A stretch of 64,000 nt of DNA from Bradyrhizobiaceae bacterium (GTDB lineage Bacteria; Pseudomonadota; Alphaproteobacteria; Rhizobiales; Xanthobacteraceae). The notes beneath the pieces were generated by a model. It was not told the origin of the DNA. It worked only from the letters and a program-made list of their open reading frames with translations, and did no database searches. Shown in pieces: positions 1-64,000 of the stretch (positions are counted from its first letter, which is position 1; every line of letters begins with the position of its first letter). The stretch is taken from positions 8,990 to 72,989 of the forward strand of contig JBIQLW010000019.1 in the NCBI GenBank assembly GCA_044463945.1. Direction: 5' to 3'. The position numbers and the translations under genes were made by a program.

Positions 1-833
1 CGGCTGCCGATCACCAGCAGATAAAGGCCAAACGCGGTTTCCAGCGTCCGCTTCGACAGCCTGTGCGCCACCCGGACGCCGAGCGGCGCCACCAGGAGGC
101 TGATCGGCATCACCAGCAGCACGCCGATCAGCGAGATATAGCCGAGCGCGAACGGAAGCTGGAGCGCGCTTACGTCGGGAAAGCGCGTGGCGGCGGGCCA
201 GCCGGCATAGATATAGCCAAGCGCGCCGGGGATCGAGATCAGAACCCCGAGGCCGGACGAGGTGGCGACCGACTGATGGATCGGACGGTTGTAGAACGTC
301 ATCAGCAGGTTCGAGAACAGCCCGCCGCCGATTCCCATCAGGCTCGACAGCAGGCCGACGCCCACGCCGTATACCTTCATCAGCGGCCCGCGCGGCAGGT
401 CGTCGCCGAGCCGCCACGTCTCGCGGGCGAACAGCAGCCGCACCGCCGCCGACCACGCCACCACCATGAACACGATCTTGAACAGCCGTTCGGGCGCATA
501 GCGCGCGATGATGCTGCCGGCGATGACGCCGACCAGCACCGGAACCGCCCAGCGCCGCAGCACGTCCATGTCGACCGCGCCGCGCGCGCGATGCGCGCGA
601 TAGGAGCGGATCGAGGTCGGGATGATGATCGCCAGCGAGGTTCCGATGCACAGCGGCATCCGCACTTCGAGCGGAACGCCCGCGATGCGGAAACATTCGT
701 AGAAGACCGGCACCAGCACCGCGCCGCCGCCGATGCCGAACAGGCCGGCGAGGAACCCGGCGGTGATGCCGCCGACGACAAGCAGCAGCACCAGTTCGAT
801 CACCTGGGCGTCGTTCAGTCCGGTGGTCAGCAT
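1..833 (-). CDS. TauE/SafE-family anion (sulfite) exporter-like membrane protein; 3' end cut by window edge
   Basis: Own translation of the minus strand from ATG (complement of 831-833): MLTTGLNDAQVIELVLLLVVGGITAGFLAGLFGIGGGAVLVPVFYE... Multi-TM with GIGGG segments near both ends. Absent from the ORF track because it runs off the window. Confidence 0.8.
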   Translation of the reverse strand, partial: MLTTGLNDAQVIELVLLLVVGGITAGFLAGLFGIGGGAVLVPVFYECFRIAGVPLEVRMPLCIGTSLAIIIPTSIRSYRAHRARGAVDMDVLRRWAVPVLVGVIAGSIIARYAPERLFKIVFMVVAWSAAVRLLFARETWRLGDDLPRGPLMKVYGVGVGLLSSLMGIGGGLFSNLLMTFYNRPIHQSVATSSGLGVLISIPGALGYIYAGWPAATRFPDVSALQLPFALGYISLIGVLLVMPISLLVAPLGVRVAHRLSKRTLETAFGLYLLVIGS

Positions 834-1032
834 GACATTCCCGTTTTCCCGGCGTCGCTCGTGCTCGCCGCATCCCTTCAGGCACGAACCGGGCCTCGGG
901 CGCAATGGTGTTGCGCGGCCTGAGTGCAATCGGAGGTATCGCGGGAACAGCGCCGGTAAGGATTCGTTAAAGGAGTGAATTGGTATTCAAGATCGGCGAA
1001 TTGATCGTTGCGCTCAGTCTTTTGACCTCGTA

Positions 1033-1049
1033 AATAGAATTGCTCTACC
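1033..1049. promoter_or_regulatory. Weak Irr/ICE-like motif upstream of sdhC
   Basis: AATAGAA-TTG-CTCTACC versus the remembered ICE consensus TTTAGAA-N3-TTCTAAA; TAGAA core kept, right half 4/7. Confidence 0.2.
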
Positions 1050-1108
1050 CGATCTCTCCACGTCGGGCAGCGTCTCGCGCCTGCATCTGAAAACAGCCAA
1101 AGGCAGCC

Positions 1109-1507
1109 ATGACCGCCAGGACCGACCGACCGCTTTCACCGCACCTTCAAACCTATCGCTGGACGCTGACGATGGCGATGTCCATCATCCATCGCGCGAC
1201 CGGCATCGCCCTCTATTTCGGCACCATCCTGCTGGCGTGGTGGCTGATGGCGGTGGCATCGGGGCCGGGGGCTTATGCCATCTTCGCCTCGTTCATCGAG
1301 AGCTGGATCGGCCGCCTGATCGTGCTCGGCTACACCTGGGCGCTGATGCATCATCTGGCGAGCGGCATCCGCCATTTCGTCTGGGACCTTGGCTACGGCT
1401 TCGGTCCGGCCGAGCGTGAGGGGCTGACCTGGGCCGCGCTGATCGGCGGCATCGTCCTCACCGTCCTGTTGTGGGTTCTGGCCTATGCGTTCGGAGGCGG
1501 CCGATGA
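1109..1507 (+). CDS. sdhC: Succinate dehydrogenase cytochrome b556 subunit
   Basis: [18 protein letters not shown]... SdhC signature N-terminus, 3 TM helices; first gene of the sdhCDAB order. Confidence 0.95.
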
Positions 1508-1914
1508 GCAATGTGCCCTTTTCCGATCCGTCATCGAAGCGCACGGCGCTGAAGGGCGTGCGCGGCCTCGGCGCGTCCGGGGCCAGCGCCACCTCGGACT
1601 TCTGGTGGCAGCGGGTCACCGCCGTCGGCATGTTGCTGTTGAGCGTTCCCGTCGCCGTCATCGTCATGATGCTGCTCGGCCGCAATCAAGCCGGCGCCGG
1701 ACAGATCCTCGGCACGCCGCTGGTGGCGCTGATCATGCTGCTGTTCGTGGTCGCCAGCACCTGGCACATGAAGATCGGGATGCAGGTCATCATCGAGGAC
1801 TACATCCACGGCGAGAAGGCCAAGCTGGTCGCGATCCTCGCCAATAACTTCTTCTCGGTCGCGGTGGCGCTGGCGTCGGCCTACGCGATCTTCAAACTGT
1901 CATCTGGAGTGTAG
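1504..1914 (+). CDS. sdhD: Succinate dehydrogenase hydrophobic membrane anchor
   Basis: ATGA overlap with the sdhC stop (1504-1507); [26 protein letters not shown]...[10 protein letters not shown] typical alphaproteobacterial SdhD. The track ORF start at 1471 was rejected in favour of the coupled ATG. Confidence 0.9.
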
Positions 1915-1917
1915 CGC

Positions 1918-3747
1918 ATGGCGGCTCAAGGCAACGGCAGCGGAGCGCCCGCCACCAATGGACGCGCCTATCCGCTGGAGGACCACACCTACGACGTCGT
2001 GGTGGTCGGCGCCGGCGGCGCGGGCCTGCGTGCGGTGGTCGGATGCAGCGAGGCGGGCCTGCGCACCGCCTGCATCACCAAGGTGTTTCCGACCCGTTCG
2101 CATACCGTCGCCGCGCAGGGCGGCATCTCGGCCTCGCTCGGCAACATGCACCCGGACGACTGGCGCTGGCATATGTACGACACCGTGAAGGGGTCGGACT
2201 GGCTCGGCGACCAGGATTCCATCGAATACATGGTGCGCCACGCGCCCAAGGCCGTGTACGAGCTGGAGCACTGGGGCGTGCCGTTCTCGCGCACCGAGGA
2301 CGGCAAGATCTATCAGCGGCCGTTCGGCGGCATGACCATCGACTACGGCAAGGCCCAGGCGCAGCGCACCTGCGCCGCCGCCGACCGCACCGGCCACGCC
2401 ATGCTGCACACCATGTACGGGCAGGCGCTGCGCCATTCGGCCGAGTTCTTCATCGAGTTCTTCGCCATCGACCTCATCATGGACGATCAGGGCACGTGCC
2501 GCGGCGTCATTGCGCTTAAGCTCGACGACGGCACCCTGCACCGCTTCCGCGCCCAGACCACCATCCTCGCCACCGGCGGCTACGGCCGCGCCTACCAGTC
2601 CTGCACCTCGGCGCACACCTGCACCGGCGACGGCGGCGGCATGGCGCTGCGCGCCGGCATCGCCTTGCAGGACATGGAGTTCGTCCAGTTCCATCCAACC
2701 GGCATCTACGGCTCCGGCTGTCTCGTCACCGAAGGCGCGCGCGGCGAGGGCGGCTATCTGGTCAACTCGGAAGGCGAGCGCTTCATGGAGCGCTACGCGC
2801 CCTCCGCCAAGGACCTCGCCTCGCGCGACGTGGTGTCGCGCGCCATGACCATCGAGATTCGCGAAGGGCGTGGCGTCGGCAAGAACAAGGACCACATCTA
2901 TCTGCACCTCGATCATCTCGATCCGGCGGTGCTGCACGAGCGCCTGCCGGGCATCTCGGAATCGGCGCGCATCTTCGCCAATGTCGACGTGACGCGCGAG
3001 CCGATCCCGATGATCCCGACCGTCCACTACAACATGGGCGGCATCCCGACCAATTATCACGGCGAAGTCGTCACCAAGAAGAACGGCGACGACAACGCGG
3101 TGGTGCCCGGCCTGATGGCGGTGGGCGAGGCCGCCTGCGTCTCGGTGCACGGCGCCAACCGCCTCGGCTCCAATTCGCTGATCGACCTCGTGGTGTTCGG
3201 CCGCGCCGCCGCGCTGCGGCTGGCGGAGAAGCTCGCCGCCGGCGCCGAGCAGCCCGACCTGCCGGCCGATTCCGCCGACCGGGCGCTGGGCCGCCTCGAT
3301 CGCTTCCGCAACGCCAAGGGCGGCACGCCGACCGCGAAGCTGCGCGAGAACATGCAGCACGTCATGCAGAACAACTGCGCGGTGTTCCGCACCGGCGAGG
3401 TGCTTGAGGAAGGCCAGAAGAAGATCCACGAGGTCTTTGGCGGCATCGGCGATATCGCGGTGTTCGACCGCTCGCTGATCTGGAACACCGACCTGATGGA
3501 AACCCTGGAATACGACAACCTCATCGCCCAGGCGGTGGTGACGATGGATTCCGCCGCCAACCGCACCGAGAGCCGCGGCGCGCACGCGCGCGAGGACTAC
3601 CCCAATCGCGACGACCAGAACTGGATGAAACACACGCTGGCGTGGTTGAACGATCGCGGCGCCACCACGATCGACTATCGCCCGGTGCATGACTACACCA
3701 TGACCAACGACGTTCAGTACATCCCGCCGAAGGCGCGCGTGTATTGA
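1918..3747 (+). CDS. sdhA: Succinate dehydrogenase flavoprotein subunit
   Basis: [16 protein letters not shown] fold, [10 protein letters not shown] covalent-FAD His motif; 609 aa. Confidence 0.98.
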
Positions 3748-3787
3748 TCCGGGACGATGCGTCGTGCGTGGGTTGAACCTGCGCATC

Positions 3788-3924
3788 GCCCCCGCCCCGC
3801 TCTCCTCCGCAAGCGGAGGAGGGATTAAGGGAGGGGGTGAATCGCCGGGTCCCATAGGCGAGCGAAGCGACGCCGTTCTTCGAACGGCTATGGGCGAGCG
3901 AGCGAGGCCGTTCTACGAACGGCT
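3788..3924. repeat. Structured intercistronic repeats between sdhA and sdhB (G/C-run palindrome plus two tandem hairpin units)
   Basis: Palindrome core CTCCTCCGC-AA-GCGGAGGAG with C-run and G-run arms (3788-3839). Tandem units at 3854-3889 and 3890-3924 each carry GCCGTTC-N3-GAACGGC. Confidence 0.6.
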
Positions 3925-3962
3925 ACGCCGGCGACGACGGGCAGAGAGCAAGGGCAGGACCG

Positions 3963-4748
3963 ATGGTTGAATTTGCGCTTCCGAAGAACTCCAAGATCAC
4001 CGGCGGCAAGACCTGGCCGAAGCCGGAGGGCGCCACCGAAACGCGCGAATTCCGCATTTATCGCTGGAATCCGGACGACGACAAGAATCCCAGCGTCGAT
4101 ACCTATTACGTCGATATCAACGATTGCGGCCCGATGGTGCTCGACGGCCTGATCTGGATCAAGAACAACATCGACCCGACGCTGGCGTTCCGCCGCTCCT
4201 GCCGCGAGGGCGTGTGCGGCTCCTGCGCCATGAACGTCGATGGCCAGAACTGCCTCGCTTGCACCACGTCGATGCACGACGTCGCCGAAGGCGGCGCGGT
4301 GAAGGTCAACCCGCTGCCGCATCAGCCGGTGGTCAAGGACCTGATCCCCGACCTCACCAACTTCTACGCGCAATACGCCTCGATCGAGCCATGGCTGCAC
4401 ACCACCACGCCGACGCCGCAGAAGGAATGGAAGCAGAGCAAGGACGACCGCGAGAAGCTCGACGGCCTCTACGAGTGCATCCTGTGCGCCTGCTGCTCGA
4501 CCTCGTGCCCGAGCTACTGGTGGAATCCCGACCGCTATCTCGGCCCGGCGGCGCTGTTGCAGGCCAACCGCTGGGTGATGGACAGCCGCGACGAGGCCAC
4601 CGGCGAGCGCCTCGATTTCGTCGAGGACGCCTTCCGGCTCTATCGCTGCCACACCATCATGAACTGCACCAAGGCGTGCCCGAAAGGGCTCAACCCGGCC
4701 AAGGCGATCGCCAACCTCAAGCTGAAGCTGGTCGAGCGCCAGACCTGA
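3963..4748 (+). CDS. sdhB: Succinate dehydrogenase iron-sulfur subunit
   Basis: [27 protein letters not shown] and [12 protein letters not shown] cluster motifs. Confidence 0.98.
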
Positions 4749-4764
4749 ACGCGGATGGGCTGTC

Positions 4765-5148
4765 GTGATCGATCACATCGGCTTCCCGGTATCCGACTAC
4801 GAACGCGCCAAGGCGTTCTATAGCGCCGCCCTGGCGCCGCTCGGCTACGCGCTGCTGATGGAGGTTCGCCAGTCGGATAACGACGCGCCCGCCGCCGGCT
4901 TCGGCGCGAACGGCAAGCCGGATTTCTGGATCGGCGGCGAAGGCGGTCTCGGCAAACCGCTTCATGTCGCGATCCTCGCCAGCGACCGCGCCGCGGTCGA
5001 TGCCTTTTACCGCGCTGCGATCGCGGCCGGCGGGCGCGACAACGGCGCTCCCGGCATTCGCGCGCACTATCATCCCGACTACTACGGCGCTTTCGTGCTC
5101 GACCCGGACGGGCATAATATTGAAGCTGTCTGTCACGCGCCGGTCTGA
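4765..5148 (+). CDS. VOC/glyoxalase-bleomycin resistance family protein
   Basis: MIDHIGFPVSDYERAKAFY...HVAI...DPDGHNIEAV; typical glyoxalase-fold beta-alpha-beta motifs. Confidence 0.85.
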   Translation: MIDHIGFPVSDYERAKAFYSAALAPLGYALLMEVRQSDNDAPAAGFGANGKPDFWIGGEGGLGKPLHVAILASDRAAVDAFYRAAIAAGGRDNGAPGIRAHYHPDYYGAFVLDPDGHNIEAVCHAPV

Positions 5149-5401
5149 TTCAGGCCGCGATCCAGAAAGGTGGAAGTCCGCAAATTTCTCGACACGATCC
5201 GGGCCGCATAGCGGTCTTCTGCTCATGCGTGCTGAACCGAGGTCGAGTCGAAGCCGTCGCCTGGAGACGCGACGCGCGGGGCGATGGCAAGTTGGCGCGC
5301 CAGCCTGCTCTCGGCAATGCAAGTTGCATCGCCACCCAAGTGCATCGCCACCTCAGTGGCTGAGCGGAAACGTTTTTGTACAGAGGTACACCACGATAAT
5401 C

Positions 5402-5507
5402 CGTCATACTCCGCGAAAGCGGAGTATCCAGGACTCTTTGTTGGATCAAATTTCTCTCGCGACCGCCACGGATTGCTGGATCGTCCGCCTTCGCGGACAA
5501 TGACGCC
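5402..5507. repeat. REP family C copy 1 (two-hairpin ~105-bp element)
   Basis: CCGTCATACTCCGCGAAAGCGGAGTATCCAGG...CTGGATCGTCCGCCTTCGCGGACAATGACGCC; same architecture at 33667, 41051 and 58409, half copy at 46941. Confidence 0.7.
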
Positions 5508-5556
5508 CTATTTCCGGTCAGACGCTCAGGATCACCCTCTCGCGCGGACCTCGCTT

Positions 5557-5601
5557 CATCATGCTCTGAACTCATCATGCTCTGAACTCATCGTGCTCTG
5601 A
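5557..5601. repeat. Tandem 16-bp repeat (2.8 units)
   Basis: CATCATGCTCTGAACT x2 followed by CATCGTGCTCTGA. Confidence 0.75.
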
Positions 5602-5804
5602 CGACGGAAACGTCGTCCTCATCTGCAGAATGTATCCAGAGCGGACCTGGGACGCCTTATAGGCGAAGTCTATCGGGATCAGATGAAGCAGGGACCAGTG
5701 CTGTGCATTCCGGCATCTTGCATTCAAGTATCTGATATATATGAAAATCTGCCATTCCTTATGGTATGCGGAATCCCATCGCGGCGGATTGCGCAAAAAA
5801 ATCT

Positions 5805-5833
5805 TGGATACATAAATTGACTTCTGGATACAT
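5805..5833. promoter_or_regulatory. Direct repeat TGGATACAT x2 (20-bp phasing) in an AT-rich stretch just upstream of the ABC operon; candidate operator/promoter
   Basis: TGGATACAT at 5805-5813 and 5825-5833, with TTGACT between them. It lies 49-77 bp upstream of the first permease start in the only AT-rich stretch of this region. Confidence 0.3.
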
Positions 5834-5881
5834 CTAGCTCAGTTTGCCCGCCAACTTCAGGCTGGGGTTGGGGAGGGGCCG

Positions 5882-6868
5882 GTGAGCAGCAGCTTAAGCG
5901 CGCGTGGGCCGAAACTGACGCAGACGGTGGCGGTTCTCGCCATGTGCGCGATTCTGATCGTGCTTTTTTCGATCTTCCTGAACGGCTTTCTGACGCTGGG
6001 CAATCTGTTCGCGCTGGCGCGCAACGTCTCCATTCTCGGCATTCTGGCGCTCGGCATGGCCGTGGTGGTGATCGGCCGCGGGCTCGATCTCTCCCAGGTC
6101 GCCACCTTCGCCGCGTCCACCGCCATAGCCATCATCCTGATGAACTCCGGCTATACCACGCCGGTCGCGCTGCTGATCGGATTCGCCATGGCGGTCGGCA
6201 TCGGCATCCTCAACGGTTTCATGATCGCGGTGATCGAGATGCCGGCGCTGCTCACCACGCTGGCGTCGAGTCTCGCGGTGCTCGGCATCACCCGCACCGC
6301 CGCCGTGCAGCACTACGTCGTCTATCTGTCCAAGGGGCACGAGGACTTCCTCAGGCTCGGCGGAAATATCTGGGGCGGCGTGCCGATCTCGCTCTTGATC
6401 TTCGTGGCGACCGCGGTGGCGGTCCATCTGTTCCTGTCGCGCACGGTGGCCGGACGTTTCATCTACGCGCACGGCGACAATCCCGATGCGGCGCGGCTCA
6501 GCGGCCTGCCGACCCGCCCGCTGACCATGCTCGAATACGCGCTGTCCGCGGCCATCGGCTATATCGGCGGCGTGATGATGGTGGCGCAGACCGCGCTGAT
6601 GCATCTGCAGGTCGCGGAATCGACGCTGATCTTCGACGTCATCATGGTGGTCGTGCTGGGCGGCGTCAGCCTCGTCGGCGGCCGCGGCAACGTCATGAGC
6701 GTGGTCGCCGGCACGCTGCTGATCGGCGTGCTGCTGAACGGCATGACCATCATGGACATGGACGTGCAGACCCAGAACATCGTCAAGGGCGTCGTGCTGC
6801 TGATCGCGATCGTGCTGGATTCGCGGCTGTACCCGCGCGACGAGGAGACGTCCAAGCAAGGCGACTGA
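5882..6868 (+). CDS. Sugar (CUT2/ribose-type) ABC transporter permease
   Basis: RbsC-like multi-TM protein: GFLTLGNLFALARNVSILGILALGMAVVVIGRGLDLS...; GTG start as in the track, exact start uncertain. Confidence 0.9.
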   Translation: MSSSLSARGPKLTQTVAVLAMCAILIVLFSIFLNGFLTLGNLFALARNVSILGILALGMAVVVIGRGLDLSQVATFAASTAIAIILMNSGYTTPVALLIGFAMAVGIGILNGFMIAVIEMPALLTTLASSLAVLGITRTAAVQHYVVYLSKGHEDFLRLGGNIWGGVPISLLIFVATAVAVHLFLSRTVAGRFIYAHGDNPDAARLSGLPTRPLTMLEYALSAAIGYIGGVMMVAQTALMHLQVAESTLIFDVIMVVVLGGVSLVGGRGNVMSVVAGTLLIGVLLNGMTIMDMDVQTQNIVKGVVLLIAIVLDSRLYPRDEETSKQGD

Positions 6869-6928
6869 CCACAACGCTTCATCCGCCGGCCGCGGCAAAC
6901 GGCCGTATTGAAACAAGGGAGGATAGAC

Positions 6929-7939
6929 ATGAGGACATCGATGAAACGGAATCTGCTGGCCGGCATCGGCCTTGCGGTCGCGGCCTGTCTGGTGGCGGCG
7001 TCCGCGTCGCAGGCGGCCGGGCCGCGCGAGCAGTTGCGCGAGAGCTTCGACAAGGCGCTGAAGGGCAAGACGGTCGCCTGGTCGCCGGTGTGGCTCGGCG
7101 TCCTCGAGTCGCAGTGGACCGAGGTGATGAAGTCCCGCTTCGACGACTACGGCATCAAGCTGATCACCCGCGACCCCAACATGAAATCCGATGTTCAGTT
7201 GCAGACGATCAGCGATTACATCAACGAGAAGCCGGACGTCATCGTCGTTCAGAACCCCAACGTCACCCTGCTGGCCCGCGAATTGAAGCGGGCGATGGAC
7301 GCGGGGATCTACGTGGTTCAGGTCAACATGGCCTCCAACACGCTGACCGATGCCTATGTCGGCGTCGATGCCTGGGACATGGGCCGCAAGCTCGCGCGCG
7401 AGGTGATCAGCGAGTGCGGCGGCGGCAAGGGCTCGGGCAAGATCGCGATCCTCGAAGGCGAGGCCACGGCGGCCTATTCCCTCGACATGAAGAACGGCGC
7501 GATGGAGGTGTTCAAGACCGATCCGTCGGTCAAGGTGGTCTCCTCGCAGCCCACGAGCTGGGACGCCAACAAGGCCGGCGACATCACCGCCACGGTGTTG
7601 CAGCAGAACCCGGATCTGTGTGCGATCTTGAGTGTCTGGGGGCCGCAGACCGCCGGCGCGGCACAGGCGATCAAGGCCGCGGGCAAGGGTGATCAGGTGA
7701 AAGTGTTCGTCGCCAGCGACGGCCAGCCGGCCGACTGCGATCTTCTGGAGCAGGGCGCTTTCTATCGCAACCTGTCCTATCGCGCCGACGTGCAGGGCCA
7801 GACCATCGCGGACGCCGTGATCGCGCTGCTTCAAAGCGGCGAGAAGCCGGGCAGCAAGAAGATCGCCTATTATTCCACGCCGGCCTGGGTGAAGTCGAAG
7901 GATGACCGGAAGTACTGCTTCTCGGTGTCCAAGAAGTAA
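6929..7939 (+). CDS. Periplasmic sugar-binding protein of the ABC transporter
   Basis: ATG at 6929 preceded by AAGGGAGGA. Signal peptide MRTSMKRNLLAGIGLAVAACLVAASASQAAG, then a PBP type-I sugar-binding fold. Confidence 0.9.
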   Translation: MRTSMKRNLLAGIGLAVAACLVAASASQAAGPREQLRESFDKALKGKTVAWSPVWLGVLESQWTEVMKSRFDDYGIKLITRDPNMKSDVQLQTISDYINEKPDVIVVQNPNVTLLARELKRAMDAGIYVVQVNMASNTLTDAYVGVDAWDMGRKLAREVISECGGGKGSGKIAILEGEATAAYSLDMKNGAMEVFKTDPSVKVVSSQPTSWDANKAGDITATVLQQNPDLCAILSVWGPQTAGAAQAIKAAGKGDQVKVFVASDGQPADCDLLEQGAFYRNLSYRADVQGQTIADAVIALLQSGEKPGSKKIAYYSTPAWVKSKDDRKYCFSVSKK

Positions 7940-8082
7940 CTTAAGGGCGCGAAGTCACTGACGGCGGCCCGCGCCGGACGCGACGCGGGCCTCCCGATCC
8001 GATCGAAAGCCGCTTTCATTTCTCCAGCCGACTCGTTTCTCAAGACGCCGGCCCCGCGCGGGCCGGAACCGGATTTGCGTCG

Positions 8083-10194
8083 ATGAAAAGTTTGCAGCGA
8101 TTCTGGCATCGCAACTCGCCTCAGCTCTTTCTCGGTGAACTGCTTGAGAAACGGTGGATGGAGCCGATCATTCCATTCACGCTGACGATTCTGGTGTTTC
8201 TGGTGTTCGCGGTCTCGGTGCCGCGCTATCTCTCCCCCGGAAGTCTTCAGGAATTGATGCGCAATTTCGCGGAGCAGGCCATGGTCGCCGTGGCCATGGC
8301 CTTCTCCATCCTGTCGGGCGGTTTCGACCTGTCGGTCGGCGCCGTGTTCGCGATGGCGAACTTCCTCACAATCTATCTCTATCTCATTCTCGGGCTGCCG
8401 CTGCCGGTGGCGGTCGTCCTCGTCATCCTGTTCGGCGCGGCGATGGGGGCGATCAACGGCGGCCTGATCGCCTATGGCAAGACCCGTCCGTTCCTCACCA
8501 CCCTCGTCGTTCTCATCATCGTCCGCGCCGCCTACAACAAGGTGACGATCGCCTACACCAACGAACTCGCCTCCATCGACATGGGAGGCGACGTCTGGGA
8601 TTTCATGGGATCGGGCCGCATTCTCGGCATTCCGGTCAACATGGTGGCGCTGATCGTGCTGGCGGTCGTGACCCACTTCTTCCTGACGCGGGTAAAGCCG
8701 GGCGTTCACATCATGGCGGTGGGGTCGAGCCGCAAGGCGGCGCGCCACGCCGGCGTCAACGTCAAGCTGGTGCTGTTCTCCGCCTATGTCTATTCGGGAA
8801 TGATCGCGTCGCTGGCGGGAATTTTCTATGCGGCGCGGCAGAACAGTTCGGGCACCGACACCGGCGTCGGCTGGGAAATCAACGCATTCGCCGCGGTGGT
8901 GCTGGGCGGCATCAGCCTTGCCGGCGGGCGCGGCACCATCGCGCGCGCGGTGATGGGCGCGGCGATCATCTTCATGCTCATCAGCGGCATGGTGCGGCTT
9001 GGCATTTCCGGCAACCTGACCACGGCGATCATCGGCGTCATCCTGCTGGTCGCGGTCGGCTTCAACGTGAAGTGGGTCAAGAACAAGGGCAAGGTGCTGC
9101 AAAAGGTCTATGTAACGCCGAGTTGGGTCGATTTCAGCCCGCCACCATCGATCGCCCGCGACAGCGGCACGCCCTTCGCCGAGAACGACCGCCTCAAGAA
9201 CGCGGAAGCCATCGCGCTCAACAAGATCGAAGGCCCGGAGGACGTCATCCTTGACCGCAAGGACAATCTCTACACCGTCAACCGCAACGGCTCGATCATC
9301 CGCTTCCTCGCTCCCGATTACGAGGTGCGGGAGGAATTCGCCCGCATCGGCGGCCGCCCGCTTGGCCTCGCCTTCGACAAGGACCAGAACCTTCTGGTGT
9401 GCATCGCCGGCATGGGCGTCTATGGCGTGCGGCCCGACCGCACCGTCTTCAAGGTGACGGACCGCACCACGCGCACCCGCACCCGCCTGAAGGACGACTC
9501 GCGCCTCTATCTCGCCGACGATCTCGACGTCGCCCCCGACGGCAAGATCTATTTCAGCGAAGCCTCCACCCGCTATGAACTGACCGACTGGGCGCTCGAC
9601 GGCTTTGAGGGGCGCGGCAACGGCCGCCTGATCTGCCACGATCCCGCGACCGGGACGACACAGACGGTTCTCAAGAACCTGACGTTCCCCAACGGCATTT
9701 GCATCTCGCATGACGGCCGCTCGGTGCTGTGGGCCAGCACCTGGCTGTGCCAGGTCCATCGTTACTGGATCGCGGGGCCGAAGGCGGGGACCAGCGAACT
9801 GCTGATCGATAACCTCCCGGGCTATTGCGACAACATCAACCGCGCCTCCGACGGGAAGTACTGGCTGGCGATGGTCGGCCTGCGCACGCCGGTCTACGAC
9901 CTCGCGATGCGCAACCCCAGCTTCCGCACCCGCATGGTCAAGCAGATTCCGCCGGACGAGTGGCTGTGTCCGGGAATCAATTACGGCTGCATCATCAAGT
10001 TCGACGACAACGGCGTGGTCAGCGAATCGTTGTGGGACCCCGGCGGCGAGTCGCATCCCACCATCACCTCGATCCGCGAGCACAAGGGCTATCTCTATAT
10101 CGGCGGCCTGGAGAACAACCGCATCGGGCGGATTCGTCTGCCGGACGCCGACCCGACATGGGAAGCGCACAAGTCCTATTGGGGAGGCGCCTGA
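8083..10194 (+). CDS. Fusion protein: CUT2 ABC permease (N-terminal ~335 aa) + strictosidine-synthase/SMP-30/gluconolactonase-like beta-propeller (C-terminal ~350 aa)
   Basis: N-terminal RbsC-like TM domain ends ...TTAIIGVILLVAVGFNVKWVKNKGK. C-terminal part: GPEDVILDRKDNLYT...GRPLGLAFD...DDLDVAPDGKIYFSEAS...FPNGICISHDG...YCDNINRASDGKYWLA, typical SSL/SGL propeller blades. Confidence 0.9.
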   Translation: MKSLQRFWHRNSPQLFLGELLEKRWMEPIIPFTLTILVFLVFAVSVPRYLSPGSLQELMRNFAEQAMVAVAMAFSILSGGFDLSVGAVFAMANFLTIYLYLILGLPLPVAVVLVILFGAAMGAINGGLIAYGKTRPFLTTLVVLIIVRAAYNKVTIAYTNELASIDMGGDVWDFMGSGRILGIPVNMVALIVLAVVTHFFLTRVKPGVHIMAVGSSRKAARHAGVNVKLVLFSAYVYSGMIASLAGIFYAARQNSSGTDTGVGWEINAFAAVVLGGISLAGGRGTIARAVMGAAIIFMLISGMVRLGISGNLTTAIIGVILLVAVGFNVKWVKNKGKVLQKVYVTPSWVDFSPPPSIARDSGTPFAENDRLKNAEAIALNKIEGPEDVILDRKDNLYTVNRNGSIIRFLAPDYEVREEFARIGGRPLGLAFDKDQNLLVCIAGMGVYGVRPDRTVFKVTDRTTRTRTRLKDDSRLYLADDLDVAPDGKIYFSEASTRYELTDWALDGFEGRGNGRLICHDPATGTTQTVLKNLTFPNGICISHDGRSVLWASTWLCQVHRYWIAGPKAGTSELLIDNLPGYCDNINRASDGKYWLAMVGLRTPVYDLAMRNPSFRTRMVKQIPPDEWLCPGINYGCIIKFDDNGVVSESLWDPGGESHPTITSIREHKGYLYIGGLENNRIGRIRLPDADPTWEAHKSYWGGA

Positions 10195-10196
10195 GC

Positions 10197-11315
10197 ATGT
10201 CCCTCCTTGGCGATATCATCGATCGCGTGTTGTTTCCCAACCGCGAGATCCACGTCATCCCGGTGCTCGACGGCGCCTTCTCGCCGAACAAGCGGCTCGA
10301 TCAGGCCCGCCAGCTCGGCGGCGAGATCGCGCGGCCGGACGACATCGCCGCCGGTCCCGACGGTGCGCTCTACGTCTCGACCGGCAATGCCATCCTGCGC
10401 TGCACCGGCGCGGATTTCGAGACGCGCGAGACGTTCGCGACGCTCGGCGGCGCGGTCGGCGGTCTGGCGTTCGCGGCGGACGGACGGCTGCTGGCCTGCG
10501 TGTCCGGGCAGGGGCTGGTGGCGCTGTCGCCGGCCGGCAAGATCGTCGGCACGCTGGAGAATGTGGGCGGCGCGCGGATCGTCTGTCCGCTGTCGGTCGC
10601 CGTCGCGCCTGACGGCGCGATCTGTGTCACCGACGGCTCACGGCACAATTTGCCGGAGCAGTGGCTTGCCGACCTGATGCAGAACCGCCCGCCGTCCGGC
10701 CGGCTGATCGTCTGCAACGCGGCGCTCGGTGAGGCCCGCGTCCGCGCCGACAAACTTGCATGGCCGCTCGGCCTCGCGGTGTCCCACGACGGCAACGAGA
10801 TTCTGGTCGCCGAATCCTGGACCCATCGGCTCACCGCCTTCGCGCGTACCGGCACTGCCGCGCGCGTGATCGTCAGGAACTACAGCGGCTATCCGGCGCG
10901 CCTGTCGCGCGATGACGCGGGCGGTTACTGGATGGCGTTCTTCGCGCTGCGCACGCAACTCACCGAATTCGTGCTGCGCGAGCGGGCGTTCTGCGATGAA
11001 ATGATGCGGACGGTGCCGCCCGACCTGTGGATCGGCCCGGCGCTGGACGGGCGTATCAATCCGCGCGAGCCGACCCAGATCGGGCGGATCAAGAAGCTCG
11101 GGATTCAGAAGCCGTGGGCGCCGGCGCGCTCCTATGGGCTGGTGGCCCGGCTCGACGGCAGGGGCGAGGCGGTCGAGACGCTGCACAGCCGCGTCGATGG
11201 ACGGATCCACGGCGTCGTCGCCGTCCGGCCGGTCGGTGACCGCGTGGTGGCGGTCGCCAAGGGCCGCGACTGCCTGGTCGCGTTGCCGCCCGCCGGCGGC
11301 GCAAGGGAAGGGTGA
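10197..11315 (+). CDS. Stand-alone SMP-30/strictosidine-synthase-like beta-propeller protein (no signal peptide)
   Basis: ATG 3 nt after the previous stop. Blades such as PDDIAAGPDGALYVS, GLAFAADGRLLAC, SVAVAPDGAICVTDGS, LGLAVSHDGNEILVAESW, LSRDDAGGYWMAFF. The track ORF from 9825 is an out-of-gene N-terminal extension. Confidence 0.8.
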   Translation: MSLLGDIIDRVLFPNREIHVIPVLDGAFSPNKRLDQARQLGGEIARPDDIAAGPDGALYVSTGNAILRCTGADFETRETFATLGGAVGGLAFAADGRLLACVSGQGLVALSPAGKIVGTLENVGGARIVCPLSVAVAPDGAICVTDGSRHNLPEQWLADLMQNRPPSGRLIVCNAALGEARVRADKLAWPLGLAVSHDGNEILVAESWTHRLTAFARTGTAARVIVRNYSGYPARLSRDDAGGYWMAFFALRTQLTEFVLRERAFCDEMMRTVPPDLWIGPALDGRINPREPTQIGRIKKLGIQKPWAPARSYGLVARLDGRGEAVETLHSRVDGRIHGVVAVRPVGDRVVAVAKGRDCLVALPPAGGAREG

Positions 11316-11320
11316 GGATC

Positions 11321-12853
11321 ATGCCAGCGGAGAAAGGCGAGGTGTCGCCGCTGCTTCGGATCGTCAACGGCAGCAAGGTCTACGGCGGCCTTCACGCCAT
11401 CGATGGCGTCAATTTCGATCTGCGTCCCGGCGAGATTCACGCGCTGCTGGGCGAGAACGGCGCGGGAAAATCCACCCTGTGCAAGGCGATCGCCGGCGCC
11501 ATCGAACTGACCTCGGGCGATTACCTGATCGGCGGCGAGAAGGTGTCGTTCGCCTCGCCCAAGGAAGCGCTGGAGGGCGGCGTCGCGATGGTCTACCAGG
11601 AATCCAGCCTGGTCCCGTCGATGACGGTCGCGCAGAACCTCGAACTCGGCATGGAGAAATGGTTCACCGTCTACAGCAAGATCAACATCGCCGCGACCCA
11701 GTCGTTGCAGTCGATGAACTTCAACGTCGATCCGCTCGCTCTGGTCGAAACGCTGGGAACGGCGAAGCGGCAGATGGTCGAGATCGTCCGCGCGGTGCGC
11801 CACAACGCCAGGATCTTCATCTTCGATGAGCCCACGGCGTCGCTGACGCCGGAGGAGATGCAGCACCTGTTCCATCTGCTCAATACGCTGAAGGAGCGCG
11901 GCGCGGGGATCATCTTCATTTCGCACGCGCTTGAGGAAGCGCTCGACATTGCCGACCGCATCACCGTGCTGCGCGACGGCAAGCTGGTGGCGACCGTTCC
12001 CGCCGCGGGAATGACGCGCGACGCCCTGGTGCGCATGATGGTCGGCCGCGAGGAAACCGCGAGCCATTACGCGAGCCACGGCGCCGATCCCGACGCCGCG
12101 ACGCCGCGGGCAAAGCGCGGCGAGAAGGTGCTGTCGGTCGAGAACGTGACCATGGGCAGCATGGTCAAGAACATGTCGTTCTCGGTGTTCAACAGCGAGG
12201 TCGTCGGCATCTTCGGGCTGGTCGGCGCGGGACGCTCCGAGGTCGCGCAGATCGTCTGCGGCGCGCGCAAGCGCAACTTCCTGCGCGGCGGCATGATCTA
12301 TCTGCGGGACAAGCCGATCCGCTACCGCGTGCCGCGGCAGGCGGTGCGCGACGGCATCGCCTACATCACCGAGGATCGCAAGGTCGATGGTTTCTTCGAG
12401 ACCATGACCGTCGATCAGAACATCTATCTCGGCTATCTCGCCTCGCCCCGGGTCAAGCGTTTCCTGTATTCCGTGCGCGAGATGAAGCGCGTCGCCGATC
12501 ACTGGATCGCCGCGCTGTCGATCTCGGCCCTGAAGCGGTCGCTGAAGATCATCGAATATTCCGGCGGAAACCAGCAGAAGGTGGTGGTCGGCAAGTCGCT
12601 GGCGCAGGAGCCGACGGTGGTGATCTTCGACGAGCCGACGCGCGGCGTAGATGTCAGCGCCATTCCGCAAATTCACGCGGCGATCCGTAACCTCGCGGGC
12701 GAGAACAAGGCCGTGGTCGTGATCTCGTCCTACCTGCCTGAAATCCTCGCCATCTCGGATCGCATCCTGGTGGCGCGCGGCGGCCGCATCGTCGAGGAGA
12801 TGGCGCGCGCGGATGCGACCGAGGAGAAGATCATGTATGCCGCCATTCACTGA
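11321..12853 (+). CDS. Sugar ABC transporter ATP-binding protein (duplicated ATPase, RbsA-like)
   Basis: Walker A GENGAGKST, LGTAKRQMVEI, second half with YSGGNQQKVVVGK. Start ATG 11321 (alternative GTG 11312 overlapping the previous stop). Confidence 0.93.
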   Translation: MPAEKGEVSPLLRIVNGSKVYGGLHAIDGVNFDLRPGEIHALLGENGAGKSTLCKAIAGAIELTSGDYLIGGEKVSFASPKEALEGGVAMVYQESSLVPSMTVAQNLELGMEKWFTVYSKINIAATQSLQSMNFNVDPLALVETLGTAKRQMVEIVRAVRHNARIFIFDEPTASLTPEEMQHLFHLLNTLKERGAGIIFISHALEEALDIADRITVLRDGKLVATVPAAGMTRDALVRMMVGREETASHYASHGADPDAATPRAKRGEKVLSVENVTMGSMVKNMSFSVFNSEVVGIFGLVGAGRSEVAQIVCGARKRNFLRGGMIYLRDKPIRYRVPRQAVRDGIAYITEDRKVDGFFETMTVDQNIYLGYLASPRVKRFLYSVREMKRVADHWIAALSISALKRSLKIIEYSGGNQQKVVVGKSLAQEPTVVIFDEPTRGVDVSAIPQIHAAIRNLAGENKAVVVISSYLPEILAISDRILVARGGRIVEEMARADATEEKIMYAAIH

Positions 12854-12916
12854 TGTCATGAGCCATCGATGAGCGCTTTTCAGCAGCCCCGTTCGCGCAG
12901 GGAGCCGGGAGGGGAC

Positions 12917-13657
12917 ATGGACGACGATCCGGAGGACGGCCGCCTGATGAGCGAGCGCATCGCCGCCGAGATCCGTAGCGCAGTTCTGAGCGGCGAGATG
13001 CGGCCGGGAATGCGCATCCGGCAGGAACTGCTCGCCGCCCATTTCGGCGCCAGCCGCATTCCGGTGCGCGAGGCGCTGAAGCAGCTTGAGAACGAGGGTC
13101 TGGTGGTGATGGCGCCGAACCGCGGCGCCTGGATCGCGGACGTCAATTCGGACGAATCCATCGAGATTTACAAGATCCGCGAGGCGGTGGAGCCGCTGGC
13201 CATCGGCGAAAGCGTGCCGAACCTGACCGACGAGGACATCGATACGCTCGACGCCATCGTGCGCGAACTGGAGCACGTCCCGACGCTTGAGGAATACATC
13301 CAGCTCGATCGCGAGTTTCATCTGCGCACTTATGCGGGGGCGCGGATGCCGCAGCTTCTGGCGATGGTCGAGCGATTCTGGAACAGCACGCAGCATTTTC
13401 GGCGGTTGTTCGTGAAGGAAGCCTATGCCAAGGATGGATTCCCGTTCTCCGATCCCCAGCATCTGCTGTTGATGGATGCGATCCGGGCGCGCGACGTCGA
13501 TGCGGCGCAGATATTGGTGCGTCTGCATATCCGCAGAACGCGCCTCGTCATCGAGACGACGGAGAGGGGGACCAGCCGGTCGCCGGTGGCCAGCCGCTCC
13601 GTCGTGCGGCGCACCCCGCCGGGCCCGGTTTATCGAAGGAGAGACAGTCATGAGTGA
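12917..13657 (+). CDS. GntR-family transcriptional regulator (FCD C-terminal domain)
   Basis: GASRIPVREALKQLENEGLV winged HTH followed by an FCD-like helical domain. ATG 12917 has a GGGAGGGG RBS; alternative start 12869. Confidence 0.9.
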   Translation: MDDDPEDGRLMSERIAAEIRSAVLSGEMRPGMRIRQELLAAHFGASRIPVREALKQLENEGLVVMAPNRGAWIADVNSDESIEIYKIREAVEPLAIGESVPNLTDEDIDTLDAIVRELEHVPTLEEYIQLDREFHLRTYAGARMPQLLAMVERFWNSTQHFRRLFVKEAYAKDGFPFSDPQHLLLMDAIRARDVDAAQILVRLHIRRTRLVIETTERGTSRSPVASRSVVRRTPPGPVYRRRDSHE

Positions 13658-14525
13658 TTTTCAGAAGATCGGCGTGGTCGGCGCCGGCATGATGGGCTCC
13701 GAGATTGCCCTGATGTTCGCGCTCGCCGGCTATCCGACGCTGCTCAGCGATCAGTCGCGCGAGGCGGCCGAGCGCGCGATCGAGCGCCTTCACGGCGTGC
13801 TCGACCGCGGCCTGCCCCGGCGGTTCTGGTCGGAGGAAGCGGCGGCCACCGCGCGCCGCCAGCTTGCGGTCGCCGATAGCCTCGATGCCTATGCCGACCG
13901 TGACCTGGTGATCGAAGCGGTGTTCGAGGACGAGGCGCTGAAGCGCGACGTGTTCAAACGGCTCGACGCCATCGTCGCGCCGGGGGCGGGGCTGGCGTCC
14001 AACACCTCGTCGATCTCCATCACCACGCTGAGTTCGGCGGTGGCGGAGCCGCGCCGCGCCCGCTTCATCGGCACGCATTTCTTCTCGCCGGTGTCGCGCA
14101 TGAAACTGGTGGAGGTGATCCCGGCCGCCGACACCGATCCCGCCTTCGCCGATGCGGTGAGCGACGTCATGACCGCGATCGGCAAGGCGCCGATCCGCGT
14201 CAAGGACGTCGTCGGCTTCGCCGTCAACCGGCTGCTGCACGCGCTGGTGCTCGAATCGATCCGCCTCGTCGAGGAAGGCGTGTGCTCGCCGGCGGATATC
14301 GACGCCGCCTGCAAGCTCGGCCTCGGGCATCCGATCGGCCCGTTCGAACTGATGGACAATACCCAGAACTCGCTGTCGCTGAGCGTGCACGAGATTCTTC
14401 ATCAGGCTTACGGCGAGCGCTTCCTGCCGCGCCCGCTGCTGCGCCAGATGGTCGCCGCCGGCTATAACGGCCGCAAGGCGGGGCGCGGGTGGCATCGTTA
14501 CGGCAGCGACGGCAAGAAGCAATGA
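13650..14525 (+). CDS. 3-hydroxyacyl-CoA (3-hydroxybutyryl-CoA) dehydrogenase
   Basis: IGVVGAGMMGSEIA Rossmann motif, HFFSPV, C-terminal dimerisation domain; overlaps the GntR stop by 8 nt. Confidence 0.92.
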   Translation: MSDFQKIGVVGAGMMGSEIALMFALAGYPTLLSDQSREAAERAIERLHGVLDRGLPRRFWSEEAAATARRQLAVADSLDAYADRDLVIEAVFEDEALKRDVFKRLDAIVAPGAGLASNTSSISITTLSSAVAEPRRARFIGTHFFSPVSRMKLVEVIPAADTDPAFADAVSDVMTAIGKAPIRVKDVVGFAVNRLLHALVLESIRLVEEGVCSPADIDAACKLGLGHPIGPFELMDNTQNSLSLSVHEILHQAYGERFLPRPLLRQMVAAGYNGRKAGRGWHRYGSDGKKQ

Positions 14526-14572
14526 CAGCGGCGCCTCGAGCCGGCGCGCGCAACCGATAGCGGAGCATCGAC

Positions 14573-15880
<1,308 letters not shown>

Positions 15881-15916
15881 CGTTTCATGATTTGACGGAA
15901 ACGCTGTGACATGAGG

Positions 15917-15993
15917 CGTCATTGCCGGGCCTGACCCGGCAATCCATCCTTTTCAGAAAGATGGATGCGCGGATCAAGTCCGCGCATGACGAC
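15917..15993. repeat. REP family B copy 1 (double hairpin)
   Basis: GCGTCATTGCCGGGCCTGACCCGGCAATCCATCC...GATGGATGCGCGGATCAAGTCCGCGCATGACGAC; near-identical inverted copy at 49366-49441. Confidence 0.7.
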
Positions 15994-16048
15994 GGGTGAT
16001 TCCGCCAAAGACGGAAAACCTCTAAATGTGTGGGACCGTGAGGTGACC

Positions 16049-16513
16049 TCAGCCCGCGGGGCGCGGCGTGCCGGACGCCGCGCGGGTCTGCGTCCGGATC
16101 GCCGGCCACACCGTGCGCCGCCAGGCGGACGCGCCGGCGTCCCACGCCACCACCTCGCCCCCGCGCAGCACGAACCACTGCGGCGCGCCCGGCAGCGTTC
16201 GCACCCGCTCGCGCAAGCCCGCGAGATCGGCCGGCCACAGCGGCTCCGCCAGCAGGTCGCGCAGCCGTGTCGCGATCACTTCACGATAACGCAGGCCGGA
16301 AAATTCGCGGCTCTCCACGAATGACGGCCGCTCGTCGCGCCGCCAGGCGCGGCACGGCCCGCAATCCTCCGCGCCGACATAGACGACGGTGATCGCGCCG
16401 CGCCCCGCCGCCGGCTGATGCGGCACGTCGGCGACCAGCACCCCGCAGCCGAGCGCGAGCGCAAGGGCGGCAGGCAAACGGCGCGAGAGCAGGGGACGGG
16501 CGGCGACTGACAT
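16049..16513 (-). CDS. Secreted/anchored thioredoxin-fold protein with a CGPC motif
   Basis: Signal/anchor MSVAARPLLSRRLPAALALALGCGVL, then VVYVGAEDCGPCRAW; divergent from the oxidase cluster. Confidence 0.6.
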   Translation of the reverse strand: MSVAARPLLSRRLPAALALALGCGVLVADVPHQPAAGRGAITVVYVGAEDCGPCRAWRRDERPSFVESREFSGLRYREVIATRLRDLLAEPLWPADLAGLRERVRTLPGAPQWFVLRGGEVVAWDAGASAWRRTVWPAIRTQTRAASGTPRPAG

Positions 16514-16547
16514 CCGCACAGCCTAGAGCCGCATGGCGGTGTCTCAC

Positions 16548-16561
16548 TTACCCAAAGTCAA
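16548..16561. promoter_or_regulatory. Degenerate Crp/Fnr (FixK-type) half-palindrome upstream of the oxidase cluster
   Basis: TTACC-CAAA-GTCAA: right half perfect, left half two mismatches. Centred 64 bp upstream of the ATG at 16619. Confidence 0.25.
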
Positions 16562-16618
16562 GGCCGCGCGCCGCGAACGGTGGCAGCTTCCTGTCAAAGG
16601 GACGTGAGGAGCACCGCC

Positions 16619-16798
16619 ATGTCGAAGACCGCGAAGCCGCCCGGCGAGCCAGCCGCCGCCGACGATGAGCCCATGCCGTTCATGCAGCGGGTGCTCGACG
16701 ATCCGTTCCTGCTTCTGTTCATCGGCGTCACCATTCCCACGATCCTCTATCTCGTCTGGGGCGTGATGGAGATCGCCAACGTCCCGGTCGGCAAATAG
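16619..16798 (+). CDS. Small single-TM protein, putative accessory subunit of the oxidase
   Basis: ATG 16619 with a GAGGAG RBS: MSKTAKPPGEPAAADDEPMPFMQRVLDDPFLLLFIGVTIPTILYLVWGVMEIANVPVGK. Placement resembles the small subunits of ba3/cbb3 oxidases. Confidence 0.55.
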   Translation: MSKTAKPPGEPAAADDEPMPFMQRVLDDPFLLLFIGVTIPTILYLVWGVMEIANVPVGK

Positions 16799-16810
16799 GA
16801 GAGCGATCCG

Positions 16811-17362
16811 ATGGCCATTACCTCTCCCGAACGCCGCGTCTGGTGGAACGAGCCGGTCGAGCGCGTCGAACTGATCTGGATCGCCGTGGCGCTGCTGTGG
16901 GGTCTGTTCATGTTCTTCTTCATGATCGCCTGGCACTTCATCGGCGGTCAGAATCTCGCAACCGAAGCCTACAAGGTGGTGCCGAGCGCCTATCAGGAGA
17001 AGGTCGACGCCTTCGCCGAGAAGTACCAGGTCGGCGACGAATCCGGCACGCCGATCGTGCGGCCGCCGGCCGGCGAAGATATCTATCTGCTCGGGCGGCT
17101 GTGGCAGTGGTGGCCGGTGCTGCAACTGGAAAAGGGCCAGAGCTACCGCCTGCATCTGTCGTCGGTCGACTGGCAGCACGGCTTCTCGCTGCAACCCACC
17201 AACATCAACATCCAGGTTCATCCCGGCTACGAGCACGTCATCGTCCTGACGCCGACCGAAGCCGGCGAATTCGGCATCATCTGCAACGAGTTCTGCGGCA
17301 TCGGCCATCACACCATGACCGGCAAGATCATCGTCGTCGATAGCAAGGCGGAGGCGAAGTAA
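16811..17362 (+). CDS. Heme-copper oxidase subunit II with CuA centre (single-TM, B-family-like)
   Basis: CuA ligands WQHGFSL ... CNEFCGIGHHTM; one N-terminal TM; 183 aa. Confidence 0.9.
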   Translation: MAITSPERRVWWNEPVERVELIWIAVALLWGLFMFFFMIAWHFIGGQNLATEAYKVVPSAYQEKVDAFAEKYQVGDESGTPIVRPPAGEDIYLLGRLWQWWPVLQLEKGQSYRLHLSSVDWQHGFSLQPTNINIQVHPGYEHVIVLTPTEAGEFGIICNEFCGIGHHTMTGKIIVVDSKAEAK

Positions 17363-17363
17363 C

Positions 17364-19088
17364 ATGACCACCTTCGAGGGCGTTGTGGCGGCGACGCGCG
17401 AGCGGGCCGCGAATTTCCGCACCTGCCAGTTCACCGGCCTCAAGGTCGATATCGCCGCGCAGCGGCTGATTATCGCCAACGCGGTCGCGGCCGTGGTGTT
17501 TCTCGCCGTCGGCGGCCTGATGGGATTGATGGTGGCGCTGACGCGCTGGCCGGCGGTGCATCTTCTGCCCGCCGAGTGGTTCTATCTGATCCTCACCGCG
17601 CACGGCGCCAACGTGCTGTTGTTCTGGATCATCTTCTTCGAGATCGCGGTGCTCTATTTCGCCTCCGCGGTACTGCTCAATTCGCGCATCGCGGCGCCGA
17701 AAACCGGCTGGCTCGGCTTCGTGCTGATGGTGGCCGGCGCCATCATCACCAACATCGCCGTGCTGCAAGGCGAATCGACGGTGATGTTCACCTCCTATCC
17801 GCCGATGATGGCGCGGCCGCATTTCTATCTCGGCATCATCCTGTTCGCGGTCGGCGCGCTGATCGGCGTCGGGCTGTTTTTCGCGACGCTGATGATCGCC
17901 AGGGCGGAGCGTACCTACGAGGGCTCGATCCCGCTGGTCACCTTCGGCGCGCTGACGGCGGCGATCATCGCCGTGTTCACGCTGGTGTCGGGGGCGATCA
18001 TCCTGGTTCCGACCATGCTGTGGTCGATGGGGCTGATCCGCGACATCGATCCGTTGATGTACAAGCTGGTGTGGTGGGCGATGGGCCACTCCTCGCAGCA
18101 GATCAACGTCTCCGCGCACGTCTCGGTGTGGTACATGATCGGCGCGCTGGTCTTGGGAGCCAAGCCGCTGTCGGAGAAGGTCAGCCGCGGCGCGTTCTTC
18201 CTCTACATCCTGTTCCTGCAACTGGCCTCGGCGCACCATCTGCTGGCCGAGCCGGGAATCAGCGCCGAGTGGAAGATCGTCAACACCAGCTACATGATGT
18301 ATCTGGCGGTGCTCGGCTCGATGATCCACGGCCTCACGGTGCCCGGCTCGATCGAGGCAGCGCAGCGCCGCAACGGTTTCAACCGGGGCGTGTTCGAGTG
18401 GCTGCGCAAGGCGCCGTGGGGCAATCCGGCGTTCTCCGGCATGTTCCTGTCGCTGGTGATGTTCGGCTTCATCGGCGGCATCTCCGGCGTGGTGCTCGGC
18501 ACCGAGCAGCTCAACGTGCTGATGCACAACACCATCTATGTCCCCGGCCACTTCCACGGCACGGTGGTCGCCGGCACCACGCTGGCCTTCATGGCCGGCA
18601 CCTATCTGGTGCTGCCGCTGATCTTCCAGCGCGACATCATCTGGCCGGGGCTGGCGCGGATCCAGCCGTACCTGTTCGGCATCGGCGCCGCCGGCATCTC
18701 GATGTTCATGATGGGGGCGGGCACGCTCGGCGTGGCGCGGCGGCACTGGGACATCAACTTCACCGACGCGGTGATCGGCTTCCAGCATTCGCCCGGCGCG
18801 TTCCTGATGATGGGGCTGAACGGCATCAGCGCCATCCTCGCGGCGCTCGGCGGCATCCTCTACATCCTGATCGTGGTCGGCACCGCGTTGTTCGGCAAGA
18901 AGATCGTGCCGGGCCACAAGATGACCTTCCCGCTGCATTCGAGCGCCAACGTGGTGTCGAAATACGGCAGCGAAGGCACGATCAAGCTGCCCGGCACCAT
19001 CGTTCTGGTGACGATCTTCTTCCTGTCCTTCGTGCTCTATTACTTCGTCAACTGGAAGTATCTGTCCGACCTGTGGCAGTTCCGCTGA
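17364..19088 (+). CDS. Heme-copper oxidase subunit I, divergent (B-family-like); canonical cross-link Tyr position is Gln
   Basis: All six His ligands present: LTAHGANV, WWAMGHSSQQI, LASAHHLL, YVPGHFHGTV. GHSSQQ replaces GHP(E/I)VY. Confidence 0.93.
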   Translation: MTTFEGVVAATRERAANFRTCQFTGLKVDIAAQRLIIANAVAAVVFLAVGGLMGLMVALTRWPAVHLLPAEWFYLILTAHGANVLLFWIIFFEIAVLYFASAVLLNSRIAAPKTGWLGFVLMVAGAIITNIAVLQGESTVMFTSYPPMMARPHFYLGIILFAVGALIGVGLFFATLMIARAERTYEGSIPLVTFGALTAAIIAVFTLVSGAIILVPTMLWSMGLIRDIDPLMYKLVWWAMGHSSQQINVSAHVSVWYMIGALVLGAKPLSEKVSRGAFFLYILFLQLASAHHLLAEPGISAEWKIVNTSYMMYLAVLGSMIHGLTVPGSIEAAQRRNGFNRGVFEWLRKAPWGNPAFSGMFLSLVMFGFIGGISGVVLGTEQLNVLMHNTIYVPGHFHGTVVAGTTLAFMAGTYLVLPLIFQRDIIWPGLARIQPYLFGIGAAGISMFMMGAGTLGVARRHWDINFTDAVIGFQHSPGAFLMMGLNGISAILAALGGILYILIVVGTALFGKKIVPGHKMTFPLHSSANVVSKYGSEGTIKLPGTIVLVTIFFLSFVLYYFVNWKYLSDLWQFR

Positions 19089-19135
19089 GCGCGATCCGGT
19101 CATGTTGAAACCGTCGTCCCAGATGCAGCGCGCGT

Positions 19136-19172
19136 CCTCTCCCCGCCGGGGAGGGGGCCGGGGGGAGGGGGC
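19136..19172. repeat. G-run/C-run element (family E copy 2) between oxidase subunit I and ctaB::sco
   Basis: CCTCTCCCCGCCGGGGAGGGGGCCGGGGGGAGGGGGCG; four or more G-runs on the coding strand. Confidence 0.5.
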
Positions 19173-19202
19173 GCGCGCGAGCGACGAACAAGGAGGCGAG
19201 AC

Positions 19203-20861
19203 ATGCGCGCCGTGCTGACCACGACCGTATCGCTGCTCAAGCTGCGCATCGGCATCGCGATCGCCGCCAGCGCGGTCGCGGGCGCGGCGGCGGCGCAGGG
19301 CGCGGCGCGCGAGGCGTGGGAGGTGCTGGCGCTGGCGCTCGCGGTGCTCGGCGCCTCGGGCGCGGCCGGCGCGTTCAACCACTATTACGAACGCGACCTC
19401 GACCGCCACATGCGGCGCACCGAGAGCCGGCCGTTCGCCAGCGGGATGTTGCGGCCGGGCGCGGGGTGGCTCACGGCCTTCGCCGCGCTCGCGGTGCTGT
19501 CGCTGGCGCTGGCCTATGTCGTCGGCGGCGCGGTCAGCGCCGTCTACGTGCTGCTCGGCGGCCTGACCTATGGCGTGGTCTACACCGTGTGGCTCAAGCG
19601 CCGCACGCCGATGAACATCGTGGTCGGCGGGTTGTCCGGCAGCTTCGCCGTGCTGGCCGGCGCGGCGGCGGTCGATCCGATGCCGCAGACGGTGCCGGTG
19701 CTGCTGGCGCTGGTGCTGTTCCTGTGGACGCCGCCGCATTTCTGGGCGCTCGCCGCGGCGCGCCGCGACGACTACGCCAATGCCGGCTTCCCGATGCTGC
19801 CGGTGGTCGCGCCTGAGCGGGTGTGGACCACGGCGATCCTCGCCCACACCGCGGCGCTGACGGCGCTGTCGCTGGTGCCGCTATGGTTCGGCATGGGGCT
19901 GATCTACGGCATCGGTGCAGGCGCTGGCGGCGCGGTGTTCGTGTGGCGAAGCTGGCGGCTTTACCGCGCGCCGAGTCGCGCCACCGCGATGGCGACCTTC
20001 GGCGCGTCGCTGATCCACCTCACATTGCTGACGCTGGCGGTGGTGCTGGACGCGGCGGTGGTGACCAAGGCGTCGGCCACGCCGGCCGGCGGAGCGCTCG
20101 ATCCGCGCGTCGTGCTGGAGCGAAGCGAGGCGGCGATCGGCACGACGCTCGGCGATTACACGCTGCGCGATCCGCAGGGCCGCCGCATCGCGCTGGCCGA
20201 TTATCGCGGCCGCCCGCTGGTCATCAGTCTGGTCTACTCTAGTTGCAGCACCACCTGCCCGGTGACGACGCAGCATCTCATCGACGCGGTGGCGCAGGCG
20301 CGCCAGAGTCTCGGGGCCGACCGCTTCGCGGTGCTGACCATCGGCTTCGACGCGCGCCGCGACAGCCCGCAGCGCATGGCGGCGTTCGCCGGCCGGCAGG
20401 GCATTCCGGCCAGCGGCTGGGACGTCGCCTCCGGCGACGAGGCGACGCTGGCGGCGCTGATGCGGGATCTCGGCTTCGGCTATCAGGCGGTCGCCGGCGG
20501 TTTCGATCACATCGCCCAGACCACGATCATCGACGCCGGAGGGCGAGTCTACCGTCAGGTCTACGGCGACGACTTCCCGCTGCCGGTGTTCATCGAGCCC
20601 TTGAAGGAAGCAGTGTTCGGCATCACCACCCGCGCGCTGACCGTCTCGGCGCTGATCGACCGCTTAAGTTTCCTCTGCACCGTCTACGATCCCGGACAGG
20701 GCCGCTACCGCACCAGCTACGCCATCGCGCTCGGCATCGGCATCGGCGCCCTGTCGCTGCTGATCGCCGGCATCGTCTTCGTCCGCGCCTGGATGCGCAA
20801 CCGCCGGCTGGAAGCGTTGCGCCGGGTTCCGCCGCCGCGGCTGCTCGGACGACAGACATGA
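19203..20861 (+). CDS. ctaB: Fusion protein: heme O synthase (protoheme IX farnesyltransferase, UbiA family) + SCO1/SenC copper chaperone domain + C-terminal TM
   Basis: FNHYYERDLDRHMRRTESRPFASG (CtaB/CyoE motif) and multiple TMs. Then RPLVISLVYSSCSTTCPVTTQHL (CxxxC) ... GGFDHIAQTTIID (Sco His), then TM AIALGIGIGALSLLIAGIVFV. Confidence 0.9.
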   Translation: MRAVLTTTVSLLKLRIGIAIAASAVAGAAAAQGAAREAWEVLALALAVLGASGAAGAFNHYYERDLDRHMRRTESRPFASGMLRPGAGWLTAFAALAVLSLALAYVVGGAVSAVYVLLGGLTYGVVYTVWLKRRTPMNIVVGGLSGSFAVLAGAAAVDPMPQTVPVLLALVLFLWTPPHFWALAAARRDDYANAGFPMLPVVAPERVWTTAILAHTAALTALSLVPLWFGMGLIYGIGAGAGGAVFVWRSWRLYRAPSRATAMATFGASLIHLTLLTLAVVLDAAVVTKASATPAGGALDPRVVLERSEAAIGTTLGDYTLRDPQGRRIALADYRGRPLVISLVYSSCSTTCPVTTQHLIDAVAQARQSLGADRFAVLTIGFDARRDSPQRMAAFAGRQGIPASGWDVASGDEATLAALMRDLGFGYQAVAGGFDHIAQTTIIDAGGRVYRQVYGDDFPLPVFIEPLKEAVFGITTRALTVSALIDRLSFLCTVYDPGQGRYRTSYAIALGIGIGALSLLIAGIVFVRAWMRNRRLEALRRVPPPRLLGRQT

Positions 20862-22426
20862 TCGCCCTGGTGCGCCGGGGCATCGCGCGCGGATTCGACG
20901 CCGCCGAGCGCGGCCTCAACCGTCTCGCCGGTCCGGCGCTCAACCCGCTGGCGCAACTCGGCGCGCTCGGCTTCTTCCTGTTCTGGATCGTCGCGGTCAG
21001 CGGCATCTACCTGTTCATGCTGTTCGACACCGGCGTCGAGAACGCCTACGCGTCGGTCGAGTGGTACTCGACGCGCCACGCCTGGCACGCCGGCGTGATG
21101 CGCAGCTTCCACCGCTACGCCTCCGACATGATGGTCGTGGTGATGGCGCTGCATCTCTTGCGGGAGTTCGCGCGCGACCGCTATCGCGGGGCCCGCTGGT
21201 TCTCGTGGTTCACCGGCGTGCCGGTGATCTGGTTCCTCTACATGTCGGGCATCACTGGCTACTGGCTGGTGTGGGACCAGTTGGCGCAATACATCGCCAC
21301 CACCTCGACCGAACTGCTCGACTGGCTGCCGATCTTCGGCGAGCCGATCGCCCGCAATTTCCTGGCGCCGTCGAGCCTGTCGAACCGCTTCTTCACGCTG
21401 CTGGTGTTTTTGCACATCGCGGTGCCGCTGGTGCTGCTGTTTACGCTGTGGATCCATATCCAGCGCATCACCCGGCCCAAGGTGAACCCGCCGCGCACGC
21501 TCGCGGCGCTGACCATGCTGGCGCTGCTCGCGGTGTCGATCGTCAAGCCGGCGCTGAGTCAGGGCGCGGCGGACCTTGCGAAAGTGCCGAGCCCGGTCGG
21601 GCTCGACTGGTTCTATCTGCCGCTCTATCCGCTGGCCGACGATTCGCCCGGCGCGCTGTGGGGGCTGCTCGCGGCGGCGACCGTGATGCTGGCGGCGATG
21701 CCGTGGCTGCCGCCGCTGCGGCGGATGAAGCCGGCGACCGTCGATCTGGATCATTGCAACGGCTGCGGCCGCTGCGTCGAGGACTGCCCCTACGAGGCTC
21801 TGCAACTGGTGCCGCGCACCGACGACCTGCCCTATGAGCTTGAGGTCGCGGTCAATGCCGACAAATGCGTGAGCTGCGGCATCTGCACCGGCTCGTGCCC
21901 GTCCTCGACGCCGTTCCGCAGCGTCGGCCCGCTCGATACCGGCATCGACCTGCCGGACGTCACCTTCGCCTCGATGGGCGAGCGGCTCCATGAACTGGCC
22001 GCGCGGGACGCGCCGTCGCCGCGTTTGCTGGTGATCGGCTGCTGGCACGGCGCGGCCGGGGCGCGCGACGAAAGCACCCTGTCGCTGCCGTGCGTATCCG
22101 CCGCCCCGCCGTCGCTGATCGATTACGCGCTGAGCCGCGGTCTGGCCGATGGCGTCGTCATCGCCGGCTGCTCCGAGAGCGCCTGCTACAACCGGCTCGG
22201 CGTCGCGTGGATGCAGCAGCGCATCGCCGGCGAGCGCGACCCGTATCTGCGGGCGCGGGTGCCGCGCGATCGTATCCTCGAGGTGTGGGCCTCGCCGACC
22301 GAGGGCGCGCGGCTGACGCGCGAGATCGACGCCTTCAGAGCGCGGCTCGCCGCGCTTGCCGAGGAGCCGCCGCCACCACAGCAGGTTACCGGGACGCCGG
22401 CGAGCGTCAGGGAGGCGGCATCGTGA
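20858..22426 (+). CDS. Fusion protein: diheme cytochrome b (6 TM) + 2x[4Fe-4S] ferredoxin + MvhD/FlpD-like hydrogenase iron-sulfur domain
   Basis: ATGA overlap with the ctaB::sco stop. Two H-x13-H pairs (FHRYASDMMVVVMALH; LHIAVPLVLLFTLWIH). CNGCGRCVEDCP and CVSCGICTGSCP. C-terminal LLVIGCWHG...LPCVSAAPPSLIDYALSRGLADGVVIAGCSESACYN. Confidence 0.85.
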   Translation: MIALVRRGIARGFDAAERGLNRLAGPALNPLAQLGALGFFLFWIVAVSGIYLFMLFDTGVENAYASVEWYSTRHAWHAGVMRSFHRYASDMMVVVMALHLLREFARDRYRGARWFSWFTGVPVIWFLYMSGITGYWLVWDQLAQYIATTSTELLDWLPIFGEPIARNFLAPSSLSNRFFTLLVFLHIAVPLVLLFTLWIHIQRITRPKVNPPRTLAALTMLALLAVSIVKPALSQGAADLAKVPSPVGLDWFYLPLYPLADDSPGALWGLLAAATVMLAAMPWLPPLRRMKPATVDLDHCNGCGRCVEDCPYEALQLVPRTDDLPYELEVAVNADKCVSCGICTGSCPSSTPFRSVGPLDTGIDLPDVTFASMGERLHELAARDAPSPRLLVIGCWHGAAGARDESTLSLPCVSAAPPSLIDYALSRGLADGVVIAGCSESACYNRLGVAWMQQRIAGERDPYLRARVPRDRILEVWASPTEGARLTREIDAFRARLAALAEEPPPPQQVTGTPASVREAAS

Positions 22427-22935
22427 GCGCGCCGGTGTCAGTGCCGCGGCTGGCCGGGCTGTTCGTCGTGCTGGCGGCGGTGACGGCGTTCGCCGCCGCC
22501 TTCTCCAATGCGCCGGCCTACCGGCAGATTCCCGCCGATACCGGCGTCATCAAGTTCAGCTTCAGCCACAGCGCCGACCGCGCGCGGGAGTGCCGCCGCC
22601 GCACCCCGGAGGAGCTGGCGAAGCTGCCGCCCAACATGCGCCGGCCGCTCGATTGCCCGCGTACCCGGCGCGGCATTTTCGCCGAGCTTGCGATCGACGA
22701 CGTCGTGGTGTTCAGCGCGGAATTGCCGCCGTCCGGCTTCGCCAAGGACGGCCCCTCGCAGATTTATCGCCGCTTCACGGTGGCGGCCGGCTCCCACACC
22801 GTGGCGGCGCGCTTGCGCGATACGCCGCGCGAGAGCGGCTTCGACCATGAGCGCATCGAGACGGTGACGGTCAAGCCGGGGCAGAGCCTGGCGCTCGATT
22901 TCCGCCCCGAGCACGGCGGCTTCATCTGGCGTTAA
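22423..22935 (+). CDS. Membrane-anchored hypothetical protein, last gene of the oxidase cluster
   Basis: GTG 22423 overlapping the previous stop, GGAGG RBS, N-terminal anchor LAGLFVVLAAVTAFAAAF, no recognisable domain. Confidence 0.55.
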   Translation: MSAPVSVPRLAGLFVVLAAVTAFAAAFSNAPAYRQIPADTGVIKFSFSHSADRARECRRRTPEELAKLPPNMRRPLDCPRTRRGIFAELAIDDVVVFSAELPPSGFAKDGPSQIYRRFTVAAGSHTVAARLRDTPRESGFDHERIETVTVKPGQSLALDFRPEHGGFIWR

Positions 22936-22970
22936 CGGGAGAACCACGGGAGGCAGCGCGTTCGCCTTAT

Positions 22971-22984
22971 TTGACATGGCGCAA
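22971..22984. promoter_or_regulatory. Crp/Fnr (FixK-type) box upstream of the cluster-linked Crp/Fnr regulator
   Basis: TTGAC-ATGG-CGCAA (one mismatch to TTGAY-N4-RTCAA), centred 67 bp upstream of ATG 23045. Confidence 0.35.
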
Positions 22985-23044
22985 TGCCGGCGCGGCGAGG
23001 CCGTGCTTGGCTGGCGCATTGCTGCTGCCTGCCGGGAGCCCGTC

Positions 23045-23827
23045 ATGACCCCCGCCGACTGGTCGATCGTCAACCGCGTTCCCGTGTTCCGCTCGATGGG
23101 CGAGGCGCTGAGCCATCGCATCGTCCGCAACTATGCGCGCGGCGAGTTGCTGTTTCAGCAGGGTGATCCGGCGACCTGCTGCTTCCTGGTGCTCGACGGC
23201 TGGGTCAAGCTCTACCGGCAGACGGCGGACGGCGACGAGGTGGTGGTGTCGCTGTTCACCGCCGGCGAAAGCTTCGCCGAAGCGATGATGTTTCGCGGCG
23301 GCCGCTACCCTGCGACGGCGGAGGCGGTGACCTCGGTGCGGCTCCTGCACATCGACGGCCAGTTGCTGCGCGACGCCATCCTGCGCGATCCGCAGCTTTC
23401 GTTCGACATGCTGGCGGCATCGTCGCTGCACCTGCGGCGGCTGGTCGAGCAGGTCGAGCAGTTGAAAGCGCAATCGGCGCCCAAGCGCATCGCCAGCTTC
23501 CTGCTCTCGCTCACCGCCGCCCGTCGCGGCCCGGCGCGGATCGAACTGCCTTACGAGAAGCTGCTGATCGCCAACCGCCTCGGCATGAAGCCCGAGAGCT
23601 TTTCGCGGGCGCTGCGGCAGCTTCGCGCCGTCGGCGTCTTCGTCGAGCGCGAGTTCGTTCGCATCGATGACGTCGGCCGCCTATCCGGCTTTGTCGAAGG
23701 CGGCGAGCCGGACGGCGTGCCGTGCCCGATGATCCGCACCCCGGCGCAATGCGGCAGCTTCGGCGCCGGCTGCATCGAGGCCGCCTATCGCGCGCCGCTG
23801 CGCGCCCCGCGCCGCTCGCGCGCGTGA
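23045..23827 (+). CDS. Crp/Fnr-family transcriptional regulator with a Cys-containing C-terminal extension
   Basis: cNMP-binding-like beta-roll (LFQQGDPATCCFLVLDGWVKLYR), HTH LIANRLGMKPESFSRALRQL. Tail ...GVPCPMIRTPAQCGSFGAGCIEAAY. Start 23045 preferred over 22976, which overlaps the box. Confidence 0.88.
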   Translation: MTPADWSIVNRVPVFRSMGEALSHRIVRNYARGELLFQQGDPATCCFLVLDGWVKLYRQTADGDEVVVSLFTAGESFAEAMMFRGGRYPATAEAVTSVRLLHIDGQLLRDAILRDPQLSFDMLAASSLHLRRLVEQVEQLKAQSAPKRIASFLLSLTAARRGPARIELPYEKLLIANRLGMKPESFSRALRQLRAVGVFVEREFVRIDDVGRLSGFVEGGEPDGVPCPMIRTPAQCGSFGAGCIEAAYRAPLRAPRRSRA

Positions 23828-23844
23828 CAGGCGGGAAGTCCCTC

Positions 23845-23977
23845 GTGTCCCGGATGCGATGCGGCGCAAGCGTCAGCGCCGTGCCGCTTCGCTGATCCGG
23901 GACCGTTACGCAGGATGCCGTTGGTACGGTCCCGGTTCTGCGGCGCAGCGTTACACGCCGCACCGCGCCCGGGACAC
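23845..23977. repeat. REP family A copy 1 (~130-bp palindromic element)
   Basis: GTGTCCCGGATGCG...GCTGATCCGGGACCGT...ACGGTCCCGGTTCTGCGGCGCAGCGTTACACGCCGCACCGCGCCCGGGACAC; second copy at 57546-57673. Confidence 0.7.
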
Positions 23978-24014
23978 GGACCGGTTGTTTATCTTCGCGA
24001 GAACGATGCCCCGT

Positions 24015-24638
24015 TCAGGCTTGATCCTTCAGCGCGCCGCCGCGCAGCGCCAGCCGGATCAGTTCGGACAGGCTGTGCGCCTGCATCTTGGTCATGACGT
24101 TGGCGCGATAGACCTCGATGGTCCGCGGGCTGATGTCGTGCTCGCGCGCGATCTGCTTGTTGGAGAGGCCGGCGATCAACCCGTCCATCACCTGCCGCTC
24201 GCGCGGGCTGAGGCTGGCCAGCCGCGCGGCGATGTCCTGCGCGGCCGCCTCGCTGCGCAGCCGGTCGTCGGCCTGCCTGAGCGCGGTGTCGATGGTCCCG
24301 ATCAGGCGCTCGTCCTCGAACGGCTTTTCGACGAAATCGAACGCGCCGAGCTTCATCGCCTCGACCGCCAGCGGAATGTCGCCGTGGCCGGTCATGATGA
24401 TGACCGGAAGCGTCGAGGCTTCGTTGCGAAGGCGGCGCAGCAGCGTCATGCCGTCGATGCCCGGCATCCGCACGTCCGACACCACGCAGCCGAAGGGCAG
24501 CGTCGCATGAACGTCGAGGAAGCTCGCGGCGCTGTCGAACAGCGCGACGTCGAAGCCCGCCGCGCCGAGCAGGAAGTCGAGCGAATCCCGCATCGCGGGA
24601 TCGTCGTCGATGACGTAGACGCTGGCGTTACGCGACAT
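24015..24638 (-). CDS. fixJ: Two-component response regulator FixJ
   Basis: [14 protein letters not shown]...[10 protein letters not shown] receiver plus LuxR-type [25 protein letters not shown]; overlaps the fixL stop. Confidence 0.95.
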
Positions 24639-26187
24639 CCGGCAGGTCCTCGTCCGGCGCGGCCGGCAGCGTCAGGTGAAACGTCGCGCCGCCGGCGGCG
24701 TTGTTCTCTCCCCACATGCGGCCGCCGTGCGCTTCCACGATCGACCGGCTGATTGAAAGCCCGACCCCCATGCCTGTGTCCTTGGTGGTGAAGAAAGTCT
24801 GAAACAGGTTGGCGAGCGCCACCTCGCTGAACCCGTGGCCGGTGTCCATCACCGACAGCGCGACCGTGTCGTCGGCGGCGCGCGCGCTGGACACGATCAG
24901 TTCGCGCCGCGCTACGCCCGCCATCGCCTCCAGCGCGTTGCGGAACAGGTTGACCAGAACCTGCTGGATCTGCACCCGGTCGACCAGCACGCGGTCACAC
25001 GTCGGATCGAGTTCGGAGCGCAGCATCACGTTCTGCTCGCGCGCGCCGGACAACCCCAGCGCGCCGGCTTCCTCGACCAGCCTGGCGAGGCTTTCGACGC
25101 GCTTTTCGGACTCGCGCCGGCTGACGAAATCCCGCAGGCGGCGAATGATCTGGCCGGCGCGCAGCGCCTGCTCGGCGGCGCGATCCAGCGCCATCCCGAC
25201 GCGGGCGGCATTGGGATCGGGGCTTGTCTCAAGCAGGCGGCGCGATCCCTTCATGTAGTTGCTGATGGCGGCGAGCGGCTGGTTGAGTTCGTGGGCCAGC
25301 GCCGAGGCCATCTCGCCCATGGCGCTCAGCCGCGAGACGTGGATCAGCTCCGATTGCAGTTCCTGAAGTTTTGCCTGGGTCTGCTGGTGCTCGGTGAGGT
25401 CGCGCACGAAGCCGGTGAAATGCCGCTCGCCGCCGGCGGTCATCTCGCCGACCGACAGGTGCATGGGAAAGGTCGAGCCGTCGCGGCGCTTTCCAGTGAC
25501 GATGCGGCCGATGCCGATGATGTGGCGTTCGCCGGTGGATTTGTAGCGCTCAAGGTAGCCGTCGTGCCGGCTGCGGTCCGGCTCCGGCATGAGAATGCTG
25601 ACGTTCTGCCCGACCGCCTCGGCTTCGGAGAAGCCGAACAGCCGCTGGGCGGCGGAGCTGAAGCGCTGGATGATGCCGTGGTCGTCGATCACGATCATCG
25701 CGTCCGGAACGGTATCGAGGATCGAATGGAGATGGCCCTCGCGTGCGCGCAACGCCTCCTCCAACTGCTTCTGATCGTCGATATCGAGCACCGCGCCGCA
25801 TACGCGGACGGGCGTGCCGTCCTCGTTCCTGACCAGGCCGCCGCGGGCGCGCACCCAGCGGCTTTTTCCGGACGTCTTGCGCAGCCGGTACTGAAGATCG
25901 AATCTAGCGCCTGTCTCGACGGTCCGTTGCAGCGCGGCCCGCGTGCGCTCCTGATCGTCGGGGTCGAGCCGCGACAGGAAAAGATCCAACGTCACCGCGG
26001 CGTCGGGCGCGACGCCGAACAACTGCCGCGCCGCGTTGGACCAGAACAACTCCCCGGTGGCGAGCGCAAGGTCCCAGATGCCGATGCCCGATCCGTCGAT
26101 GCCGCGTTGCAGATCGCGGTCGAGAAACAGCCCGCTCAACGCGGTTGAGCCGTCGTCGATCTCGGCGGTGGTGTTTCGGTGAGGCAT
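24628..26187 (-). CDS. fixL: Oxygen-sensing heme-PAS histidine kinase FixL
   Basis: Near-identical blocks to Bradyrhizobium FixL as remembered: [42 protein letters not shown] (heme His), [35 protein letters not shown]-box. Start MPHRN at 26187. Confidence 0.95.
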
Positions 26188-26326
26188 CGCGTCATGGGTC
26201 CGCAGGCTTCGAAGACACATTCTCACTTGCCCGTCGCGGTCAGCATATCGCCGGAGGGGCGGGCGGACCAGAGCGGCAGCGGGGGACGATCGGTCGCGGG
26301 CGAGGGGCCGCCGTTGCCATCCCGCG

Positions 26327-26770
26327 TCAGGCGGTCTGGAGATGGCCGCGCGCCCATTCGACGATCTGATGGACGTTCATCGCGCCGGAGACGCGGTCTT
26401 GCTCGCGGCCGTCGCGAAACAGGATCATGGTCGGGATACCGCGAATGCCGAGCCGCGCCGCGACATCGGGCTCGGCGTCGGAGTTGAGCTTGATGAGCCG
26501 CATCTCGGGTTCGAGCTGCACCGCCGCGGCCGCGTAGGCCGGCGCCATCATCCGGCACGGCCCGCACCACGGCGCCCAGACATCGACCAGCACCGGAACG
26601 CCGCTGCGCGCGATCTGCCGCGCATACATCGCGGCGTCGGCATCGACCGGATGGCCGTCGAACAGCGCCGCCTTGCAGACGCCGCAGCGCGCGGCGCTGG
26701 GGTCGCGGCCGCCGGCCACCCGGTTCACCGCCGCGCAATGCGGGCAGACGATGTTGCGATCTGCGGTCAT
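26327..26770 (-). CDS. trxC: Thioredoxin 2 (TrxC-type, N-terminal zinc finger)
   Basis: [10 protein letters not shown]...CGVCKAAL zinc-finger motif and WAPWCGPCR active site. Confidence 0.9.
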
Positions 26771-26852
26771 GTCGTCCTTCCTTGTCGTTGCCGGGACATC
26801 AGGGCGCTCGCCAGCACATGGTTCGCCGGGCGCGCCGTTCAACGCCGGGGGT

Positions 26853-27185
26853 TCATTTCCTTGGCTTCCCGCGCGACGGTTTGCGGCCGCCGGCCGTGCA
26901 GAACGCCGCGTGCAGCGCGCCGACGATGGTCAGGATCTCCGGCCGGGTGATGGAATAATACACCGTAGTGCCCTCGCGGCGGGCCTCGACCAGCCCGTCC
27001 GAACGCAGCCGCATCAGTTGCTGCGACATCGGCACCTGCTCGATGTCGAGCTGCTGGCGCAGTTCGGCCACCGACTTCTCGCCGTCCACCAGCGCGCACA
27101 GCACCAGAAGGCGCTGCGGGTGGGACAGGCTGCGCATCAGCGTCGCGGCCGACTCGGCGGCCGGAATCATTTCTCTTACATTCAT
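26853..27185 (-). CDS. ArsR/SmtB-family regulator of the BigR/SqrR (persulfide-sensing) type
   Basis: LSHPQRLLVLCAL HTH region; two Cys (LVLCAL and AAFCTAG) spaced as in BigR/SqrR; divergent from sqr. Confidence 0.85.
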   Translation of the reverse strand: MNVREMIPAAESAATLMRSLSHPQRLLVLCALVDGEKSVAELRQQLDIEQVPMSQQLMRLRSDGLVEARREGTTVYYSITRPEILTIVGALHAAFCTAGGRKPSRGKPRK

Positions 27186-27195
27186 AGTCTTGAAT
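27180..27195. promoter_or_regulatory. ATTC-N8-GAAT inverted repeat (SqrR/BigR-type operator candidate) in the AT-rich divergent promoter
   Basis: ATTCATAGTCTTGAAT overlapping the regulator start codon, followed by a second imperfect ATTT-N9-GAAT (27194-27210). Confidence 0.4.
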
Positions 27196-27352
27196 TTATA
27201 ATATTTGAATGCTACGTACAAGCCCGGAACCTTGAGAAGGCTCAAGCGGTCCGCGGCGAGCGGTCCCTACAGTCATAAGGTCCCGGTTTGGAGAAGCAAG
27301 ACGCCAACGCCGCCGGCGGACACCGGCGGCAACCTCGAACGGAGGGAATGCC

Positions 27353-28645
27353 ATGTCTCATATCGTGGTTCTCGGCGCCGGTCTGGGTGGCCTTCTCATG
27401 GCCTATGAGATGAAGGCCCGGATGCGGCGCGACGACCGCCTGACCGTCGTCAGTCTCGGCTCGACCTATTCCTTTGTGCCCTCGAATCCGTGGGTCGCCG
27501 TCGGCTGGCGGCAACCTGACGACATCGCCGTCGATCTCGCGCCGGTGCTGAAGGCGCGCGACATCGCCTTGCGGCCGGAGGGCGCCAAGCGCGTCCATCC
27601 GAACGACAACCGCATCGAACTCAACGACGGTTCGATGATCGACTACGACTATCTGATCGTCGCCACCGGGCCGGACCTCGCTTTCGACGAAATCCCCGGC
27701 TTCGGCCCCGAGGGGCACACCCAGTCGGTGTGCCAGATCGATCATGCCGTTGCCGCCAAGGCGGCGTTCGACAAGCTCGTCAAGACACCGGGGCCGGTGG
27801 TGATCGGCGCGGTGCAGGGCGCGTCCTGCTACGGGCCGGCCTATGAGTTCGCCTTCATTCTCGACACCGCGCTGCGCAACGCCCGCGTCCGCGACCGGGT
27901 GCCGATGACCTTCGTGACCCCTGAGCCTTACATCGGCCATCTCGGGCTCGACGGCGTCGGCGACACCAAGGGGCTGATCGAAAGCGCGATGCGCGAGCGT
28001 CACATCAAATGGATCACCAACGCCCGCACCACCAGGGTCGAAGCCGGCAAGCTCAACGTCGAGGAGGTCAATGACGATGGCTCGGTCAAGACCATTCACG
28101 AACTGCCGTTCGCGTTCTCGATGCTGCTGCCCGCGTTCCGCGGCGTGCCGGCGGTCGCCGGCATCGAGGGGCTGACCAATCCGCGCGGCTTCATCGTCAT
28201 CGACAAGCATCAGCGCAATCCGGCGTTTCCGAACGTCTTCGGCATCGGCGTGTGCGTCGCCATCCCGCCGGTCGGCAAGACGCCGCTCGCGATCGGCGTG
28301 CCGAAAACCGGCTTCATGATCGAATCGATGGCCACCGCCACCGCCGAGAACATCGGCGCGCTGCTGAAGGGCGAGACGCCGAAGGCGGTCGCGACCTGGA
28401 ACGCGGTCTGCCTCGCCGATTTCGGCGACGACGGCATCGCCTTCGTCGCGCAGCCGCAGATTCCGCCGCGCAACGTCAACTGGTCGTCGCAGGGCTATTG
28501 GGTCCATGCCGCCAAGGTCGGCTTCGAGAAATACTTCCTGCGCAAGATCCGGCAGGGCAAGGCCGAAACCTTCTACGAAAATCTCGTCCTCGACGTGCTC
28601 GGCATCAAGAAGCTGAGGGACATCCACATGGAGACGGCCGACTAG
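27353..28645 (+). CDS. sqr: Sulfide:quinone oxidoreductase
   Basis: IVVLGAGLGGL FAD motif, 430 aa. Redox Cys contexts GAVQGASCYGPAYEF and GIGVCVAIPP; C-terminal amphipathic membrane-binding tail. Confidence 0.93.
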   Translation: MSHIVVLGAGLGGLLMAYEMKARMRRDDRLTVVSLGSTYSFVPSNPWVAVGWRQPDDIAVDLAPVLKARDIALRPEGAKRVHPNDNRIELNDGSMIDYDYLIVATGPDLAFDEIPGFGPEGHTQSVCQIDHAVAAKAAFDKLVKTPGPVVIGAVQGASCYGPAYEFAFILDTALRNARVRDRVPMTFVTPEPYIGHLGLDGVGDTKGLIESAMRERHIKWITNARTTRVEAGKLNVEEVNDDGSVKTIHELPFAFSMLLPAFRGVPAVAGIEGLTNPRGFIVIDKHQRNPAFPNVFGIGVCVAIPPVGKTPLAIGVPKTGFMIESMATATAENIGALLKGETPKAVATWNAVCLADFGDDGIAFVAQPQIPPRNVNWSSQGYWVHAAKVGFEKYFLRKIRQGKAETFYENLVLDVLGIKKLRDIHMETAD

Positions 28646-28667
28646 GCCGCTCCGCAAACCAAAGGAG

Positions 28668-28877
28668 ATGATGATGACGGTCGATCGCGCGGTGATGTTG
28701 TTCGCGGGCTTCATGGTTCTGGCCTCGCTGGGGCTGGGTTTCTACGTGTCGCCCTGGTGGTATCTGCTCACGGCCTTTGTCGGGTTCAACCTGATGCAGG
28801 CGTCGATCACCGGCTTCTGTCCGGCGGCGATGATCTTCCGGAGACTCGGCTGCCCCGCCGGCATGGCGTTCAAATAA
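28668..28877 (+). CDS. DUF2892 (YgaP C-terminal-like) small membrane protein
   Basis: ...RAVMLFAGFMVLASLGLGFYVSPWWYLLTAFVGFNLMQASITGFCPAAMIFRRLG. The third ATG (28674) is better spaced from the AAGGAG RBS. Confidence 0.75.
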   Translation: MMMTVDRAVMLFAGFMVLASLGLGFYVSPWWYLLTAFVGFNLMQASITGFCPAAMIFRRLGCPAGMAFK

Positions 28878-28891
28878 CAACCCGTATCGTG

Positions 28892-29959
28892 ATGATGCGG
28901 CGGCCGGGCAAAGCCCCGCCGTCGCTGGTGAAAGCTTCGCGTCTCATGTTCCGACTGATTTCGCGCGCTGGGGCGGTGATCCTCGTGGTGACGCTGGTTC
29001 TCGGCATCGCGGAGGCGTGGGCCGCCGAATTTACCGTCCGGGCGATCACCATCCCCGAGATGAAGGCGGTGTTCGGCCAGGTCGAAAGCCGCATCGTGGT
29101 GCCGGCGCGCGCCCGCATCGGCGGCTCGGTGCGTGAGCTTCGCGTCACGCAGGGCGATCAGGTCCGCGAAGGGCAGGCGATCGCCGTTGTCGTCGACGAC
29201 AAGCTCAAGCTTCAGCTCAACGCCGCCGACGCCAAGATCGAGGCGCTCAACTCGCAACTCGACAACGCGCGGATCCAGTTGGACCGGGCGCAGCAGCTTC
29301 GCGCCACCGGCACCGGGACGCAGGCCAGCCTCGACCAGGCGCGGATGCAGTTCGAGGTGGCGACCAATCAGGTCGCCGCCGCCAGGGCCGAGAAGACCGT
29401 CATCGAGCAGAGCGCGCGGGAGGGCACCGTGCTGGCGCCTGCGGCGGGCCGCGTGCTCACCGTGCCGGTGACGCTCGGCTCCGTGGTGATGCCCGGCGAG
29501 GATATCGCCCGCATCGCGCCGGGGCCGTATTATCTGCGGTTGTCGCTGCCGGAGCGCCATGCCGGCGAAATCGTGCAGGGCGCCGACGTGGTGGTCGGCG
29601 CGCGCGGGCTGACGAGCGCGCCGGGCGAACTGTCCGCCGCGCATCGCGGCCGCATCGCCAAGGTCTATCCGGAGATTGCCGACGGGCGCGTGATCGCCGA
29701 CGTCGAGGTCGATGGCGTCGGCGATTACTTCGTCAACGAGCGGACGCTGGTGTCGATCCCGGTCGGCAAGCGCACGGTGCTCGCCGTGCCGCCGGCGGCG
29801 ATCCGCACCACCCACGGCGTCGATTATGTCCGCGTCGTCACCGGCGGCGGCGCGATGGACGTCGCCGTCATTCTCGGCGAAGCCTTTACCGACAACGGCG
29901 CGGGCCGCATCGAAATTCTCACCGGCCTGCGTGACGGCGACCGGATCGTGCTGCCATGA
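28892..29959 (+). CDS. RND efflux periplasmic adaptor (membrane fusion protein)
   Basis: N-terminal anchor, lipoyl-like VRELRVTQGDQVREGQAI, coiled coil (LNAADAKIEALNSQLDNARIQLDRAQQL), beta-barrel. Start uncertain (28889-28946). Confidence 0.88.
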   Translation: MMRRPGKAPPSLVKASRLMFRLISRAGAVILVVTLVLGIAEAWAAEFTVRAITIPEMKAVFGQVESRIVVPARARIGGSVRELRVTQGDQVREGQAIAVVVDDKLKLQLNAADAKIEALNSQLDNARIQLDRAQQLRATGTGTQASLDQARMQFEVATNQVAAARAEKTVIEQSAREGTVLAPAAGRVLTVPVTLGSVVMPGEDIARIAPGPYYLRLSLPERHAGEIVQGADVVVGARGLTSAPGELSAAHRGRIAKVYPEIADGRVIADVEVDGVGDYFVNERTLVSIPVGKRTVLAVPPAAIRTTHGVDYVRVVTGGGAMDVAVILGEAFTDNGAGRIEILTGLRDGDRIVLP

Positions 29960-32900
29960 AACTCGGGATCGCAGGCGGCCTGACGCGAGCCTTCATCGCG
30001 TCGCCCCTGACGCCGCTGTTCCTGCTGGCGTCGCTGGCGCTCGGGCTGGTCGCGCTGGTGACGCTGCCGCGCGAGGAGGAGCCGCAGATCTCGGTGCCGA
30101 TGGTCGATATCCACGTCACCGCCAACGGCTTGAGGGCGGAGGACGCCGTCAAGCTGGTGACCGAGCCGTTGGAGACCATCGTCAAGAGCATCGACGGCGT
30201 CGAGCACGTCTATTCGCAGACCGAGGACGACGGCACCGTGGTCACCGCGCGTTTCAAGGTCGGCACCAACTCCGACGCCGCCATTCTCCGGGTGCACGAG
30301 AAGGTGCGCGCCAACATCAACCGCATCCCGGTCGGCATTCCCGAGCCGCTGATCGTCGGCCGCGGCATCGACGATGTGGCGATCGTAGTGGTGACGCTGC
30401 GCCCGACGCCGGACGTGGCGGCGCGCTGGACCGCGAACGGGCTGACGCGGCTGGCCCGCGAGTTGCAGGTCGAGGTGTCGAAGCTGCCCGACATCGGCCT
30501 CACCTATCTGGTCGGCGAGCAGCCCGAGCAGTTCCGCGTCGAGCCCGATCCCGAGCGGCTGTCGCTGTACGGCATCACGCTGCAACAGCTTGCCGCCAAG
30601 ATCGAGGGCGCCAACAGCTCGTTCCGTGTCGGCACCGTGCGCGAACAGACGCAGCAGCGCGCCATCGTCGCCGGCCAGACCTTGCAGGCGCTGCCCGAGA
30701 TCGGCAACATCCTGTTGACGGCGCGCGACGGCCGCCCGGTCTATGTCCGCGACGTCGCCCGTGTCGTGCTGGCGACCGCGCCCGCCGAAAACCGCGTCAC
30801 CGATATCCGCAAGACGGCGGAGGCCGCGCTTGAGCACGCGCCCGCCGTCTCGCTCGCCATCGCCAAGCGCCCCGGCGCCAACGCGGTGGTGATCGCCGAC
30901 GAGATCGTGCGGCGGCTGGAGCAGGCGCGCGGGCAGATCTTCCCCGAAGACGTCGAGATGACTGTCACCCGCAACTACGGCGAGACGGCCAACGAGAAAG
31001 CCAACGAACTGCTGTTCCATCTCGGCCTCGCCACGATTTCGATCGTGATTCTGGTCGCGGTCGCCATCGGCTGGCGCGAGGCGCTGGTGGTGGCGGTGGT
31101 GATCCCCACCACCATCCTGCTGACGCTGTTCGCGTCGTGGATCATGGGCTACACGCTCAACCGCGTCAGCCTGTTCGCGCTGATCTTCTCCATCGGCATT
31201 CTGGTGGACGACGCCATCGTGGTGATCGAGAACATCGCCCGCCACTGGGCGATGCGCGACGGCCGCTCGCGCGCGCAGGCCGCGATCGACGCGGTCGCCG
31301 AGGTCGGCAATCCGACCATCGTCGCGACGCTGACGGTGGTGGCGGCGCTGCTGCCGATGCTGTTCGTGTCCGGCATGATGGGGCCCTACATGAGCCCGAT
31401 CCCGGCCAACGCCTCGGCCGCGATGCTGTTCTCGTTCTTCGTCGCCGTCATCCTGACGCCGTGGCTGATGATGAAGCTTGGAGGGGCCGGCGCGGCTGGC
31501 GGTCACGAGGAAGCCGGCGGTGGTCGCCTCGGCCGGCTCTATGTCGCGGTCGCGAAGCCCATTCTGGCGTCGCGCCGGCGCGCGTGGATTTTCCTGGCTC
31601 TGGTCGGGGTCGCGACGCTGGCCTCGCTCGCGCTGTTCTACACCAGGCACGTCACGGTGAAGCTTTTGCCGTTCGACAACAAGGCCAATCTTCAGGTCGT
31701 GCTCGATCTGCCGAAAGGATCGTCGGTCGAGGACACCGACCGGGCGCTGCAAATGATGGCGGAGCGGCTCGCCCCGGTGCCGGAGATCGTCTCGTTCCAG
31801 ACCTATGCCGGCACCGCCGCGCCGTTCGATTTCAACGGTCTGGTGCGGCATTATTATCTGCGCGCCGGCCCCGAGCAGGGCGACATCGCCATCAACCTTT
31901 TGCCGAAGGGCGACCGCGCGCGGGCGAGCCACGCCATCGCGCTGGAGGTGCGCGAGCGGCTGCGCGGCATCGGCCTGCCGCAGGGCACGATCGTCAAGGT
32001 GGTGGAGCCGCCGCCCGGCCCGCCGGTGCTGGGCACGCTGCTGGCCGAGATCTACGGTCCCGATGCCGACACCCGGCGCGCGGTGGCCGCCAAGGTGCGC
32101 GCGGCGTTTGCGAGCGTGCCGTTCATCGTCGATGTCGACGACAGTTACCACAACGCGCCGCAGCGGGTGCGCGTCGCGATCAATCAGGACAACCTCGAAT
32201 ACTACAAGGTCGAGCAGGCCGACGTGTACGACACGCTGCGCTATCTCTACGGCGGCGCCACGGTCGGCTATTCCCAGCGCGGCGGCGGCCGCTACCCGAT
32301 CGCCATCCGCCTCGCGTTGCCCAAGGCCGGCGCGGTGATGGACGCGCGCGCGCTGACCACGCCGGTGCCCGCCAACGCGCTGCCCGGCGGCCGCGGCGTG
32401 GTCGAGCTTGGCGACGTCGTCGGCGTGTCGCGCGAACCGGCGTCGTGGCCGGTGTTCCGCCACAACGGCCGCCCCGCCGAGATGGTGATGGCCGAGCTCG
32501 CCGGCGCCTATGAAGCGCCGATCTACGGAATGCTCGCGGTGCGCGACGCGATCGAGCGGATCGACTGGGGCAACCTGCCCAAGCCCGAAATTGCGCTGCA
32601 CGGCCAGCCCGACGACGAGAGCCGCCCGACACTGTTGTGGGACGGCGAATGGGAGGTGACGTGGGTGACCTTCCGCGACATGGGCGCGGCCTTCATGGTG
32701 GCGATCCTCGGCATTTACATCCTCGTCGTCGCGCAGTTCGGCTCGTTCAAGCTGCCGCTGGTGATCCTGACGCCGATCCCACTCACCTTCATCGGCATCA
32801 TGCTCGGCCACTGGCTGTTTAACGCGCCGTTCACCGCGACATCGATGATCGGCTTCATCGCGCTGGCCGGCATCATCGTGCGCAACTCGATCCTGCTGGT

Positions 32901-33198
32901 GGATTTCATCCGCCACGCGCGCCGGCCCGATCAGCCGCTGCGCGATATCCTGCTGGAAGCCGGCGCGATCCGCTTCAAGCCGATCCTTTTGACCGCCATC
33001 GCGGCGATGATCGGCGCGGCGGTGATCCTCACCGATCCGATCTTCCAGGGGCTGGCGATCTCGCTGCTGTTCGGCCTCGCGTCCTCCACCGCGCTCACCG
33101 TGCTGGTCATCCCGGCGATCTACGTCGTGCTGCGCGGTGGCCGGCGCACGCCGCCGTCCCCGTCGCCCACGGCTGAGGCCGGTGCGGCGTTACCCTGA
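29956..33198 (+). CDS. RND (AcrB/AcrD/AcrF-family) efflux transporter
   Basis: 1080 aa, 12-TM/two-porter-domain architecture; ATGA overlap with the adaptor gene; no outer-membrane factor gene adjacent. Confidence 0.95.
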   Translation: MKLGIAGGLTRAFIASPLTPLFLLASLALGLVALVTLPREEEPQISVPMVDIHVTANGLRAEDAVKLVTEPLETIVKSIDGVEHVYSQTEDDGTVVTARFKVGTNSDAAILRVHEKVRANINRIPVGIPEPLIVGRGIDDVAIVVVTLRPTPDVAARWTANGLTRLARELQVEVSKLPDIGLTYLVGEQPEQFRVEPDPERLSLYGITLQQLAAKIEGANSSFRVGTVREQTQQRAIVAGQTLQALPEIGNILLTARDGRPVYVRDVARVVLATAPAENRVTDIRKTAEAALEHAPAVSLAIAKRPGANAVVIADEIVRRLEQARGQIFPEDVEMTVTRNYGETANEKANELLFHLGLATISIVILVAVAIGWREALVVAVVIPTTILLTLFASWIMGYTLNRVSLFALIFSIGILVDDAIVVIENIARHWAMRDGRSRAQAAIDAVAEVGNPTIVATLTVVAALLPMLFVSGMMGPYMSPIPANASAAMLFSFFVAVILTPWLMMKLGGAGAAGGHEEAGGGRLGRLYVAVAKPILASRRRAWIFLALVGVATLASLALFYTRHVTVKLLPFDNKANLQVVLDLPKGSSVEDTDRALQMMAERLAPVPEIVSFQTYAGTAAPFDFNGLVRHYYLRAGPEQGDIAINLLPKGDRARASHAIALEVRERLRGIGLPQGTIVKVVEPPPGPPVLGTLLAEIYGPDADTRRAVAAKVRAAFASVPFIVDVDDSYHNAPQRVRVAINQDNLEYYKVEQADVYDTLRYLYGGATVGYSQRGGGRYPIAIRLALPKAGAVMDARALTTPVPANALPGGRGVVELGDVVGVSREPASWPVFRHNGRPAEMVMAELAGAYEAPIYGMLAVRDAIERIDWGNLPKPEIALHGQPDDESRPTLLWDGEWEVTWVTFRDMGAAFMVAILGIYILVVAQFGSFKLPLVILTPIPLTFIGIMLGHWLFNAPFTATSMIGFIALAGIIVRNSILLVDFIRHARRPDQPLRDILLEAGAIRFKPILLTAIAAMIGAAVILTDPIFQGLAISLLFGLASSTALTVLVIPAIYVVLRGGRRTPPSPSPTAEAGAALP

Positions 33199-33214
33199 AC
33201 CAGAGGAGTCTGTC

Positions 33215-33601
33215 ATGAGCTATTACTTCGCAAAGACGCTTCATTGCTCGTTCGACGAGGCCGTGCAGCACGCCACCGCCGCGCTGAAGAATGCCGGCTT
33301 CGGCATCATCACCGAGATCGACGTCAAAACGACGTTCAAGCAGAAGCTCGGCATCGATTTCCGCGGCTATCGCATTCTCGGCGCGTGCAATCCCGGCATG
33401 GCGCGCGAGGCGCTGGAGATCGAGGACAAGATCGGCACCATGTTGCCGTGTAACGTGATCGTTCAGGACCTCGGCGGCGGCGCCGTCGAGGTCGCGGCCA
33501 TCGATCCGGTCGCGTCGATGGCCGCGGTGCCGAACCCGACGCTGCATCAGGTGGCGGGCAAGGTGCGCGACATGCTGCGCAAGGTCGTCGAGGCGCTGTG
33601 A
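33215..33601 (+). CDS. DUF302 domain protein
   Basis: MSYYFAKTLHCSFDEAVQHATAALKNAGFGIITEIDVKTTFKQKLGIDFRGYRILGACNP...MLPCNVIV, classic DUF302 pattern. Confidence 0.85.
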   Translation: MSYYFAKTLHCSFDEAVQHATAALKNAGFGIITEIDVKTTFKQKLGIDFRGYRILGACNPGMAREALEIEDKIGTMLPCNVIVQDLGGGAVEVAAIDPVASMAAVPNPTLHQVAGKVRDMLRKVVEAL

Positions 33602-33666
33602 CGGAGGATCGTTCCGGCAACGGCGGCGCGATCCCTGAAAGCACGAAAGAGCGTGCAACGCGGTAA

Positions 33667-33772
33667 CCGTCATACTCGGCGAAGGCGGAGTATCCAGTAT
33701 TCCGTATTGGATTAAATTTTCCATACGCCCACCCGGATTACGGGATCGTCCGCCTTCGCGGACGATGACGCC
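33667..33772. repeat. REP family C copy 2
   Basis: CCGTCATACTCGGCGAAGGCGGAGTATCCAGTATTCC...GGGATCGTCCGCCTTCGCGGACGATGACGCC. Confidence 0.7.
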
Positions 33773-33829
33773 TCGTTTCCGGTCGGGTTCTCTGGATCAC
33801 GCCGTCGGTGAACCTTAACTCATCAGCCC

Positions 33830-35047
33830 CTAGGCGACCCGCTTCCGGGAAACGTCGGCCTCGGGCGTGAGCCAGCGCCCGATCCTGCGCCATGCGCTTG
33901 CCAGCGTCGCCGCGCCCATGAACAGGCTCAGGTGCCGGCAGGGCTCGACGATGGTGACGATATCGGCCGGCGGCGTGCCGATCAGCCGCCGCGTGGCAAG
34001 CACCTGTTCCGGCGCCACCACCTCGTCGTCGCGTCCGGCCAGGAGGCAGGTCGGCATCGTCACGCGGCGCAGGTCGATCTCGCGGCCGAGCGCCGTGAAG
34101 CGGTTTCGCGCGATGCGATTCTCCTTGTACAGCGCATGCACCACCTGAAGGTAGAACGTCCCCGGCAGATCGACCGCCGCCACGTTCCAGCGCCGGAACT
34201 GGCGCTCCAGCTCAATGCGGCGCTGCTGGTCGGTCGCGGGCGGAATCTGGAGCACCTGTTCGATGTCGGCGGCGGTCGGCAGCACGCTCCACGCCTTCAA
34301 CAGGTGGCGGCCGCTGACCAGGCCGTCGCCGGCGCGGACCATGTGCTCGAACCACGCCAGCGGCGTGCCGGCGACGAACCGGCTCAGCCCCGACGACGCC
34401 GCGGCGATGTCCACCGGCGCGCCGGCGATCGCCAGCCGATTCACCTTCTCGGGAAAGCGGGCGGCGTAGACCAGCGCCAGCCAGCCGCCCTGGCACAGGC
34501 CGACGAGGTTGACCGGGGCCTTGAGATCGTCCACCGCGACGTTGAGGTCGGCGAGATAGGTGTCGATCGAGAAGTGGCGCATCTCGGCGGTCGCCGACCG
34601 CCAGTCGGTGGCGAACAGGCGAGGCAGGCCGGCGTCGAGCAGGGTTTCGATCACGCTGTGGCGGGCCGCGAAATCGGCGACGGTCGCGCGATGCAGCGCG
34701 AACGGCGCGCACACCAGCGTCGCCGGCTCCGCGTTGTCGAAAGACGTGCTGTCGCCGGACGCGGCGTCGCGGGAGAAGTCGCGGAGCAGCATCGACGGCA
34801 GCGCGAGCCGCACCGTACTGGGCGTTGCCCAGTCCGGCGGCGGGCCGTCATCGTCCTTGCCGCTCAGCGCCGTGGTCATGGCGTCGAACACGGCGGCGGT
34901 CGCTTGCCCGACGGAGGCGGCGGCGGCGAACGGCCACAACAGCGAGGCGAAAGGCGCGGACAGCTCTGGCCGCGCCGCCGCATGGCGCGTGTCGCCTCCG
35001 GCCCCGGCGTTGCGATCGCGGTCTTGCGAATGCTGGCGGTCCGACAT
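33830..35047 (-). CDS. Alpha/beta-hydrolase-fold PHA synthase-like protein (class III/IV-type PhaC box GLCQGG)
   Basis: VNLVGLCQGGWLALVYAARFPEKV (G-x-C-x-G-G), later LLAGRDDEVV and CRHLSLFMG (candidate Asp/His). Start MSDRQHS at 35047; the longer track ORF was rejected. Confidence 0.65.
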   Translation of the reverse strand: MSDRQHSQDRDRNAGAGGDTRHAAARPELSAPFASLLWPFAAAASVGQATAAVFDAMTTALSGKDDDGPPPDWATPSTVRLALPSMLLRDFSRDAASGDSTSFDNAEPATLVCAPFALHRATVADFAARHSVIETLLDAGLPRLFATDWRSATAEMRHFSIDTYLADLNVAVDDLKAPVNLVGLCQGGWLALVYAARFPEKVNRLAIAGAPVDIAAASSGLSRFVAGTPLAWFEHMVRAGDGLVSGRHLLKAWSVLPTAADIEQVLQIPPATDQQRRIELERQFRRWNVAAVDLPGTFYLQVVHALYKENRIARNRFTALGREIDLRRVTMPTCLLAGRDDEVVAPEQVLATRRLIGTPPADIVTIVEPCRHLSLFMGAATLASAWRRIGRWLTPEADVSRKRVA

Positions 35048-35112
35048 CGAGAGCCTCCGTCGCGCGAGGGGAAGGCAGGTGGCCGGGGCGGTCCCGGCCC
35101 GGAAGACGATCG

Positions 35113-35484
35113 TTATCCTTGATCCCGATTGGGCCAGCTCTGTTGCCACAACCGCGCGTTGGCCTTCAGCAGGTCTTCGCTGTCCTTGAACAGGCGGCGG
35201 GTCGAGTCGTTGACGATCTGAAGCTGGCGATTGGCGAATTCCTGATAGAGCGCGGTGGCGTCGGGGCCGGATCGCGCCGCGGCGAGGCGGCCGAAGAATT
35301 CGGAGATCAGCGCGGCTTCCGATTGCGCCTGATCGAGCCACACCTGGCTGATCCGCGCCGCCGCCTCCCAGTATTGCCGCTGCGTTTCCGCAAGCGTGTC
35401 CAGTTGTTTCTTGGTGATCTCGGAGAGCTGGTTCTGGAGATGCTGCGGGTCGGGAAAATTGCCGAACGGTGAAGCCTGGGACAT
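35113..35484 (-). CDS. Phasin-like small helical protein
   Basis: MSQASPFGNFPDPQHLQNQLSEITKKQLDTLAETQRQYWEAAARISQVWLDQAQ...; all-helical, sandwiched between two PHA synthase genes. Confidence 0.5.
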   Translation of the reverse strand: MSQASPFGNFPDPQHLQNQLSEITKKQLDTLAETQRQYWEAAARISQVWLDQAQSEAALISEFFGRLAAARSGPDATALYQEFANRQLQIVNDSTRRLFKDSEDLLKANARLWQQSWPNRDQG

Positions 35485-35564
35485 ATGCGCCTTCCTTCTG
35501 CGGAATCGTGAAGATTCGGAATCGGTCAAGTCCGGGCCGGCGTGGACGGTTTCGTCGCCACACA

Positions 35565-37487
35565 TTAACCCTGAAGCACGTAGAATCCCGGCGCGTCATA
35601 AGGCCGCCGGCCGTCTTTCGGCGAGTTGTCGATCGCCCGCGCCGCGACGCGCGCGCCGGAGCGCGCATCGAGCCAGGCGATCCATTCCGGCCACCACGAG
35701 CCGTCCTTGCGCGCGGCGGTTGCGAGAAACTGGTCGGGATCGCTGTAGCGCTCGCCGGCGCGGCGGGTCGCGATCTGGAAGCTGCGCCCCTTGTGCCCCG
35801 GTTCGGACACGATGCCGGCATTGTGGCCGCCGGTGGTGAGCGCGAAGGTGATCTCGCAGTCGGTCAGCAAGTGGATCTTGTAGGTCGAGCGCCACGGCGC
35901 AACATGGTCGGTCACGGTGCCGACCGCGAAGATCGGCAGATCGATGTCGGTAAGCGCCACCGGCTTGTTGTCCCCGGTGCGGAAGCGGCCCTCCGCGAGA
36001 TCGTCGCCGAGGAACAGTTGCCGCAAGTATTCCGAGTGCATCCGGTAGGGCATCCGGGTGGCGTCGGCGTTCCATGCCATCAGGTCGGTCATCGGCTGGC
36101 GTTCGCCCATCAGGTATTCCTTGACAATGCGCGACCACACCAGATCGTTCGAGCGCAGCATCTGGAACGCGCCGGCCATCTGGCGGCTGTCGAGAAAGCC
36201 CTGCTCCCACATCATGTCTTCAAGGAAGGCGAGCTGGCTTTCGTTGATGAACAACGTCAATTCGCCCGCCTCGGTGAAGTCGGTCTGCGCCGCGAACAGC
36301 GTCATCGAGCGCAGCCGGTCGTCGCCGTCGCGCGCCATCGCGGCGGCGGCGATCGACAATAGCGTGCCGCCGAGGCAATAGCCGACCGCGTGGACCTTCT
36401 GATCGGGAACCGCGGCGGCGACGGCGTCGAGCGCCGCCATGACGCCGCGCTCGCGATAGTCGTCCATGCCGAGGTCGCGATCGCCGGAATCGGGGTTCTT
36501 CCAGGAGATCATGAACACGGTGTAGCCGTGATCGACGAGGTACTTCACCAGCGAGTTGTGCGGCGACAGATCGAGGATGTAGTACTTCATGATCCAGGCC
36601 GGCACGATCAGCACTGGCTCGGGCCGCACCGTGCCGGTCGCGGGTTCGTACTGGATCAGTTCGATCAGCCGGTTGCGGTAGATGACCTTGCCCGGCGTCA
36701 CCGCGACGTCCCTGCCGACCACGAACTCGTCGCTGTCGGCGGCGGGGGCGCCGCTCACCGTCCGCTCCCAGTCCTCCACAAGGTTGCGGAGGCCATCGGC
36801 GAAGTTCATCCCGCCGGATTGCAGCGTCCGTTGCAGGATTTCGGGATTGGTCAGGGGGAAATTCGACGGCGACATCATGTCGAGGATCTGGCGCGCCGCG
36901 AACTCGACCATGTTCTCGTGCTGGCGCGAGACGCCGCGGATCCCGGTGGTGGCGTTGTGCCACCATTGCTGCTGAAGCAGGAACGACTGCGAGATGAAGT
37001 TGTAGGGCCAGCGCTGCCAGGCGGGGTCGGCGAAGCGCTTGTCTTGCGGCAGCGGCTCGATGCAGCAGGCGGGCGACGGCCCCGGCGTCGCGCAGTGCGC
37101 GGCGTAACTGGTGAAGCGCACGGCCTTGCGGAACGCCTTGTCGATGAGCTGAAGCTGCTTGCCGGGTGAAAAGGCGAGGTGGATGGCCCAGTCGAAATAC
37201 GCTTGCGTCAGCGCCGCCGGCGACAGCCCCAGCGTGACGCGGGCGATGGCGGCGTGGAACGAGCGGTCCATGACCTCGGACATCGCGGTCACCGCGTAGG
37301 ATTCCGGCGTGCGGGTTTTGCGCGGCGCTCCGGGCTTGCGGTCGTCGGCCTGCGGCGCGCGGTAATTTGCCAGCGACAGCACCGGCGCGGGCAGGGCGGG
37401 CGCGGCGGTCGCGCGGCTGTCGGAGCCGTTGCCGTTGGTCAGGCCGGGCGCTTGCGGGATCGGGTCGCGCTGGGTCATCGGCGGCAT
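35565..37487 (-). CDS. phaC: Class I poly(3-hydroxyalkanoate) synthase
   Basis: YILDLSPHNSLVKYLVDHGYTVFMISWKNP, active-site box AVGYCLGGTL, 640 aa. Confidence 0.93.
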   Translation of the reverse strand: MPPMTQRDPIPQAPGLTNGNGSDSRATAAPALPAPVLSLANYRAPQADDRKPGAPRKTRTPESYAVTAMSEVMDRSFHAAIARVTLGLSPAALTQAYFDWAIHLAFSPGKQLQLIDKAFRKAVRFTSYAAHCATPGPSPACCIEPLPQDKRFADPAWQRWPYNFISQSFLLQQQWWHNATTGIRGVSRQHENMVEFAARQILDMMSPSNFPLTNPEILQRTLQSGGMNFADGLRNLVEDWERTVSGAPAADSDEFVVGRDVAVTPGKVIYRNRLIELIQYEPATGTVRPEPVLIVPAWIMKYYILDLSPHNSLVKYLVDHGYTVFMISWKNPDSGDRDLGMDDYRERGVMAALDAVAAAVPDQKVHAVGYCLGGTLLSIAAAAMARDGDDRLRSMTLFAAQTDFTEAGELTLFINESQLAFLEDMMWEQGFLDSRQMAGAFQMLRSNDLVWSRIVKEYLMGERQPMTDLMAWNADATRMPYRMHSEYLRQLFLGDDLAEGRFRTGDNKPVALTDIDLPIFAVGTVTDHVAPWRSTYKIHLLTDCEITFALTTGGHNAGIVSEPGHKGRSFQIATRRAGERYSDPDQFLATAARKDGSWWPEWIAWLDARSGARVAARAIDNSPKDGRRPYDAPGFYVLQG

Positions 37488-37561
37488 CCTTCTCTTGCCG
37501 TCAGCAGGAAATACCTGCGCGGGCCGCTTGCATCAGAATAGCCGCCGCGGCCGACGCCGGT

Positions 37562-37575
37562 TTGATAAGGGTCAA
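37562..37575. promoter_or_regulatory. Perfect FixK/Fnr-type box upstream of phaC
   Basis: TTGAT-AAGG-GTCAA, centred 81 bp upstream of the phaC ATG (37487). Confidence 0.6.
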
Positions 37576-37680
37576 TCAATCCGGCGATCGTCGCGCCGGA
37601 TTTTTCAAGTGTACCGCGTTCGCGCCCGCTTCAGGCTGCCGCGATGACGCGATCACGGCAATGTCATCGCACGCGCGCCG

Positions 37681-38367
37681 TTACGCATTCATGACGCGCA
37701 GGCGCTGGCGGTTGCGCAGCATGATCTGGCGCGCGCCGGAGAGATCGAGAATTTTCTCGTCGCGCAATTCCGAGAGCGTGCGCGACACGGTTTCCAGCGT
37801 CAGCCCGAGATAGTCGCCGATGTCGCGACGGCACATCGGCAGCGCCACCATGCCGGCGGCCGACAGGCGGTTGTCCATTTCCAGCAGGAACGCGGCGACG
37901 CGCTCCCGCGCGGTCTTGCGCCCGAGCAGCAGCATGTGGTTCTCGGCGTGGCGGAGATCGTCGGCGGTGATGGTCCAGAGCTGCCGGGTGAGGCCGACGT
38001 CGGTCGCGGCCGCCTGTTCCAGGTTCTGCCGCTTCACCAGGCGGACGGTGGTCCTGACGATCGCCTCGGCGGTCAGGCGGTGGTTCGATCCGGACTCCAG
38101 CCCGAACACGTCGCCCGGCAGGTGGAACGCGCCGATCTGGCGGCGGCCGTCGGACAACAGCTTGTAGGTGCGCACCGCGCCGCGCAGCACCTGATAGACG
38201 TAGCGGGAGGGCTCGTCCTCGCCGTAGATTTCCGCGTCGCGCTGATAGGTGTATTCGGTGGCCGCGAGGCAGGCGCGGCTCACCACCGGGGCGAACTTGT
38301 CGTCGATGTCGGGCAGAAATACGGCCGGGCGGGAGGCGTTGTGAACGGCGATCGCGGGCGAAAGCAT
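37681..38367 (-). CDS. fixK: Crp/Fnr-family regulator FixK (FixK2-like, no Fnr Cys cluster)
   Basis: YVYQVLRGAVRTYKLLSDGRRQIGAFHLPGDVFGLE, HTH MCRRDIGDYLGLTLETVSRTLSEL. ATG 38367 preceded by a GAGGAG RBS. Confidence 0.9.
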   Translation of the reverse strand: MLSPAIAVHNASRPAVFLPDIDDKFAPVVSRACLAATEYTYQRDAEIYGEDEPSRYVYQVLRGAVRTYKLLSDGRRQIGAFHLPGDVFGLESGSNHRLTAEAIVRTTVRLVKRQNLEQAAATDVGLTRQLWTITADDLRHAENHMLLLGRKTARERVAAFLLEMDNRLSAAGMVALPMCRRDIGDYLGLTLETVSRTLSELRDEKILDLSGARQIMLRNRQRLRVMNA

Positions 38368-38435
38368 GGACCATCTCCTCATCGGGGTGGTCCTTGGTAC
38401 GCGATACCGGCGTCGTTCAATATTGCGGCCGATAT

Positions 38436-38455
38436 CTTAAGGGCGGCGCCCTAGG
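38436..38455. promoter_or_regulatory. Imperfect palindrome in the fixK promoter (candidate FixJ~P site)
   Basis: CTTAAGGGCG|CGCCCTAGG, 69-88 bp upstream of the fixK ATG. It resembles my imprecise memory of the Bradyrhizobium fixK2 FixJ box. Confidence 0.3.
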
Positions 38456-38499
38456 GGATTGACCGGAGTTGACGGGCCCGAACGTCTTCCGGATGGGCG

Positions 38500-38886
38500 C
38501 TAGCGGCCGGCCAGTTGCCGCACGCAGGCGACCAGGCTGTCCTCAAGATGCGGCTTCAGCAGGATATGGTCGATCCCGGCGGCGGCCGCCCGCGCTTCGA
38601 GGGAGCGGTCGGGATATCCGGTGATCAGGATCACCGGCGCGGTCATGTTGCGCTGGCGCAGCCGCGCCGCCACTTCGAGCCCGTTGATCCGCGGCATCTT
38701 GTAGTCGACCACGAGGCAATCGACCTCAACCGGGTCGATCGTCTCCAACAGCGCCGCGGCGTCGCCGAAGGTGCGGACGGTGAAGCCGTGCGTCTCCAGC
38801 AGGAACCGCAACGACTGGAGGACATCCGCATCGTCGTCGAGAACGCAGATCCGATAGTCCCTGAGCCCGGCGTCTTCATCTGGCAT
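38500..38886 (-). CDS. Stand-alone CheY-like receiver domain protein upstream of fixK
   Basis: ICVLDDDADVLQSL...LVVDYKMPRINGLEV...ILITGY; no output domain; ATG 38886. Confidence 0.85.
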   Translation of the reverse strand: MPDEDAGLRDYRICVLDDDADVLQSLRFLLETHGFTVRTFGDAAALLETIDPVEVDCLVVDYKMPRINGLEVAARLRQRNMTAPVILITGYPDRSLEARAAAAGIDHILLKPHLEDSLVACVRQLAGR

Positions 38887-38938
38887 CGCGCGTCCCGTTT
38901 GGCGGCGGCTGACCATAGGAGCGCGGCGGCCGGATGCC

Positions 38939-38952
38939 TTGATGTACGTCAA
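38939..38952. promoter_or_regulatory. Perfect FixK/Fnr-type box in the divergent receiver/usp intergenic region
   Basis: TTGAT-GTAC-GTCAA, centred 68 bp upstream of the usp ATG (39014) and 59 bp upstream of the receiver ATG (38886). Confidence 0.65.
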
Positions 38953-39013
38953 CATGCGGCGGACAATGCCGTGACACATACGGTCCGAAGCCCGAACTGC
39001 GGAGAGTTAGATC

Positions 39014-39847
39014 ATGATCAAGGATATCGTCCTGCATCTCGAACACGATCCGGCGCGCGACGCGGTGCGCGACTATGCGATATCGTTTGCCGAACGTTTC
39101 GAGGCCCACCTCGCCGGCGTCGCCTTCGGTTACTATCCCGGCGTTCCCACCTTTGCGTTTCCCGGCTTCCCCGCCGATGTGATGAGCGAGATTCTCGCCG
39201 AGGGCGATGCGGCGGCCCGCGCTGCCGTCGAGCGCTTCGAGGCGGCGGCGCGGCGCAGCGGCATCTCGGTGGAGTCCCGCGTGGTGCTGCACGACGAGCA
39301 GGTGTCCCCGACCATGTTCGCGTCGCTGGGGCGGCGCTTCGACCTCAGCGTCATCATGCAGTCCGATCCCGACGGCGACGGCCGCAACGAGCCGGTGATC
39401 GAGGCGGCGCTGTTCTCGTCCGGCCATCCGGTGGTGATCGTGCCGTACATCCACAAGGGCGCGGCGAAGCTCGACCGTATCACCTGCTGCTGGGACGGCG
39501 GCGCGACCGCCGCGCGCGCCATCAGCGACGCGTTGCCGATCCTGAGGCAGGCGCGCGTCGCCGAACTGTTCATCATCGAGAACGAGAAGACCCGCGGCGA
39601 CCAGGAAATCACCGGCGCCGACCTCGCCCAGCACCTCGCGCGCCACGGGGTCAACATCGAGATCGAAACCCGGCCGGCGGCGGACATCGATGCCGCCAAC
39701 GCCATTCTCTCCCACGTCGCCGACCGTTCCTCGGACATGATCGTGATGGGCGGATACGGCCATTCGCGCTTCCGCCAGTTCGTGCTGGGCGGCACCACGC
39801 GCGATATTCTGGCGATGATGACGGTGCCGGTGTTCATGTCGCATTGA
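39014..39847 (+). CDS. Tandem universal stress protein (UspA family)
   Basis: Two Usp domains; C-terminal GGYGHSRFRQFVLGGTTRDIL ATP-binding-type motif. Confidence 0.9.
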   Translation: MIKDIVLHLEHDPARDAVRDYAISFAERFEAHLAGVAFGYYPGVPTFAFPGFPADVMSEILAEGDAAARAAVERFEAAARRSGISVESRVVLHDEQVSPTMFASLGRRFDLSVIMQSDPDGDGRNEPVIEAALFSSGHPVVIVPYIHKGAAKLDRITCCWDGGATAARAISDALPILRQARVAELFIIENEKTRGDQEITGADLAQHLARHGVNIEIETRPAADIDAANAILSHVADRSSDMIVMGGYGHSRFRQFVLGGTTRDILAMMTVPVFMSH

Positions 39848-39854
39848 CGCCCGA

Positions 39855-39868
39855 TTGAGGGGCATCAT
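39855..39868. promoter_or_regulatory. Near-consensus FixK-type box upstream of the alcohol dehydrogenase gene
   Basis: TTGAG-GGGC-ATCAT (last base mismatch), centred 43 bp upstream of ATG 39905. Confidence 0.35.
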
Positions 39869-39904
39869 TCGCGCAGTCACGCAAGGATAAGGTCCGGGCT
39901 GACG

Positions 39905-40891
39905 ATGCGGGCAATGGTTCTCGAAGGGCCGGGTCAGGCGCTGGTGTTGCGGGAACGGCCCGATCCCGTTCCCGGACCCGGCATGGTGCGGATCAGGATC
40001 AGCGCCTGCGGCGTGTGCCGGACCGATCTTCACGTCGTCGACGGCGAACTGCCCGATCTGCGCTACCCGATCGTTCCGGGCCACGAGATCGTCGGCCGGG
40101 TCGACCGGCTGGGCGAGGGGGTGAGCACGCCGCGCATCGGCGAGCGCGTCGGCATACCGTGGCTCGGCTCGACCTGCGGGGTCTGCCCCTATTGCCGCGA
40201 CGGGCGGGAAAACCTTTGCGATGCGCCGCAATTCACCGGCTACACCCGCGACGGCGGCTTCGCCACGCATGTGATCGCCGACCCGCGGTTCTGCTTTCCG
40301 CTCGGCGAGGCCGGCGACGACGTGGCGCTGGCGCCGCTGTTGTGCGCGGGCCTGATCGGCTGGCGCTCGCTGGTGATGGCGGGCGAGGGCCGCCACATCG
40401 GCATTTACGGCTTCGGCGCGGCCGGCCACATCATCGCGCAGGTGGCGGCGTGGCAGGGGCGCTCGGTCTATGCGTTCACTCGCGCCGGCGACGACGAGGC
40501 GCAGAAGCTCGCGCGCTCGCTCGGTGTGGCGTGGGCGGGGCCGTCGGAAGCGCCGCCGCCGGTGCCGCTCGATGCGGCGATCCTCTATGCGCCGGTCGGC
40601 GCGCTGGTGCCGCTGGCGTTGCGGGCGGTGCGCAAGGGCGGCCGGGTGGTGTGCGCCGGCATTCACATGTCCGACATCCCCTCGTTCCCCTATTCCATTC
40701 TGTGGGAGGAGCGGCAACTGGTTTCGGTGGCGAACCTGACGCGACGCGACGGCACCGACTTTCTCGGCGTCGCATCGCAGATCGGGCTTCGGCCGCACAC
40801 CACGCCTTACCGTTTGTCGGAAGCCAACGCCGCGCTGGCCGATCTGCGCAGCGGCCGCCTGATCGGCGCGGCCGTGCTCCGGCCCGATTGA
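39905..40891 (+). CDS. Zinc-dependent alcohol dehydrogenase (MDR family)
   Basis: CGVCRTDLHVVDGE, GHEIVGRV, structural-zinc CGVCPYCRDGRENLC, GFGAAGH Rossmann motif. Confidence 0.92.
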   Translation: MRAMVLEGPGQALVLRERPDPVPGPGMVRIRISACGVCRTDLHVVDGELPDLRYPIVPGHEIVGRVDRLGEGVSTPRIGERVGIPWLGSTCGVCPYCRDGRENLCDAPQFTGYTRDGGFATHVIADPRFCFPLGEAGDDVALAPLLCAGLIGWRSLVMAGEGRHIGIYGFGAAGHIIAQVAAWQGRSVYAFTRAGDDEAQKLARSLGVAWAGPSEAPPPVPLDAAILYAPVGALVPLALRAVRKGGRVVCAGIHMSDIPSFPYSILWEERQLVSVANLTRRDGTDFLGVASQIGLRPHTTPYRLSEANAALADLRSGRLIGAAVLRPD

Positions 40892-40915
40892 GGCGGAGGC
40901 GCGAACGCGGTTCGG

Positions 40916-40929
40916 TTGACCTGAATCAA
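40916..40929. promoter_or_regulatory. Perfect FixK/Fnr-type box far upstream of the cytochrome c gene
   Basis: TTGAC-CTGA-ATCAA, 25 bp after the adh stop and about 347 bp before the cytochrome c ATG; REP C copy 3 lies between. Confidence 0.5.
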
Positions 40930-41050
40930 AAAGGCCGGCGGCGCGGATGATAGAAATAAACCGATCTCGAATTGAGAGCGATGCAAGGGCATCGCCACCT
41001 CAGGGTCTGAACGGGAAATCGCTTTGTGCATGGATGTACAGCACGAAGAT

Positions 41051-41153
41051 CGTCGTCCCCGCGAAGGCGGGGGCCCAGTACGCCATGGCGGGCCGGATTT
41101 TCTTCACAGGCATCCCGGACTACTGGATGCTCCGCCTTCGCGGAGGATGACGG
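41051..41153. repeat. REP family C copy 3
   Basis: CGTCGTCCCCGCGAAGGCGGGGGCCCAGTACGCC...CTGGATGCTCCGCCTTCGCGGAGGATGACGG. Confidence 0.65.
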
Positions 41154-41269
41154 GTTTCATGTGGCACGTCCGTCCAAAAACGAATCTCCAGTCAGACACT
41201 CAGGATGACGCCGGCGCGCAAGCCTCAACTCCTGTTCTGGAACGGCGCCGAAGACGCCATAGGAAAATC

Positions 41270-41593
41270 ATGGTCCTCGCCCGCTTCGCATCATCCGCCG
41301 TTCTCGCTGCCATTCTTCTTGCCGCCGCCGCGCCGGCGGACGCCGCCAGCGTCCGGCAGGGGCAACAACTGGCGCGGCTTTATTGCGCTTCGTGCCACGC
41401 CATCGACAAGGTCAGTCCGAGCCCGCTCGCGATCGCGCCGCCGTTCCGCGAGTTGCACAACCGCTATCCGGTCGAGACGCTCGAGGAGGCGCTCGCGGAA
41501 GGAATCATGACCGGGCATCCGACCATGCCGCAGTTCCGGTTCGAGCCGGATCAGATCGCCGATTTCCTTGCCTTCCTGCACTCGCTGGAATGA
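41270..41593 (+). CDS. Small periplasmic class I c-type cytochrome
   Basis: Signal peptide MVLARFASSAVLAAILLAAAAPADA, heme motif CASCH, distal Met region HPTMPQF. Confidence 0.85.
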   Translation: MVLARFASSAVLAAILLAAAAPADAASVRQGQQLARLYCASCHAIDKVSPSPLAIAPPFRELHNRYPVETLEEALAEGIMTGHPTMPQFRFEPDQIADFLAFLHSLE

Positions 41594-41614
41594 CGGACAG
41601 ATGGCGCCCGCCGG

Positions 41615-44329
41615 TCACGCCGGGCTGCCGCCTGAAGCGTCGCGCGCGACCGGCAAAGTGACGATGCGGGTCTGAGGGTCGCCGGGGTTCTCACGGATGT
41701 CGAACCCCAAATTTTTGCACATGCCCAGCATGGTCACGTTGTCGCTCAGCACCTCGCCGCGCACCTCGCGGATGCCTTCCGTGCGGGCGTAGTCGATCAG
41801 CGTCTGCATCAGGATCCAGCCGATCCCGCGGCCCTTCATGTCGGAGCGCACCAGCACGGCATATTCGGCGGTGTCGCTATGCGCCATGGTATGCAGGCGG
41901 CCGACGCCGAGCATCTCGCCCGATGCGTCGTCGATGGCCAGGAACGCCATGGCGCGGGCATAGTCGATCTGCGTGAAACGCGCGATGAAGCGGTGGCTGA
42001 AATCCTTCAGCGGCGCGAAGAAACGCGACCTCACGTCCTCGGACGTCATCCGTTGCAGAAACGGAGTGTAGAGAGGCTCGTCCTCCGGCCGCACCGGCCG
42101 CAGGCGGATCGAGGTGCCGTCGCGAAGCTGCGCCTGCCGCTCCAACTGTTTGGGATAGGGACGGATCGCAAGCCGCGGATGGCCGCGCCCGCGCTGCGAT
42201 TGCGTCACCCGGCCGACGGCGACGCGCGCATCGAGCGCGATGACGCCGGACTGATCGGCGAGCAACGGGTTGAGGTCGAGTTCCTTCACCTCGGGCACGT
42301 CGGTCACCAGTTGCGAGAGCTTGACCAGCGTCAGGGCGATCGCGGCCGAGTCCGCCGCCGGCACGTCGCGGTATCCTCTCAGAATGCGCGAGACGCGCGT
42401 GCGCGCGATCAGGTCATGGGCGAGGCTGAGATCGAGCGGCGGCAAGGCGAGCGCCTTGTCGTCGATCACCTCGACCGCCGTCCCGCCGCTGCCGAACACG
42501 ATGACGGGTCCGAACGTGGCGTCGTCCGCAAGCCCCAGGATCAATTCGCGCGCTTTCGGGCGCACGATCATCGGGTGGATGGTGACGCCGGTGATCCGGG
42601 CGTCGGGCTTGGCCGCGCGCGCGCGGGCGAGAATGTCGGCGGTCGCGGCGCGAACGGCGTCCTCGTCGGTGAGGTTGAGCCGCACGCCGCCGATATCCGA
42701 TTTGTGGACGATGTCGGGCGACAGGATCTTGGCCGCCACGGGGCCGTCAGCCAGCAACGGGCGCGCGCGTTCGACCGCCTCGTCGGGGTTGCGCGCCAGC
42801 AGCGTGGCGGCGACCGGGATGGCGTAGCTGGTCATGAGGTCGGCGACTTCGATCGGGTCGAGCCAGACCCGGCCGCTGTCGACCGCCGCCGCGACGATGC
42901 GGCGCGCGGCGTTGACGTCCGGCGCGAAATCCTGCGGCAGGCTCGGCGGCGTGGCCATCAGGGCGTTCTGGCCGTCGCGGTAGCGCACGAGGTGCATGAA
43001 GCCGCGCACCGCGTCGCTTTCCGACTGGAAGTAGGGGATGTCGGCGGCATCGAACGCGGTTTCCGCCTTGCCGTCGTTGCCGACCCAGACGGCGAAGACC
43101 GGCTTCGACGGCAGCGGCCGCTTGCGATGCGATGCGACGGTCGCGATCACCGACGCCGCCGCGTCGGCCGCCGAGGCCAGCGCTGTCGGCACGTTCATCA
43201 CCAGAACGCCGTCGTTGTCCGGGTCGGCAAGCAGCGCGCCGAGAGCTGCGTCGTAGCGTCCCGCGTCGGCGTCGCCGGCGATATCGACCGGATTGGCCCG
43301 CGACCAGATCGGCGGCAGTTTTTCGTCGAGCGCGCGGATGGTGGCGTCGGAGAGCGTGGCAAGCTGCCCGCCGAGATCGATCAGGCGATCGACCGCGAGC
43401 ACGCCGATGCCGCCGCCGTTGGTCAGGATCGCCAGCCGGTCGCCGTCGAAGGGGCGGACGTGGCTGAGCGTTTCGGCGGCGTCGAACAGTTCGTCGAGGT
43501 CGAACACGCGCACCAGCCCGGCGCGCCGGAAGGCGGCGTCATAGACGGCGTCCGACCCCGCCAGCGCGCCGGTGTGGGTGCGGGCCGCGGCCGCTCCTTG
43601 CGCGTGACGCCCGGACTTGATGACCACCACAGGCTTGATGCGCGCGGCCGCGCGCGCCGCCGACATGAACTTCGGCGCGTCGTGGATCGATTCGATGTAG
43701 AGAACGATGGCCTGCGTGGTCTTGTCGGTGGCGAAATAATCCAGCAGGTCGCCGAAATCGACGTCGATCTGGTTGCCGAGCGAGACCACGCCGGAGAAGC
43801 CGACCGAGCGGCGCGCGGCCCATTCGACCAGCCCGGCGACGATCGCGCCGGATTGCGAGATCAGGGCGATTTCGCCCGGCTGCGCCATGTGCGCGGCGAA
43901 ACTCGCGTCGAGCCTGACACCGGGAATCTGCACGCCGAGACAGTTCGGCCCCAACAGACGCATTCCGTGCGCGCCCGCCGCCTGCAACGCCGCTTCCGCC
44001 AGCGAGCCGTCGCCGCTGCCGAGCCCGGCCGTGATGATGATGGCGCTGGCGCAGCCCCGCGCGCCGGCGTCCGCGATGATGCCGGGCACCGACGCCGGCG
44101 GCGCGGTGATCACCAGCAGGTCGGTTTCGGGCAGTTCCTTCGCGCTCCTGAGCGTCGCCACGCCCTCGATCTCGGCATGGTTCGGATTGACCAGATGGAT
44201 CGGCCCGGCGAAGCCGGCGGCCTTCAGGTTGCACAGGATCTTGCGGCCGACCGAATGCGCGCGGGGGCTGGCCCCGACCACGGCGACGGAGCGCGGCAGA
44301 AACAGGCGGTCAAGACGGGCGGTTGTCAT
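41615..44329 (-). CDS. Pat-like bifunctional protein: ADP-forming acyl-CoA synthetase-like domains + C-terminal GNAT acetyltransferase
   Basis: N-terminal CoA-binding (SVAVVGASPR), succinyl-CoA-synthetase-like and ATP-grasp regions. C-terminal GNAT (VRSDMKGRGIGWILMQTLIDYAR); 904 aa. Confidence 0.9.
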   Translation of the reverse strand: MTTARLDRLFLPRSVAVVGASPRAHSVGRKILCNLKAAGFAGPIHLVNPNHAEIEGVATLRSAKELPETDLLVITAPPASVPGIIADAGARGCASAIIITAGLGSGDGSLAEAALQAAGAHGMRLLGPNCLGVQIPGVRLDASFAAHMAQPGEIALISQSGAIVAGLVEWAARRSVGFSGVVSLGNQIDVDFGDLLDYFATDKTTQAIVLYIESIHDAPKFMSAARAAARIKPVVVIKSGRHAQGAAAARTHTGALAGSDAVYDAAFRRAGLVRVFDLDELFDAAETLSHVRPFDGDRLAILTNGGGIGVLAVDRLIDLGGQLATLSDATIRALDEKLPPIWSRANPVDIAGDADAGRYDAALGALLADPDNDGVLVMNVPTALASAADAAASVIATVASHRKRPLPSKPVFAVWVGNDGKAETAFDAADIPYFQSESDAVRGFMHLVRYRDGQNALMATPPSLPQDFAPDVNAARRIVAAAVDSGRVWLDPIEVADLMTSYAIPVAATLLARNPDEAVERARPLLADGPVAAKILSPDIVHKSDIGGVRLNLTDEDAVRAATADILARARAAKPDARITGVTIHPMIVRPKARELILGLADDATFGPVIVFGSGGTAVEVIDDKALALPPLDLSLAHDLIARTRVSRILRGYRDVPAADSAAIALTLVKLSQLVTDVPEVKELDLNPLLADQSGVIALDARVAVGRVTQSQRGRGHPRLAIRPYPKQLERQAQLRDGTSIRLRPVRPEDEPLYTPFLQRMTSEDVRSRFFAPLKDFSHRFIARFTQIDYARAMAFLAIDDASGEMLGVGRLHTMAHSDTAEYAVLVRSDMKGRGIGWILMQTLIDYARTEGIREVRGEVLSDNVTMLGMCKNLGFDIRENPGDPQTRIVTLPVARDASGGSPA

Positions 44330-44430
44330 CTTTGGCCCCCTTTACGGTCGAGGTTGTCGGACGCTCTGCGGTTGCGTCAAGCCGGGCCGGTCGCGTCCGG
44401 CGCGAGCAGCCTGACAGGCAATGATGGCGC

Positions 44431-44814
44431 TTATTCGCGCTCCTCGATAGCCCGCAGCGCCAGCGCGCCGGCCTGGGCGCTGGCGGCGATCTCGATGAAC
44501 AACAGCGCCATCTCCTCGAACACCGAGCGGTCCCGCTCGCCCTCGGTCACCTGATCGAGTTCCGACAACAGCGTCAGGATGGCGGCGATGCGGTCCTTGT
44601 GGTCGCGCGCCTGCGAAAGCCCGCGGCGCGACAGCCGCCGCCGTTCCAGCGTGCTGAAGCGGTCGAGCGCGGCGGCCAGCGTGTCGCGGCAGCGGCAGTC
44701 GAGTTCGGAGAACAGCAGCACATGCCGCAGCCGCTCGATCAGGTTGGCGGCGTCCTCGACCGTCGGCATTGCCTCCGGCGCGATCACCGAAACATTCGCG
44801 GGATGGTCTTGCAT
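44431..44814 (-). CDS. Hypothetical helical protein downstream of hemN
   Basis: ATG 44814 (MQDHPANVSVIAPE...); no recognisable domain. The longer track ORF runs through the REP D palindrome. Confidence 0.45.
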   Translation of the reverse strand: MQDHPANVSVIAPEAMPTVEDAANLIERLRHVLLFSELDCRCRDTLAAALDRFSTLERRRLSRRGLSQARDHKDRIAAILTLLSELDQVTEGERDRSVFEEMALLFIEIAASAQAGALALRAIEERE

Positions 44815-44862
44815 CGGTTGTTCTCCAGGGCCGTGCGCCGCCACATGCGGCGTTTTTTGTTT

Positions 44863-44911
44863 GAGCATGATCTTGTCCGAAAACCGGTTCCCACTTTTCG
44901 GGATCATGCTC
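44863..44911. repeat. REP family D copy 1 (49-bp palindrome)
   Basis: GAGCATGATCTTGTCCGAAAACCGGTTCCCACTTTTCGGGATCATGCTC; abuts the hemN stop codon; second copy at 56981-57029. Confidence 0.65.
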
Positions 44912-46260
44912 TAGACCGCGCGGCTGTAGGTCCGGTTCGATTGCCGAAGATGGGCGTCGAAGGCCGAGGCGACGCTGCGCACCAACAGCCGCGCGTCGTC
45001 GGCGACCTCGACGCGCGCGCCGTCGAGCCGCACGATGCCGTCGTCGGACAGGGTCCGCAGCCGCGTCAGCGCCGGCGCGAGGTCGTCGAGCGCCACGCCG
45101 CGCCGGGCGCAGACCTCGGCGACATCGACGGCGAGGTCGCACATCACCCGCTCGATCAGTTCGGCGCGCAGCGCGTCGTCGTCGGTGAGGCGATAGCCCC
45201 GCGCGGTGGCCAACTCGCCGCGCCGGACGCGTTCGGCGTAGCGGCCGAGCACCACCTCGTTCTGCACGTAGCCCTGCGGCAGGCGGCCGATCGCCGAGGC
45301 GCCGAAGCCGATCAGCGCCTCGCAGGCGTCGGTGGTGTAGCCTTGGAAATTGCGCCGCAGCCGGCTCTCGGCCTGGGCGCGGGCCATGGCGTCGTCGGGG
45401 CGGGCGAAGTGATCGAAGCCGATGCGCACGTAGCCGGCCGCGACCAGCGCCTGCGCGATGGCCTCGGCCTGATCGAAGCGCGCTTCGCCGTCGGGCAGCG
45501 CCGCCTCGTCGATCTTGCGCTGGTGCTTCTTGAAGTCGGGAATGTGCGCGTAGCCGAACACCGAGAAGCGGTCCGGCCGCATCGCGAGACAGGCGTTCAC
45601 CGTCTCGACGCAGGAGGCCGTGGTTTGCAGCGGCAGCCCGTAGATCAGGTCGAAGTTGATGCCGCGCACGCCGCTGGCGCGCAGGCCGGCCACCGCGTCG
45701 GCGGTGCAGGCGACGCTCTGGATGCGGTTGATCGCCTTCTGCACGCGGGGATCGAAGCTCTGCACCCCGAGACTGGCGCGGGTGACGCCGGCCTCTCCCA
45801 GCGCCGCCGTCATGTCGGCGGTGAGCGTGCGCGGATCGATCTCGACGGCGATCTCGGCGTCGGGGCGGATATCGAAGGTCCCGCGCAGCAGTGCCGCCAG
45901 CGCCAGCATCACCTCCGGTTCGACAATGGTCGGCGTGCCGCCGCCGAAATGGACGTGATGCACGCTGAGCGGGCCGCGCGCGCGGCGCGCCACCAGCCCG
46001 ATCTCGCGCCGCAGCACGCCGATGTAATCGTCGATCGGCTCGTTCTTCTGGGTGATGGTGGTGTGGCAGCCGCAATAGGAGCACATCGCGCGGCAGAACG
46101 GGACGTGGAGATAGAGCGAGGTTTTGGTCGCGGCGGGCAGCGCCGCCAGCCATTCGCTGTAAGTCGGCGCGGCGATCGCCGGCGAGAACAGCGGCGCGGT
46201 CGGATAGCTGGTGTAGCGCGGCAGCCGCTCGTCGTAATGGGTTCTCAGCCTGTCGCTCAC
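44911..46260 (-). CDS. hemN: Oxygen-independent coproporphyrinogen III oxidase (radical SAM)
   Basis: RLPRYTSYPTAP, radical-SAM CRAMCSYCGC, HVHFGGGTP. GTG 46260 with a GGGGGAG RBS is preferred; ATG 46302 is the alternative. Confidence 0.92.
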   Translation of the reverse strand: MSDRLRTHYDERLPRYTSYPTAPLFSPAIAAPTYSEWLAALPAATKTSLYLHVPFCRAMCSYCGCHTTITQKNEPIDDYIGVLRREIGLVARRARGPLSVHHVHFGGGTPTIVEPEVMLALAALLRGTFDIRPDAEIAVEIDPRTLTADMTAALGEAGVTRASLGVQSFDPRVQKAINRIQSVACTADAVAGLRASGVRGINFDLIYGLPLQTTASCVETVNACLAMRPDRFSVFGYAHIPDFKKHQRKIDEAALPDGEARFDQAEAIAQALVAAGYVRIGFDHFARPDDAMARAQAESRLRRNFQGYTTDACEALIGFGASAIGRLPQGYVQNEVVLGRYAERVRRGELATARGYRLTDDDALRAELIERVMCDLAVDVAEVCARRGVALDDLAPALTRLRTLSDDGIVRLDGARVEVADDARLLVRSVASAFDAHLRQSNRTYSRAV

Positions 46261-46301
46261 GCCATCGTCTCCCCCGCGGCGACGGCCGCGGACGGGGCGC
46301 A

Positions 46302-46751
46302 TTATGGCCGCGGCAGGGGGGACGATTTTTGTTCCACATCAAACGCCGCACAATCCGGCGGCGGCGACACCAGCGGCTGCACCGTCTTGAGCATCGCCAC
46401 GAGCTGGCTCTGCTGGCGGGTGCCGGTCTTGCGGAAGATGCGTTCCAGGTAGGTGCGCGCCGATTTCACCGTGACGCCGTGGCGCGCGGCGGACTCGGCC
46501 AGCGTCAGGCCGGAAGCGAGGTCGGTCGCCAGCCGCGCTTCCGTCGGCGTCAGGTCGAACAGCGCGTGCAGCAGGCTGGCGGAGGGCACCAGCGCGCTCG
46601 GCGTGATCGGCGTGGCGAGGATGAGCGTGTCGGCGTTGACGAAGATGTCGTGCGCGGCGCGCCGCAGCGGCAGCAGGTGGACGACGAAGGCGGCGTTGCC
46701 GCCGATCGCCGGCACCGGGATCGAGCCGACGGTGGTGTCGTCCTGCTGCAT
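46302..46751 (-). CDS. Short LuxR/GerE-type HTH protein (possibly an N-terminally truncated regulator)
   Basis: C-terminal LTPTEARLATDLASGLTLAESAARHGVTVKSARTYLERIFRKTG. Only ~75 aa precede the HTH; an in-frame stop lies 10 codons upstream of the ATG. Confidence 0.65.
   Translation of the reverse strand: MQQDDTTVGSIPVPAIGGNAAFVVHLLPLRRAAHDIFVNADTLILATPITPSALVPSASLLHALFDLTPTEARLATDLASGLTLAESAARHGVTVKSARTYLERIFRKTGTRQQSQLVAMLKTVQPLVSPPPDCAAFDVEQKSSPLPRP
46329..46342. promoter_or_regulatory. Near-consensus FixK-type box upstream of hemN
   Basis: Reads TTGAT-GTGG-AACAA on the hemN strand (one mismatch), centred 75 bp upstream of GTG 46260. Confidence 0.45.
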
Positions 46752-46940
46752 CCCGCCGCACGATCCGCGCGATGGTCGTCATGTGACGACTGTTCGCCGC
46801 GCGCCGCGCCCCGGCAATCTGCCCTTCCGGCGGAGGCAAGGATTCCGCGCAAGGGGCTGAAGGCGATGGCGGCGGCAAGGACGGGGCCCGGTAGCGAGGG
46901 CGGGTTTGCGACACGAATTTCCCATGCACGCGCCCCGATG

Positions 46941-46973
46941 ACTGGATCGTCCGCCTTCGCGGACGATGACGCC
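46941..46973. repeat. REP family C half-copy (second hairpin only)
   Basis: ACTGGATCGTCCGCCTTCGCGGACGATGACGCC. Confidence 0.6.
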
Positions 46974-46976
46974 TCG

Positions 46977-47708
46977 TTATCGATCAGACGTTGCGGCTGA
47001 ACTCGCGCTCTGCTCCCCGTCCCACCCGCACGCCTGAAGCCGCGCGTGCAGGTGCGGCGGGGCGGGGGCGGTGACGCGCACCGGCGGCTTGTTCTTCGAC
47101 AGCGGAATCGCGATCTCGCGCGCGTGCAGGTGCAGCGACGGCTCGCCCACGCGCGGCCCGTTGCCATAAATGTTGTCGCCGACGATCGGCCAGCCCATCG
47201 CCGCGCAATGCACGCGCAATTGATGGGTGCGGCCGGTGAGCGGTTCCAGCGCCAGCCATGCGAGGCCCTCGCCCCGCCCCAGCACGCGCCACTTGGTCAC
47301 CGCCGGCTGGCCCTCGGGGTCGGGCTTCTGCCACCAGCCGCGCTCGGCGTTGCGGCGGCCGAGCGGCATGTCGATGGTGCCTTCGTCCGCGCGCGGGCCG
47401 CCTTCGACCACCGCCCAGTAGGTCTTGTCGATCTTGCCGTGCTTGAACAGCAGTCCGAGCGAGGCGGTGGCCTTGCGGTGGCGGCCCAGCACCAGACAGC
47501 CGGAGGTGTCGCGGTCCAGCCGATGCGCCAGCACCGGCGGGCGCGGCAGGCCGAAGCGCAGCGCCTCGAACGAGGCTTCGAGGTTCGCGCCGCCCTTGGG
47601 GCCGCGATGCACCGGCAAGCCCGCCGGCTTGTCGATTACCAGCATCAGGCCGTCGCGGTGCAGGACACGGGCCAGAATCTCGTCGGCGCTGAGTTGCGGG
47701 GTATCCAT
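46977..47708 (-). CDS. RluA-family pseudouridine synthase
   Basis: [12 protein letters not shown], catalytic [25 protein letters not shown] 47708 preferred over the track's TTG 47738. Confidence 0.9.
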
Positions 47709-47760
47709 GAAGGGATGGCGGCTTTCGTTTATGGCCAAAGACGTTTAGAGCATTCCCGCC

Positions 47761-48708
47761 ATGACCGACAACAATCCCGACCAACCGAAACAGAGCTGGT
47801 GGCGACGCCTCTCCGGCGGCCTCAAGCGCACCTCCGCGTCGCTGGGAACCGCGGTAGCCGATCTGGTGATCCGCCGCAAGCTCGACCGCGCCATGCTCGA
47901 CGATATCGAGGACGTGCTGCTGCGCGCCGACCTCGGCTCCGACGTCGCGGCGCGCATCGCCGAGGCGGTCGGGCACGGCCGCTACGACAAGACGATCTCG
48001 GCCGACGAGGTCAAGGCCGTGGTCGCCACCGAGGTCGAGAAGGTGCTGACGCCGGTGGCGAAGCCGCTCGTCATCGAGCCTGCGCAAAAACCGTTCGTGA
48101 TCCTGATGGTCGGCGTCAACGGTTCCGGCAAGACCACCACCACCGGCAAGCTGGCCTCGCGCTTCGCCGCCGAGGGCCGCAAGGTAATGCTGGCGGCGGG
48201 CGACACGTTTCGCGCAGCCGCCATCGAGCAGTTGCAGGTGTGGGGCGAGCGCACCGGCGCGCCGGTGATCGCGCGGCCGCAGGGCTCCGACGCGGCGGGG
48301 CTGGCGTTCGACGCGCTCACGGCCGCGAAAGCCGAAGGCTCAGACGTGCTGCTGATCGACACCGCCGGGCGGCTCCAGAACAAGGCCGAACTGATGGGCG
48401 AACTGGAGAAGGTGGTGCGGGTGATGCGCAAGGTGGACGCCTCCGCGCCGCACGCCGTGCTCTTGGTGCTCGACGCCACGGTCGGGCAGAACGCGCTGTC
48501 GCAGGTCGAGGCGTTCCACCGCGCCGCCGGCGTCACCGGCCTCGTCATGACCAAGCTCGACGGCACCGCGCGCGGCGGCATCCTGGTGGCGCTGGCGGAG
48601 AAGCACAAGCTGCCGGTGCATTTCATCGGCGTCGGCGAGGGCGTGGACGACCTGTCGCCGTTCACCGCAAGCGATTTCGCCCGCGCGATCGCCGGAATCG
48701 AAAGCTGA
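47761..48708 (+). CDS. ftsY: Signal recognition particle receptor FtsY
   Basis: [36 protein letters not shown]-domain motifs. Confidence 0.95.
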
Positions 48709-48710
48709 CC

Positions 48711-49313
48711 ATGGACAAGACGCAGCCGCATCCGCTGTTCAAGCTGGCGACCGAACTGGGGCCGCTGTTGATCTTCTTCTTCGCCAACGCGAAGTTCGAC
48801 CTGTTCGTCGCCACCGCTGCGTTCATGGTGGCGATCGTGGTGGCGACCGCCGCCTCATGGCTGGTGACGCGCCACGTTCCGATCATGGCGCTGGTCACCG
48901 CCGTGATCGTGCTGGTGTTCGGCACGCTGACGCTGGTGCTGCACGACGAGACCTTCATCAAGATCAAGCCGACCATCATCTACGGCCTGTTCGCGCTCGT
49001 GCTCGGCGGCGGGCTGGCGTTCGGCCGCTCCTTCATCGCCATCCTGTTCGACCAGATGTTCAACCTGACGCCGGAGGGCTGGCGCCGGCTGACGCTGCGC
49101 TGGACGCTGTTCTTCGTCGCCATGGCGGTGCTCAACGAGATCGTCTGGCGCACGCAGACCACCGACTTCTGGGTCGCGTTCAAGGCGTTCGGCGTGATCC
49201 CGATCACCATGGTGTTCGCGATGCTGCAAATGCCGCTGATGAAGCGCTATCATCAGGAGCCGGCGACGCTGGAAGCCAGCGACGCCCGCGACGGCGATAT
49301 CGGGCAGGGGTGA
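48711..49313 (+). CDS. yciB: Intracellular septation protein A (YciB/IspZ family)
   Basis: [29 protein letters not shown]..., 5 TM. It is embedded in a spurious 755-aa track ORF. Confidence 0.9.
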
Positions 49314-49365
49314 CGCAAATCGAGTACGCCGCAAGCTTCTTTTACGGCCTTGACGTCATTCTTTG

Positions 49366-49441
49366 TCGTCATGCGCGGACTTGATCCGCGCATCCATCTT
49401 CCTAAAAAGATGGATTGCCGGGTCAAGCCCGGCAATGACGC
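49366..49441. repeat. REP family B copy 2 (inverted relative to copy 1)
   Basis: GTCGTCATGCGCGGACTTGATCCGCGCATCCATCTTCCTAAAAAGATGGATTGCCGGGTCAAGCCCGGCAATGACGC. Confidence 0.7.
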
Positions 49442-49454
49442 TTCGAGGTGAGTC

Positions 49455-50048
49455 TTACGATCCCGCCTTCAGCGCCTTCTCGATCTCGACCTTGAGCACG
49501 CGGTCGATATTCTCCGGCGTGATCGCGCCGATCAGCTTGTAGGCGATCCTGCCGTCGCGGCCGACGACGAACGTTTCCGGCACGCCGTAGACGCCCCATT
49601 CGATGGCCGCGCGGCCGTTGGCGTCGACCCCGACACGGCTGAACGGATTGCCGTAGCGGCCGAGGAAGCGGCGCGCGTTGTCGGTCTTGTCCTTGTAGTT
49701 GATGCCGACGATCTGGATGCGGCTGTCGCCGGCAAGCGCGGTCAAGAGCGGCGCTTCCTCGTGGCACGGCACGCACCACGAGGCCCAGACGTTGACCACG
49801 CTGACCTTGCCGGCAAACATCTGCGGATCGAAGCCCGGCACCGCCGCGCCCTCGCGCGTCAGGCCGTCGAGCGGCGGCAGCGCGGTCGGCGGCGCGGGGC
49901 GTCCGATCAGCGCCGAGGGAATGCGCGAAATATCGCTGTCGCCGAGCCGGAACCAGAACAGCGCCGCCAGCGCCGCGAACGCCAGCAGCGGCAGCGCCAG
50001 CAGCCAGCGCCGCCGCGCCGGCGCGCTTTGGTTCGCCGCCTCGCTCAT
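49455..50048 (-). CDS. ccmG: Cytochrome c biogenesis thiol:disulfide oxidoreductase CcmG/DsbE (CycY)
   Basis: N-terminal anchor, [14 protein letters not shown] active site, GVYGVPETF. Confidence 0.93.
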
Positions 50049-50230
50049 GGCAGGTCCGCAGCATTGCGGCCGGAGCGCCGCGTCACGCCGCGCGCCTCGA
50101 ACTCGCGCAGCCGCGCGCGCTGCTGGCGATAGTCGAACGCGATCCAGCCGATCAGGAGCGCCACCACCAGCGCCACCAGCAGGTAGGACGTGACGATGAA
50201 CGAGGCGTAGGGGCCGAGCGACATCGCCAT
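50045..50230 (-). CDS. ccmD: Heme exporter protein D (CcmD/CycX)
   Basis: [41 protein letters not shown]; ATGA-type overlaps with the ccmC stop and ccmG start. Confidence 0.8.
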
Positions 50231-50961
50231 CACCCGCGCGGACGGCTGGCTTGCTGCATTTGCAGCGCGCGGACGCGGCGGCGCAGGATCTCGTTGCGCA
50301 TGGCGGCGAGATGCAGCGTGACGAACAACAGCGAGAACGCCACCGCCATCGTCAAAAGCGGAATCAGGAACGCCTTGTCCAGCGTCGAGCCGCCCATGCG
50401 GATCACCGACGCCGGCTGGTGCAGCGTATTCCACCAGTCGACCGAGAATTTGATGATCGGGATGTTGATCGCGCCCACCAGCGTCAGCACGGCGCTCGCG
50501 CGGGCGGCGCGCGAGGGGTCCTCCACCGCGCGCCACAGCGCGATCAGGCCGAGATACATCAGGAACAGGATCAGCACCGAGGTCAGCCGCGCGTCCCATT
50601 CCCAGTAGGTGCCCCACATCGGGCGGCCCCACAGCGAGCCGGTGACCAGCGCCAGAAAGGTGAAGGCGGCGCCGATCGGCGCGGCCGCCTTGGCGGCGAC
50701 GTCGGCGAGCGGATGCCGCCACACCAGCGTGCCGAGCGAGGCCACGCTCATCACGCCCCACACGAACATCGACAGCCAGGCGTTGGGCACGTGGATGAAC
50801 ATGATCTTCACCGTCGCGCCCTGCTGGTAGTCGTCGGGCGCCAGCGCCGACTGATACAGGCCGAGCGCGAGCAGGATGGCGGTCGCGGCCGTCAGCCACG
50901 GCAGGATCCGGGCCGTCAGCGCCAGAAAGCGGGTCGGGTTGGCAAGGTCGATCAGCGTCAT
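50230..50961 (-). CDS. ccmC: Heme exporter protein C (CcmC/CycZ)
   Basis: [29 protein letters not shown] (WWD-type motif); start [12 protein letters not shown] at 50961. Confidence 0.92.
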
Positions 50962-51058
50962 GGCTGTCCTGATAGTCGCCGCGCGCGCCGCGCGCAACGG
51001 ACCACGGGCGCGTTCCATCGTGGTTCCGCGAGAGTTGATGGGGCGGGCTCGCGCATGG

Positions 51059-51727
51059 TCAGTCGAGCCCGTGGCGCAGCGCCGCCGCCGCCGCTAGCGG
51101 GCCGACCACGAGGCCGGCCAGCGACAGCGCGCACAGGATCGAGAACGGCGCGCCGAAGCCGGCGGGCTCAAGCACGGCGGCGTTGGAGGCGGCGACCCCG
51201 AAGATCAGCACCGGGATCGACAGCGGCAGCACCAGCACGGCGAGCAACAGGCCGCCGCGCCGCAGCGCCACCGCCAGCGCCGCGCCGATCATCCCGGTGA
51301 AGGTGAGCGCCGGCGTGCCCGCCAGCAGCGTCAGCGCCACCGCCAGCGTGGCATTGCCGTCGAGGTTGAGCAGCAGGCCGAGGATCGGCGTCGCCACCAC
51401 CAGCGGCACCCCGGCCACCAGCCAGTGCGCCACCGCCTTGGCGAGGCAGATCAGCTCCAGCGGCGTGCGGCTCATGGTCAGGAGGTCGAGCGAGCCGTCG
51501 TCGTGGTCGGCGGCGAACAGCCGGTCCAGCGTCAGCAGGCTCGCCAATAGCGCGCCGAGCCACAGGATGGCGGGGCCGAGCTTCTTCAAGAGCGCGAGAT
51601 CGGGACCGACCGCGAACGGCATCAGCACCACCACGGTCAGGAAGAACAGCACGCCGATCAGCGCGCCGCCGCCGACGCGCAGCGCCACCTGGATGTCGCG
51701 CCGAAGCAGTGCGACAAGCGCGCTCAT
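51059..51727 (-). CDS. ccmB: Heme exporter protein B (CcmB/CycW)
   Basis: MSALVALLRRDIQVALRVGGG...FAADHDDGSLDLL; 6 TM; ATG 51727. Confidence 0.92.
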   Translation of the reverse strand: MSALVALLRRDIQVALRVGGGALIGVLFFLTVVVLMPFAVGPDLALLKKLGPAILWLGALLASLLTLDRLFAADHDDGSLDLLTMSRTPLELICLAKAVAHWLVAGVPLVVATPILGLLLNLDGNATLAVALTLLAGTPALTFTGMIGAALAVALRRGGLLLAVLVLPLSIPVLIFGVAASNAAVLEPAGFGAPFSILCALSLAGLVVGPLAAAAALRHGLD

Positions 51728-51777
51728 GACGCGCCGCTCCGTGGCGCGATGGTGTCGATGGGCTGTCCGTGTTGACT

Positions 51778-51881
51778 CCCACCCCCGCCCCCTCCCCACA
51801 AGGGGGAGGGGAGCAAAAGCGCTGCGGCGCGCGGGGAGCGCTCCCTCCCCCCTTGTGGGGGAGGGTTGGGGAGGGGGGTGG
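51778..51881. repeat. 104-bp nested G-run/C-run palindrome (family E copy 3) between ccmA and ccmB
   Basis: CCACCCCCGCCCCCTCCCCACAAGGGGGAGGGGAGC...GCTCCCTCCCCCCTTGTGGGGGAGGGTTGGGGAGGGGGGTGG. Confidence 0.75.
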
Positions 51882-51902
51882 CAGGGATCGGAAATGCCTC
51901 CA

Positions 51903-52508
51903 TCACGACACCCGCTCCCCGATCCGCAGCTCCCGCGCGGCGACGCCGAGCGGCAGGTGGGTGGCGGCGACGATCAGGCCGCCGCCGGCGAGATGCGCGC
52001 GCATCACTTCCGTCATCATCGCCTGCCCGCCGGCGTCGAGCGAGGACGTCGGCTCGTCGAGCAGCCACAGCGGCCGCCGGACCGCCAACAGCCGCGCGAT
52101 CGACAGCCGCCGCCGCTGACCGGCCGACAGATACGCCGCCGGCAGATCCGCGATATGGTCGAGCCCGACCGCCGCCAGCGCGGCCGCGAGCGCGGTCGCC
52201 TCGCCGCCCAGCGCCGCGCGCCAGAACGCAAGGTTCTCCGCCACGCTGAGGCTCGGCTTCAGCGCGTCGCGATGGCCGAGATAGTGCGCCTGTTCGGCAA
52301 GGGAAAGCTCCGCGCCGCCGCCGTCGAGGACCAGCGCGCCGCCGGCCGGCGCGATCAGCCCGGCGATCAGCCGCAGCAGCGAGGTCTTGCCCGCGCCATT
52401 GGCTCCGATCACCGCCAGCGCCTCGCCGGCGTCGGCCGTAAAATCCAGATTCGCGAAGATTTCGCGTCCGCCGCGGACGCATCGAAGCCGGGTTGCGGTG
52501 AGCCGCAT
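51903..52508 (-). CDS. ccmA: Heme exporter ATP-binding protein CcmA (CycV)
   Basis: [37 protein letters not shown]. Start [14 protein letters not shown] at 52508 (alternative 52538). Confidence 0.9.
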
Positions 52509-52581
52509 TGCTGCACTGTTCATGATGTCGCGGCTCATCTATTTCACATCGCGCAAAGGCGATGGTCGATGTGGCGGTGCC

Positions 52582-52598
52582 CCTAGAAACATTCTATA
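52582..52598. promoter_or_regulatory. Irr/ICE-like motif in the divergent ccmA/acnA intergenic region
   Basis: CCTAGAA-ACA-TTCTATA versus the remembered ICE consensus TTTAGAA-N3-TTCTAAA (5/7 + 6/7). Confidence 0.4.
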
Positions 52599-52713
52599 AG
52601 CCGGGTCTTGATGCAGCACACGACGCACGCCTGCAAGCCGGTCGGCCCATCATCGATGGTGGTTTGATACCATTCGCCGGGTGTCCGCAACGGAAAAACT
52701 GGGATCGCTTCAT

Positions 52714-55434
<2,721 letters not shown>

Positions 55435-55484
55435 CGCCCGGCGCGGCGGTTTGCCTCACCGTGAAGTGAGTGGAGCATGACAAG

Positions 55485-55521
55485 AAGGCGGCCTAAGACA
55501 AAGGCCGCCTTCTCGCGTTTT
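55485..55521 (+). terminator. Intrinsic terminator after acnA
   Basis: AAGGCGGCC-loop-GGCCGCCTT followed by CTCGCGTTTT. Confidence 0.7.
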
Positions 55522-55581
55522 GATAGTCTGGGGTCGCCAAGGTCGGCGGCAGGGGGCTGCTGGCTTCAATTGGAAAGATTG

Positions 55582-56331
55582 ATGGCGATCACCAATTTTG
55601 TGCGATGGAGCGGGATTCTCGGCGCGGCCGCGATCGTGGCGACCGCCGCGCCGGCCACCGCCCAGTCGCCGCGCGCGGTGGTTGAGCTGTTCACCTCGCA
55701 AGGCTGCTCGTCGTGTCCGCCGGCCGACAAGCTGCTCGGCGAACTGGCGCAGGACCCCTCGATCGTCGCGCTGACCCTGCCGATCGATTATTGGGATTAT
55801 CTCGGCTGGAAGGACACGCTGGCCGACGCGCGCTTCAGCATCCGCCAGAAAGCCTATTCGCGGATGCGCGGCGACCGCGCCGTCTATACCCCGCAGCTTA
55901 TCGTCAACGGCAAGCGCCACCTGATCGGCAGCGACCGCGCCGCGATCGACGCTGCGCTGCACGAGAGGCGGGGCAGCGCGATGTCGGTGCCGGTGTCGAT
56001 GACGGTGTCGGGCCGCCAGCTCAACGTCACGGTGGCGGCCGCGCCGGCCGAGCAGGCGGCGCATCAGGGTGAAATCTGGATCTGCGCGATCTCGCGCGCG
56101 GTGCCGATCGCGATCGGGCGCGGCGAGAATCGCGGCCGCGAGGTGGTCTATCACAACGTCGTCCGCAACTGGCTCAAGGTCGGCGACTGGCTCGGCAAGA
56201 GCGCGAGCTGGAGCGTGCCGATGGAGAACATCGCGCGCGACGGCGTCGATGCCGCCGTGGTCTATGTGCAGGACGGCACCCACGATCGGCCCGGCGCGAT
56301 GCTCGGCGCCGCCTTCACGCCGCTGCGCTGA
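55582..56331 (+). CDS. DUF1223 family secreted protein (thioredoxin-like CSSCPP motif)
   Basis: Signal peptide ...[40 protein letters not shown]. Confidence 0.85.
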
Positions 56332-56345
56332 CGCCTGCCGCCGGC

Positions 56346-56669
56346 ATGACGCCCATCGCCTACATCGGTGCCGCGCTGGCCGAGATCGCCGGGTGCTTCG
56401 CGTTCTGGGCCTGGCTGCGGCTCGGCAAGTCGGCGTGGTGGCTCGCGCCCGGCGTCGCCTCGCTGATGCTGTTCGCCTGGCTGCTGACGCTGGTCGATGC
56501 GCCGGCCGCCGGCCGCGCCTATGCCGCCTATGGCGGCATCTACATCGCGGCGTCGCTGTGCTGGCTGTGGGCGGTGGAGGGGGTGCGGCCGGACCGCTGG
56601 GACGTGAGCGGCGCGGCGCTTTGTCTGGCGGGCGCCGTCCTGATTCTCGCCGGGCCGCGGCCGGCCTGA
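56346..56669 (+). CDS. ynfA: YnfA/UPF0060 family small membrane protein
   Basis: [25 protein letters not shown]...[20 protein letters not shown]; 4 TM. Confidence 0.88.
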
Positions 56670-56698
56670 ACTCAAGGCGGCAGGTCCCCAAAAAAGGT

Positions 56699-56733
56699 CC
56701 CCAAAAACAAAAAGGACCAACTTTCGTTGGCCC
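56699..56733 (-). terminator. Strong minus-strand intrinsic terminator with no upstream CDS
   Basis: Minus strand reads GGGCCAAC-GAAA-GTTGGTCC followed by TTTTTGTTTTTGG. Confidence 0.7.
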
Positions 56734-56880
56734 GGAAGTAGGGGATTAGCTTCCCTGCGTGCAGGCCCGATCCTGAAAGCCCCGGGGGGCTGGGGGCTGA
56801 GGAAACCGGGACCGACAGAACCGGGCCGACGCAGTGATTGCCTTGTCGCAAGCGAGCGCGGCGTCGGCTGGGCGGAATTT
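56699..56880 (-). ncRNA. Candidate ~180-nt sRNA (unknown family)
   Basis: Possible promoter CTCACA-N17-CATAAT (the -10 hexamer is the complement of 56888-56893). Long internal hairpin CTGCGTCGGCCCG...CGGGCCTGCACGCAG, exposed UUUCCUC, terminal GNRA-loop terminator. Flanking genes are on the other strand. Confidence 0.35.
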
Positions 56881-56980
56881 GGGCCGTATTATGATTTTAC
56901 CTAACGTTCCTGTGAGTCGCCGCGCGCGGCCCTGGAGCGGGATGACGTCAGATCGAATCGTCATCCCGTTTCAGTCTTTT

Positions 56981-57029
56981 GAGCATGATCTTTTCCAAAA
57001 GCCGGTTCCCGCTTTTTGGGCTCATGCTC
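56981..57029. repeat. REP family D copy 2
   Basis: GAGCATGATCTTTTCCAAAAGCCGGTTCCCGCTTTTTGGGCTCATGCTC. Confidence 0.65.
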
Positions 57030-57129
57030 TGGGCACGCGGCCCTTGCGGCGGCGGCCGGGCGGGGCGATCATGCTGTTTCGGCAAGCGCGTCAGTTGAAG
57101 CCGGATGCTTGAGATGACAGGAGGCGCCG

Positions 57130-57492
57130 ATGGGGTTGATGTCGGGGGAGGCCGATCCGGACGAAAGTCGCGGAGCGGAACGTGCGGTCTCGGCGGCAGG
57201 GGTCGTCACGTTCAATCGCCTTGAACTCAACCGCATCCTCAATCTCTACGGGCGGATGGTGGCGAACGGCGAATGGCGCGACTACGCCATCGATTTCCTG
57301 AAAGACAAGGCGGTGTTCTCGATCTTCCGCCGCGCCTCCGAGGTTCCGCTGTACCGGATCGAGAAGGACCCGCGGCTGGCGCGCAAGCAGGGCGCCTACA
57401 GCGTGATCTCGGCGGGTGGCCTGATCCTGCGGCGCGGCCACGACCTCGACCGCGTGCTGCTGGCGATCGACCGCAAGCTGGCGCTGGTATAG
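57130..57492 (+). CDS. DUF2794-like small conserved protein
   Basis: VTFNRLELNRILNLYGRMVANGEWRDYAIDFLKDKAVFSIFRRASEVPLYRIEK; conserved alphaproteobacterial small protein as remembered. Confidence 0.7.
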   Translation: MGLMSGEADPDESRGAERAVSAAGVVTFNRLELNRILNLYGRMVANGEWRDYAIDFLKDKAVFSIFRRASEVPLYRIEKDPRLARKQGAYSVISAGGLILRRGHDLDRVLLAIDRKLALV

Positions 57493-57545
57493 GGCCGTTA
57501 TCGCGTTTTCGAGGAAAGAGCGGCGACGATTCTGTCCGCCTCTCC

Positions 57546-57673
57546 GTGTCCCGGATGCGGCGCAAGCGCCAGCGCCGGGCCGCTTCGCTGATCCGGGGAC
57601 CGTTGCGGGCGATACCTTGATACGGTCCCGGTTCTGCGGCGCAGCGTTGCACGCCGCGCCGCGCCCGGAACAT
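57546..57673. repeat. REP family A copy 2
   Basis: GTGTCCCGGATGCGGCGCAAGCGCCAGCGCC...GATCCGGGGACCGTT...ACGGTCCCGGTTCTGCGGCGCAGCGTTGCACGCCGCGCCGCGCCCGGAACA. Confidence 0.7.
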
Positions 57674-57706
57674 GGACCCGTCTGCGATTGAGGTTTGGCA
57701 GGCGCT

Positions 57707-58258
57707 TCACGCTCCGCCATCCCCCGGCACCGTGCTCGCGCCCTTGCCGAGCGCGCGCTGCATCATCACGGTGTCGAGCCAGCGGCCGAACTTGAAGCCG
57801 ACGTCGGGATGGGTGCCGATCATCGCAAAGCCGCAGCGCCGGTGCAGCTCGATCGATCCCGCGTTGGCGGAGTCGCCGATCACGGCGATCATCTGGCGAT
57901 AGCCGCGCCGCTCGCAGTCGCCGATCAGCGCTTGCAGAAGCGCCGTGCCGATGCCGCGCCGTTGCGCGGCGGGCGCGAGATAGACCGAGTTCTCGACGGT
58001 GAAGCGATAGGCCGGGCGCGGCCGGTAGGAGCCGGCATAGGCATAGCCGGCCACCTCGCCGTCGATCGTCGCCGCGAGGTAGGGAAAGCCGCCGTCTTGC
58101 AGAGCGCGGAAGCGCCGGGTCATCTCGGCGAGATCGGGCGGCGTCAGTTCGAACGTCGCGGTGTTCTCGCGCACCTCGCGATCATAGATGGCGGTGACGG
58201 CGGGCAGGTCCGCCTCGCGCGCCGGCCGGATCACAAAGGATGATGGAGAGGATGACAT
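57707..58258 (-). CDS. GNAT N-acetyltransferase (phosphinothricin acetyltransferase-like)
   Basis: IRPAREADLPAVTAIYDREVRENTATFE..., QRRGIGTALLQALI acetyl-CoA motif; ATG 58258. Confidence 0.88.
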   Translation of the reverse strand: MSSSPSSFVIRPAREADLPAVTAIYDREVRENTATFELTPPDLAEMTRRFRALQDGGFPYLAATIDGEVAGYAYAGSYRPRPAYRFTVENSVYLAPAAQRRGIGTALLQALIGDCERRGYRQMIAVIGDSANAGSIELHRRCGFAMIGTHPDVGFKFGRWLDTVMMQRALGKGASTVPGDGGA

Positions 58259-58331
58259 GCTCTTTGAGTCGGTTCTGCCGATGGCGGAGGAGCCTATTTT
58301 CTCCGGCGGCAAAAGAGAAGGCGCAAACAGA

Positions 58332-58356
58332 AGCCCCGGCGAACTTCGCCGGGGCT
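58332..58356. repeat. Hairpin AGCCCCGGCGAA-N2-TCGCCGGGGCT, left copy (terminator-like on minus strand)
   Basis: AGCCCCGGCGAACTTCGCCGGGGCT; on the minus strand it is followed by TCTGTTTGCGCCTTCTCTTTT. Confidence 0.5.
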
Positions 58357-58408
58357 TCTGTCCGCCCTTCAACTCGCCGCTCTTTAGGGCGAGCGTGCAA
58401 CACGAAAA

Positions 58409-58513
58409 CCGTCATGCCCGCGAAGGCGGGCATCCAGTATTCCGCATGGAATCACATCGTCCCTCATGCCCGCCCGGAATACTGGATCGTCCGCTTTCGC
58501 GGATGATGACGCC
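58409..58513. repeat. REP family C copy 5
   Basis: CCGTCATGCCCGCGAAGGCGGGCATCCAGTATTCC...GGAATACTGGATCGTCCGCTTTCGCGGATGATGACGCC. Confidence 0.7.
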
Positions 58514-58563
58514 TCGTTTTCCGTCCGACTCTTCCGTCCGACTCCGAGGTGCTGCCAGCAAAG

Positions 58564-58588
58564 AGCCCCGGCGAATCTCGCCGGGGCT
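58564..58588. repeat. Hairpin AGCCCCGGCGAA-N2-TCGCCGGGGCT, right copy, 37 bp downstream of the BI-1 gene stop
   Basis: AGCCCCGGCGAATCTCGCCGGGGCT; 23/25 identical to the copy at 58332-58356. Confidence 0.5.
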
Positions 58589-58624
58589 TCGATGATCGGT
58601 CGAGGCGCGGGACGCGCGCGCCGC

Positions 58625-59440
58625 TTAGTCGCGCTGTCCGAGAAGCTGCAACAGCAGCGTGAACAGGTTGACGAAGTTGAGGTAGAGCGACAGCGCCCCG
58701 GTGATGGCGGCGCGCTCGGCGATGTCGCCGCCCTGGCCGCCGTAGCCGTAGATGTAGTCGTTCTTCAGCCGCTGGGTGTCCCAGGCGGTGAGGCCGGCGA
58801 ACACCAGCACGCCGATCACCGACACCACGAACTGCAACATCGACGAGCCGATGAACAGGTTCACGAGGCTGGCGATGATGATGCCGAACAGGCCCATCAT
58901 CAGGAACGAGCCCATGCCGGTCATGTCGCGCTTGGTGGTGTAGCCGTAGAGGCTCAGCGCGCCGAACGCCGCGGCGGTGATGAAGAACACCCGCACGATC
59001 GAGGTGTGGGTGTAGACGAGGAAGATCGACGACAGCGAGATGCCCATCAGCGCCGAGAACGCCCAGAACAGCATCTGGGCGGTGGCGGGCTTCAGCCGGT
59101 TGATGCCGAAGGAGATGACGAACACCATCGCCAGCGGCGCCAGGATGAACACCCACTTCAGCGGGCTGACGAACATGGCGACGCCGAACGGCGTCAGATA
59201 CTGTCCGCTCTTGATCGCCAGCGCGGCGCCCGAGGCCGACTTGGCCGCGGCGGCGGCATCGCCCGTCACGGCGAACATGTAGACGCCGAGCGCGGCGAGG
59301 CCGGTGATCGCCAGGCCGATCGCCATGTAGTTGTAGATGCGCAGCATGTAAGCGCGCAGGCCGGCATCGACGGCGGCGGTGTCAACTCGCCCGGCGGCCC
59401 GGCCGAAAGGTGAAGTGTAGTTACGGTCCAAGTCCGACAT
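58625..59440 (-). CDS. Bax inhibitor-1/YccA/YbhL family membrane protein
   Basis: MSDLDRNYTSPFGRAAG...LRAYMLRIYNYMAIGLAITG..., 7 TM, C-terminal ALSLYLNFVNLFTLLLQLLG. Confidence 0.9.
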   Translation of the reverse strand: MSDLDRNYTSPFGRAAGRVDTAAVDAGLRAYMLRIYNYMAIGLAITGLAALGVYMFAVTGDAAAAAKSASGAALAIKSGQYLTPFGVAMFVSPLKWVFILAPLAMVFVISFGINRLKPATAQMLFWAFSALMGISLSSIFLVYTHTSIVRVFFITAAAFGALSLYGYTTKRDMTGMGSFLMMGLFGIIIASLVNLFIGSSMLQFVVSVIGVLVFAGLTAWDTQRLKNDYIYGYGGQGGDIAERAAITGALSLYLNFVNLFTLLLQLLGQRD

Positions 59441-59843
59441 GGTCGAAACCCTCAGGTTGTCTGGCGAAGGGCAAGGCTTGGTGCAAGGCTGCCCGCCAGC
59501 GCGAAACTCTATCCCGAATGCCGCCGCCCGTGACATGAATTCGGTGCCATCGACCGAAAGCAGGATCAGCGGCCGGCGTTCCGGCCCCAGCGTCATCGGA
59601 CCGGCGTCCGGTTCAAACTGGTATGTGGTAAACTAACACACTCGGCGCAACCTTCCACGCGCGGCTGAATGTCGCTCCGTATGCGCCGTTTTCATGACGC
59701 CGTCGCCGTCTTCGCCGCCCGCTCGGGCATGATCGCGCGCGGCGCGATGGTTTGGTTAACGCCGGGAACCCGCGCGCCGCCGCGCCGCCGGCGGTGTCCT
59801 GAGAGCTTGGCTCGATGTTCAGTTCATAGGACCAAACATCCTC

Positions 59844-59969
59844 GGCGTCGTCCCCGCGCAGGCGGGGACCCATAACCCCTGACGGGTTGCGGTCAGCGGG
59901 ACTGCCTTCAAGGGACTGCCTATCAAGGGAAGGGTCGCGAGCGCTCCCTGCATCACGCGGGGACGACGC
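59844..59969. repeat. REP family F element (single copy in window)
   Basis: GGCGTCGTCCCCGCGCAGGCGGGGACCCATAACC hairpin. Long-range inverted partner GCGGGGACGACGC at 59957-59969. Confidence 0.5.
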
Positions 59970-60033
59970 TCCTCGTGCTGCAAATCTGCGCACCAAGCGC
60001 CTTTCCCGCCGGACTCCGCGTTGCGCGCTTCGG

Positions 60034-62598
60034 TCACAGGCTCCGCAGCACCGAGGCCGGCTTGCGGTTGAGCGCCGCGAGCGTGCCGGCGAGCCCGAGG
60101 CCGACCGTCACGACCAGCGCCGCCGCCACCACCAGCGCCGCGGGGCCCACCTGCCAGGCGAAGCCGAGCGTCATCAGCCGGGTGACGATCAGCCACGCCG
60201 CGACCGAGCCCGCTGCCACGCCGAAGACCGCGGTGGCGAGCCCGATCATCAGGTATTCCAGTGCGTAGGCGGATAGCAGCCGCGCGCGCGTGGCGCCCAG
60301 CGTCTTGAGGATCACGGCGTCGTGGACGCGATGGCGATGGCCCGCCGCCAGCGCGCCGCCGAGCACCAATAGCGCCGCCAGCAGCGTGACGGCGCTGGCG
60401 CCGCGAATCGCCAGCGTCAGGTTGGTGATGACCGAGCCGATGGTTTGCAGCGCCTCGCGCACCCGCACGCTGGTCACCATCGGAAACGCCTGCGCCACCG
60501 CGTTGACGATGCGGGCGTCGTCCTCGGCGCTGGTCGTCGGCGGGGTCAGCGTCGCGATATGGGTGTGCGGCGCGCCGCGAAAGGCGTTGGGCGAGAACAC
60601 CAGCACGAAATTGATGCCGAGGCTTTGCCAGTCGACGCTGCGCAGGTTGCCGATGGTGGCGGAGATGTTCCGCCCCAGCACGTTGACCACCACCTCGTCG
60701 CCGATCTTGAGGCCGAGTCCGTCGGCGAGCTTGGCCTCGAACGACACCAGCGGCGGGCCGCTGTAGTCGGGCGGCCACCATTGCCCTTCCACCACCTTGG
60801 AGCCGCGCGGCACCTCGGCGGTATAGGTGAGGCCGCGGTCGCTTTGCAGCACCCATTCGGCGTCGTGGCTCGGCTTGAGATCCTCGGCCTTCACCCCGCG
60901 CGCCGAAACGATGCGCCCGCGCAGCATCGGCACGTCCTCGACGGCCGCGTCCGGGGCCTGCTGCCGGAGGAAGGCGTCGAAGCGCTGGGCGTCGGTGGAG
61001 GGGATGTCGATGAAATAGAACGACGGCGCGTGCTCGGGCAGCGCCGCCATGAACTGCCGCCGCAGGTTGCCGTCGATCTGGGTGATCGTCACCAGCACCG
61101 CGAGCCCGAGGCCGAGCGACAGCACCACCGAGGGCGTCAGCGCGCCGGGCCGGTGGATGTTGCCGATGGCGAGCCGCAACATCGGGCCGCGCGGGCGCGG
61201 CAGTTTTCGCGCGATCGTCATCAGGAGGGTGGCGATGCCGCGCAGCGCCGCGAATGCCAGCGCTGACGCCGCCACGAAGATCGCGGCGATGCGCTTGTCG
61301 TAGGCGAGCACGATCACCACCGCGATCAGGAGCGCGATCACCGCCGCCATCGCCACGAGATAGGGCAGGCGGGGCCGCCGCCGCTCCTCGCTCACGGTGT
61401 CGCGGAACAGCGCCGCGACCGGCACGTCGTGAATCCGTGCCAGCGGCCACAGGCCGAAGGCGAGCGCGGTTAACAGGCCGTAAACGAACGCCATCGCCAG
61501 TTCGCCGCCATGCAATGCCGGCTCCAGCGGCAGCGGCAGCAGGTGCCCGAACAGACCGGCGATGACGAACGGCAGCGCCGCGCCCGCCGCCAGCCCGATC
61601 ACCGATCCGATCGCCGCCAGCAGCATCACCTGCGTCAGGTAGATGGTGAAGATGCGGCCCGCCGGCGCGCCCAGCGCCTTGAGCGCGGCGATGACGTCGC
61701 GGCGGCGGTCGATGTGGCTCTTGACCGCGTTGGCGACGCCGACGCCGCCGACCAGCAGCGCGGCGAGGCCGACCAGCGTCAGGAACTGGGTGAAGCGGCT
61801 GATGGTCCGCTCCAGTTGCGGCGAGGCGTTGCGCTGCGAGCGGATGTCCCAGCCGGCGTCGGGCAGCGCGGCGCGCGCCCGGTCGATCACCGCCTGCGTG
61901 CCGGCATCGGTGGCCTCGGCGTCCGGCAGCCGCAGGCGATAGATCCAGCGCACCAGGCTTCCGGGTTGAAGGAGATGCGTCGCCCGCAAGGCATCCTCGC
62001 TGACGAGGACGCGCGGCGCGAAGCCGATGCCGCCGGCAAGCTTGTCCGGCTCGGAGGTCACCGCCGCGCGAATCTCGAACGCCGCCTCGCCGATGGTGAC
62101 GCGGTCGCCGGCCTTGAGGCTTAGGCGCGCCAGCAGCACCGGATCGACGGCGGCCCCGAATGCGCCGTCGCGGTTGGCAAGCAGGTCGGCCGCCGCCATC
62201 GGCGGCTCCAGCGCCAGCGCGCCCAGCATCGGATAGGCGGCATCGACCGCCTTCATCTCGGTGAGCGCCAGTTGCCCGTCCGGCGCCCGCACCATGGCGC
62301 GCAAGGTCGCCGCCACCGACACCGTGCCGCGGGCGCGCAGGAAGGCCAGTTCGTCCGGCCTGGCCTCGCGCTGGATCAGCGCGAAGGCGATATCCCCGCC
62401 GAGCAGGGTGCGGCCCTGCTGCCCCAATCCTGCCGCAAGACTCCCGGCGACCGATCCGACGCCCGCGATCGCCATCACGCCGAGCGCGATGCAGGCGATG
62501 AAGACGTAGAAGCCGCGCAGCCCGCTGCGCAGTTCGCGGATCGCGTAGCGCAGCGGCAACCACGATACGACAGAGCCTGATGTTGCGGTGACGGACAT
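60034..62598 (-). CDS. FtsX-family ABC transporter permease (YbbP-like, duplicated 854 aa)
   Basis: LPLRYAIRELRSGLRGFYVFIACIALGV; two FtsX-type 4-TM modules with large periplasmic loops. Confidence 0.9.
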   Translation of the reverse strand: MSVTATSGSVVSWLPLRYAIRELRSGLRGFYVFIACIALGVMAIAGVGSVAGSLAAGLGQQGRTLLGGDIAFALIQREARPDELAFLRARGTVSVAATLRAMVRAPDGQLALTEMKAVDAAYPMLGALALEPPMAAADLLANRDGAFGAAVDPVLLARLSLKAGDRVTIGEAAFEIRAAVTSEPDKLAGGIGFAPRVLVSEDALRATHLLQPGSLVRWIYRLRLPDAEATDAGTQAVIDRARAALPDAGWDIRSQRNASPQLERTISRFTQFLTLVGLAALLVGGVGVANAVKSHIDRRRDVIAALKALGAPAGRIFTIYLTQVMLLAAIGSVIGLAAGAALPFVIAGLFGHLLPLPLEPALHGGELAMAFVYGLLTALAFGLWPLARIHDVPVAALFRDTVSEERRRPRLPYLVAMAAVIALLIAVVIVLAYDKRIAAIFVAASALAFAALRGIATLLMTIARKLPRPRGPMLRLAIGNIHRPGALTPSVVLSLGLGLAVLVTITQIDGNLRRQFMAALPEHAPSFYFIDIPSTDAQRFDAFLRQQAPDAAVEDVPMLRGRIVSARGVKAEDLKPSHDAEWVLQSDRGLTYTAEVPRGSKVVEGQWWPPDYSGPPLVSFEAKLADGLGLKIGDEVVVNVLGRNISATIGNLRSVDWQSLGINFVLVFSPNAFRGAPHTHIATLTPPTTSAEDDARIVNAVAQAFPMVTSVRVREALQTIGSVITNLTLAIRGASAVTLLAALLVLGGALAAGHRHRVHDAVILKTLGATRARLLSAYALEYLMIGLATAVFGVAAGSVAAWLIVTRLMTLGFAWQVGPAALVVAAALVVTVGLGLAGTLAALNRKPASVLRSL

Positions 62599-62602
62599 GC
62601 GG

Positions 62603-63358
62603 CTACGCGGTTTCGATCCAGCGTCGCTCCGGTTCGGGAGTCTCGACCCGGCCGGAACGCAAACGGATGATGCGGTCGCACTTGCGCGCCAGCGCCGCGT
62701 CGTGCGTCACCAGCACCAGCGTCATGCCGCGCGCGGCGTGCTGCGCGAACAGCAGATCGACGATCTGCCGCCCCGTCGCCTCATCGAGATTGCCGGTCGG
62801 TTCGTCCGCGACCAGGATCGCCGGATCCGGCGCGAGCGCGCGGGCGATGGCGACGCGCTGCTGCTCGCCGCCGGAGAGTTGCCGCGGGTAATGATGCAGC
62901 CGTTCGCTCAAGCCCACCAGCGTCAGTTCGTGCGCGGCGCGCGCGGCGGCGTCCGGATGGCCGGCGAGTTCGAGCGGCACCGACACGTTCTCCAGAGCGG
63001 TCATGGTCGGAATCAGATGGAACGACTGGAAGACGATGCCGATATGGCGGCCGCGAAACCGCGCCAGCGCATCCTCGTCAAGGGCATTGAAGCGGGTGCC
63101 GTTCACCACCACCTCTCCACTGTCCGGACGTTCCAGACCCGCCATCACCATCAGCAGCGTGGATTTGCCGGAGCCGGACGCGCCGACCAGACCGACGGCC
63201 TCGCCCGGCGCGATCTGCAACGAGATATTTTTCAGGATATGGACGCGGGCAGCCCCCGCGCCCAACGAGAGGTCCACGTCGATGATGGAAATGGAAGGCG
63301 CCGCCGCGTTCGCGGGCGACCGGATCGGCGCTGATGTGGGGTCGGTGAGATTGTCCAT
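62603..63358 (-). CDS. ABC transporter ATP-binding protein (YbbA/LolD-like)
   Basis: GASGSGKSTLL, LSGGEQQRVAIARAL, ILVADEPTGNLD; ATG 63358. Confidence 0.93.
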   Translation of the reverse strand: MDNLTDPTSAPIRSPANAAAPSISIIDVDLSLGAGAARVHILKNISLQIAPGEAVGLVGASGSGKSTLLMVMAGLERPDSGEVVVNGTRFNALDEDALARFRGRHIGIVFQSFHLIPTMTALENVSVPLELAGHPDAAARAAHELTLVGLSERLHHYPRQLSGGEQQRVAIARALAPDPAILVADEPTGNLDEATGRQIVDLLFAQHAARGMTLVLVTHDAALARKCDRIIRLRSGRVETPEPERRWIETA

Positions 63359-63407
63359 GCCTCGGTCATATGGCGATTGGCTGGCGCAGGTCGAGGGGCG
63401 GACGCGG

Positions 63408-64000
63408 ATGTTTATCGCCGCAGCGCTGGTCGCGATCGCCGCGATGCTGACGGCGGCCGCGCCGGCGCGTGCCGCGCCATCGGCTTTGAAGATTGTCGTG
63501 CTGGGGGATTCGTTGAGCGCCGGATATGGCTTGCCGGCCGCTGACTCGTTTCCCGAAAAGCTGCAAACCGCGTTGCGGGCCAAGGGGATAGCGGTCGATA
63601 TCGACAATGCCGGAGTGTCCGGCGATACCAGTTCGGGCGGGCTCGGCCGGCTCGACTGGTCGGTGCCGGATGGCACGCAGGCGGTGATCCTCGAACTGGG
63701 CGCCAACGACGCGCTGCGCGGCATCGATCCCGACGTCACCCGCAAGGCGCTGGGCGAGATCATCCGGCGGCTGCAAGCGCGCGGGATCGCGGTGCTGTTG
63801 TGCGGGATGCGGGCGCCGCCGAACTACGGCGCCGACTACGCGGCGCGGTTCGATGCGATCTATCCCGATCTGGCGCGGGAGTTCGGCGTGCCGCTCGATC
63901 CGTTCTTTCTCGACGGCGTGGCCGCCGATGCCGCGCTCAATCAGGCCGACGGAATGCACCCGACGGCGGCCGGGATCGACCGCATCGTCGCGCGCATTCT
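63408..64000 (+). CDS. SGNH/GDSL arylesterase-lysophospholipase (TesA-like); 3' end cut by window edge
   Basis: Own translation: MFIAAALVAIAAMLTAAAPARAAPSALKIVVLGDSLSAGYGL...ELGANDALRG...ADGMHPTAAG (SGNH blocks I, III, V). Divergent from ybbA/ybbP as in many proteobacteria. Confidence 0.88.
   Translation, partial: MFIAAALVAIAAMLTAAAPARAAPSALKIVVLGDSLSAGYGLPAADSFPEKLQTALRAKGIAVDIDNAGVSGDTSSGGLGRLDWSVPDGTQAVILELGANDALRGIDPDVTRKALGEIIRRLQARGIAVLLCGMRAPPNYGADYAARFDAIYPDLAREFGVPLDPFFLDGVAADAALNQADGMHPTAAGIDRIVARI

Follow-up and report, generated by a model that had tools for sequence, protein, structure and literature searches.

An ABC importer permease fused to a strictosidine synthase-like propeller, a candidate lactone-trapping system of bacteria

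In the window (the whole 64,000-nucleotide stretch of DNA analyzed here), a single gene encodes a membrane subunit of a CUT2-type ABC importer which runs on, in the same frame, into a six-bladed propeller of the SSL/N6P type. This fusion is real and old. Judging by its conserved residues, the propeller is most likely a metal-dependent SSL/N6P hydrolase, namely a lactonase, and it is predicted to face the cytoplasm. Together with its neighbors, the gene belongs to a cassette which we regard, with somewhat more belief than doubt, as a CUT2 importer of a lactone, where the cytoplasmic metal-dependent hydrolase of the second permease would open the ring and trap the hydroxy acid for CoA-dependent catabolism. 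We infer the hydrolase activity, the lactone substrates, the role of the free paralogous propeller (SSL2), and the coupling, kinetic or physical, of transport and hydrolysis.

The accessory domains known from ABC importers are, to our knowledge, either binding proteins or ATPase-borne regulatory domains. A permease that contains a catabolic enzyme and has been kept for long across several phyla would show the first metabolic step hard-wired onto the importer; for small membrane-permeant neutral lactones, such an enzyme–permease would be a trapping device. It would bear on what bacterial strictosidine-synthase-like proteins do, as well as on gamma-lactone uptake into the recently defined 4-hydroxy-acid pathway (LvaA/LvaC, ACAD10/11); the relevant compounds include plant and flavor lactones, gamma-valerolactone (a solvent made from biomass), and possibly mevalonolactone and molecules resembling quorum signals. 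The literature search for the fusion, for the characterization of any of its members or for lactone ABC importers returned nothing relevant, and no ABC importer with a permease-borne catabolic enzyme was found described there. Current annotations of the family read only “ABC transporter permease”, “ribose transport system permease” or “SMP-30/gluconolactonase/LRE family protein”.

The fusion gene and its cassette

The initial annotation had described a complete permease joined to a complete propeller in one 703-codon frame, and this description holds. The frame is a listed ORF without interruption on translation; the peptides quoted for the membrane part (TTAIIGVILLVAVGF, aa 313–327; NVKWVKNKGK, aa 328–337) and for the propeller (GPEDVILD, 384–391; GRPLGLAFD, 424–432; DVAPDGKIYFSEAS, 482–495; FPNGICISHDG, 535–545; NINRASDGKYWLA, 584–596) are all found in it, and both domains appear complete by Pfam profile search, AF2, and Foldseek. 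All four Pfam matches pass their curated cut-offs, far beyond chance: BPD_transp_2 (aa 60–324, E 7.5e-33, 114.2 bits vs. a cut-off of 26.8, profile positions 7–268 of 269), SSL_N (aa 364–408, E 2.2e-14, 53.5 vs. 18.9 bits), Str_synth (aa 479–565, E 6.9e-22, 77.8 vs. 25 bits), and SGL (aa 392–599, E 3.4e-12, 46.9 vs. 26.3 bits). The features of the locus are collected in Table 1.

Table 1. Coordinates of the fusion gene, its cassette and the neighboring genes in the window
Feature	Position	Strand	Details
Operator-like repeats upstream of operon	5630..5833	+	ATGTATCCA 5630-5638; direct TGGATACAT copies 5805-5813, 5825-5833
Permease 1, partner of fused permease	5882..6868	+	plain CUT2/AraH-RbsC-type, 328 aa; Pfam BPD_transp_2 E 9.6e-34
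Periplasmic substrate-binding protein	6908..7939	+	Pfam Peripla_BP_4 E 1.2e-45
Fusion ORF	8083..10194	+	703 codons/aa, ATG start, uninterrupted translation
Permease domain, fusion aa 1-327	8083..9063	+	ten-helix CUT2; coupling loop aa 202-228; TM10 aa 310-327
K-rich TM10 continuation and linker, fusion aa 328-375	9064..9207	+	NVKWVKNKGKVLQK; alignments, AF2
Six-bladed SSL/N6P propeller, fusion aa 376-703 and stop	9208..10194	+	Pfam, PDB sequence matches, Foldseek
Propeller ligand codons	E386 9238-9240; D479/D480 9517-9522; N537 9691-9693; D583 9829-9831	+	
SSL2, free paralogous propeller	10197..11315	+	372 aa; start 2 nt past fusion stop, behind GGAGG
ABC ATPase, CUT2 type	11312..12853	+	513 aa, two tandem nucleotide-binding domains; Pfam ABC_tran, two stretches, E 1.8e-48
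GntR/FCD-family transcriptional regulator	12869..13657	+	Pfam GntR and FCD
3-Hydroxyacyl-CoA dehydrogenase	13476..14525	+	Pfam 3HCDH_N and 3HCDH; NCBIfam 3-hydroxyacyl/butyryl-CoA dehydrogenase subfamilies
LvaC/ACAD10-11-type acyl-CoA dehydrogenase family protein	14573..15880	+	Pfam ACAD domains

For comparison of the loci, 80 related loci were fetched. The order permease 1, binding protein, fusion, SSL2, ATPase is kept in nearly all loci whose length suffices to reveal it, PGAP-annotated copies included, and permease 1 opens the cassette in all loci. Every transporter part resembles monosaccharide systems, but none reaches an equivalog cut-off of NCBIfam, so a sugar substrate was rejected as an assignment from this source. 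Thus, the fusion is matched best among permeases by ribose RbsC (E 1.9e-45; 155 bits vs. 398), the binding protein by AlsB (99 vs. 335 bits), and the AraG/XylG/RbsA-like ATPase by AraG (449 vs. 689 bits), whereas permease 1 is AraH/RbsC-like below the cut-offs. The binding protein carries a signal peptide (MKRNLLAGIGLAVAACLVAASASQA/AG), its true start probably being the ATG at 6929 or 6941.

The second propeller, SSL2, follows the fusion directly on its 3' side in nearly all of the sufficiently long loci. It is devoid of a signal peptide, its PDB matches are generic propellers only, and three of the four metal-ligand positions of the fused domain (479/480, 537, 583) are replaced, while R584, H651, and S652 are invariants of its own. 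Given this loss, SSL2 is probably a non-catalytic partner.

The regulator gene adjoins the cassette in 50 of the 80 loci. Upstream of permease 1, nearly all related loci with a downstream GntR gene (L033 is an exception) have one to three copies, nearly always two or three, of a motif, TGGATACA/TGTATCCA, which almost never occurs elsewhere within those ~23-kb loci. The ATGTATCCA/TGGATACAT repeats of the window are, hence, predicted as probable GntR/FCD binding sites, and the regulator probably controls the operon through the TGGATACAT repeats.

Proposed working and substrate

The genes found near the cassette repeatedly encode pathways starting from a hydroxy acid. In the window, these are the two dehydrogenase genes downstream of the regulator. 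The start of the 3-hydroxyacyl-CoA dehydrogenase is probably located after the GntR stop, since the domain begins at aa 64 of the ORF counted from 13476. The ACAD displays R-x7-HCMR at aa 254–265 and ADGPDEVH with the catalytic Asp, i.e., the R-x7-HCMR helix and catalytic Asp (DGPDEVH) by which the LvaC/ACAD10/11 signature was defined (PMC12440821). The HC[ML]R motif is present in 41 of 47 neighboring ACADs of the related loci; among the 80 loci, 45 contain an acyl-CoA ligase, 24 an SDR, and 9 an APH-type kinase. On a Sulfitobacter alexandrii plasmid, genes for the kinase, a small protein, an AMP-ligase, the HCMR-type ACAD, and a hypothetical protein are co-directional with the cassette, and their boundaries touch or overlap, so the run looks like one operon. 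In Mesorhizobium and Shinella, a degradative HMG-CoA reductase is encoded immediately upstream. This context fits a lactone-to-hydroxy-acid step.

In the operation proposed here, the binding protein would hand a small neutral lactone, probably a gamma-lactone in the clade of the window and probably mevalonolactone in the Mesorhizobium/Shinella clade, to the heterodimer that permease 1 forms with the fused permease, and the tandem ATPase would power translocation. The rigid K-rich helix and the nearly fixed-length linker would keep the propeller close to the inner face of the membrane, where it would open the lactone ring, yielding a charged hydroxy acid unable to diffuse back out. The acid may then pass to the acyl-CoA ligase, LvaA-like kinase, and LvaC-like ACAD, followed by a hydratase and the 3-hydroxyacyl-CoA dehydrogenase; SSL2 probably acts as a non-catalytic partner. 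A farther-reaching version, an obligatory hydrolytic group translocation in which the propeller and the degenerate SSL2 sit at the cytoplasmic exit and ring opening is coupled mechanistically either to release or to the cycle of the ATPase, is rather unlikely. If it were true, the substrate would never be free in the cytoplasm and the chemistry would make transport irreversible, a mode not described for ABC importers; the cassette would then be a portable unit of lactone capture, attached to different pathways of acid catabolism.

Certain observations count against the lactone reading. CUT2 binding proteins classically take sugars, not lactones. The context in distant clades is heterogeneous (tetrose/acid-sugar genes in Pantoea; CoA-transferase, MaoC, and lyase genes in Paraburkholderia; nothing telling in Celeribacter), and in the window itself, the ligase and the kinase are missing: tblastn revealed in it no acyl-CoA ligase, APH kinase, SDR, hydratase, CoA-transferase or HMG-CoA reductase.

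A catalytic propeller located in the cytoplasm might also act on a substrate other than a lactone, e.g., a sugar or polyol ester or conjugate whose sugar part would be recognized by the RbsB-like binding protein and whose cleavage would release the sugar and a carboxylic acid, or it might catalyze another N6P reaction. The closest solved relative by sequence, rice TGW6 (E 9e-23), which is also among the Foldseek matches, reportedly cleaves IAA-glucose; the likeness of the transporter parts to monosaccharide systems and the sugar-like context in Pantoea point the same way, and the N6P enzymes show promiscuous esterase, lactonase, and phosphotriesterase activity (PMC4215206). Still, we judge this alternative improbable: the commonest neighbors are specific to 4-hydroxyacyl-CoA (the LvaC signature and the LvaA-like kinase) or to mevalonate (HMG-CoA reductase), 4-hydroxy acids and mevalonate are both the products of lactone ring opening, and sugar-catabolic genes are absent beside the cassette in most loci.

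Predicted activity and placement of the fused propeller, and age of the fusion

Besides TGW6, PDB sequence searches with the propeller retrieved strictosidine synthases (E about 1e-17) and Drp35 (E 1.8e-5), and Foldseek returned strictosidine synthases, TGW6, the lactonase RPA3624, Drp35, DFPase, and SMP30 with a probability of 1.00 and TM-scores of 0.74–0.78. Hydrolases of the N6P type are recognized by four metal-ligand positions, E, N/D, N, and D, on blades 1, 3, 4, and 5. In the alignment, E386, D479/D480, N537, and D583 do not vary in any of the fused domains (at least 30 diverse ones) or in the free signal-anchored SSLs; E383, considered as the first ligand, was discarded, being variable in the free SSLs, whereas E386 (of GPED) is invariant. 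The mapping onto solved metalloenzymes follows from motif register and partial HMMER alignments rather than from a superposed model: the Drp35 alignment boundaries are consistent with the pairing of E48 with E386 and of N185 with N537, while the register of the DFPase and SMP30 ligands is one which we take to be correct from motif knowledge.

Strictosidine synthase activity was ruled out, the catalytic Glu of STR1 being absent. The propeller is not such an enzyme because the catalytic His307/Glu309 of STR1 align in HMMER with T660/T662 (within an invariant HPTITS) and because N537 and D583, aligned with N and D in TGW6, stand where the synthase has G and G. On the other hand, SSL proteins retaining all four ligands are predicted hydrolases (PMC4215206), and RPA3624 of R. 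palustris is a Ca-dependent gamma-valerolactone lactonase (PMC9843451). The loss of catalytic residues, feared in the initial annotation as a sign of a purely structural domain, is seen in SSL2, which serves as an internal control, but not in the fused propeller.

A regulatory, sensing or scaffolding propeller devoid of catalysis, which would bind the product (trans-inhibition) or dock a downstream enzyme, nevertheless has precedents of a kind: propellers commonly serve as interaction scaffolds, and MalK, MetN, and ModC carry C-terminal regulatory domains, albeit not on the permease. A structural role would also suit the rigid conserved linker, and SSL2 of the same operon is clearly non-catalytic by ligand loss. 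However, the invariance of the four ligand positions in the fused domains together with their loss in the paralog suggests selection on the active site, and no other component of the system is as well conserved as the propeller (57–66% identity in the most distant loci vs. 40–52% for the membrane domain, 37–51% for the binding protein, 30–51% for SSL2, and 55–64% for the ATPase). Such a non-catalytic role is, therefore, quite improbable, and a metal-dependent hydrolase remains the preferred reading.

As to the placement of this putative hydrolase, ten TM helices are found in the fusion both by hydropathy and by AF2, with the coupling loop (about 6 K/R) between TM6 and TM7. TM10 can be considered the canonical last helix, since the match to the Pfam permease profile extends no further than aa 324; the AF2 helix spanning TM10 and its continuation covers aa 310–340 or 310–344, and neither a hydrophobic segment nor an eleventh helix was seen after TM10 in the fusion and 17 diverse homologs. 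In all 17 of these, the tail after TM10 contains exactly five K/R, and the mean K+R content of the predicted loops is 19.6 inside vs. 3.2 outside. Foldseek of the permease-domain model (pTM 0.80) retrieved the type II importer subunits HmuU, BhuU, BtuC, HI1471, and FhuB (TM-score 0.5–0.59); no solved CUT2 membrane-domain structure was found by sequence search, and by fold only type II importers were. In established structures, the termini of BtuC, HmuU, and BhuU are cytoplasmic. CUT2 permeases have been described as 10-TMS relatives of BtuC (PMC3654945). The cytoplasmic C-terminus supposed in the initial annotation is, thus, also what helix count, charge bias, the five-K/R tail, and the BtuC-like fold predict. 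The full-length AF2 model is of moderate confidence (pLDDT 73.9, pTM 0.54) with a low-confidence linker, and it was set aside as a guide to how the propeller lies with respect to the membrane.

Were the propeller periplasmic, it would hydrolyze the lactone or ester outside, and the product would be imported by the binding protein and transporter. This arrangement, which we hold to be very improbable, finds some footing in the closest free relatives of the propeller (33–41% identity), extracytoplasmic proteins in all of which the SSL_N motif is immediately preceded by an N-terminal signal peptide or anchor, and in the disagreement of topology programs on some CUT2 permeases (PMC3654945). It conflicts with the even number of helices that follow the cytoplasmic coupling loop, the absence of an eleventh helix, the inclusion of TM10 in the Pfam permease model, the positively charged tail of every homolog, the charge bias of the loops, the cytoplasmic termini of the BtuC-like fold, and the lack of a signal peptide in SSL2.

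The age of the fusion follows from its distribution. Surveyed genomes of at least 259 representative species encode a relative, the carriers being Alpha-, Beta-, and Gammaproteobacteria, Desulfobacterium, Desulfatiglandales, and Ca. Udaeobacter, and more than 120 protein clusters (72–98% identity) possess the same four-domain architecture. An intact frame of 703–755 aa is present in 79 of the 80 loci; in the remaining one (L059), a frameshift lies within the membrane domain, away from the junction. The linker is almost free of indels in an alignment of 17 sequences down to 49% identity, its length is nearly fixed (gap of at most one residue), and K337, K341, Y343, V344, and P346 are invariant. 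No genuine split version was found among the relatives examined: two free proteins of 345–347 aa (P0123 and P0310) come from long-read contigs (L081 and L082) with single frameshifts within the linker, and they are considered assembly errors because the linker peptide is still encoded in the other frame. Likewise, a 1060-aa permease–propeller–SSL2 triple fusion (L068) turned out to be an illusion created by masked N bases at a gene boundary. The idea that the fusion arose in the source genome from a sequencing or assembly error, or from recent read-through of a pseudogene-like kind, therefore deserves practically no credence: frameshifts in the fusion gene do turn up in long-read metagenome contigs, but they split the gene and do not fuse it, and the fused frame with its conserved linker is the rule in independent genomes, including complete ones and PGAP-annotated plasmids.

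Comparison with known systems

With the CUT2 importers (TC 3.A.1.2: RbsABC, AraFGH, XylFGH, YtfQRT-YjfF, LsrACDB), the cassette shares a Peripla_BP_4 protein with a signal peptide, two 10-helix BPD_transp_2 permeases, a single tandem-NBD ATPase, and the operon organization. It differs from them in the extension of one permease by an enzyme-like propeller of ~370 aa, an extra propeller gene within the operon, the absence of scores at any NCBIfam equivalog cut-off, and neighbors related to acyl-CoA rather than to sugar catabolism.

The propeller shares the six-bladed fold (TM-score 0.71–0.78), the SGL/Str_synth/SSL_N Pfam families, and the four conserved acidic/amide metal-ligand positions with N6P hydrolases (RPA3624, Drp35, SMP30/gluconolactonase, DFPase, PON1) and the SSL subgroup (rice TGW6, APMAP); in anchored SSLs, too, the membrane-proximal SSL_N segment comes after a membrane helix. 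Those proteins are soluble or singly anchored, whereas the anchor of the fused domain is the last helix of a transporter, predicted to leave it on the cytoplasmic side; the solved members are only 12–24% identical to the propeller, whose hydrolase activity is a prediction. Strictosidine synthase STR1, a Pictet-Spenglerase, is its best Foldseek and Pfam family match, but differs in the catalytic and ligand residues compared above.

Catalysis tied physically or kinetically to membrane passage is known from peptidase-containing ABC exporters (PCAT), PTS group translocation, and FadL/FadD vectorial acylation, where the transporter classes, enzyme folds, and directions are all unlike those of the fusion. 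In QsdH, a GDSL AHL-lactonase domain is part of an RND-type inner-membrane protein (PMC3466314), so a lactonase on a transporter, putative in the fusion, is common to both, but the transporter class, the enzyme fold, and the direction are different.

The lva operon of Pseudomonas putida and mammalian ACAD10/ACAD11, involved in 4-hydroxy-acid catabolism, resemble the related loci in the LvaE-like ligase, LvaA-like APH kinase, small protein, LvaC-like ACAD, and SDR encoded nearby. As described, the lva operon is without a lactonase or an ABC importer of the fusion kind (PMC12440821), whereas the related loci join the pathway genes to an importer with a putative lactonase; in the window, the ACAD and the 3-hydroxyacyl-CoA dehydrogenase are the only such genes. 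[quoted passage not shown] Although QsdA belongs to another fold family and carries no transporter part, the pathway logic proposed here is shared: the gamma-lactone ring is opened, and the acid is then activated with CoA.

Anatomy of the fusion and predicted metal site of its propeller

Translation of the window gives one uninterrupted frame for the fusion (see the table), in which every peptide quoted in the initial annotation is found in its place. The two domains proposed there, i.e., the permease and the strictosidine-synthase/SGL-like propeller, are recovered as four Pfam domains, each far over the curated cut-off. RbsC, GguB, and AraH are the NCBIfam families nearest to the permease domain, but every equivalog cut-off is missed by far, and no component of the cassette matches a named transporter in NCBIfam. 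Due to the G+C content (~64%), the window abounds in shadow ORFs: a long antisense ORF overlies the fusion gene and most other genes are similarly shadowed, such ORF clusters being "conserved" merely as mirrors of real genes.

Features of the cassette region (nucleotide positions in the window; aa, residues of the fusion protein)
Feature	Position	Details
16-nt tandem repeat TCATCATGCTCTGAAC	5556-5603	between sdhB and the transporter operon; two exact copies, one at 81%
Putative operator motif TGGATACAT	5630-5638, 5805-5813, 5825-5833	two direct copies, one inverted (ATGTATCCA)
Permease 1	5882-6868	plain CUT2 permease
Binding protein	6908-7939	Peripla_BP_4; clear signal peptide
Antisense ORF	7870-10170 (-)	766 aa
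GC-rich inverted repeats	7963-7976/7981-7994 and 7965-7977/8053-8065	in the 144-nt binding-protein/fusion gap
Fusion	8083-10194 (+)	703 codons; permease + propeller
BPD_transp_2 permease	aa 60-324	Pfam, full-length; E 7.5e-33, profile 7-268 of 269
SSL_N	aa 364-408	Pfam
SGL	aa 392-599	Pfam
Str_synth	aa 479-565	Pfam, E 6.9e-22
SSL2	10197-11315	free 372-aa SSL-like propeller; GGAGG upstream; start 2 nt past the fusion stop; no signal peptide
ATPase	11312-12853	tandem nucleotide-binding domains
Acyl-CoA dehydrogenase (ACAD)	14573-15880	R-x7-HCMR helix; ADGPDEVH with catalytic Asp

The solved proteins closest to the propeller by sequence are rice TGW6 (E 9e-23), strictosidine synthases, and Drp35; its fold matches (TM-score 0.71-0.78) comprise strictosidine synthases, TGW6, the Ca-dependent lactonase RPA3624 of R. 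palustris, Drp35, DFPase, and SMP30. A Pictet-Spenglerase is ruled out, since T660/T662, located within the invariant HPTITS, take the places of the catalytic His307/Glu309 of strictosidine synthase in the alignment. The metal-ligand positions of N6P hydrolases are matched by E386 (GPED), D479/D480 (ADDLD), N537 (FPNG), and D583 (DNINR), none of which varies among the fused domains covered or the free SSLs, so the feared loss of metal-site residues is not seen. The residues that HMMER aligns with N537 and D583 are N and D in TGW6 but G and G in strictosidine synthase, and the boundaries of the Drp35 alignment are consistent with the pairing of E48 with E386 and N185 with N537. SSL proteins keeping the four ligands are predicted hydrolases (PMC4215206), and a hydrolytic activity is likewise inferred for the fused propeller. 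The weightiest of four rival explanations is that, by analogy with TGW6, it may act on a different ester or conjugate; opening of a lactone ring, the reading preferred here, has RPA3624 among the fold matches and the neighbouring acid pathways (see below) on its side.

The rival second in weight, a non-catalytic regulatory or scaffold domain, has against it the contrast with SSL2, which is translationally coupled to the fusion and sits directly behind it in nearly all related loci of sufficient length. Of the four metal-ligand positions, SSL2 no longer keeps three (479/480 to T/L, A/S; 537 variable; 583 to A/S/G/C); it possesses an invariant set of its own (equivalents of R584, H651, and S652) and finds only generic propellers in the PDB; PGAP names it "hypothetical protein" or "strictosidine synthase". 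In sequence terms, it is an internal control for ligand conservation: the ligands being invariant in the fused propeller and replaced in SSL2, the former appears to be under active-site selection, while the latter has turned into something else, most simply a putative non-catalytic partner.

Predicted membrane side and spread of the fusion

Hydropathy and two AF2 models concur on ten helices in the membrane domain, with a short coupling helix within the K/R-rich loop at aa 202-228. TM10 (aa 310-327), whose helix runs on through NVKWVKNKGKVLQK in AF2, is the normal last helix of the family and not an addition, since the Pfam and RbsC profiles stop at about aa 324-325. In 17 diverse homologues, mean K+R amounts to 19.6 in the predicted inside loops vs. 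3.2 outside, the tail after TM10 holds exactly five K/R (17/17), and no segment beyond TM10 exceeds a Kyte-Doolittle mean of 1.22. The membrane-domain model (pTM 0.80) matches HmuU, BhuU, BtuC, HI1471, and FhuB over its full length. Established structures place the termini of BtuC in the cytoplasm. CUT2 permeases are described as 10-TMS relatives of BtuC (PMC3654945). A cytoplasmic propeller, as envisaged in the initial annotation, is hence predicted from the ten helices, the normal last TM10, the charge bias, and the BtuC-like fold. A periplasmic location, third among the rivals, would be in line with the closest free relatives (33-41% identity), which are taken as extracytoplasmic since in all of them the SSL_N motif comes right after an N-terminal signal peptide or anchor. 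SSL_N of the fusion is likewise preceded by a membrane helix, but the predicted side of the membrane is the opposite one.

A search of 5.8 billion proteins returned >120 clusters (72-98% identity, 678-755 aa) from Bradyrhizobium, Rhodopseudomonas, Chelatococcus, Hypericibacter, Oceanibacterium, and Salipiger, all sharing the domain set of the fusion except one, which lacks the SGL call only. Scanning one genome per species revealed a relative in 259 genomes. The best 80 loci from these 259 genomes, taken for locus analysis, range from 98% (a Xanthobacteraceae MAG, probably a near relative of the source organism) to 49% identity, with hosts including Mesorhizobium, Rhodobacterales, Sneathiella, Acetobacteraceae, Burkholderiales, Desulfobacterium, Desulfatiglandales, and Ca. 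Udaeobacter; plasmids or chromids of Shinella, Paraburkholderia, Pantoea, Paracoccus, and Celeribacter carry the fusion, too. An alignment of 17 sequences, the most distant at 49% identity, contains just one one-residue gap over the stretch leading from TM10 into the first blade, and K337, K341, Y343, V344, and P346 of the linker are invariant. The last rival, a fusion created by a frameshift artefact, is discarded given this spread and the intact single fused frame in 79/80 loci (the exception, L059, is frameshifted at about 8580 of that locus, within the membrane domain).

Two database proteins resembling free fused-type propellers, P0123 and P0310, were rejected as products of single frameshifts within the linker in long-read metagenome contigs (L081, 5900-6010; L082, about 5900-6000), where the alternative frame still encodes the linker peptide. 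Thus, the survey called for earlier finds the fusion widespread and no genuine split version among the database proteins and loci covered. Single-base frameshifts in long-read metagenome assemblies also populate public protein sets with "partial" or apparently free propellers, and the JGI label "ribose transport system permease protein" is given even to propeller-only fragments. Two paralogous whole cassettes lie side by side in a Desulfobacterium MAG (L054, 87-4637 and 7763-14842) and a Rhodobacteraceae MAG (L068, 7795-14708 and 15511-22404), which suggests duplication and substrate diversification.

Gene neighbourhood and candidate substrates

The fusion is the third gene of a five-gene cassette, whose order is the same in almost every locus with a long enough contig (tblastn) and on PGAP-annotated plasmids. 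Among the components of the most distant loci, conservation is highest for the fused propeller (57-66% identity), as compared with the ATPase (55-64%), the fusion's own membrane domain (40-52%), the binding protein (37-51%), and SSL2 (30-51%). The inverted repeats preceding the fusion might form an mRNA hairpin setting an excess of binding protein over membrane subunits. Downstream of the ATPase, the window encodes a GntR/FCD regulator, 3-hydroxyacyl-CoA dehydrogenase, and ACAD; sdhAB lie upstream and cytochrome oxidase genes downstream. Of the related loci with a downstream GntR/FCD gene, nearly all (L033 being an exception) have 1-3 copies (nearly always 2-3) of the TGGATACAT/ATGTATCCA motif ahead of permease 1. 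Since it almost never occurs elsewhere in these loci, the motif is a probable operator.

Clustering of ORFs in the 10-kb flanks of these best 80 loci revealed, as recurrent neighbours, a GntR/FCD regulator (50/80), AMP-forming acyl-CoA ligase and ACAD (45/80 each), SDR (24/80), enoyl-CoA hydratase (15/80), 3-hydroxyacyl-CoA dehydrogenase (14/80), APH-family phosphotransferase (9/80), CaiB-type CoA-transferase (8/80), and HMG-CoA reductase (6/80). Hydrolysis of gamma-lactones yields 4-hydroxy acids. RPA3624 converts gamma-valerolactone to its 4-hydroxy acid in this way (PMC9843451). The R-x7-HCMR helix and catalytic Asp of the window ACAD were described as exclusive to LvaC of P. putida and the mammalian ACAD10/11, which eliminate phosphate from 4-phosphoacyl-CoA in 4-hydroxy-acid catabolism (PMC12440821); HC[ML]R is present in 41/47 neighbouring ACADs. 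On a Sulfitobacter alexandrii plasmid (L086), genes for a phosphotransferase, a small protein, an AMP-binding protein, an ACAD (HCMR, DGPDEVH), and a hypothetical protein precede the cassette, and look like one operon with it, being co-directional with touching or overlapping boundaries. The hypothetical protein (5868-6875, 335 aa, unannotated) lies between the LvaC-like ACAD and permease 1. In L029, L046, and other close relatives, the genes for the 3-hydroxyacyl-CoA dehydrogenase and the LvaC-type ACAD flank one for an acyl-CoA ligase; no homologue of this ligase is found anywhere in the 64-kb window.

In Mesorhizobium (L071-L076) and on Shinella sp. HZN7 pShin-02 (L085, 5579-13666), a degradative HMG-CoA reductase abuts permease 1 in the same orientation, accompanied in Mesorhizobium by a CaiB-type CoA-transferase and enoyl-CoA hydratase. 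Mevalonate is the ring-opened form of mevalonolactone, and the reductase directly upstream hints at the use of mevalonolactone/mevalonate. Pantoea sp. At-9b pPAT9B04 (L083) offers a tetrose/acid-sugar context (DAK-family kinase, TPI-family, TIM-barrel, RpiB, SorC regulator, D-arabinono-1,4-lactone oxidase, and enolase-superfamily genes), Paraburkholderia sp. 22B1P (L084) one of CoA-transferases, MaoC hydratases, and a CoA-ester lyase; the Celeribacter neighbours hold nothing informative on the substrate. The substrate probably differs by clade, the apparent common thread being a pathway starting from a carboxylic or hydroxy acid, a context which would suit a portable module for lactone import and ring opening.

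Proposed module and known systems

In the proposed module, the binding protein would take up a neutral lactone, to be moved across by the heterodimeric type II-like membrane domain and the tandem ATPase. The rigid basic helix and nearly fixed-length linker would keep the propeller at the inner face, where it would open the ring hydrolytically with a bound divalent metal, possibly with structural assistance from SSL2. The resulting anion would be trapped and passed to the ligase, kinase, LvaC-type ACAD, and beta-oxidation enzymes. The fusion would assure 1:1 stoichiometry and proximity and, for small membrane-permeant lactones, avert futile leakage. A true coupling of transport and hydrolysis is inferred, as are the activity, the substrate, and the role of SSL2.

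Besides its wide distribution and strict conservation, the permease-propeller fusion lends itself very well to experiments. No paper on it was found in the literature, and the annotations it bears are "ABC transporter permease", "ribose transport system permease protein", or "SMP-30/gluconolactonase/LRE family protein". The parts belong to known families (CUT2 importer, N6P/SSL propeller, lva-type pathway), while the combined architecture is annotated only generically. Peptidase-bearing ABC exporters and PTS group translocation provide further precedents. The nearest conceptual ones are QsdH, a GDSL lactonase domain in an RND-type membrane protein (PMC3466314), and the Rhodococcus qsd operon, which combines a lactonase with a ligase (PMC6262395).

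Follow-up and report, generated by a model that had tools for sequence, protein, structure and literature searches.

The eNOR and sNOR types of nitric oxide reductase are distinguished by a small number of residues. A glutamine at the position of the redox-active tyrosine is the diagnostic substitution of eNOR (PMC8756737), and the equivalent of Ser309 is kept in eNOR, bNOR and the B1 oxidases but not in sNOR (Murali et al. 2024). sNOR is described as having a bNOR active site, with asparagine in place of the tyrosine and without the Ser309 equivalent. The eNOR of R. marinus reduces NO, and did not reduce O2 with any donor tried. Ligation of the low-spin heme by His/Lys has been reported for some eNORs. 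The eNOR operon of F. straubiae encodes eNOR II, eNOR I, heme o synthase, sco1 and a scaffold protein, and also harbors cytochrome b/Fe-S genes; a 2026 preprint calls such cytochrome b genes "rather unusual" for an eNOR operon.

The locus described here lies within a 64-kb stretch of DNA, the whole of which was analyzed and is referred to as the window. It most probably represents a self-contained eNOR-type nitric oxide reductase gene set of ~7.7 kb that encompasses the enzyme, its maturation, a redox pair and regulation, a reading to which we assign a probability of about 0.72. Six tightly packed genes on the + strand are followed by a Crp/Fnr regulator gene, with fixLJ adjoining (Table 1). 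This layout, including the coordinates of the genes (16619-23827), had been given in an earlier sequence-only reading and was confirmed when the coordinates were rechecked. The same reading had proposed a self-contained respiratory module, and the locus does have its own cofactor-assembly genes, redox fusion protein and regulator.

Table 1. Features of the locus, with positions numbered along the window.
Feature	Position	Strand	Remarks
Thioredoxin-like CxxC protein, 156 aa	16049-16519	-	divergent; signal or anchor sequence
Operon box (predicted) TTACCCAAAGTCAA	16548-16561		centre -64.5 from ATG 16619
Small TM protein	16619-16798	+	59 aa, single TM
Subunit II	16811-17362	+	12-nt gap before
Subunit I, catalytic	17364-19088	+	1-nt gap before
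G+C-rich stem-loop	19128-19178	+	in 114-nt spacer
CtaB::SCO fusion	19203-20861	+	TIGR01473, SCO1/SenC
Cytochrome b fusion	20858-22426	+	ATGA overlap with CtaB::SCO gene
Anchored 'orphan', 170 aa	22423-22935	+	GTGA overlap with cytochrome b fusion
Regulator box (predicted) TTGACATGGCGCAA	22971-22984		centre -67.5 from ATG 23045
Crp/Fnr regulator	23045-23827	+	true start ATG 23045, 260 aa
fixJ	24015-24638	-	NCBIfam FixJ 333 bits (cutoff 255)
fixL	24628-26226	-	NCBIfam FixL 900 bits (cutoff 850)

Three subunits appear to make up the enzyme. Subunit I derives from the B family and has Gln246 in place of the cross-linked tyrosine, subunit II carries CuA, and the third is a small TM protein. Subunit I matches COX1 at 1e-62, and its best solved relative is the T. 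thermophilus ba3 enzyme. In the alignment with ba3 all six His ligands are kept and Gln246 falls on Tyr237, within the motif GHSSQQINV as against GHPIVYFW in ba3, which bears out the earlier description of the subunit as 'Tyr-less'. The key residues are H80, H242, Q246 (the Tyr position), H291, H292, S319, H396 and H398, and the Ser309 equivalent is retained, such that subunit I, on the strength of its sequence, carries the eNOR signature. Gln takes the place of the redox-active Tyr in every member examined. Subunit II consists of one TM helix and a cupredoxin domain with a CuA site; its matches to COX2/cupredoxin and CoxB are weak, and the CuA motif read from the translation is complete (C-N-E-F-C-G-I-G-H-H-T-M, that is, C-x3-C-x3-H-x2-M). 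The small TM protein, for which the Pfam/NCBIfam domain search returned no family match, is found by tblastn upstream of subunit II in most of 89 loci with 33-91% identity, and is likely a third subunit of the enzyme.

Outside its own lineage, the closest full-length cluster representatives of subunit I are archaeal, and its closest named bacterial relatives are the eNOR-type proteins of Thermus and Thermomicrobium (45-46% identity to those of a Thermus plasmid and T. roseum). The HCO on Thermus denitrification plasmids adjoins nirS and nirK-like genes and displays HFK (His/Lys) ligation of the low-spin heme. These relationships bear on the kinship first suggested for the locus, which was with the sNOR cluster norSY-senC-orf1 of nitrifiers. 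Both enzymes are B-family-derived, CuA-containing, Tyr-less heme-copper proteins with a linked senC/sco gene, but Gln and the retained Ser are at odds with sNOR as it is described, and the archaeal and Thermus/Thermomicrobium relatives also argue against it. Moreover, the fourth gene in Bacillus, and as the paper on Bacillus describes it also in nitrifiers, encodes a six-TM membrane protein instead of a cytochrome b/Fe-S fusion. The suggestion is therefore not upheld and such a kinship is highly improbable, the assignment to eNOR over sNOR being one by described signatures, with the biochemically characterized enzymes (R. marinus, M. magnetotacticum) represented in the sequence comparisons only by MAGs of the Rhodothermales.

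A further possibility is that the enzyme reduces O2 and not NO, supporting growth in microoxia as a ba3-like terminal oxidase of high affinity and adding another oxidase to the FixK regulon. The adjoining fixLJ genes and a cluster of FixK-type boxes that takes in hemN would be in keeping with such a role, as would the bacteriohemerythrin, an O2-binding protein, that is encoded after the gene cluster in proteobacterial relatives, and the sNOR of N. europaea is subject to the same debate. The window also contains no nir, nor or nos genes, which counts toward an oxidase and means that the respiratory role proposed here rests on relatives. However, the tyrosine that is needed for the four-electron reduction of O2 is replaced in all of the members examined, and the characterized eNOR lacks this activity. 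Relatives are also often found beside nirS or nirK-like genes, with cd1 nirS no more than 10 kb away in 7 loci and NirK-like genes within the same distance in 7 further loci. An oxidase is thus unlikely. In the eNOR-type reductase that we favor, electrons would reach the periplasmic CuA and pass via the low-spin heme to the heme/non-heme-metal site, where two NO would be converted to N2O with protons taken from the cytoplasm via a K-channel-like path.

Of the genes for maturation, the ctaB::sco fusion follows the spacer. Its CtaB part scores 249.5 bits as heme o synthase (TIGR01473, cutoff 210.3), while the SCO part, which has the CxxxC, the His and a TM helix at its C-terminal end, matches SCO1-SenC at 1e-12. 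The ctaB::sco fusion noted earlier is real, though restricted to the sublineage of the window, where it is shared with two MAGs (L003 and L004); in Bradyrhizobium, Prosthecomicrobium, Rhodoblastus and Defluviimonas the two are separate, overlapping genes. The divergent CxxC gene, which lay outside the interval first described, is on sequence grounds also part of the cassette: a YVGAxDCxPC motif is invariant in six orthologues, all at the same divergent position, and the nucleotide similarity to L003 and L004 starts within this gene, at 16095. Its product has no match in Pfam or NCBIfam and is probably a TlpA-like periplasmic reductant for the cysteines of SCO and CuA. The spacer itself, which separates the structural from the assembly genes, holds a hairpin of ~21 bp (-62.5 kcal/mol, z = -2.9) that lacks a T-tract and whose motif occurs once only in the window. 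In the corresponding spacer L004 has a larger nested hairpin (z = -7.4) with the related core CCCCGCCGGGGAG, and Bradyrhizobium has no hairpin and a gap of 30 nt. The element is probably mRNA-stabilizing or REP-like.

The last two genes of the operon encode the redox pair. The first product matches Cytochrome_B, two Fer4 domains and FlpD/MvhD in Pfam and NCBIfam, with PDB sequence matches as well, and comprises a six-TM, diheme cytochrome b of the bc1/b6 type, a 2x[4Fe-4S] ferredoxin domain and an MvhD-like domain, the latter two being placed in the cytoplasm because the count of TM helices before them is even. Structural comparison of the AF2 model matches residues 1-290 to the cytochrome b of bc1 and the C-terminal region to MvhD (5odc_D, TMt 0.68). 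All 73 orthologues share the cofactor ligands H85, H99, H186 and H200 and eight Cys; of the four Cys of the MvhD domain, three are ~87% conserved and the fourth, C443, 70%. Conservation of the ef-loop residue D250 is 97%. The 170-aa orphan, whose gene is translationally coupled to that of the fusion, has no family match in Pfam or NCBIfam. In its AF2 model (pLDDT 90.7) residues 7-28 form a TM helix, after which comes a beta-sandwich that has no specific neighbor in the PDB; this soluble domain is probably periplasmic, and H49, C57, M72, C78 and H125 are 82-90% conserved across phyla.

The sequence-only reading had treated these two proteins as an 'extra' redox fusion and an 'orphan', but they are no locus-specific extras. 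In a survey of 80 loci, picked by a pattern containing the QQ motif and ranked by similarity to one clade, 66 had flanks long enough to be scored for the fusion, and all of these have it, 65 of them as a single ORF. The orphan could be evaluated in 62 loci, and in each of them a homologue immediately follows the fusion gene. The pair accompanies the eNOR-type enzyme in at least eight bacterial phyla; the eNOR-type loci furthest removed, those of Thermus and T. roseum, lack it. As far as can be judged from these comparisons, the two proteins are strictly conserved, co-inherited and uncharacterized companions of this enzyme clade.

The most speculative part of our proposal is that the pair serves the enzyme as a redox module of its own that does not depend on bc1. 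Quinol would be oxidized on the periplasmic side at a Qo-like pocket that includes the conserved Asp250 and Tyr253 of the ef loop, and the anchored protein may help to pass electrons toward CuA. The two b hemes and the Fe-S chain would wire this pocket to the cytoplasm, where the second electron might drain off or a cytoplasmic reductant might feed electrons in. The cassette encodes no Rieske or cytochrome c1 equivalent, so quinol oxidation of the Qo type is an assumption.

Alternatively, the pair could be a transmembrane wire resembling NOX or MsrQ, fed from the cytoplasm by NAD(P)H or ferredoxin via a flavoprotein and carrying the electrons outward to CuA on the periplasmic side, in which case neither the quinone pool nor bc1 would be needed for NO detoxification. 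MvhD is the electron relay that connects hydrogenase with the HdrA flavoprotein in Hdr/Mvh complexes, and this function, the fold match to MvhD and the cytoplasmic position of the Fe-S and MvhD domains all suit such a wire, as does a paralogue in the F. straubiae operon with FAD- and NADH-binding domains. The cassette, however, encodes no flavoprotein partner, and a bc1/b6-type cytochrome b with a conserved Asp/Tyr motif in the ef loop points to a quinone site, leaving the wire a rather doubtful option.

The pair might also serve in maturation and not in catalysis, supplying or removing electrons in the modification of heme o to an a-type heme or in the insertion of the non-heme metal or copper, with the beta-sandwich as metal chaperone. 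The location of its genes, which follow ctaB and sco in the assembly part of the cassette, agrees with this, as do the conserved His, Cys and Met residues and probable periplasmic location of the anchored protein and the preprint's mention of an 'eNOR scaffold protein' of unknown function among the common operon members. Yet CtaA occurs together with the fusion in at least two loci, which makes the fusion no simple replacement for CtaA, and the anchored partner has no relation to Cox11 by profile comparison and no structural match to known chaperones. In F. straubiae the cytochrome b proteins are expressed with eNOR under denitrifying conditions, as fits a stoichiometric partner and is still compatible with a maturation factor. 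We consider a role in maturation improbable, and retain the dedicated redox module as our working model.

Regulation of the cassette was examined through its boxes and its regulator. The two boxes had been noted for their similar distances from the respective start codons, and both prove to be conserved in relatives. The operon box is a predicted, variant FNR/DNR-type site, with TTA instead of the consensus TTG, and CTTAnCCnnnGTCAAGG is invariant in the window, the two MAGs and two Bradyrhizobium genomes, within an intergenic region that has otherwise diverged. The regulator box, of the FixK/FNR type, is kept as TTGACGTGGCGCAA in L003 and L004, where an A-to-G change removes the in-box ATG, and TTGATCAAGGTCAA stands upstream of the orthologous regulator in Bradyrhizobium. 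The window has 10 occurrences of TTG-N8-CAA where 5.9 would be expected; chance statistics are thus a weak argument for the boxes and phylogenetic footprinting is the stronger one. The regulator has cNMP_binding and HTH_Crp_2 domains, its best NCBIfam match (FtrB) is below cutoff, and among solved structures it matches 3FX3 (1e-54) and P. aeruginosa DNR (1e-26) far more strongly than FNR (~1e-12) or FixK2 (5e-10), a profile like that of the DNR/NnrR/FtrB type of the Crp/Fnr family. Its orthologue is linked to the cassette in loci L001-L005 and L052.

The regulator gene sits inside a cluster of FNR-type boxes and next to fixLJ, whose identification stands with both products above the NCBIfam equivalog cutoffs. 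Together with the conserved boxes and the DNR-like regulator, this makes the response to low O2 or NO that had been proposed plausible. The DNR/NnrR-like character of the linked regulator suggests a cascade from FixLJ through FixK and the NnrR-like protein to eNOR. FixLJ/FixK would sense low O2 and activate the regulator via the TTGAC-N4-CGCAA box, and the regulator, with NO as its probable signal, would activate the operon via the conserved TTAnC-N4-GTCAA box. fixLJ, the probable top of this cascade, is context and lies outside the transferable unit; fixJ and fixL are not shared with L003 and L004.

That the cassette is horizontally portable, as had been claimed, agrees with the distribution of the DNA. 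Positions 16095-23780 have 84-90% nucleotide identity to the two MAGs, this identity is confined to the interval and the flanks are unrelated. A full copy is carried on a Defluviimonas plasmid and the same gene set is found across phyla, so the cassette looks transferable.

In comparison with known systems, the enzyme is of a known kind, eNOR, and the cytochrome b/partner pair is uncharacterized though strictly conserved. At least 584 species genomes have the motif of subunit I, a figure similar in magnitude to the 547 GTDB genomes in which Murali et al. counted eNOR. The small TM protein can be likened to subunit IIa of ba3 and to the small peptide of the Bacillus qCuANOR (PMC3475470), and the operon as a whole resembles in type the eNOR operon of F. 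straubiae.

The respiratory cassette is made up of a small transmembrane (TM) protein, subunits II and I of a haem-copper enzyme, a CtaB::SCO fusion, a fusion of cytochrome b with two [4Fe-4S] motifs and an MvhD domain, an anchored protein of 170 amino acids and a Crp/Fnr regulator (see table). The sequence-only reading had described this set as a respiratory module; the ORF map agrees exactly with the genes and coordinates it proposed, and the module reading was right. The CuA motif C-x3-C-x3-H-x2-M is found in the translation of subunit II, and domain searches identify ctaB in the cassette, without ctaA. The divergent CxxC gene gives no match to any Pfam or NCBIfam family, and its position is kept only in Hyphomicrobiales relatives.

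Genes of the cassette and its immediate surroundings, in window coordinates
Feature	Coordinates	Strand	Basis and remarks
Thioredoxin-like 156-aa protein	16049-16519	-	divergent; hydrophobic N-terminus; invariant YVGAxDCxPC
Small TM protein	16619-16798	+	ORF map; without Pfam/NCBIfam match
Subunit II	16811-17362	+	ORF map; weak cupredoxin/COX2 matches; CuA motif in translation
Subunit I	17364-19088	+	ORF map; COX1 1e-62 (Pfam)
Spacer between subunit I and CtaB::SCO			114 nt
CtaB::SCO	19203-20861	+	heme o synthase 249.5 bits against equivalog cutoff 210.3; SCO1/SenC
Cytochrome b::2[4Fe-4S]::MvhD fusion	20858-22426	+	ATGA overlap with CtaB::SCO
170-aa protein	22423-22935	+	GTGA overlap with cytochrome b fusion; no Pfam/NCBIfam match
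Crp/Fnr regulator	ends 23827	+	ORF map
fixJ and fixL	24015-26226	-	above NCBIfam equivalog cutoffs

Among solved structures, the best relative of subunit I is the ba3 cytochrome c oxidase of Thermus thermophilus (1e-42; PDB 1EHK, 1XME). In the alignment the window protein keeps all six His that bind the haems and the non-haem metal, with H80, H242, H291, H292, H396 and H398 corresponding to ba3 H72, H233, H282, H283, H384 and H386. The cross-linked Tyr237 of ba3 (GHPIVY237FW) is aligned with Q246 of the window protein (GHSSQQ246INV), and the position of ba3 T312 is taken by a His. In the part of the K-channel that was checked, S319 aligns with ba3 S309 and the equivalent of T315 is retained. 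The active-site Tyr is missing from the window protein and from all 89 loci examined, 80 of which were chosen by a pattern that itself contains QQ. A ba3-type O2 reductase carries a cross-linked His-Tyr cofactor, and this assignment is improbable with the Tyr absent.

Members of the eNOR family of NO reductases are told by a conserved Gln where oxidases have the cross-linked Tyr (Hemp & Gennis 2008, as applied in PMC8756737); the Rhodothermus marinus enzyme of this family reduces NO and does not reduce O2 (Murali et al. 2024, PMC11214002). The sNOR family has a bNOR-like active site in which Tyr is replaced by Asn, and it has lost the Ser309 equivalent (PMC11214002, PMC3475470), with a conserved Glu elsewhere (PMC11214002). 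The sequence-only reading had suggested kinship with the norSY-senC-orf1 genes of nitrifiers, which encode an sNOR. This idea had to be given up, as the window protein has Gln, not Asn, at the active site, keeps the channel Ser as S319 and has its nearest relatives elsewhere. The comparison with Nitrosomonas sNOR (NorY) draws on the residues described for it in the literature, and that with the purified R. marinus and Magnetospirillum magnetotacticum enzymes on published descriptions and the motif, without a tree. Because Gln246 and S319 are present and the relatives have eNOR traits, the enzyme is filed under eNOR, and we put the probability that the locus is an eNOR-type NO reductase cassette at roughly 85%, judged from sequence. 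The assignment thereby moves from sNOR-like to eNOR, and the locus adds one more carrier to an already known family.

The family to which subunit I belongs is compact. Its closest members are proteins of Xanthobacteraceae MAGs (98% identity) and of several Bradyrhizobium species (about 82%), and the same grouping by motif includes Rhodothermales MAGs, a Thermus plasmid with a His/Lys variant and Thermomicrobium roseum, at 45-57% identity. In a search of 1.84 billion cluster representatives the nearest outside neighbours are archaeal: a haloarchaeal protein that likewise carries QQ and belongs to this grouping (39% identity), and Asgard and Thermoproteota proteins with QY, the Tyr being kept (38-44% identity). 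Four homologues that keep the Tyr (GH..QYVN; P0248, P0253, P0254 and P0263) share 35-45% identity with subunit I, and two of them come from an Asgard archaeon (Hodarchaeales) and a Thermoproteota MAG. This sister group may represent the oxidase lineage that gave rise to the QQ-type enzymes.

Copies also reside on plasmids, as found by tblastn. A plasmid of Defluviimonas (Paracoccaceae) carries one with 76% identity, and denitrification plasmids of T. thermophilus carry 45%-identical copies directly beside nirS and a nirK-like gene. The Thermus copies have HFK where others have HFH, at the low-spin haem; His/Lys ligation of this haem has been reported for some eNORs (Murali et al. 2024, PMC11214002). 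On T. thermophilus TTHNAR1 plasmid 4 (locus L008, 7983-9668), the eNOR-type subunit I has Lys for the second His (HFKGTV) and is flanked by the nirS/nirK-like genes on one side and by an Rrf2 regulator and a DUF542 (ScdA-like) gene on the other, without ctaB, sco or the cytochrome b fusion. The copy on the T. roseum megaplasmid is followed by a CtaA::CtaB fusion gene (locus L009, 9817-11619), whose 600-aa product, annotated as "heme o synthase", comprises COX15-CtaA and UbiA domains.

The limits of the cassette can be drawn by comparison with two closely related MAG loci (L003 and L004), with which only window positions 16095-23780 align (blastn, 84-90% identity), the flanks being unrelated on both sides. 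The unit therefore extends from the CxxC gene, which belongs to the transferable unit, to the regulator, and fixLJ lies outside it. Base composition gives no anomaly at the cassette that would be a sign of recent transfer. The fusion of senC to ctaB, noticed in the sequence-only reading, is real and, among the loci compared, is confined to the window and the two MAGs, the genes being separate and overlapping elsewhere. A UbiA-type protein ends outside the membrane, the place where SCO acts, and the fusion would thus be topologically sensible. The spacer ahead of this gene folds as a G+C-rich hairpin of about 21 bp, is replaced by a larger nested hairpin in L004 and has no counterpart in Bradyrhizobium; the hairpin is lineage-specific. 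It was rejected as an intrinsic terminator, as it has no T-tract and a terminator scan was empty between the genes, and no further copies that would mark it as a dispersed repeat occur within the window.

The same set of genes, comprising the divergent CxxC gene, small TM protein, subunits II and I, ctaB, sco, the cytochrome b fusion and the protein of about 170 aa, is present in Bradyrhizobium arachidis, Prosthecomicrobium, Rhodoblastus, MAGs and the Defluviimonas plasmid, the last without the CxxC gene. In L003 the small TM and ctaB::sco genes are uncalled in the MAG annotation, yet both were found by tblastn. A bacteriohemerythrin gene usually lies 3' of the set and is absent from the window and its closest MAG relatives. 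In two B. arachidis-type Bradyrhizobium loci (L001, 15561-21722, and L002, 4658-7105) the cassette is followed by genes for hemerythrin, cytochrome c, ApbE, a NosR-like protein, cd1 nirS and a uroporphyrin methylase, and is preceded by a DUF1858 gene and, in L001, also by an IS66 element; the region appears to be a nirS-eNOR denitrification island.

To survey the neighbourhood more widely, one genome per GTDB species was scanned with an alignment of QQ-type proteins, and at least 584 genomes matched, which is comparable in magnitude to the 547 GTDB genomes in which eNOR was reported (Murali et al. 2024, PMC11214002). The best 80 of these at least 584 encompass Myxococcota, Verrucomicrobiota, Planctomycetota, Gemmatimonadota, Bacteroidota/Rhodothermales, Spirochaetota, Nitrospirota, Methylomirabilota and Alpha-, Beta- and Gammaproteobacteria. 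Their loci were surveyed by tblastn and HMM, giving 89 with the others examined; the scan pattern included the QQ motif, and loci of one clade were favoured in the ranking. Cytochrome b and Fe-S/MvhD parts adjoin the enzyme genes in 66 of the best 80 loci, as one ORF in 65 of the 66, and the other 14 all lie on contigs that break off too near the enzyme genes. Wherever there is room for it, the gene directly 3' of the fusion, in the same orientation, encodes a homologue of the 170-aa protein (62/62 loci). In 17 loci, mainly of Gemmatimonadota, the fusion gene is found upstream of the enzyme genes and divergent from them, and the 170-aa gene comes after it wherever the contig is long enough. 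As the smaller gene follows the larger one there too, the two behave as a unit. The fusion gene and its partner are strictly co-inherited with eNOR wherever the surveyed contigs are long enough to tell, in at least eight phyla; this accessory pair is absent from the most distant eNOR-type loci, those of Thermus and T. roseum.

Some details of the surveyed loci may be added. In the 17 divergent cases (L048, L051, L053, L056, L058, L060, L062, L064, L065, L068, L069, L072, L077, L080, L082, L083 and L089), which outside Gemmatimonadota include single Myxococcota, Spirochaetales and unclassified MAGs, the fusion and its partner look like an independent transcription unit. A Woeseiaceae chromosome (L054, about 13387-15000) is the sole surveyed locus in which the frame between the cytochrome b and Fe-S/MvhD parts is interrupted, and the break could be due to a frameshift or to an error in sequencing, or the gene may be truly split. 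Of the 89 loci, 7 have a cd1 nirS gene no further than 10 kb away, and another 7 have NirK-like multicopper genes at that range.

The fusion contains a Cytochrome_B domain (ExtP/b6-like), a short stretch resembling ExtQ/subunit IV, two 4Fe-4S motifs and an FlpD/MvhD domain (Pfam, NCBIfam), and the C-terminus of HdrA2 is a further match to its Fe-S and MvhD part. This architecture recurs in at least 5,439 database clusters, all with generic annotations. Among 73 orthologues the ligands of the two b haems (H85, H99, H186 and H200) and the eight Cys of the two [4Fe-4S] clusters are invariant; in the MvhD domain three of four Cys are about 87% conserved and the other, C443, 70%. In an AF2 model (mean pLDDT 72, higher in the soluble part) some 290 residues, forming helices A-F, match bc1 cytochrome b, and for the C-terminal domain the match is MvhD from the Hdr/Mvh complex (5odc_D, TMt 0.68). 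With six TM helices, the Fe-S and MvhD domains are placed in the cytoplasm. A conserved D250-x-x-Y253 stands in the periplasmic-side ef loop, probably where bc complexes have PEWY. A role as an O2-independent substitute for heme a synthase was rejected: a tblastn search of low sensitivity with the T. roseum CtaA domain was positive in only two other loci, both of which have the fusion as well, and no anticorrelation is seen.

The 170-aa protein, which the sequence-only reading had left without a recognisable domain, is modelled as one TM helix and a beta-sandwich (AF2, pLDDT 90.7), with no specific structural neighbour among the Foldseek matches listed. H49, C57, M72, C78 and H125 are 82-90% conserved across phyla. 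A Cox11/CtaG chaperone can be set aside, given an hhalign probability of 0.2% against Bradyrhizobium Cox11 and no match to PF04442, and Cox11 is absent among the 50 Foldseek matches listed. The way charges are distributed around the helix, and the lack of a twin-arginine motif, suggest that the protein is Sec-inserted with its soluble domain facing the periplasm. For this reason the protein more plausibly holds a copper site or a disulfide than an Fe-S cluster, and a Rieske-like [2Fe-2S] role is unlikely in a protein that has no twin-arginine motif.

As a tentative working hypothesis, the accessory pair may constitute a bc1-independent, quinol-linked redox module, in which the b haems and Fe-S chain of the fusion would link a quinone pocket on the periplasmic side with the cytoplasm, and the anchored protein would act on the CuA side. 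The same chain of haems and clusters could serve as a NOX-like wire leading outward from a cytoplasmic reductant, and the pair could otherwise be a maturation factor. The rival ranked least likely, and a distinctly improbable one, joins the fusion, the 170-aa protein and eNOR in a quinol:NO oxidoreductase supercomplex without a Rieske protein, in which the electron pair of quinol is divided. The CuA/NO site, of very high potential, would receive one electron; the other would be driven along the b haems and Fe-S clusters to an acceptor of low potential in the cytoplasm, such as ferredoxin or NAD(P)+. If true, NO reduction would be coupled to the making of a strong reductant, a new kind of bc-type energy coupling in hundreds of species of many phyla.

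FixL (PAS-PAS-HisKA-HATPase) and FixJ (REC-LuxR) score 900 bits against a cutoff of 850 and 333 against 255, respectively (NCBIfam), and the window further encodes a FixK-like gene (37681-38382), a FixT-like receiver (38500-38979) and hemN (44911-46302). Consensus FNR/FixK boxes (TTGA-N6-TCAA) are clustered between 25000 and 47000, at 27232, 37562, 38939, 40916 and 46329, adjoining an ArsR-like/SQR-like pair, phaC, the FixK-like gene, the FixT-like single-domain receiver, a Usp gene and hemN, and to judge by these features the window looks like a FixLJ-FixK regulon island. Adjoining fixL are a thioredoxin-2-type gene with an N-terminal zinc ribbon (26327-26842, minus strand) and then an ArsR/HxlR-type regulator gene (26853-27245).

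The Crp/Fnr regulator scores much better against Pseudomonas aeruginosa DNR (3DKW, 1e-26) than against FNR (about 1e-12) or FixK2 (5e-10). Its translation has an E--SR recognition helix in the form PESFSR, and the best NCBIfam model, FtrB, scores below its cutoff. A C-terminal extension of about 45 aa past the HTH (23700-23827) contains three Cys (PCPMIRTPAQCGSFGAGC). The box before the operon, CTTAnCCnnnGTCAAGG, is kept from the window to Bradyrhizobium while the rest of the intergenic region has diverged. The box before the regulator gene, TTGAC-N4-CGCAA, is kept in the MAGs, and Bradyrhizobium has a consensus TTGAT-N4-GTCAA upstream of the orthologous regulator. An ATG at 22976 lies inside the regulator box and is destroyed by an A-to-G change in both L003 and L004, so the regulator starts at the ATG at 23045. 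In Bradyrhizobium (FixLJ-FixK2-NnrR) and Pseudomonas (ANR-DNR), an O2-responsive regulator controls an NO-responsive Crp/Fnr regulator and this in turn the nor genes. The most economical model, and a reasonably probable one, is that FixLJ would act through FixK on the DNR/NnrR-like regulator and thence on the eNOR operon. The FNR-type box upstream of a second Crp/Fnr regulator gene is common to these cascades and the window; the target differs, being an eNOR operon whose candidate box has TTA for TTG.

These findings bear on a family whose NO reductase activity was established only in 2024, to which a large part of the N2O formed in the environment may be due, and which genome annotation still labels as "cbb3-type" or "ba3" oxidase. 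The presence of eNOR in Xanthobacteraceae, in Bradyrhizobium-type soil bacteria and on a plasmid alters the tally of NO reducers. The more useful and general result is the co-inheritance of the fusion and the small anchored protein with eNOR. The papers cited here do not settle how eNOR is fed, matured or coupled, or they take the genes as a lineage-specific oddity; the accessory pair, found in every complete surveyed locus, is a concrete candidate for electron supply, maturation or energy coupling.

The described eNORs, including the R. marinus enzyme (PMC11214002) and the "cytochrome a1-like" protein of M. magnetotacticum, have in common with the window a B-family origin, a CuA subunit II, Gln for the cross-linked Tyr, a retained K-channel-type Ser, a linked heme o synthase and relatives beside nir genes. 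The family is defined by haem As in both sites and by NO but no O2 reductase activity; the cassette encodes ctaB without ctaA. A fusion of ctaB to sco sets the window apart from the published eNOR descriptions, and the CtaA::CtaB protein of T. roseum is a different assembly-gene fusion. The cytochrome b/Fe-S pair is not treated as a core component in the main text of the published descriptions, and the only discussion of it that we found is a preprint on Ferrigenium straubiae (bioRxiv 10.64898/2026.01.22.701106). There, a common operon of eNOR II, eNOR I, heme o synthase, sco1 and a "scaffold protein" is expressed under denitrifying conditions together with two cytochrome b/Fe-S genes that are termed "rather unusual"; one carries FAD/NADH domains, a quinol:NAD+ oxidoreductase is proposed, and the cytochrome b genes are put forward as markers of Ferrigenium-dominated communities. 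The survey of the best 80 loci shows that such a gene is the rule, not the exception, beside eNOR. The window shares with F. straubiae both eNOR subunits, heme o synthase, sco1, a protein of unassigned function and a cytochrome b with an Fe-S domain, but has a single, MvhD-ended cytochrome b gene and none with FAD/NADH domains.

The sNOR of ammonia oxidizers is likewise Tyr-less, CuA-containing, B-family-derived and linked to a SCO/SenC gene, but has a different fourth gene and, according to the literature, forms a separate clade within the superfamily. The ba3 oxidase shares the six His ligands, a small extra TM subunit and the CuA subunit, whereas its subunit I has only about 27% identity to that of the window, which replaces Tyr237 by Gln and Thr312 by His, and ba3 is an O2 reductase. 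As in NarI/NarH, HdrE/HdrD and QmoC, the fusion connects a transmembrane cytochrome b with two haems to [4Fe-4S] clusters in the cytoplasm; in contrast to the NarI/HdrE type, it is a single polypeptide with a bc1/b6-type cytochrome b and an MvhD end. Its membrane domain has the same fold as cytochrome b of bc1/b6f, including the ef loop, but in place of a Rieske or c1 partner it is paired with an anchored beta-sandwich protein.

What the first reader, a model, noticed from the sequence alone, without database searches (positions are those of the whole stretch)
17364..19088. Heme-copper oxidase subunit I lacks the canonical cross-linked tyrosine (GHSSQQ instead of GHPxVY): candidate NO reductase-like enzyme
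Seen: all six metal-ligand histidines are present (LTAHGANV; WWAMGHSSQQI; LASAHHLL; YVPGHFHGTV). The residue four positions after the first CuB histidine, which is the His-cross-linked Tyr in A- and B-family O2 reductases (GHPEVY, GHPIVY), is Gln here. Subunit II (16811-17362) keeps a full CuA site (H...CNEFCGIGHHTM) and has a single TM, as in B-family enzymes. Established: Hemp, Gennis and co-workers proposed several B-family-related HCO clades lacking this Tyr as nitric oxide reductases (eNOR, sNOR, bNOR and others). At least one has been confirmed biochemically, and an sNOR cluster with senC is noted in nitrifier genomes. Inference: this enzyme may belong to one of those clades or a further one. 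I cannot assign the clade without a tree. Caveat: C-family oxidases supply the Tyr from another helix, and a VWY lies 12-14 residues after the CuB His, about 10 past the canonical position.
Basis: partly seen in the sequence, partly recalled or inferred. Interest (0 to 1): 0.7.

Follow-up and report, generated by a model that had tools for sequence, protein, structure and literature searches.

The report
eNOR-type nitric oxide reductase operon
This is a complete operon for an eNOR-family nitric oxide reductase, a relative of ba3-type oxygen reductases whose catalytic tyrosine is always replaced by glutamine; the family is known and has been tested biochemically, but public databases mislabel it as a "cbb3-type cytochrome c oxidase".

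Summary
Subunit I (17364-19088) keeps all six metal-ligand histidines, and alignment to Thermus ba3 puts Gln246 where the cross-linked Tyr237 sits. The "VWY" tyrosine (Y257) is the ba3 K-channel residue Y248, not a substitute.

The clade can now be assigned. Gln at this position is the published eNOR signature; sNOR and bNOR have Asn. All 80 retrieved relatives, out of at least 566 species genomes, carry GHxxQQ[I/V]N. They form a clade with 99/100 NJ bootstrap support, separate from ba3-type oxidases (100/100).

Four members have the His/Lys low-spin haem ligand pair described for some eNORs. The K-channel residues, including Glu20 of subunit II, are conserved.

The operon is a small subunit, II, I, haem O synthase-SCO, a cytochrome b/2x[4Fe-4S]/FlpD fusion and a 170-aa protein. 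This matches the published eNOR layout.

cd1 nitrite reductase lies within 10 kb in 17 of 50 well-flanked relatives, including cultured Bradyrhizobium. In Thermus NAR1 the homologue sits beside nirS and the NO-sensor operon nsrRST. FixLJ, a Crp/Fnr regulator and a degenerate FNR-type box point to microoxic control.

Verdict: a new member of a known family. The near-universal cytochrome b/Fe-S partner remains unexplained.

The parts
16049..16519 (-). Divergently transcribed 156-aa protein with a hydrophobic N-terminus and a thioredoxin-like CGPC motif (YVGAEDCGPCRAW). It is a conserved neighbour of the operon. A possible role in periplasmic thiol reduction for Cu-site assembly is inference only.
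   Evidence: 39% identity (E=1e-30) to the gene at the same position and orientation in Bradyrhizobium CP030048.1 (L088 gene table). No Pfam or NCBIfam hit.
16548..16561 (+). Degenerate FNR/FixK-type box TTACCCAAAGTCAA, centred about 64 bp upstream of the first start codon of the operon.
   Evidence: In a MAFFT alignment of upstream regions it aligns with TTGA-N6-TCAA boxes that are perfect in L049, L042, L060, L031, L086 and L058, and L046 carries another perfect box upstream. L071 has the same sequence as the window, and L047/L056 have TTAACCGCGGTCAA. There is no perfect box here, so function is inferred.
16619..16798 (+). 59-aa single-TM small subunit, analogous to ba3 subunit IIa (gene order IIa-II-I, recalled from memory for the ba3 cbaDBA operon).
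   Evidence: tblastn finds it upstream of subunit II in 65 of 84 loci, including Thermomicrobium; the Thermus NAR1 ORF at that position was not hit but shows the motif by eye. Conserved motif P.mQ..lDnpfLLLflGv...Y..WG. The exact protein is on record.
16811..17362 (+). Subunit II: one TM helix plus a periplasmic cupredoxin domain with a binuclear CuA site (H123, C158, C162, H166, M169). Glu20 corresponds to ba3 subunit II Glu15, the K-channel entrance.
   Evidence: Best PDB match is ba3 subunit II at 9e-18, with ligands aligned. qHGFSL, CNEfCGiGHH.M and the Glu before the TM helix are at least 90% conserved in 84 loci.
17364..19088 (+). Subunit I (574 aa), the catalytic subunit. Haem and B-site metal ligands are H80, H242, H291, H292, H396 and H398. 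Gln245-Gln246-x-Asn248 replaces Val-Tyr-x-Trp of ba3. K-channel-like residues are Y257, S319, H322 and T325.
   Evidence: AF2 model with pLDDT 85 and pTM 0.89. Foldseek top hits are B-family oxidases 7deg and ba3 at E about 1e-19 and TM about 0.75-0.78.
19203..20861 (+). Fusion of haem O synthase (CtaB/CyoE, residues about 1-290) with an SCO1/SenC copper chaperone (CSTTC at residue 348) and a C-terminal TM helix. It would supply prenylated haem and assemble the Cu site(s).
   Evidence: TIGR01473 at 5e-74 and PF02630 at 1.4e-12. SenC is present in 47/50 and CtaB in 29/50 well-flanked relatives. The exact protein is on record.
20858..22426 (+). 522-aa fusion protein. It has a cytochrome b6/b-like dihaem domain (H85, H99, H186, H200), a PEWY-like loop (DWFYLPLY at 250), one more TM helix, then cytoplasmic 2x[4Fe-4S] (C300..., C337...) and an FlpD/MvhD-like domain. 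It is a candidate electron-input module, with function unknown.
   Evidence: PF00033 at 2.7e-20, Fer4 and PF02662. Best PDB match is cytochrome b6 at 1.4e-18, with all four His aligned. Present in 50/50 relatives with at least 6 kb of downstream flank. His, Cys and DWFY are conserved.
22423..22935 (+). 170-aa protein with one N-terminal TM helix and two conserved Cys. It belongs to no known family. It may be the 'eNOR scaffold protein of unknown function' of the F. straubiae preprint (not verified).
   Evidence: Present in 42/50 well-flanked relatives directly after the cytochrome b fusion. No Pfam hit. The exact protein is on record.
23045..23827 (+). Crp/Fnr-family regulator (FtrB/NnrR-like, without an Fnr-type Cys cluster). 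The ORF opens at 22976 but the likely start is 23045. It probably acts as the operon-linked regulator.
   Evidence: cNMP_binding plus HTH_Crp_2. The FtrB model aligns from residue 25. 46% identity (E=4e-67) to the Crp gene directly upstream of the Bradyrhizobium operon. A Crp homologue lies in 12/50 neighbourhoods.
24015..26226 (-). FixJ (24015-24638) and FixL (24628-26226), the oxygen-sensing two-component system. This is context, not part of the enzyme.
   Evidence: NCBIfam FixJ at 333 bits (cut-off 255) and FixL at 900 bits (cut-off 850).

Best explanation
The cluster 16619-22935 encodes an eNOR-family nitric oxide reductase with its maturation and accessory genes.

Shown:
- The enzyme is a three-subunit, ba3-like haem-copper oxidoreductase: a small TM subunit, a CuA subunit II and a catalytic subunit I.
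- Subunit I has a low-spin haem (H80/H398) and a high-spin haem (H396) facing a B-site metal held by H242, H291 and H292.
- The redox-active cross-linked Tyr needed for four-electron O2 reduction is replaced by Gln246, within an invariant Q-Q-x-N patch.

Inferred from the characterised Rhodothermus marinus eNOR and from family features:
- Electrons enter at periplasmic CuA from a soluble donor. A c550-type cytochrome is co-encoded in Bradyrhizobium relatives.
- They pass through the low-spin haem to the binuclear site, where 2 NO + 2 e- + 2 H+ give N2O + H2O.
- Protons come from the cytoplasm through a conserved K-channel analogue: Glu20 of subunit II, then T325, Y257, H322, S319 and Q246. NO reduction would therefore be electrogenic.
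- CtaB supplies prenylated haem and the fused SCO domain loads copper.
- Expression is probably microoxic and/or NO-responsive, through the adjacent Crp/Fnr regulator and the FixLJ-FixK cascade acting on a degenerate FNR-type box.

Not resolved: the role of the always-co-encoded cytochrome b/Fe-S/FlpD protein, the identity of the B-site metal (Fe or Cu), and whether the host respires NO or only detoxifies it.
For: 1. Gln sits at the Tyr position by alignment to ba3. Gln is the published eNOR signature, against Asn in sNOR/bNOR and Glu in cNOR/qNOR (PMC8756737 Table A4).
2. At least 566 GTDB species genomes encode relatives. All 80 retrieved have GHxxQQ[IV]N.
3. NJ tree of 112 sequences over 481 columns: the Q clade has 99/100 support, the classical B family including T. 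thermophilus ba3 has 100/100, and the sister group is Tyr-retaining GHxxQY archaeal sequences (72/100). This matches the reported K-family/eNOR sister relation (bioRxiv 10.1101/592808).
4. The clade holds taxa reported to have eNOR: Thermus, Chloroflexota, Rhodothermales, Rhodocyclales, haloarchaea and Alphaproteobacteria (PMC8756737, PMC8879329, PMC11214002). The window protein is 58% identical to a Rhodothermales member over conserved columns.
5. Four members (Thermus, Aquificaceae) have GHFK, the His/Lys low-spin haem ligation described for some eNORs (PMC11214002).
6. The ba3 S309 equivalent and the other K-channel positions are invariant, as is the subunit II Glu.
7. The order II-I-haem O synthase-SCO is called very common for eNOR operons (bioRxiv 10.64898/2026.01.22.701106). 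A CtaA-CtaB fusion follows the T. roseum gene.
8. Full-length cd1 nirS (46-58% identity to Thermus NirS) lies within 10 kb in 17/50 well-flanked loci. In two complete Bradyrhizobium genomes the operon is followed by hemerythrin, a c550 cytochrome, NosR/ApbE, nirS and nirE.
9. In T. thermophilus NAR1, which lacks norCBH, the homologue sits between nirS/nirK-type genes and nsrRST (PMC7694296).
10. R. marinus eNOR reduces NO and does not reduce O2 (PMC11214002). F. straubiae eNOR transcripts are the most abundant HCO transcripts under denitrifying conditions (2026 preprint).
11. The AF2 model resembles B-family oxidases most closely.
Against: - No activity data exist for this protein or any close (>60% identical) relative.
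- I could not retrieve the sequence of the characterised R. marinus enzyme, so the link to it is through family signatures and Rhodothermales MAG proxies.
- The 64-kb window holds no nirS, nirK, nosZ, nar or nap gene.
- The operon has no CtaA, although eNOR is reported to use haem As.
- The FNR-type box is degenerate.
- FixLJ/FixK control is equally typical of high-affinity oxygen reductases.
Confidence: 0.85

Rival explanations
1. The chemistry is the same (NO to N2O), but the physiological role is NO detoxification or scavenging under microoxia in an organism that is not a denitrifier. It would not be a respiratory step of denitrification.
For: There are no nir, nos, nar or nap genes anywhere in the 64-kb window. 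The operon sits in a FixLJ/FixK low-oxygen regulon region. Two thirds of well-flanked relatives have no nirS within 10 kb. The F. straubiae preprint also raises a detoxification role.
Against: A conserved cytoplasm-facing proton channel suggests energy conservation. Close relatives (82-86% identical) in Bradyrhizobium and Xanthobacteraceae have nirS 4-5 kb beyond the operon. The rest of this genome is unseen.
Confidence: 0.3
2. It is a genuine terminal oxygen reductase for low-oxygen respiration, as has been argued for sNOR in Nitrosomonas. It would work without the His-Tyr cofactor or use another tyrosine.
For: The fold and subunits are B-family-like. It sits beside FixLJ, like cbb3 oxidases. 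SCO and CuA argue for copper use. A preprint on N. europaea argues that Tyr-less sNOR may be an oxidase (10.1101/765727). The clade-specific Y310 and Y313 were not tested structurally.
Against: Gln is invariant at the Tyr position in 85/85 sequences, while the sister clade keeps Tyr in an otherwise identical patch. There is no Tyr at the C-family position (L285). Y257 and Y281 are also present in Tyr-containing relatives. R. marinus eNOR showed no O2 reduction with several donors (PMC11214002). The family is linked to nirS and NsrR.
Confidence: 0.06
3. It belongs to sNOR, bNOR or a further unnamed Tyr-less clade rather than eNOR.
For: A senC/SCO gene follows the structural genes, as in the nitrifier norSY-senC-orf1 cluster. 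No curated sNOR, bNOR or R. marinus eNOR reference sequence could be put in my tree.
Against: sNOR and bNOR have Asn, not Gln, at the Tyr position (PMC8756737 Table A4). sNOR lacks the S309 equivalent, which is invariant here (PMC11214002). bNOR is confined to Bacillales. The taxa, the His/Lys variants, the K-family sister group and the operon layout all fit eNOR.
Confidence: 0.03

Closest known systems
eNOR family of haem-copper NO reductases (Hemp & Gennis 2008; Murali et al. 2024, PMC11214002). The characterised member is from Rhodothermus marinus DSM 4252. The 'cytochrome a1-like' protein of Magnetospirillum magnetotacticum, called 'ba3-a1' by Degli Esposti, also belongs here.
   Same: It shares Gln in place of the cross-linked Tyr, a CuA subunit II, a B-family-like K channel with the S309 equivalent, the operon II-I-haem O synthase-SCO, a link to microoxic conditions, and frequent adjacency to nitrite reductase genes.
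   Different: Haem O synthase and SCO are fused into one 552-aa protein. There is no CtaA in the operon. In this window nirS is not nearby. The enzyme is about 58% identical to Rhodothermales members, and no activity has been measured.
Ferrigenium straubiae eNOR operon (bioRxiv 10.64898/2026.01.22.701106)
   Same: It has eNOR II, eNOR I, haem O synthase, sco1 and a protein of unknown function, plus a cytochrome b/[Fe-S] protein encoded alongside.
   Different: F. straubiae has two cytochrome b fusions, one of them with FAD/NADH domains. The window has one, with an FlpD/MvhD-like domain. The preprint treats these genes as unusual, whereas here they are found in 50/50 well-flanked relatives.
Thermus thermophilus ba3 cytochrome c oxidase (B family; PDB 1EHK/1XME)
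   Same: It is among the closest solved structures (E=1e-42; TM about 0.75-0.78; Foldseek ranks the B-family oxidase 7DEG marginally first). It has the same three-subunit architecture and gene order, a single-TM CuA subunit, and the K-channel positions Y248, S309, T315 and Glu15 of subunit II.
   Different: Identity is only 29%. V236-Y237-x-W239 becomes Q-Q-x-N, T312 becomes His, and F272 becomes Tyr. The two fall in separate clades (100/100 and 99/100 bootstrap).
sNOR (norSY-senC-orf1 of ammonia oxidisers)
   Same: It is a Tyr-less, B-related HCO with a CuA subunit and an adjacent senC gene, and is upregulated at low O2.
   Different: sNOR has Asn at the Tyr position and lacks the S309 equivalent. 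It is a different clade.
cNOR/qNOR
   Same: The proposed reaction is the same. A carboxamide or carboxylate side chain sits four residues after the first B-site His (Gln here, Glu in cNOR/qNOR).
   Different: [quoted passage not shown] None appears among the top 50 structural matches.

Membership tests
eNOR | HCO subunit I with all six canonical His ligands | tested here: met
   H80, H242, H291, H292, H396 and H398 align to ba3 H72, H233, H282, H283, H384 and H386.
eNOR | Gln replaces the cross-linked Tyr (His+4 on helix VI) | tested here: met
   Q246 aligns to ba3 Y237. It is invariant in 85/85 clade members. The signature is given in PMC8756737 Table A4.
eNOR | Falls in a clade distinct from B-family O2 reductases, together with recognised eNOR-bearing taxa | tested here: met
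   NJ tree: Q clade 99/100 and B family 100/100. The clade includes Thermus, Thermomicrobium/Chloroflexota, Rhodothermales, haloarchaeal and alphaproteobacterial sequences.
eNOR | Clusters with the biochemically characterised R. marinus DSM 4252 enzyme | not testable with these tools
   That sequence could not be retrieved. A homologue search seeded with a Rhodothermales MAG gave no hit named R. marinus in the top 120. The supplements of PMC11214002 are not held.
eNOR | CuA-containing subunit II | tested here: met
   H123, C158, C162, H166 and M169 align to the ba3 CuA ligands and are conserved in 84 loci.
eNOR | Conserved K-channel analogue resembling that of ba3, including the S309 equivalent | tested here: met
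   S319, T325, Y257 and subunit II E20 are conserved. T312 is replaced by an invariant His322.
eNOR | Haem As cofactors; CtaA often in the operon | tested here: inconclusive
   CtaB is present and fused to SCO. No CtaA was found in the 64-kb window by tblastn. T. roseum has a CtaA-CtaB fusion downstream. Haem type cannot be read from sequence.
eNOR | NO reductase activity without O2 reductase activity | not testable with these tools
   This needs biochemistry. It has been shown only for R. marinus eNOR (PMC11214002).
sNOR | Asn at the Tyr position | tested here: not met
   The residue is Gln246. sNOR has Asn (PMC8756737 Table A4).
sNOR | S309 equivalent missing, with a Glu in a different location | tested here: not met
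   Ser319 is invariant at the S309 position. The criterion comes from PMC11214002.
B-family O2 reductase (ba3 type) | His-Tyr cross-link motif GHPxVY | tested here: not met
   The motif is GHSSQQ.
B-family O2 reductase (ba3 type) | Groups with ba3 in a phylogeny | tested here: not met
   It is excluded from the B clade, which has 100/100 support. Identity to ba3 is 29%.
C-family (cbb3), the label used in public annotation | Tyr supplied from helix VII, six residues before the HH pair (position recalled from the P. stutzeri cbb3 structure, Y251/H257-H258) | tested here: not met
   Position 285 is Leu.
C-family (cbb3), the label used in public annotation | CcoO/CcoP cytochrome c subunits | tested here: not met
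   Subunit II is a CuA cupredoxin and the operon has no c-type cytochrome subunit.
cNOR/qNOR | Glu at His+4; NorC or a fused N-terminal domain; no CuA | tested here: not met
   The residue is Gln rather than Glu, and a CuA subunit is present. No NOR structure appears in the top 50 Foldseek hits.

The most novel reading that the evidence does not exclude
The cytochrome b6-like / PEWY-like / 2x[4Fe-4S] / MvhD-like fusion protein (20858-22426) and the 170-aa protein (22423-22935) accompany essentially every enzyme of this subgroup. They may be integral parts of a previously undescribed eNOR supercomplex. One possibility is that quinol is oxidised at a Rieske-less Qo-type site. One electron would go to CuA and NO reduction. 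The other would cross the membrane through two b haems to cytoplasmic Fe-S clusters, using the very high NO/N2O potential to drive reduction of a low-potential cytoplasmic acceptor. Alternatively, a cytoplasmic reductant could feed eNOR directly.
Probability: 0.12. Interest if true: 0.75.

Novelty: new member of a known kind. Interest (0 to 1): 0.3.

Why it matters
eNOR-type enzymes are reported to make up a large part of the environmental NO-reducing, N2O-forming capacity. [quoted passage not shown]

Recognising the operon in soil Xanthobacteraceae and in cultured Bradyrhizobium at 82% identity (e.g. B. arachidis, B. liaoningense) changes how their denitrification and N2O budgets should be read. 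It also offers genetically tractable hosts for studying a possibly energy-conserving NO reductase.

The comparison with the Tyr-retaining sister clade isolates Tyr to Gln as the key active-site change. The universal but unexplained cytochrome b/Fe-S partner is a concrete open question about how electrons reach these enzymes.

Tried and rejected
- The first AF2 run used 26 close homologues and gave pLDDT 51, so it was discarded. A 67-sequence alignment gave pLDDT 85. Coordinates are not exposed, so Tyr-to-His242 distances could not be measured.
- I tried to obtain labelled sNOR references from plasmid tblastn hits. The Deinococcus, Brevibacillus, Caballeronia and Methylobacterium hits all proved to be Tyr-containing B-type oxidases.
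- I tried to reach the R. marinus eNOR sequence through a Rhodothermales-seeded homologue search and cluster look-ups. No named R. marinus entry was returned.
- Supplements of PMC11214002 and the Hemp & Gennis 2008 chapter are not held.
- Exact searches for FixK/FNR boxes found none upstream of the operon. The degenerate site was recognised only by aligning orthologous upstream regions.
- sNOR membership was considered because of senC and rejected: Gln rather than Asn, and S309 present.
- The 'cbb3-type' database label was rejected: no helix-VII Tyr, a CuA subunit, and a B-family fold.
- Y257 and Y281 were rejected as replacement tyrosines. Both also occur in relatives that keep the canonical Tyr, and they lie 15 and 10 residues towards the cytoplasmic side of the metal ligands.
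Full report
**1. The observation**

The ORF at 17364-19088 (+) is a real gene.
- It is 574 aa, has third-position GC of 0.93 and matches Pfam COX1 at E=1e-62.
- The identical protein is on record on a 77.7-kb NCBI contig, together with all its operon partners.

A phmmer search of PDB sequences gives T. thermophilus ba3 subunit I as best hit (E=1e-42).
- Its alignment pairs ba3 H72, H233, H282, H283, H384 and H386 with H80, H242, H291, H292, H396 and H398.
- It pairs ba3 Y237 with Gln246.
- The 'VWY' tyrosine is Y257 (+15 from H242, not +12 to +14). It pairs with ba3 Y248, a K-channel residue also present in every Tyr-containing relative.
- The C-family solution places a Tyr six residues before the HH pair (position recalled from the P. 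stutzeri cbb3 structure, Y251/H257-H258). It is absent here, because that position is Leu285.

Subunit II (16811-17362) best matches ba3 subunit II (9e-18). All CuA ligands align, and it has one TM helix.

**2. What it is**

Table A4 of PMC8756737, adapted from Hemp & Gennis 2008, lists the residue at the Tyr position for each HCO family:

| Family | Residue |
|---|---|
| O2 reductases | Tyr |
| cNOR/qNOR | Glu |
| sNOR and bNOR | Asn |
| gNOR | Asp |
| eNOR | Gln |

A HMMER search of 1.84 billion cluster representatives, followed by alignment, shows four classes around the query:
- GHxxQQ sequences: the query, a 57% identical metagenome representative, and a haloarchaeon at 39%.
- GHxxQY archaeal sequences that keep the Tyr (Hodarchaeales, Thermoproteota).
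- An odd FHxxHY class.
- Classical GHPxVY B-family enzymes, at 33% identity or less.

A scan of one genome per GTDB species found at least 566 genomes encoding relatives.
- The 80 best come from Chloroflexota, Nitrospinota, Nitrospirae, Bdellovibrionota, Aquificaceae, Rhodothermales, Leptospiraceae, Gemmatimonadales, Woeseiaceae, Steroidobacteraceae, Rhodocyclales, Bradyrhizobium and Xanthobacteraceae.
- Every one has GHxxQQ[I/V]N.

A tblastn search of plasmids added a Defluviimonas plasmid (76% identity), Thermus thermophilus megaplasmids (45%) and the Thermomicrobium roseum megaplasmid (45%).

In a neighbour-joining tree (112 sequences, 481 columns, 100 bootstraps):
- the Gln clade is monophyletic in 99 replicates;
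- the classical B family, including T. thermophilus ba3, is monophyletic in 100;
- the Gln clade joins the GHxxQY sequences in 72.

This matches the statement that eNOR and the Tyr-containing 'K family' are close relatives (bioRxiv 10.1101/592808).

Four members (Thermus, Aquificaceae) have GHFK instead of GHFH. That is the His/Lys low-spin haem ligation noted for some eNORs (PMC11214002).

The ba3 S309 equivalent, which PMC11214002 says is kept in eNOR and bNOR but lost in sNOR, is invariant here as Ser319.

The window protein is 58% identical to a Rhodothermales member over conserved columns and 29% to ba3.

An AF2 model built on 67 diverse family members (pLDDT 85, pTM 0.89) is most similar to B-family oxidases. 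These are 7DEG and ba3, at E about 1e-19 and TM 0.75-0.78. A-family enzymes follow, and no cNOR or qNOR appears in the top 50.

I therefore file it as eNOR, not sNOR. The one test I could not run is direct clustering with the R. marinus DSM 4252 sequence, which I could not retrieve.

**3. Anatomy of the operon**

Gene calls were verified by exact look-up.

| Coordinates | Product |
|---|---|
| 16619-16798 | 59-aa single-TM subunit, found by tblastn in 65/84 loci incl. Thermomicrobium; the Thermus ORF shows the motif by eye; gene order matches ba3 IIa-II-I |
| 16811-17362 | subunit II |
| 17364-19088 | subunit I |
| 19203-20861 | haem O synthase fused to SCO1/SenC with a CSTTC motif |
| 20858-22426 | 522-aa cytochrome b/Fe-S/FlpD fusion |
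| 22423-22935 | 170-aa membrane-anchored protein of no known family |

The 522-aa fusion has these parts:
- a dihaem cytochrome b6/b-like domain with all four His conserved;
- a PEWY-like DWFYLPLY loop;
- one more TM helix;
- a cytoplasmic 2x[4Fe-4S] domain and an FlpD/MvhD-like domain.

A tblastn panel was run over 84 eNOR-type loci. Among the 50 GHxSQQ-type loci with at least 6 kb of downstream sequence:

| Gene | Loci |
|---|---|
| Cytochrome b/Fe-S fusion | 50/50 |
| SenC | 47/50 |
| Small subunit | 43/50 |
| 170-aa protein | 42/50 |
| CtaB | 29/50 |
| Hemerythrin | 29/50 |
| cd1 nitrite reductase within 10 kb | 17/50 |

The nirS hits are full length, at 46-58% identity to Thermus NirS.

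In two complete Bradyrhizobium genomes the operon is preceded by a Crp/Fnr gene. It is followed by hemerythrin, a CycA-like cytochrome c550, NosR/ApbE, nirS and nirE.

In T. thermophilus NAR1 the homologue lies between nirS/nirJ/multicopper-oxidase genes and an Rrf2 regulator. The literature notes that this strain lacks norCBH, that the two oxidase-like genes sit immediately upstream of nsrRST, and that they may use NO (PMC7694296).

The order II-I-haem O synthase-sco1 is described as very common for eNOR in the F. straubiae preprint (10.64898/2026.01.22.701106). SCO-containing 'ba3-a1' operons of Magnetospirilla are equated with eNOR in PMC6431628 and PMC8879329.

**4. How it most likely works**

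Shown by sequence:
- a ba3-like enzyme with CuA, two haem sites and a three-His B-site;
- an invariant Gln-Gln-x-Asn patch where ba3 has Val-Tyr-x-Trp;
- conserved polar residues at the ba3 K-channel positions: subunit II Glu20 for Glu15, T325 for T315, Y257 for Y248, H322 for T312 and S319 for S309.

The Tyr-retaining sister sequences share the first Gln, Asn248, H322, Y281 and E93. Tyr to Gln is therefore the discriminating change.

Inferred:
- Without the redox-active Tyr the enzyme cannot supply the fourth electron for O2 reduction.
- It can still do the two-electron reaction 2 NO to N2O, as measured for R. marinus eNOR, which did not reduce O2 (PMC11214002).
- Electrons enter at CuA from a periplasmic carrier.
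- Protons come from the cytoplasm, so the reaction would be electrogenic.
- CtaB and SCO mature the cofactors.

Regulation:
- The Crp/Fnr gene just downstream (likely start 23045) is 46% identical to the one upstream of the Bradyrhizobium operon.
- FixJ and FixL score above their NCBIfam cut-offs.
- The window has four perfect TTGA-N6-TCAA boxes against 0.19 expected.
- The operon's own upstream region carries TTACCCAAAGTCAA at 16548-16561. This aligns with perfect boxes in seven relatives.
- This fits the report that eNOR needs microoxic conditions for expression.

Unknown: the B-site metal, the haem type (no CtaA in the window), and the role of the cytochrome b/Fe-S protein.

**5. Rivals**

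- *Pure oxygen-reductase role.* The invariance of Gln, the R. marinus data and the nirS/NsrR contexts argue against it. The FixLJ context and the untested Y310/Y313 leave a small probability.
- *sNOR or bNOR membership.* This fails two tested features: Asn at the Tyr position, and loss of the S309 equivalent.
- *Detoxification rather than respiration.* This remains open, because the window has no other denitrification gene and the rest of the genome is unseen.

**6. Novelty and verdict**

The family was proposed in 2008 and verified biochemically in 2024, and the operon type has been described. This is a new member of a known kind, from an uncultured Xanthobacteraceae-like bacterium (97-98% identical proteins in Xanthobacteraceae MAGs).

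Three things here go somewhat beyond the literature I could read:
- the cytochrome b/Fe-S/FlpD fusion and the 170-aa protein are near-universal partners, not peculiarities of Ferrigenium;
- an FNR-type box is conserved upstream of the operon;

Interest is modest, at 0.3.

Noticed in passing
Proteins P0183, P0190, P0213, P0251 and P0261 (cluster representatives; P0183 is from a Dehalococcoidia MAG): This is an HCO-like class with unusual metal-site residues. Helix VI reads F-H-x-x-H-Y. Helix VII has Y-H where H-H is expected. The proximal ligand motif is G/A-Y-F/L-H instead of G-H-F-H, so a Tyr would replace the high-spin haem ligand. The class is monophyletic at 100/100 and groups with the eNOR plus GHxxQY clade. 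I could not match it to any described family.
   Followed up: partly
window 20858-22426 and 22423-22935, and the same genes in L001 and L014-L089: A cytochrome b6-like / PEWY-like / 2x[4Fe-4S] / FlpD fusion protein accompanies the eNOR genes in 50/50 well-flanked relatives. A 170-aa protein of no known family accompanies them in 42/50. There is no Rieske protein in this window's operon. Their function is unknown.
   Followed up: partly
window 16049-16519 (-): This is a 156-aa ORF with a signal-like N-terminus and a thioredoxin-type CGPC motif. It has no Pfam or NCBIfam hit. It is conserved (39% identity, E=1e-30) at the same divergent position next to the Bradyrhizobium eNOR operon.
   Followed up: partly
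window 27232-27245, 37562-37575, 38939-38952 and 40916-40929: There are four perfect TTGA-N6-TCAA (FixK/FNR-type) boxes where 0.19 are expected by chance. The window also holds FixL, FixJ, a FixK-like gene (37681-38382, -) and a single-domain response regulator (38500-38979, -). The box at 37562 lies about 80 bp upstream of the PHB synthase gene phaC (35565-37487, -). This suggests a compact low-oxygen regulon region.
   Followed up: partly
L088/L089 (Bradyrhizobium CP030048.1 and CP078066.1), locus coordinates 7850-21700: Cultured Bradyrhizobium strains carry the eNOR operon in one block with hemerythrin, a CycA-like cytochrome c550, NosR/ApbE-like genes, cd1 nirS and nirE. A DUF1858 gene and a second Crp gene lie upstream.
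   Followed up: partly
L002 (T. thermophilus NAR1 megaplasmid) 11983-13668; L034, L045 and L054 (Aquificaceae): These eNOR homologues have GHFK instead of GHFH, so Lys would be the second axial ligand of the low-spin haem. In the Aquificaceae loci nirS lies 3.7 kb downstream and the cytochrome b fusion is upstream on the opposite strand.
   Followed up: partly
window 17364-19088 and all homologues: [quoted passage not shown] Subunit II is often called 'hypothetical protein'. Genome-based inventories of denitrification would therefore miss this NO reductase.
   Followed up: yes
window 17418-17426 (subunit I residues R19-T20-C21): An N-terminal R-x-C motif precedes TM1. Arg19 and Cys21 are invariant in all Gln-clade sequences, and the region is absent from ba3. 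Its role is unknown.
   Followed up: no
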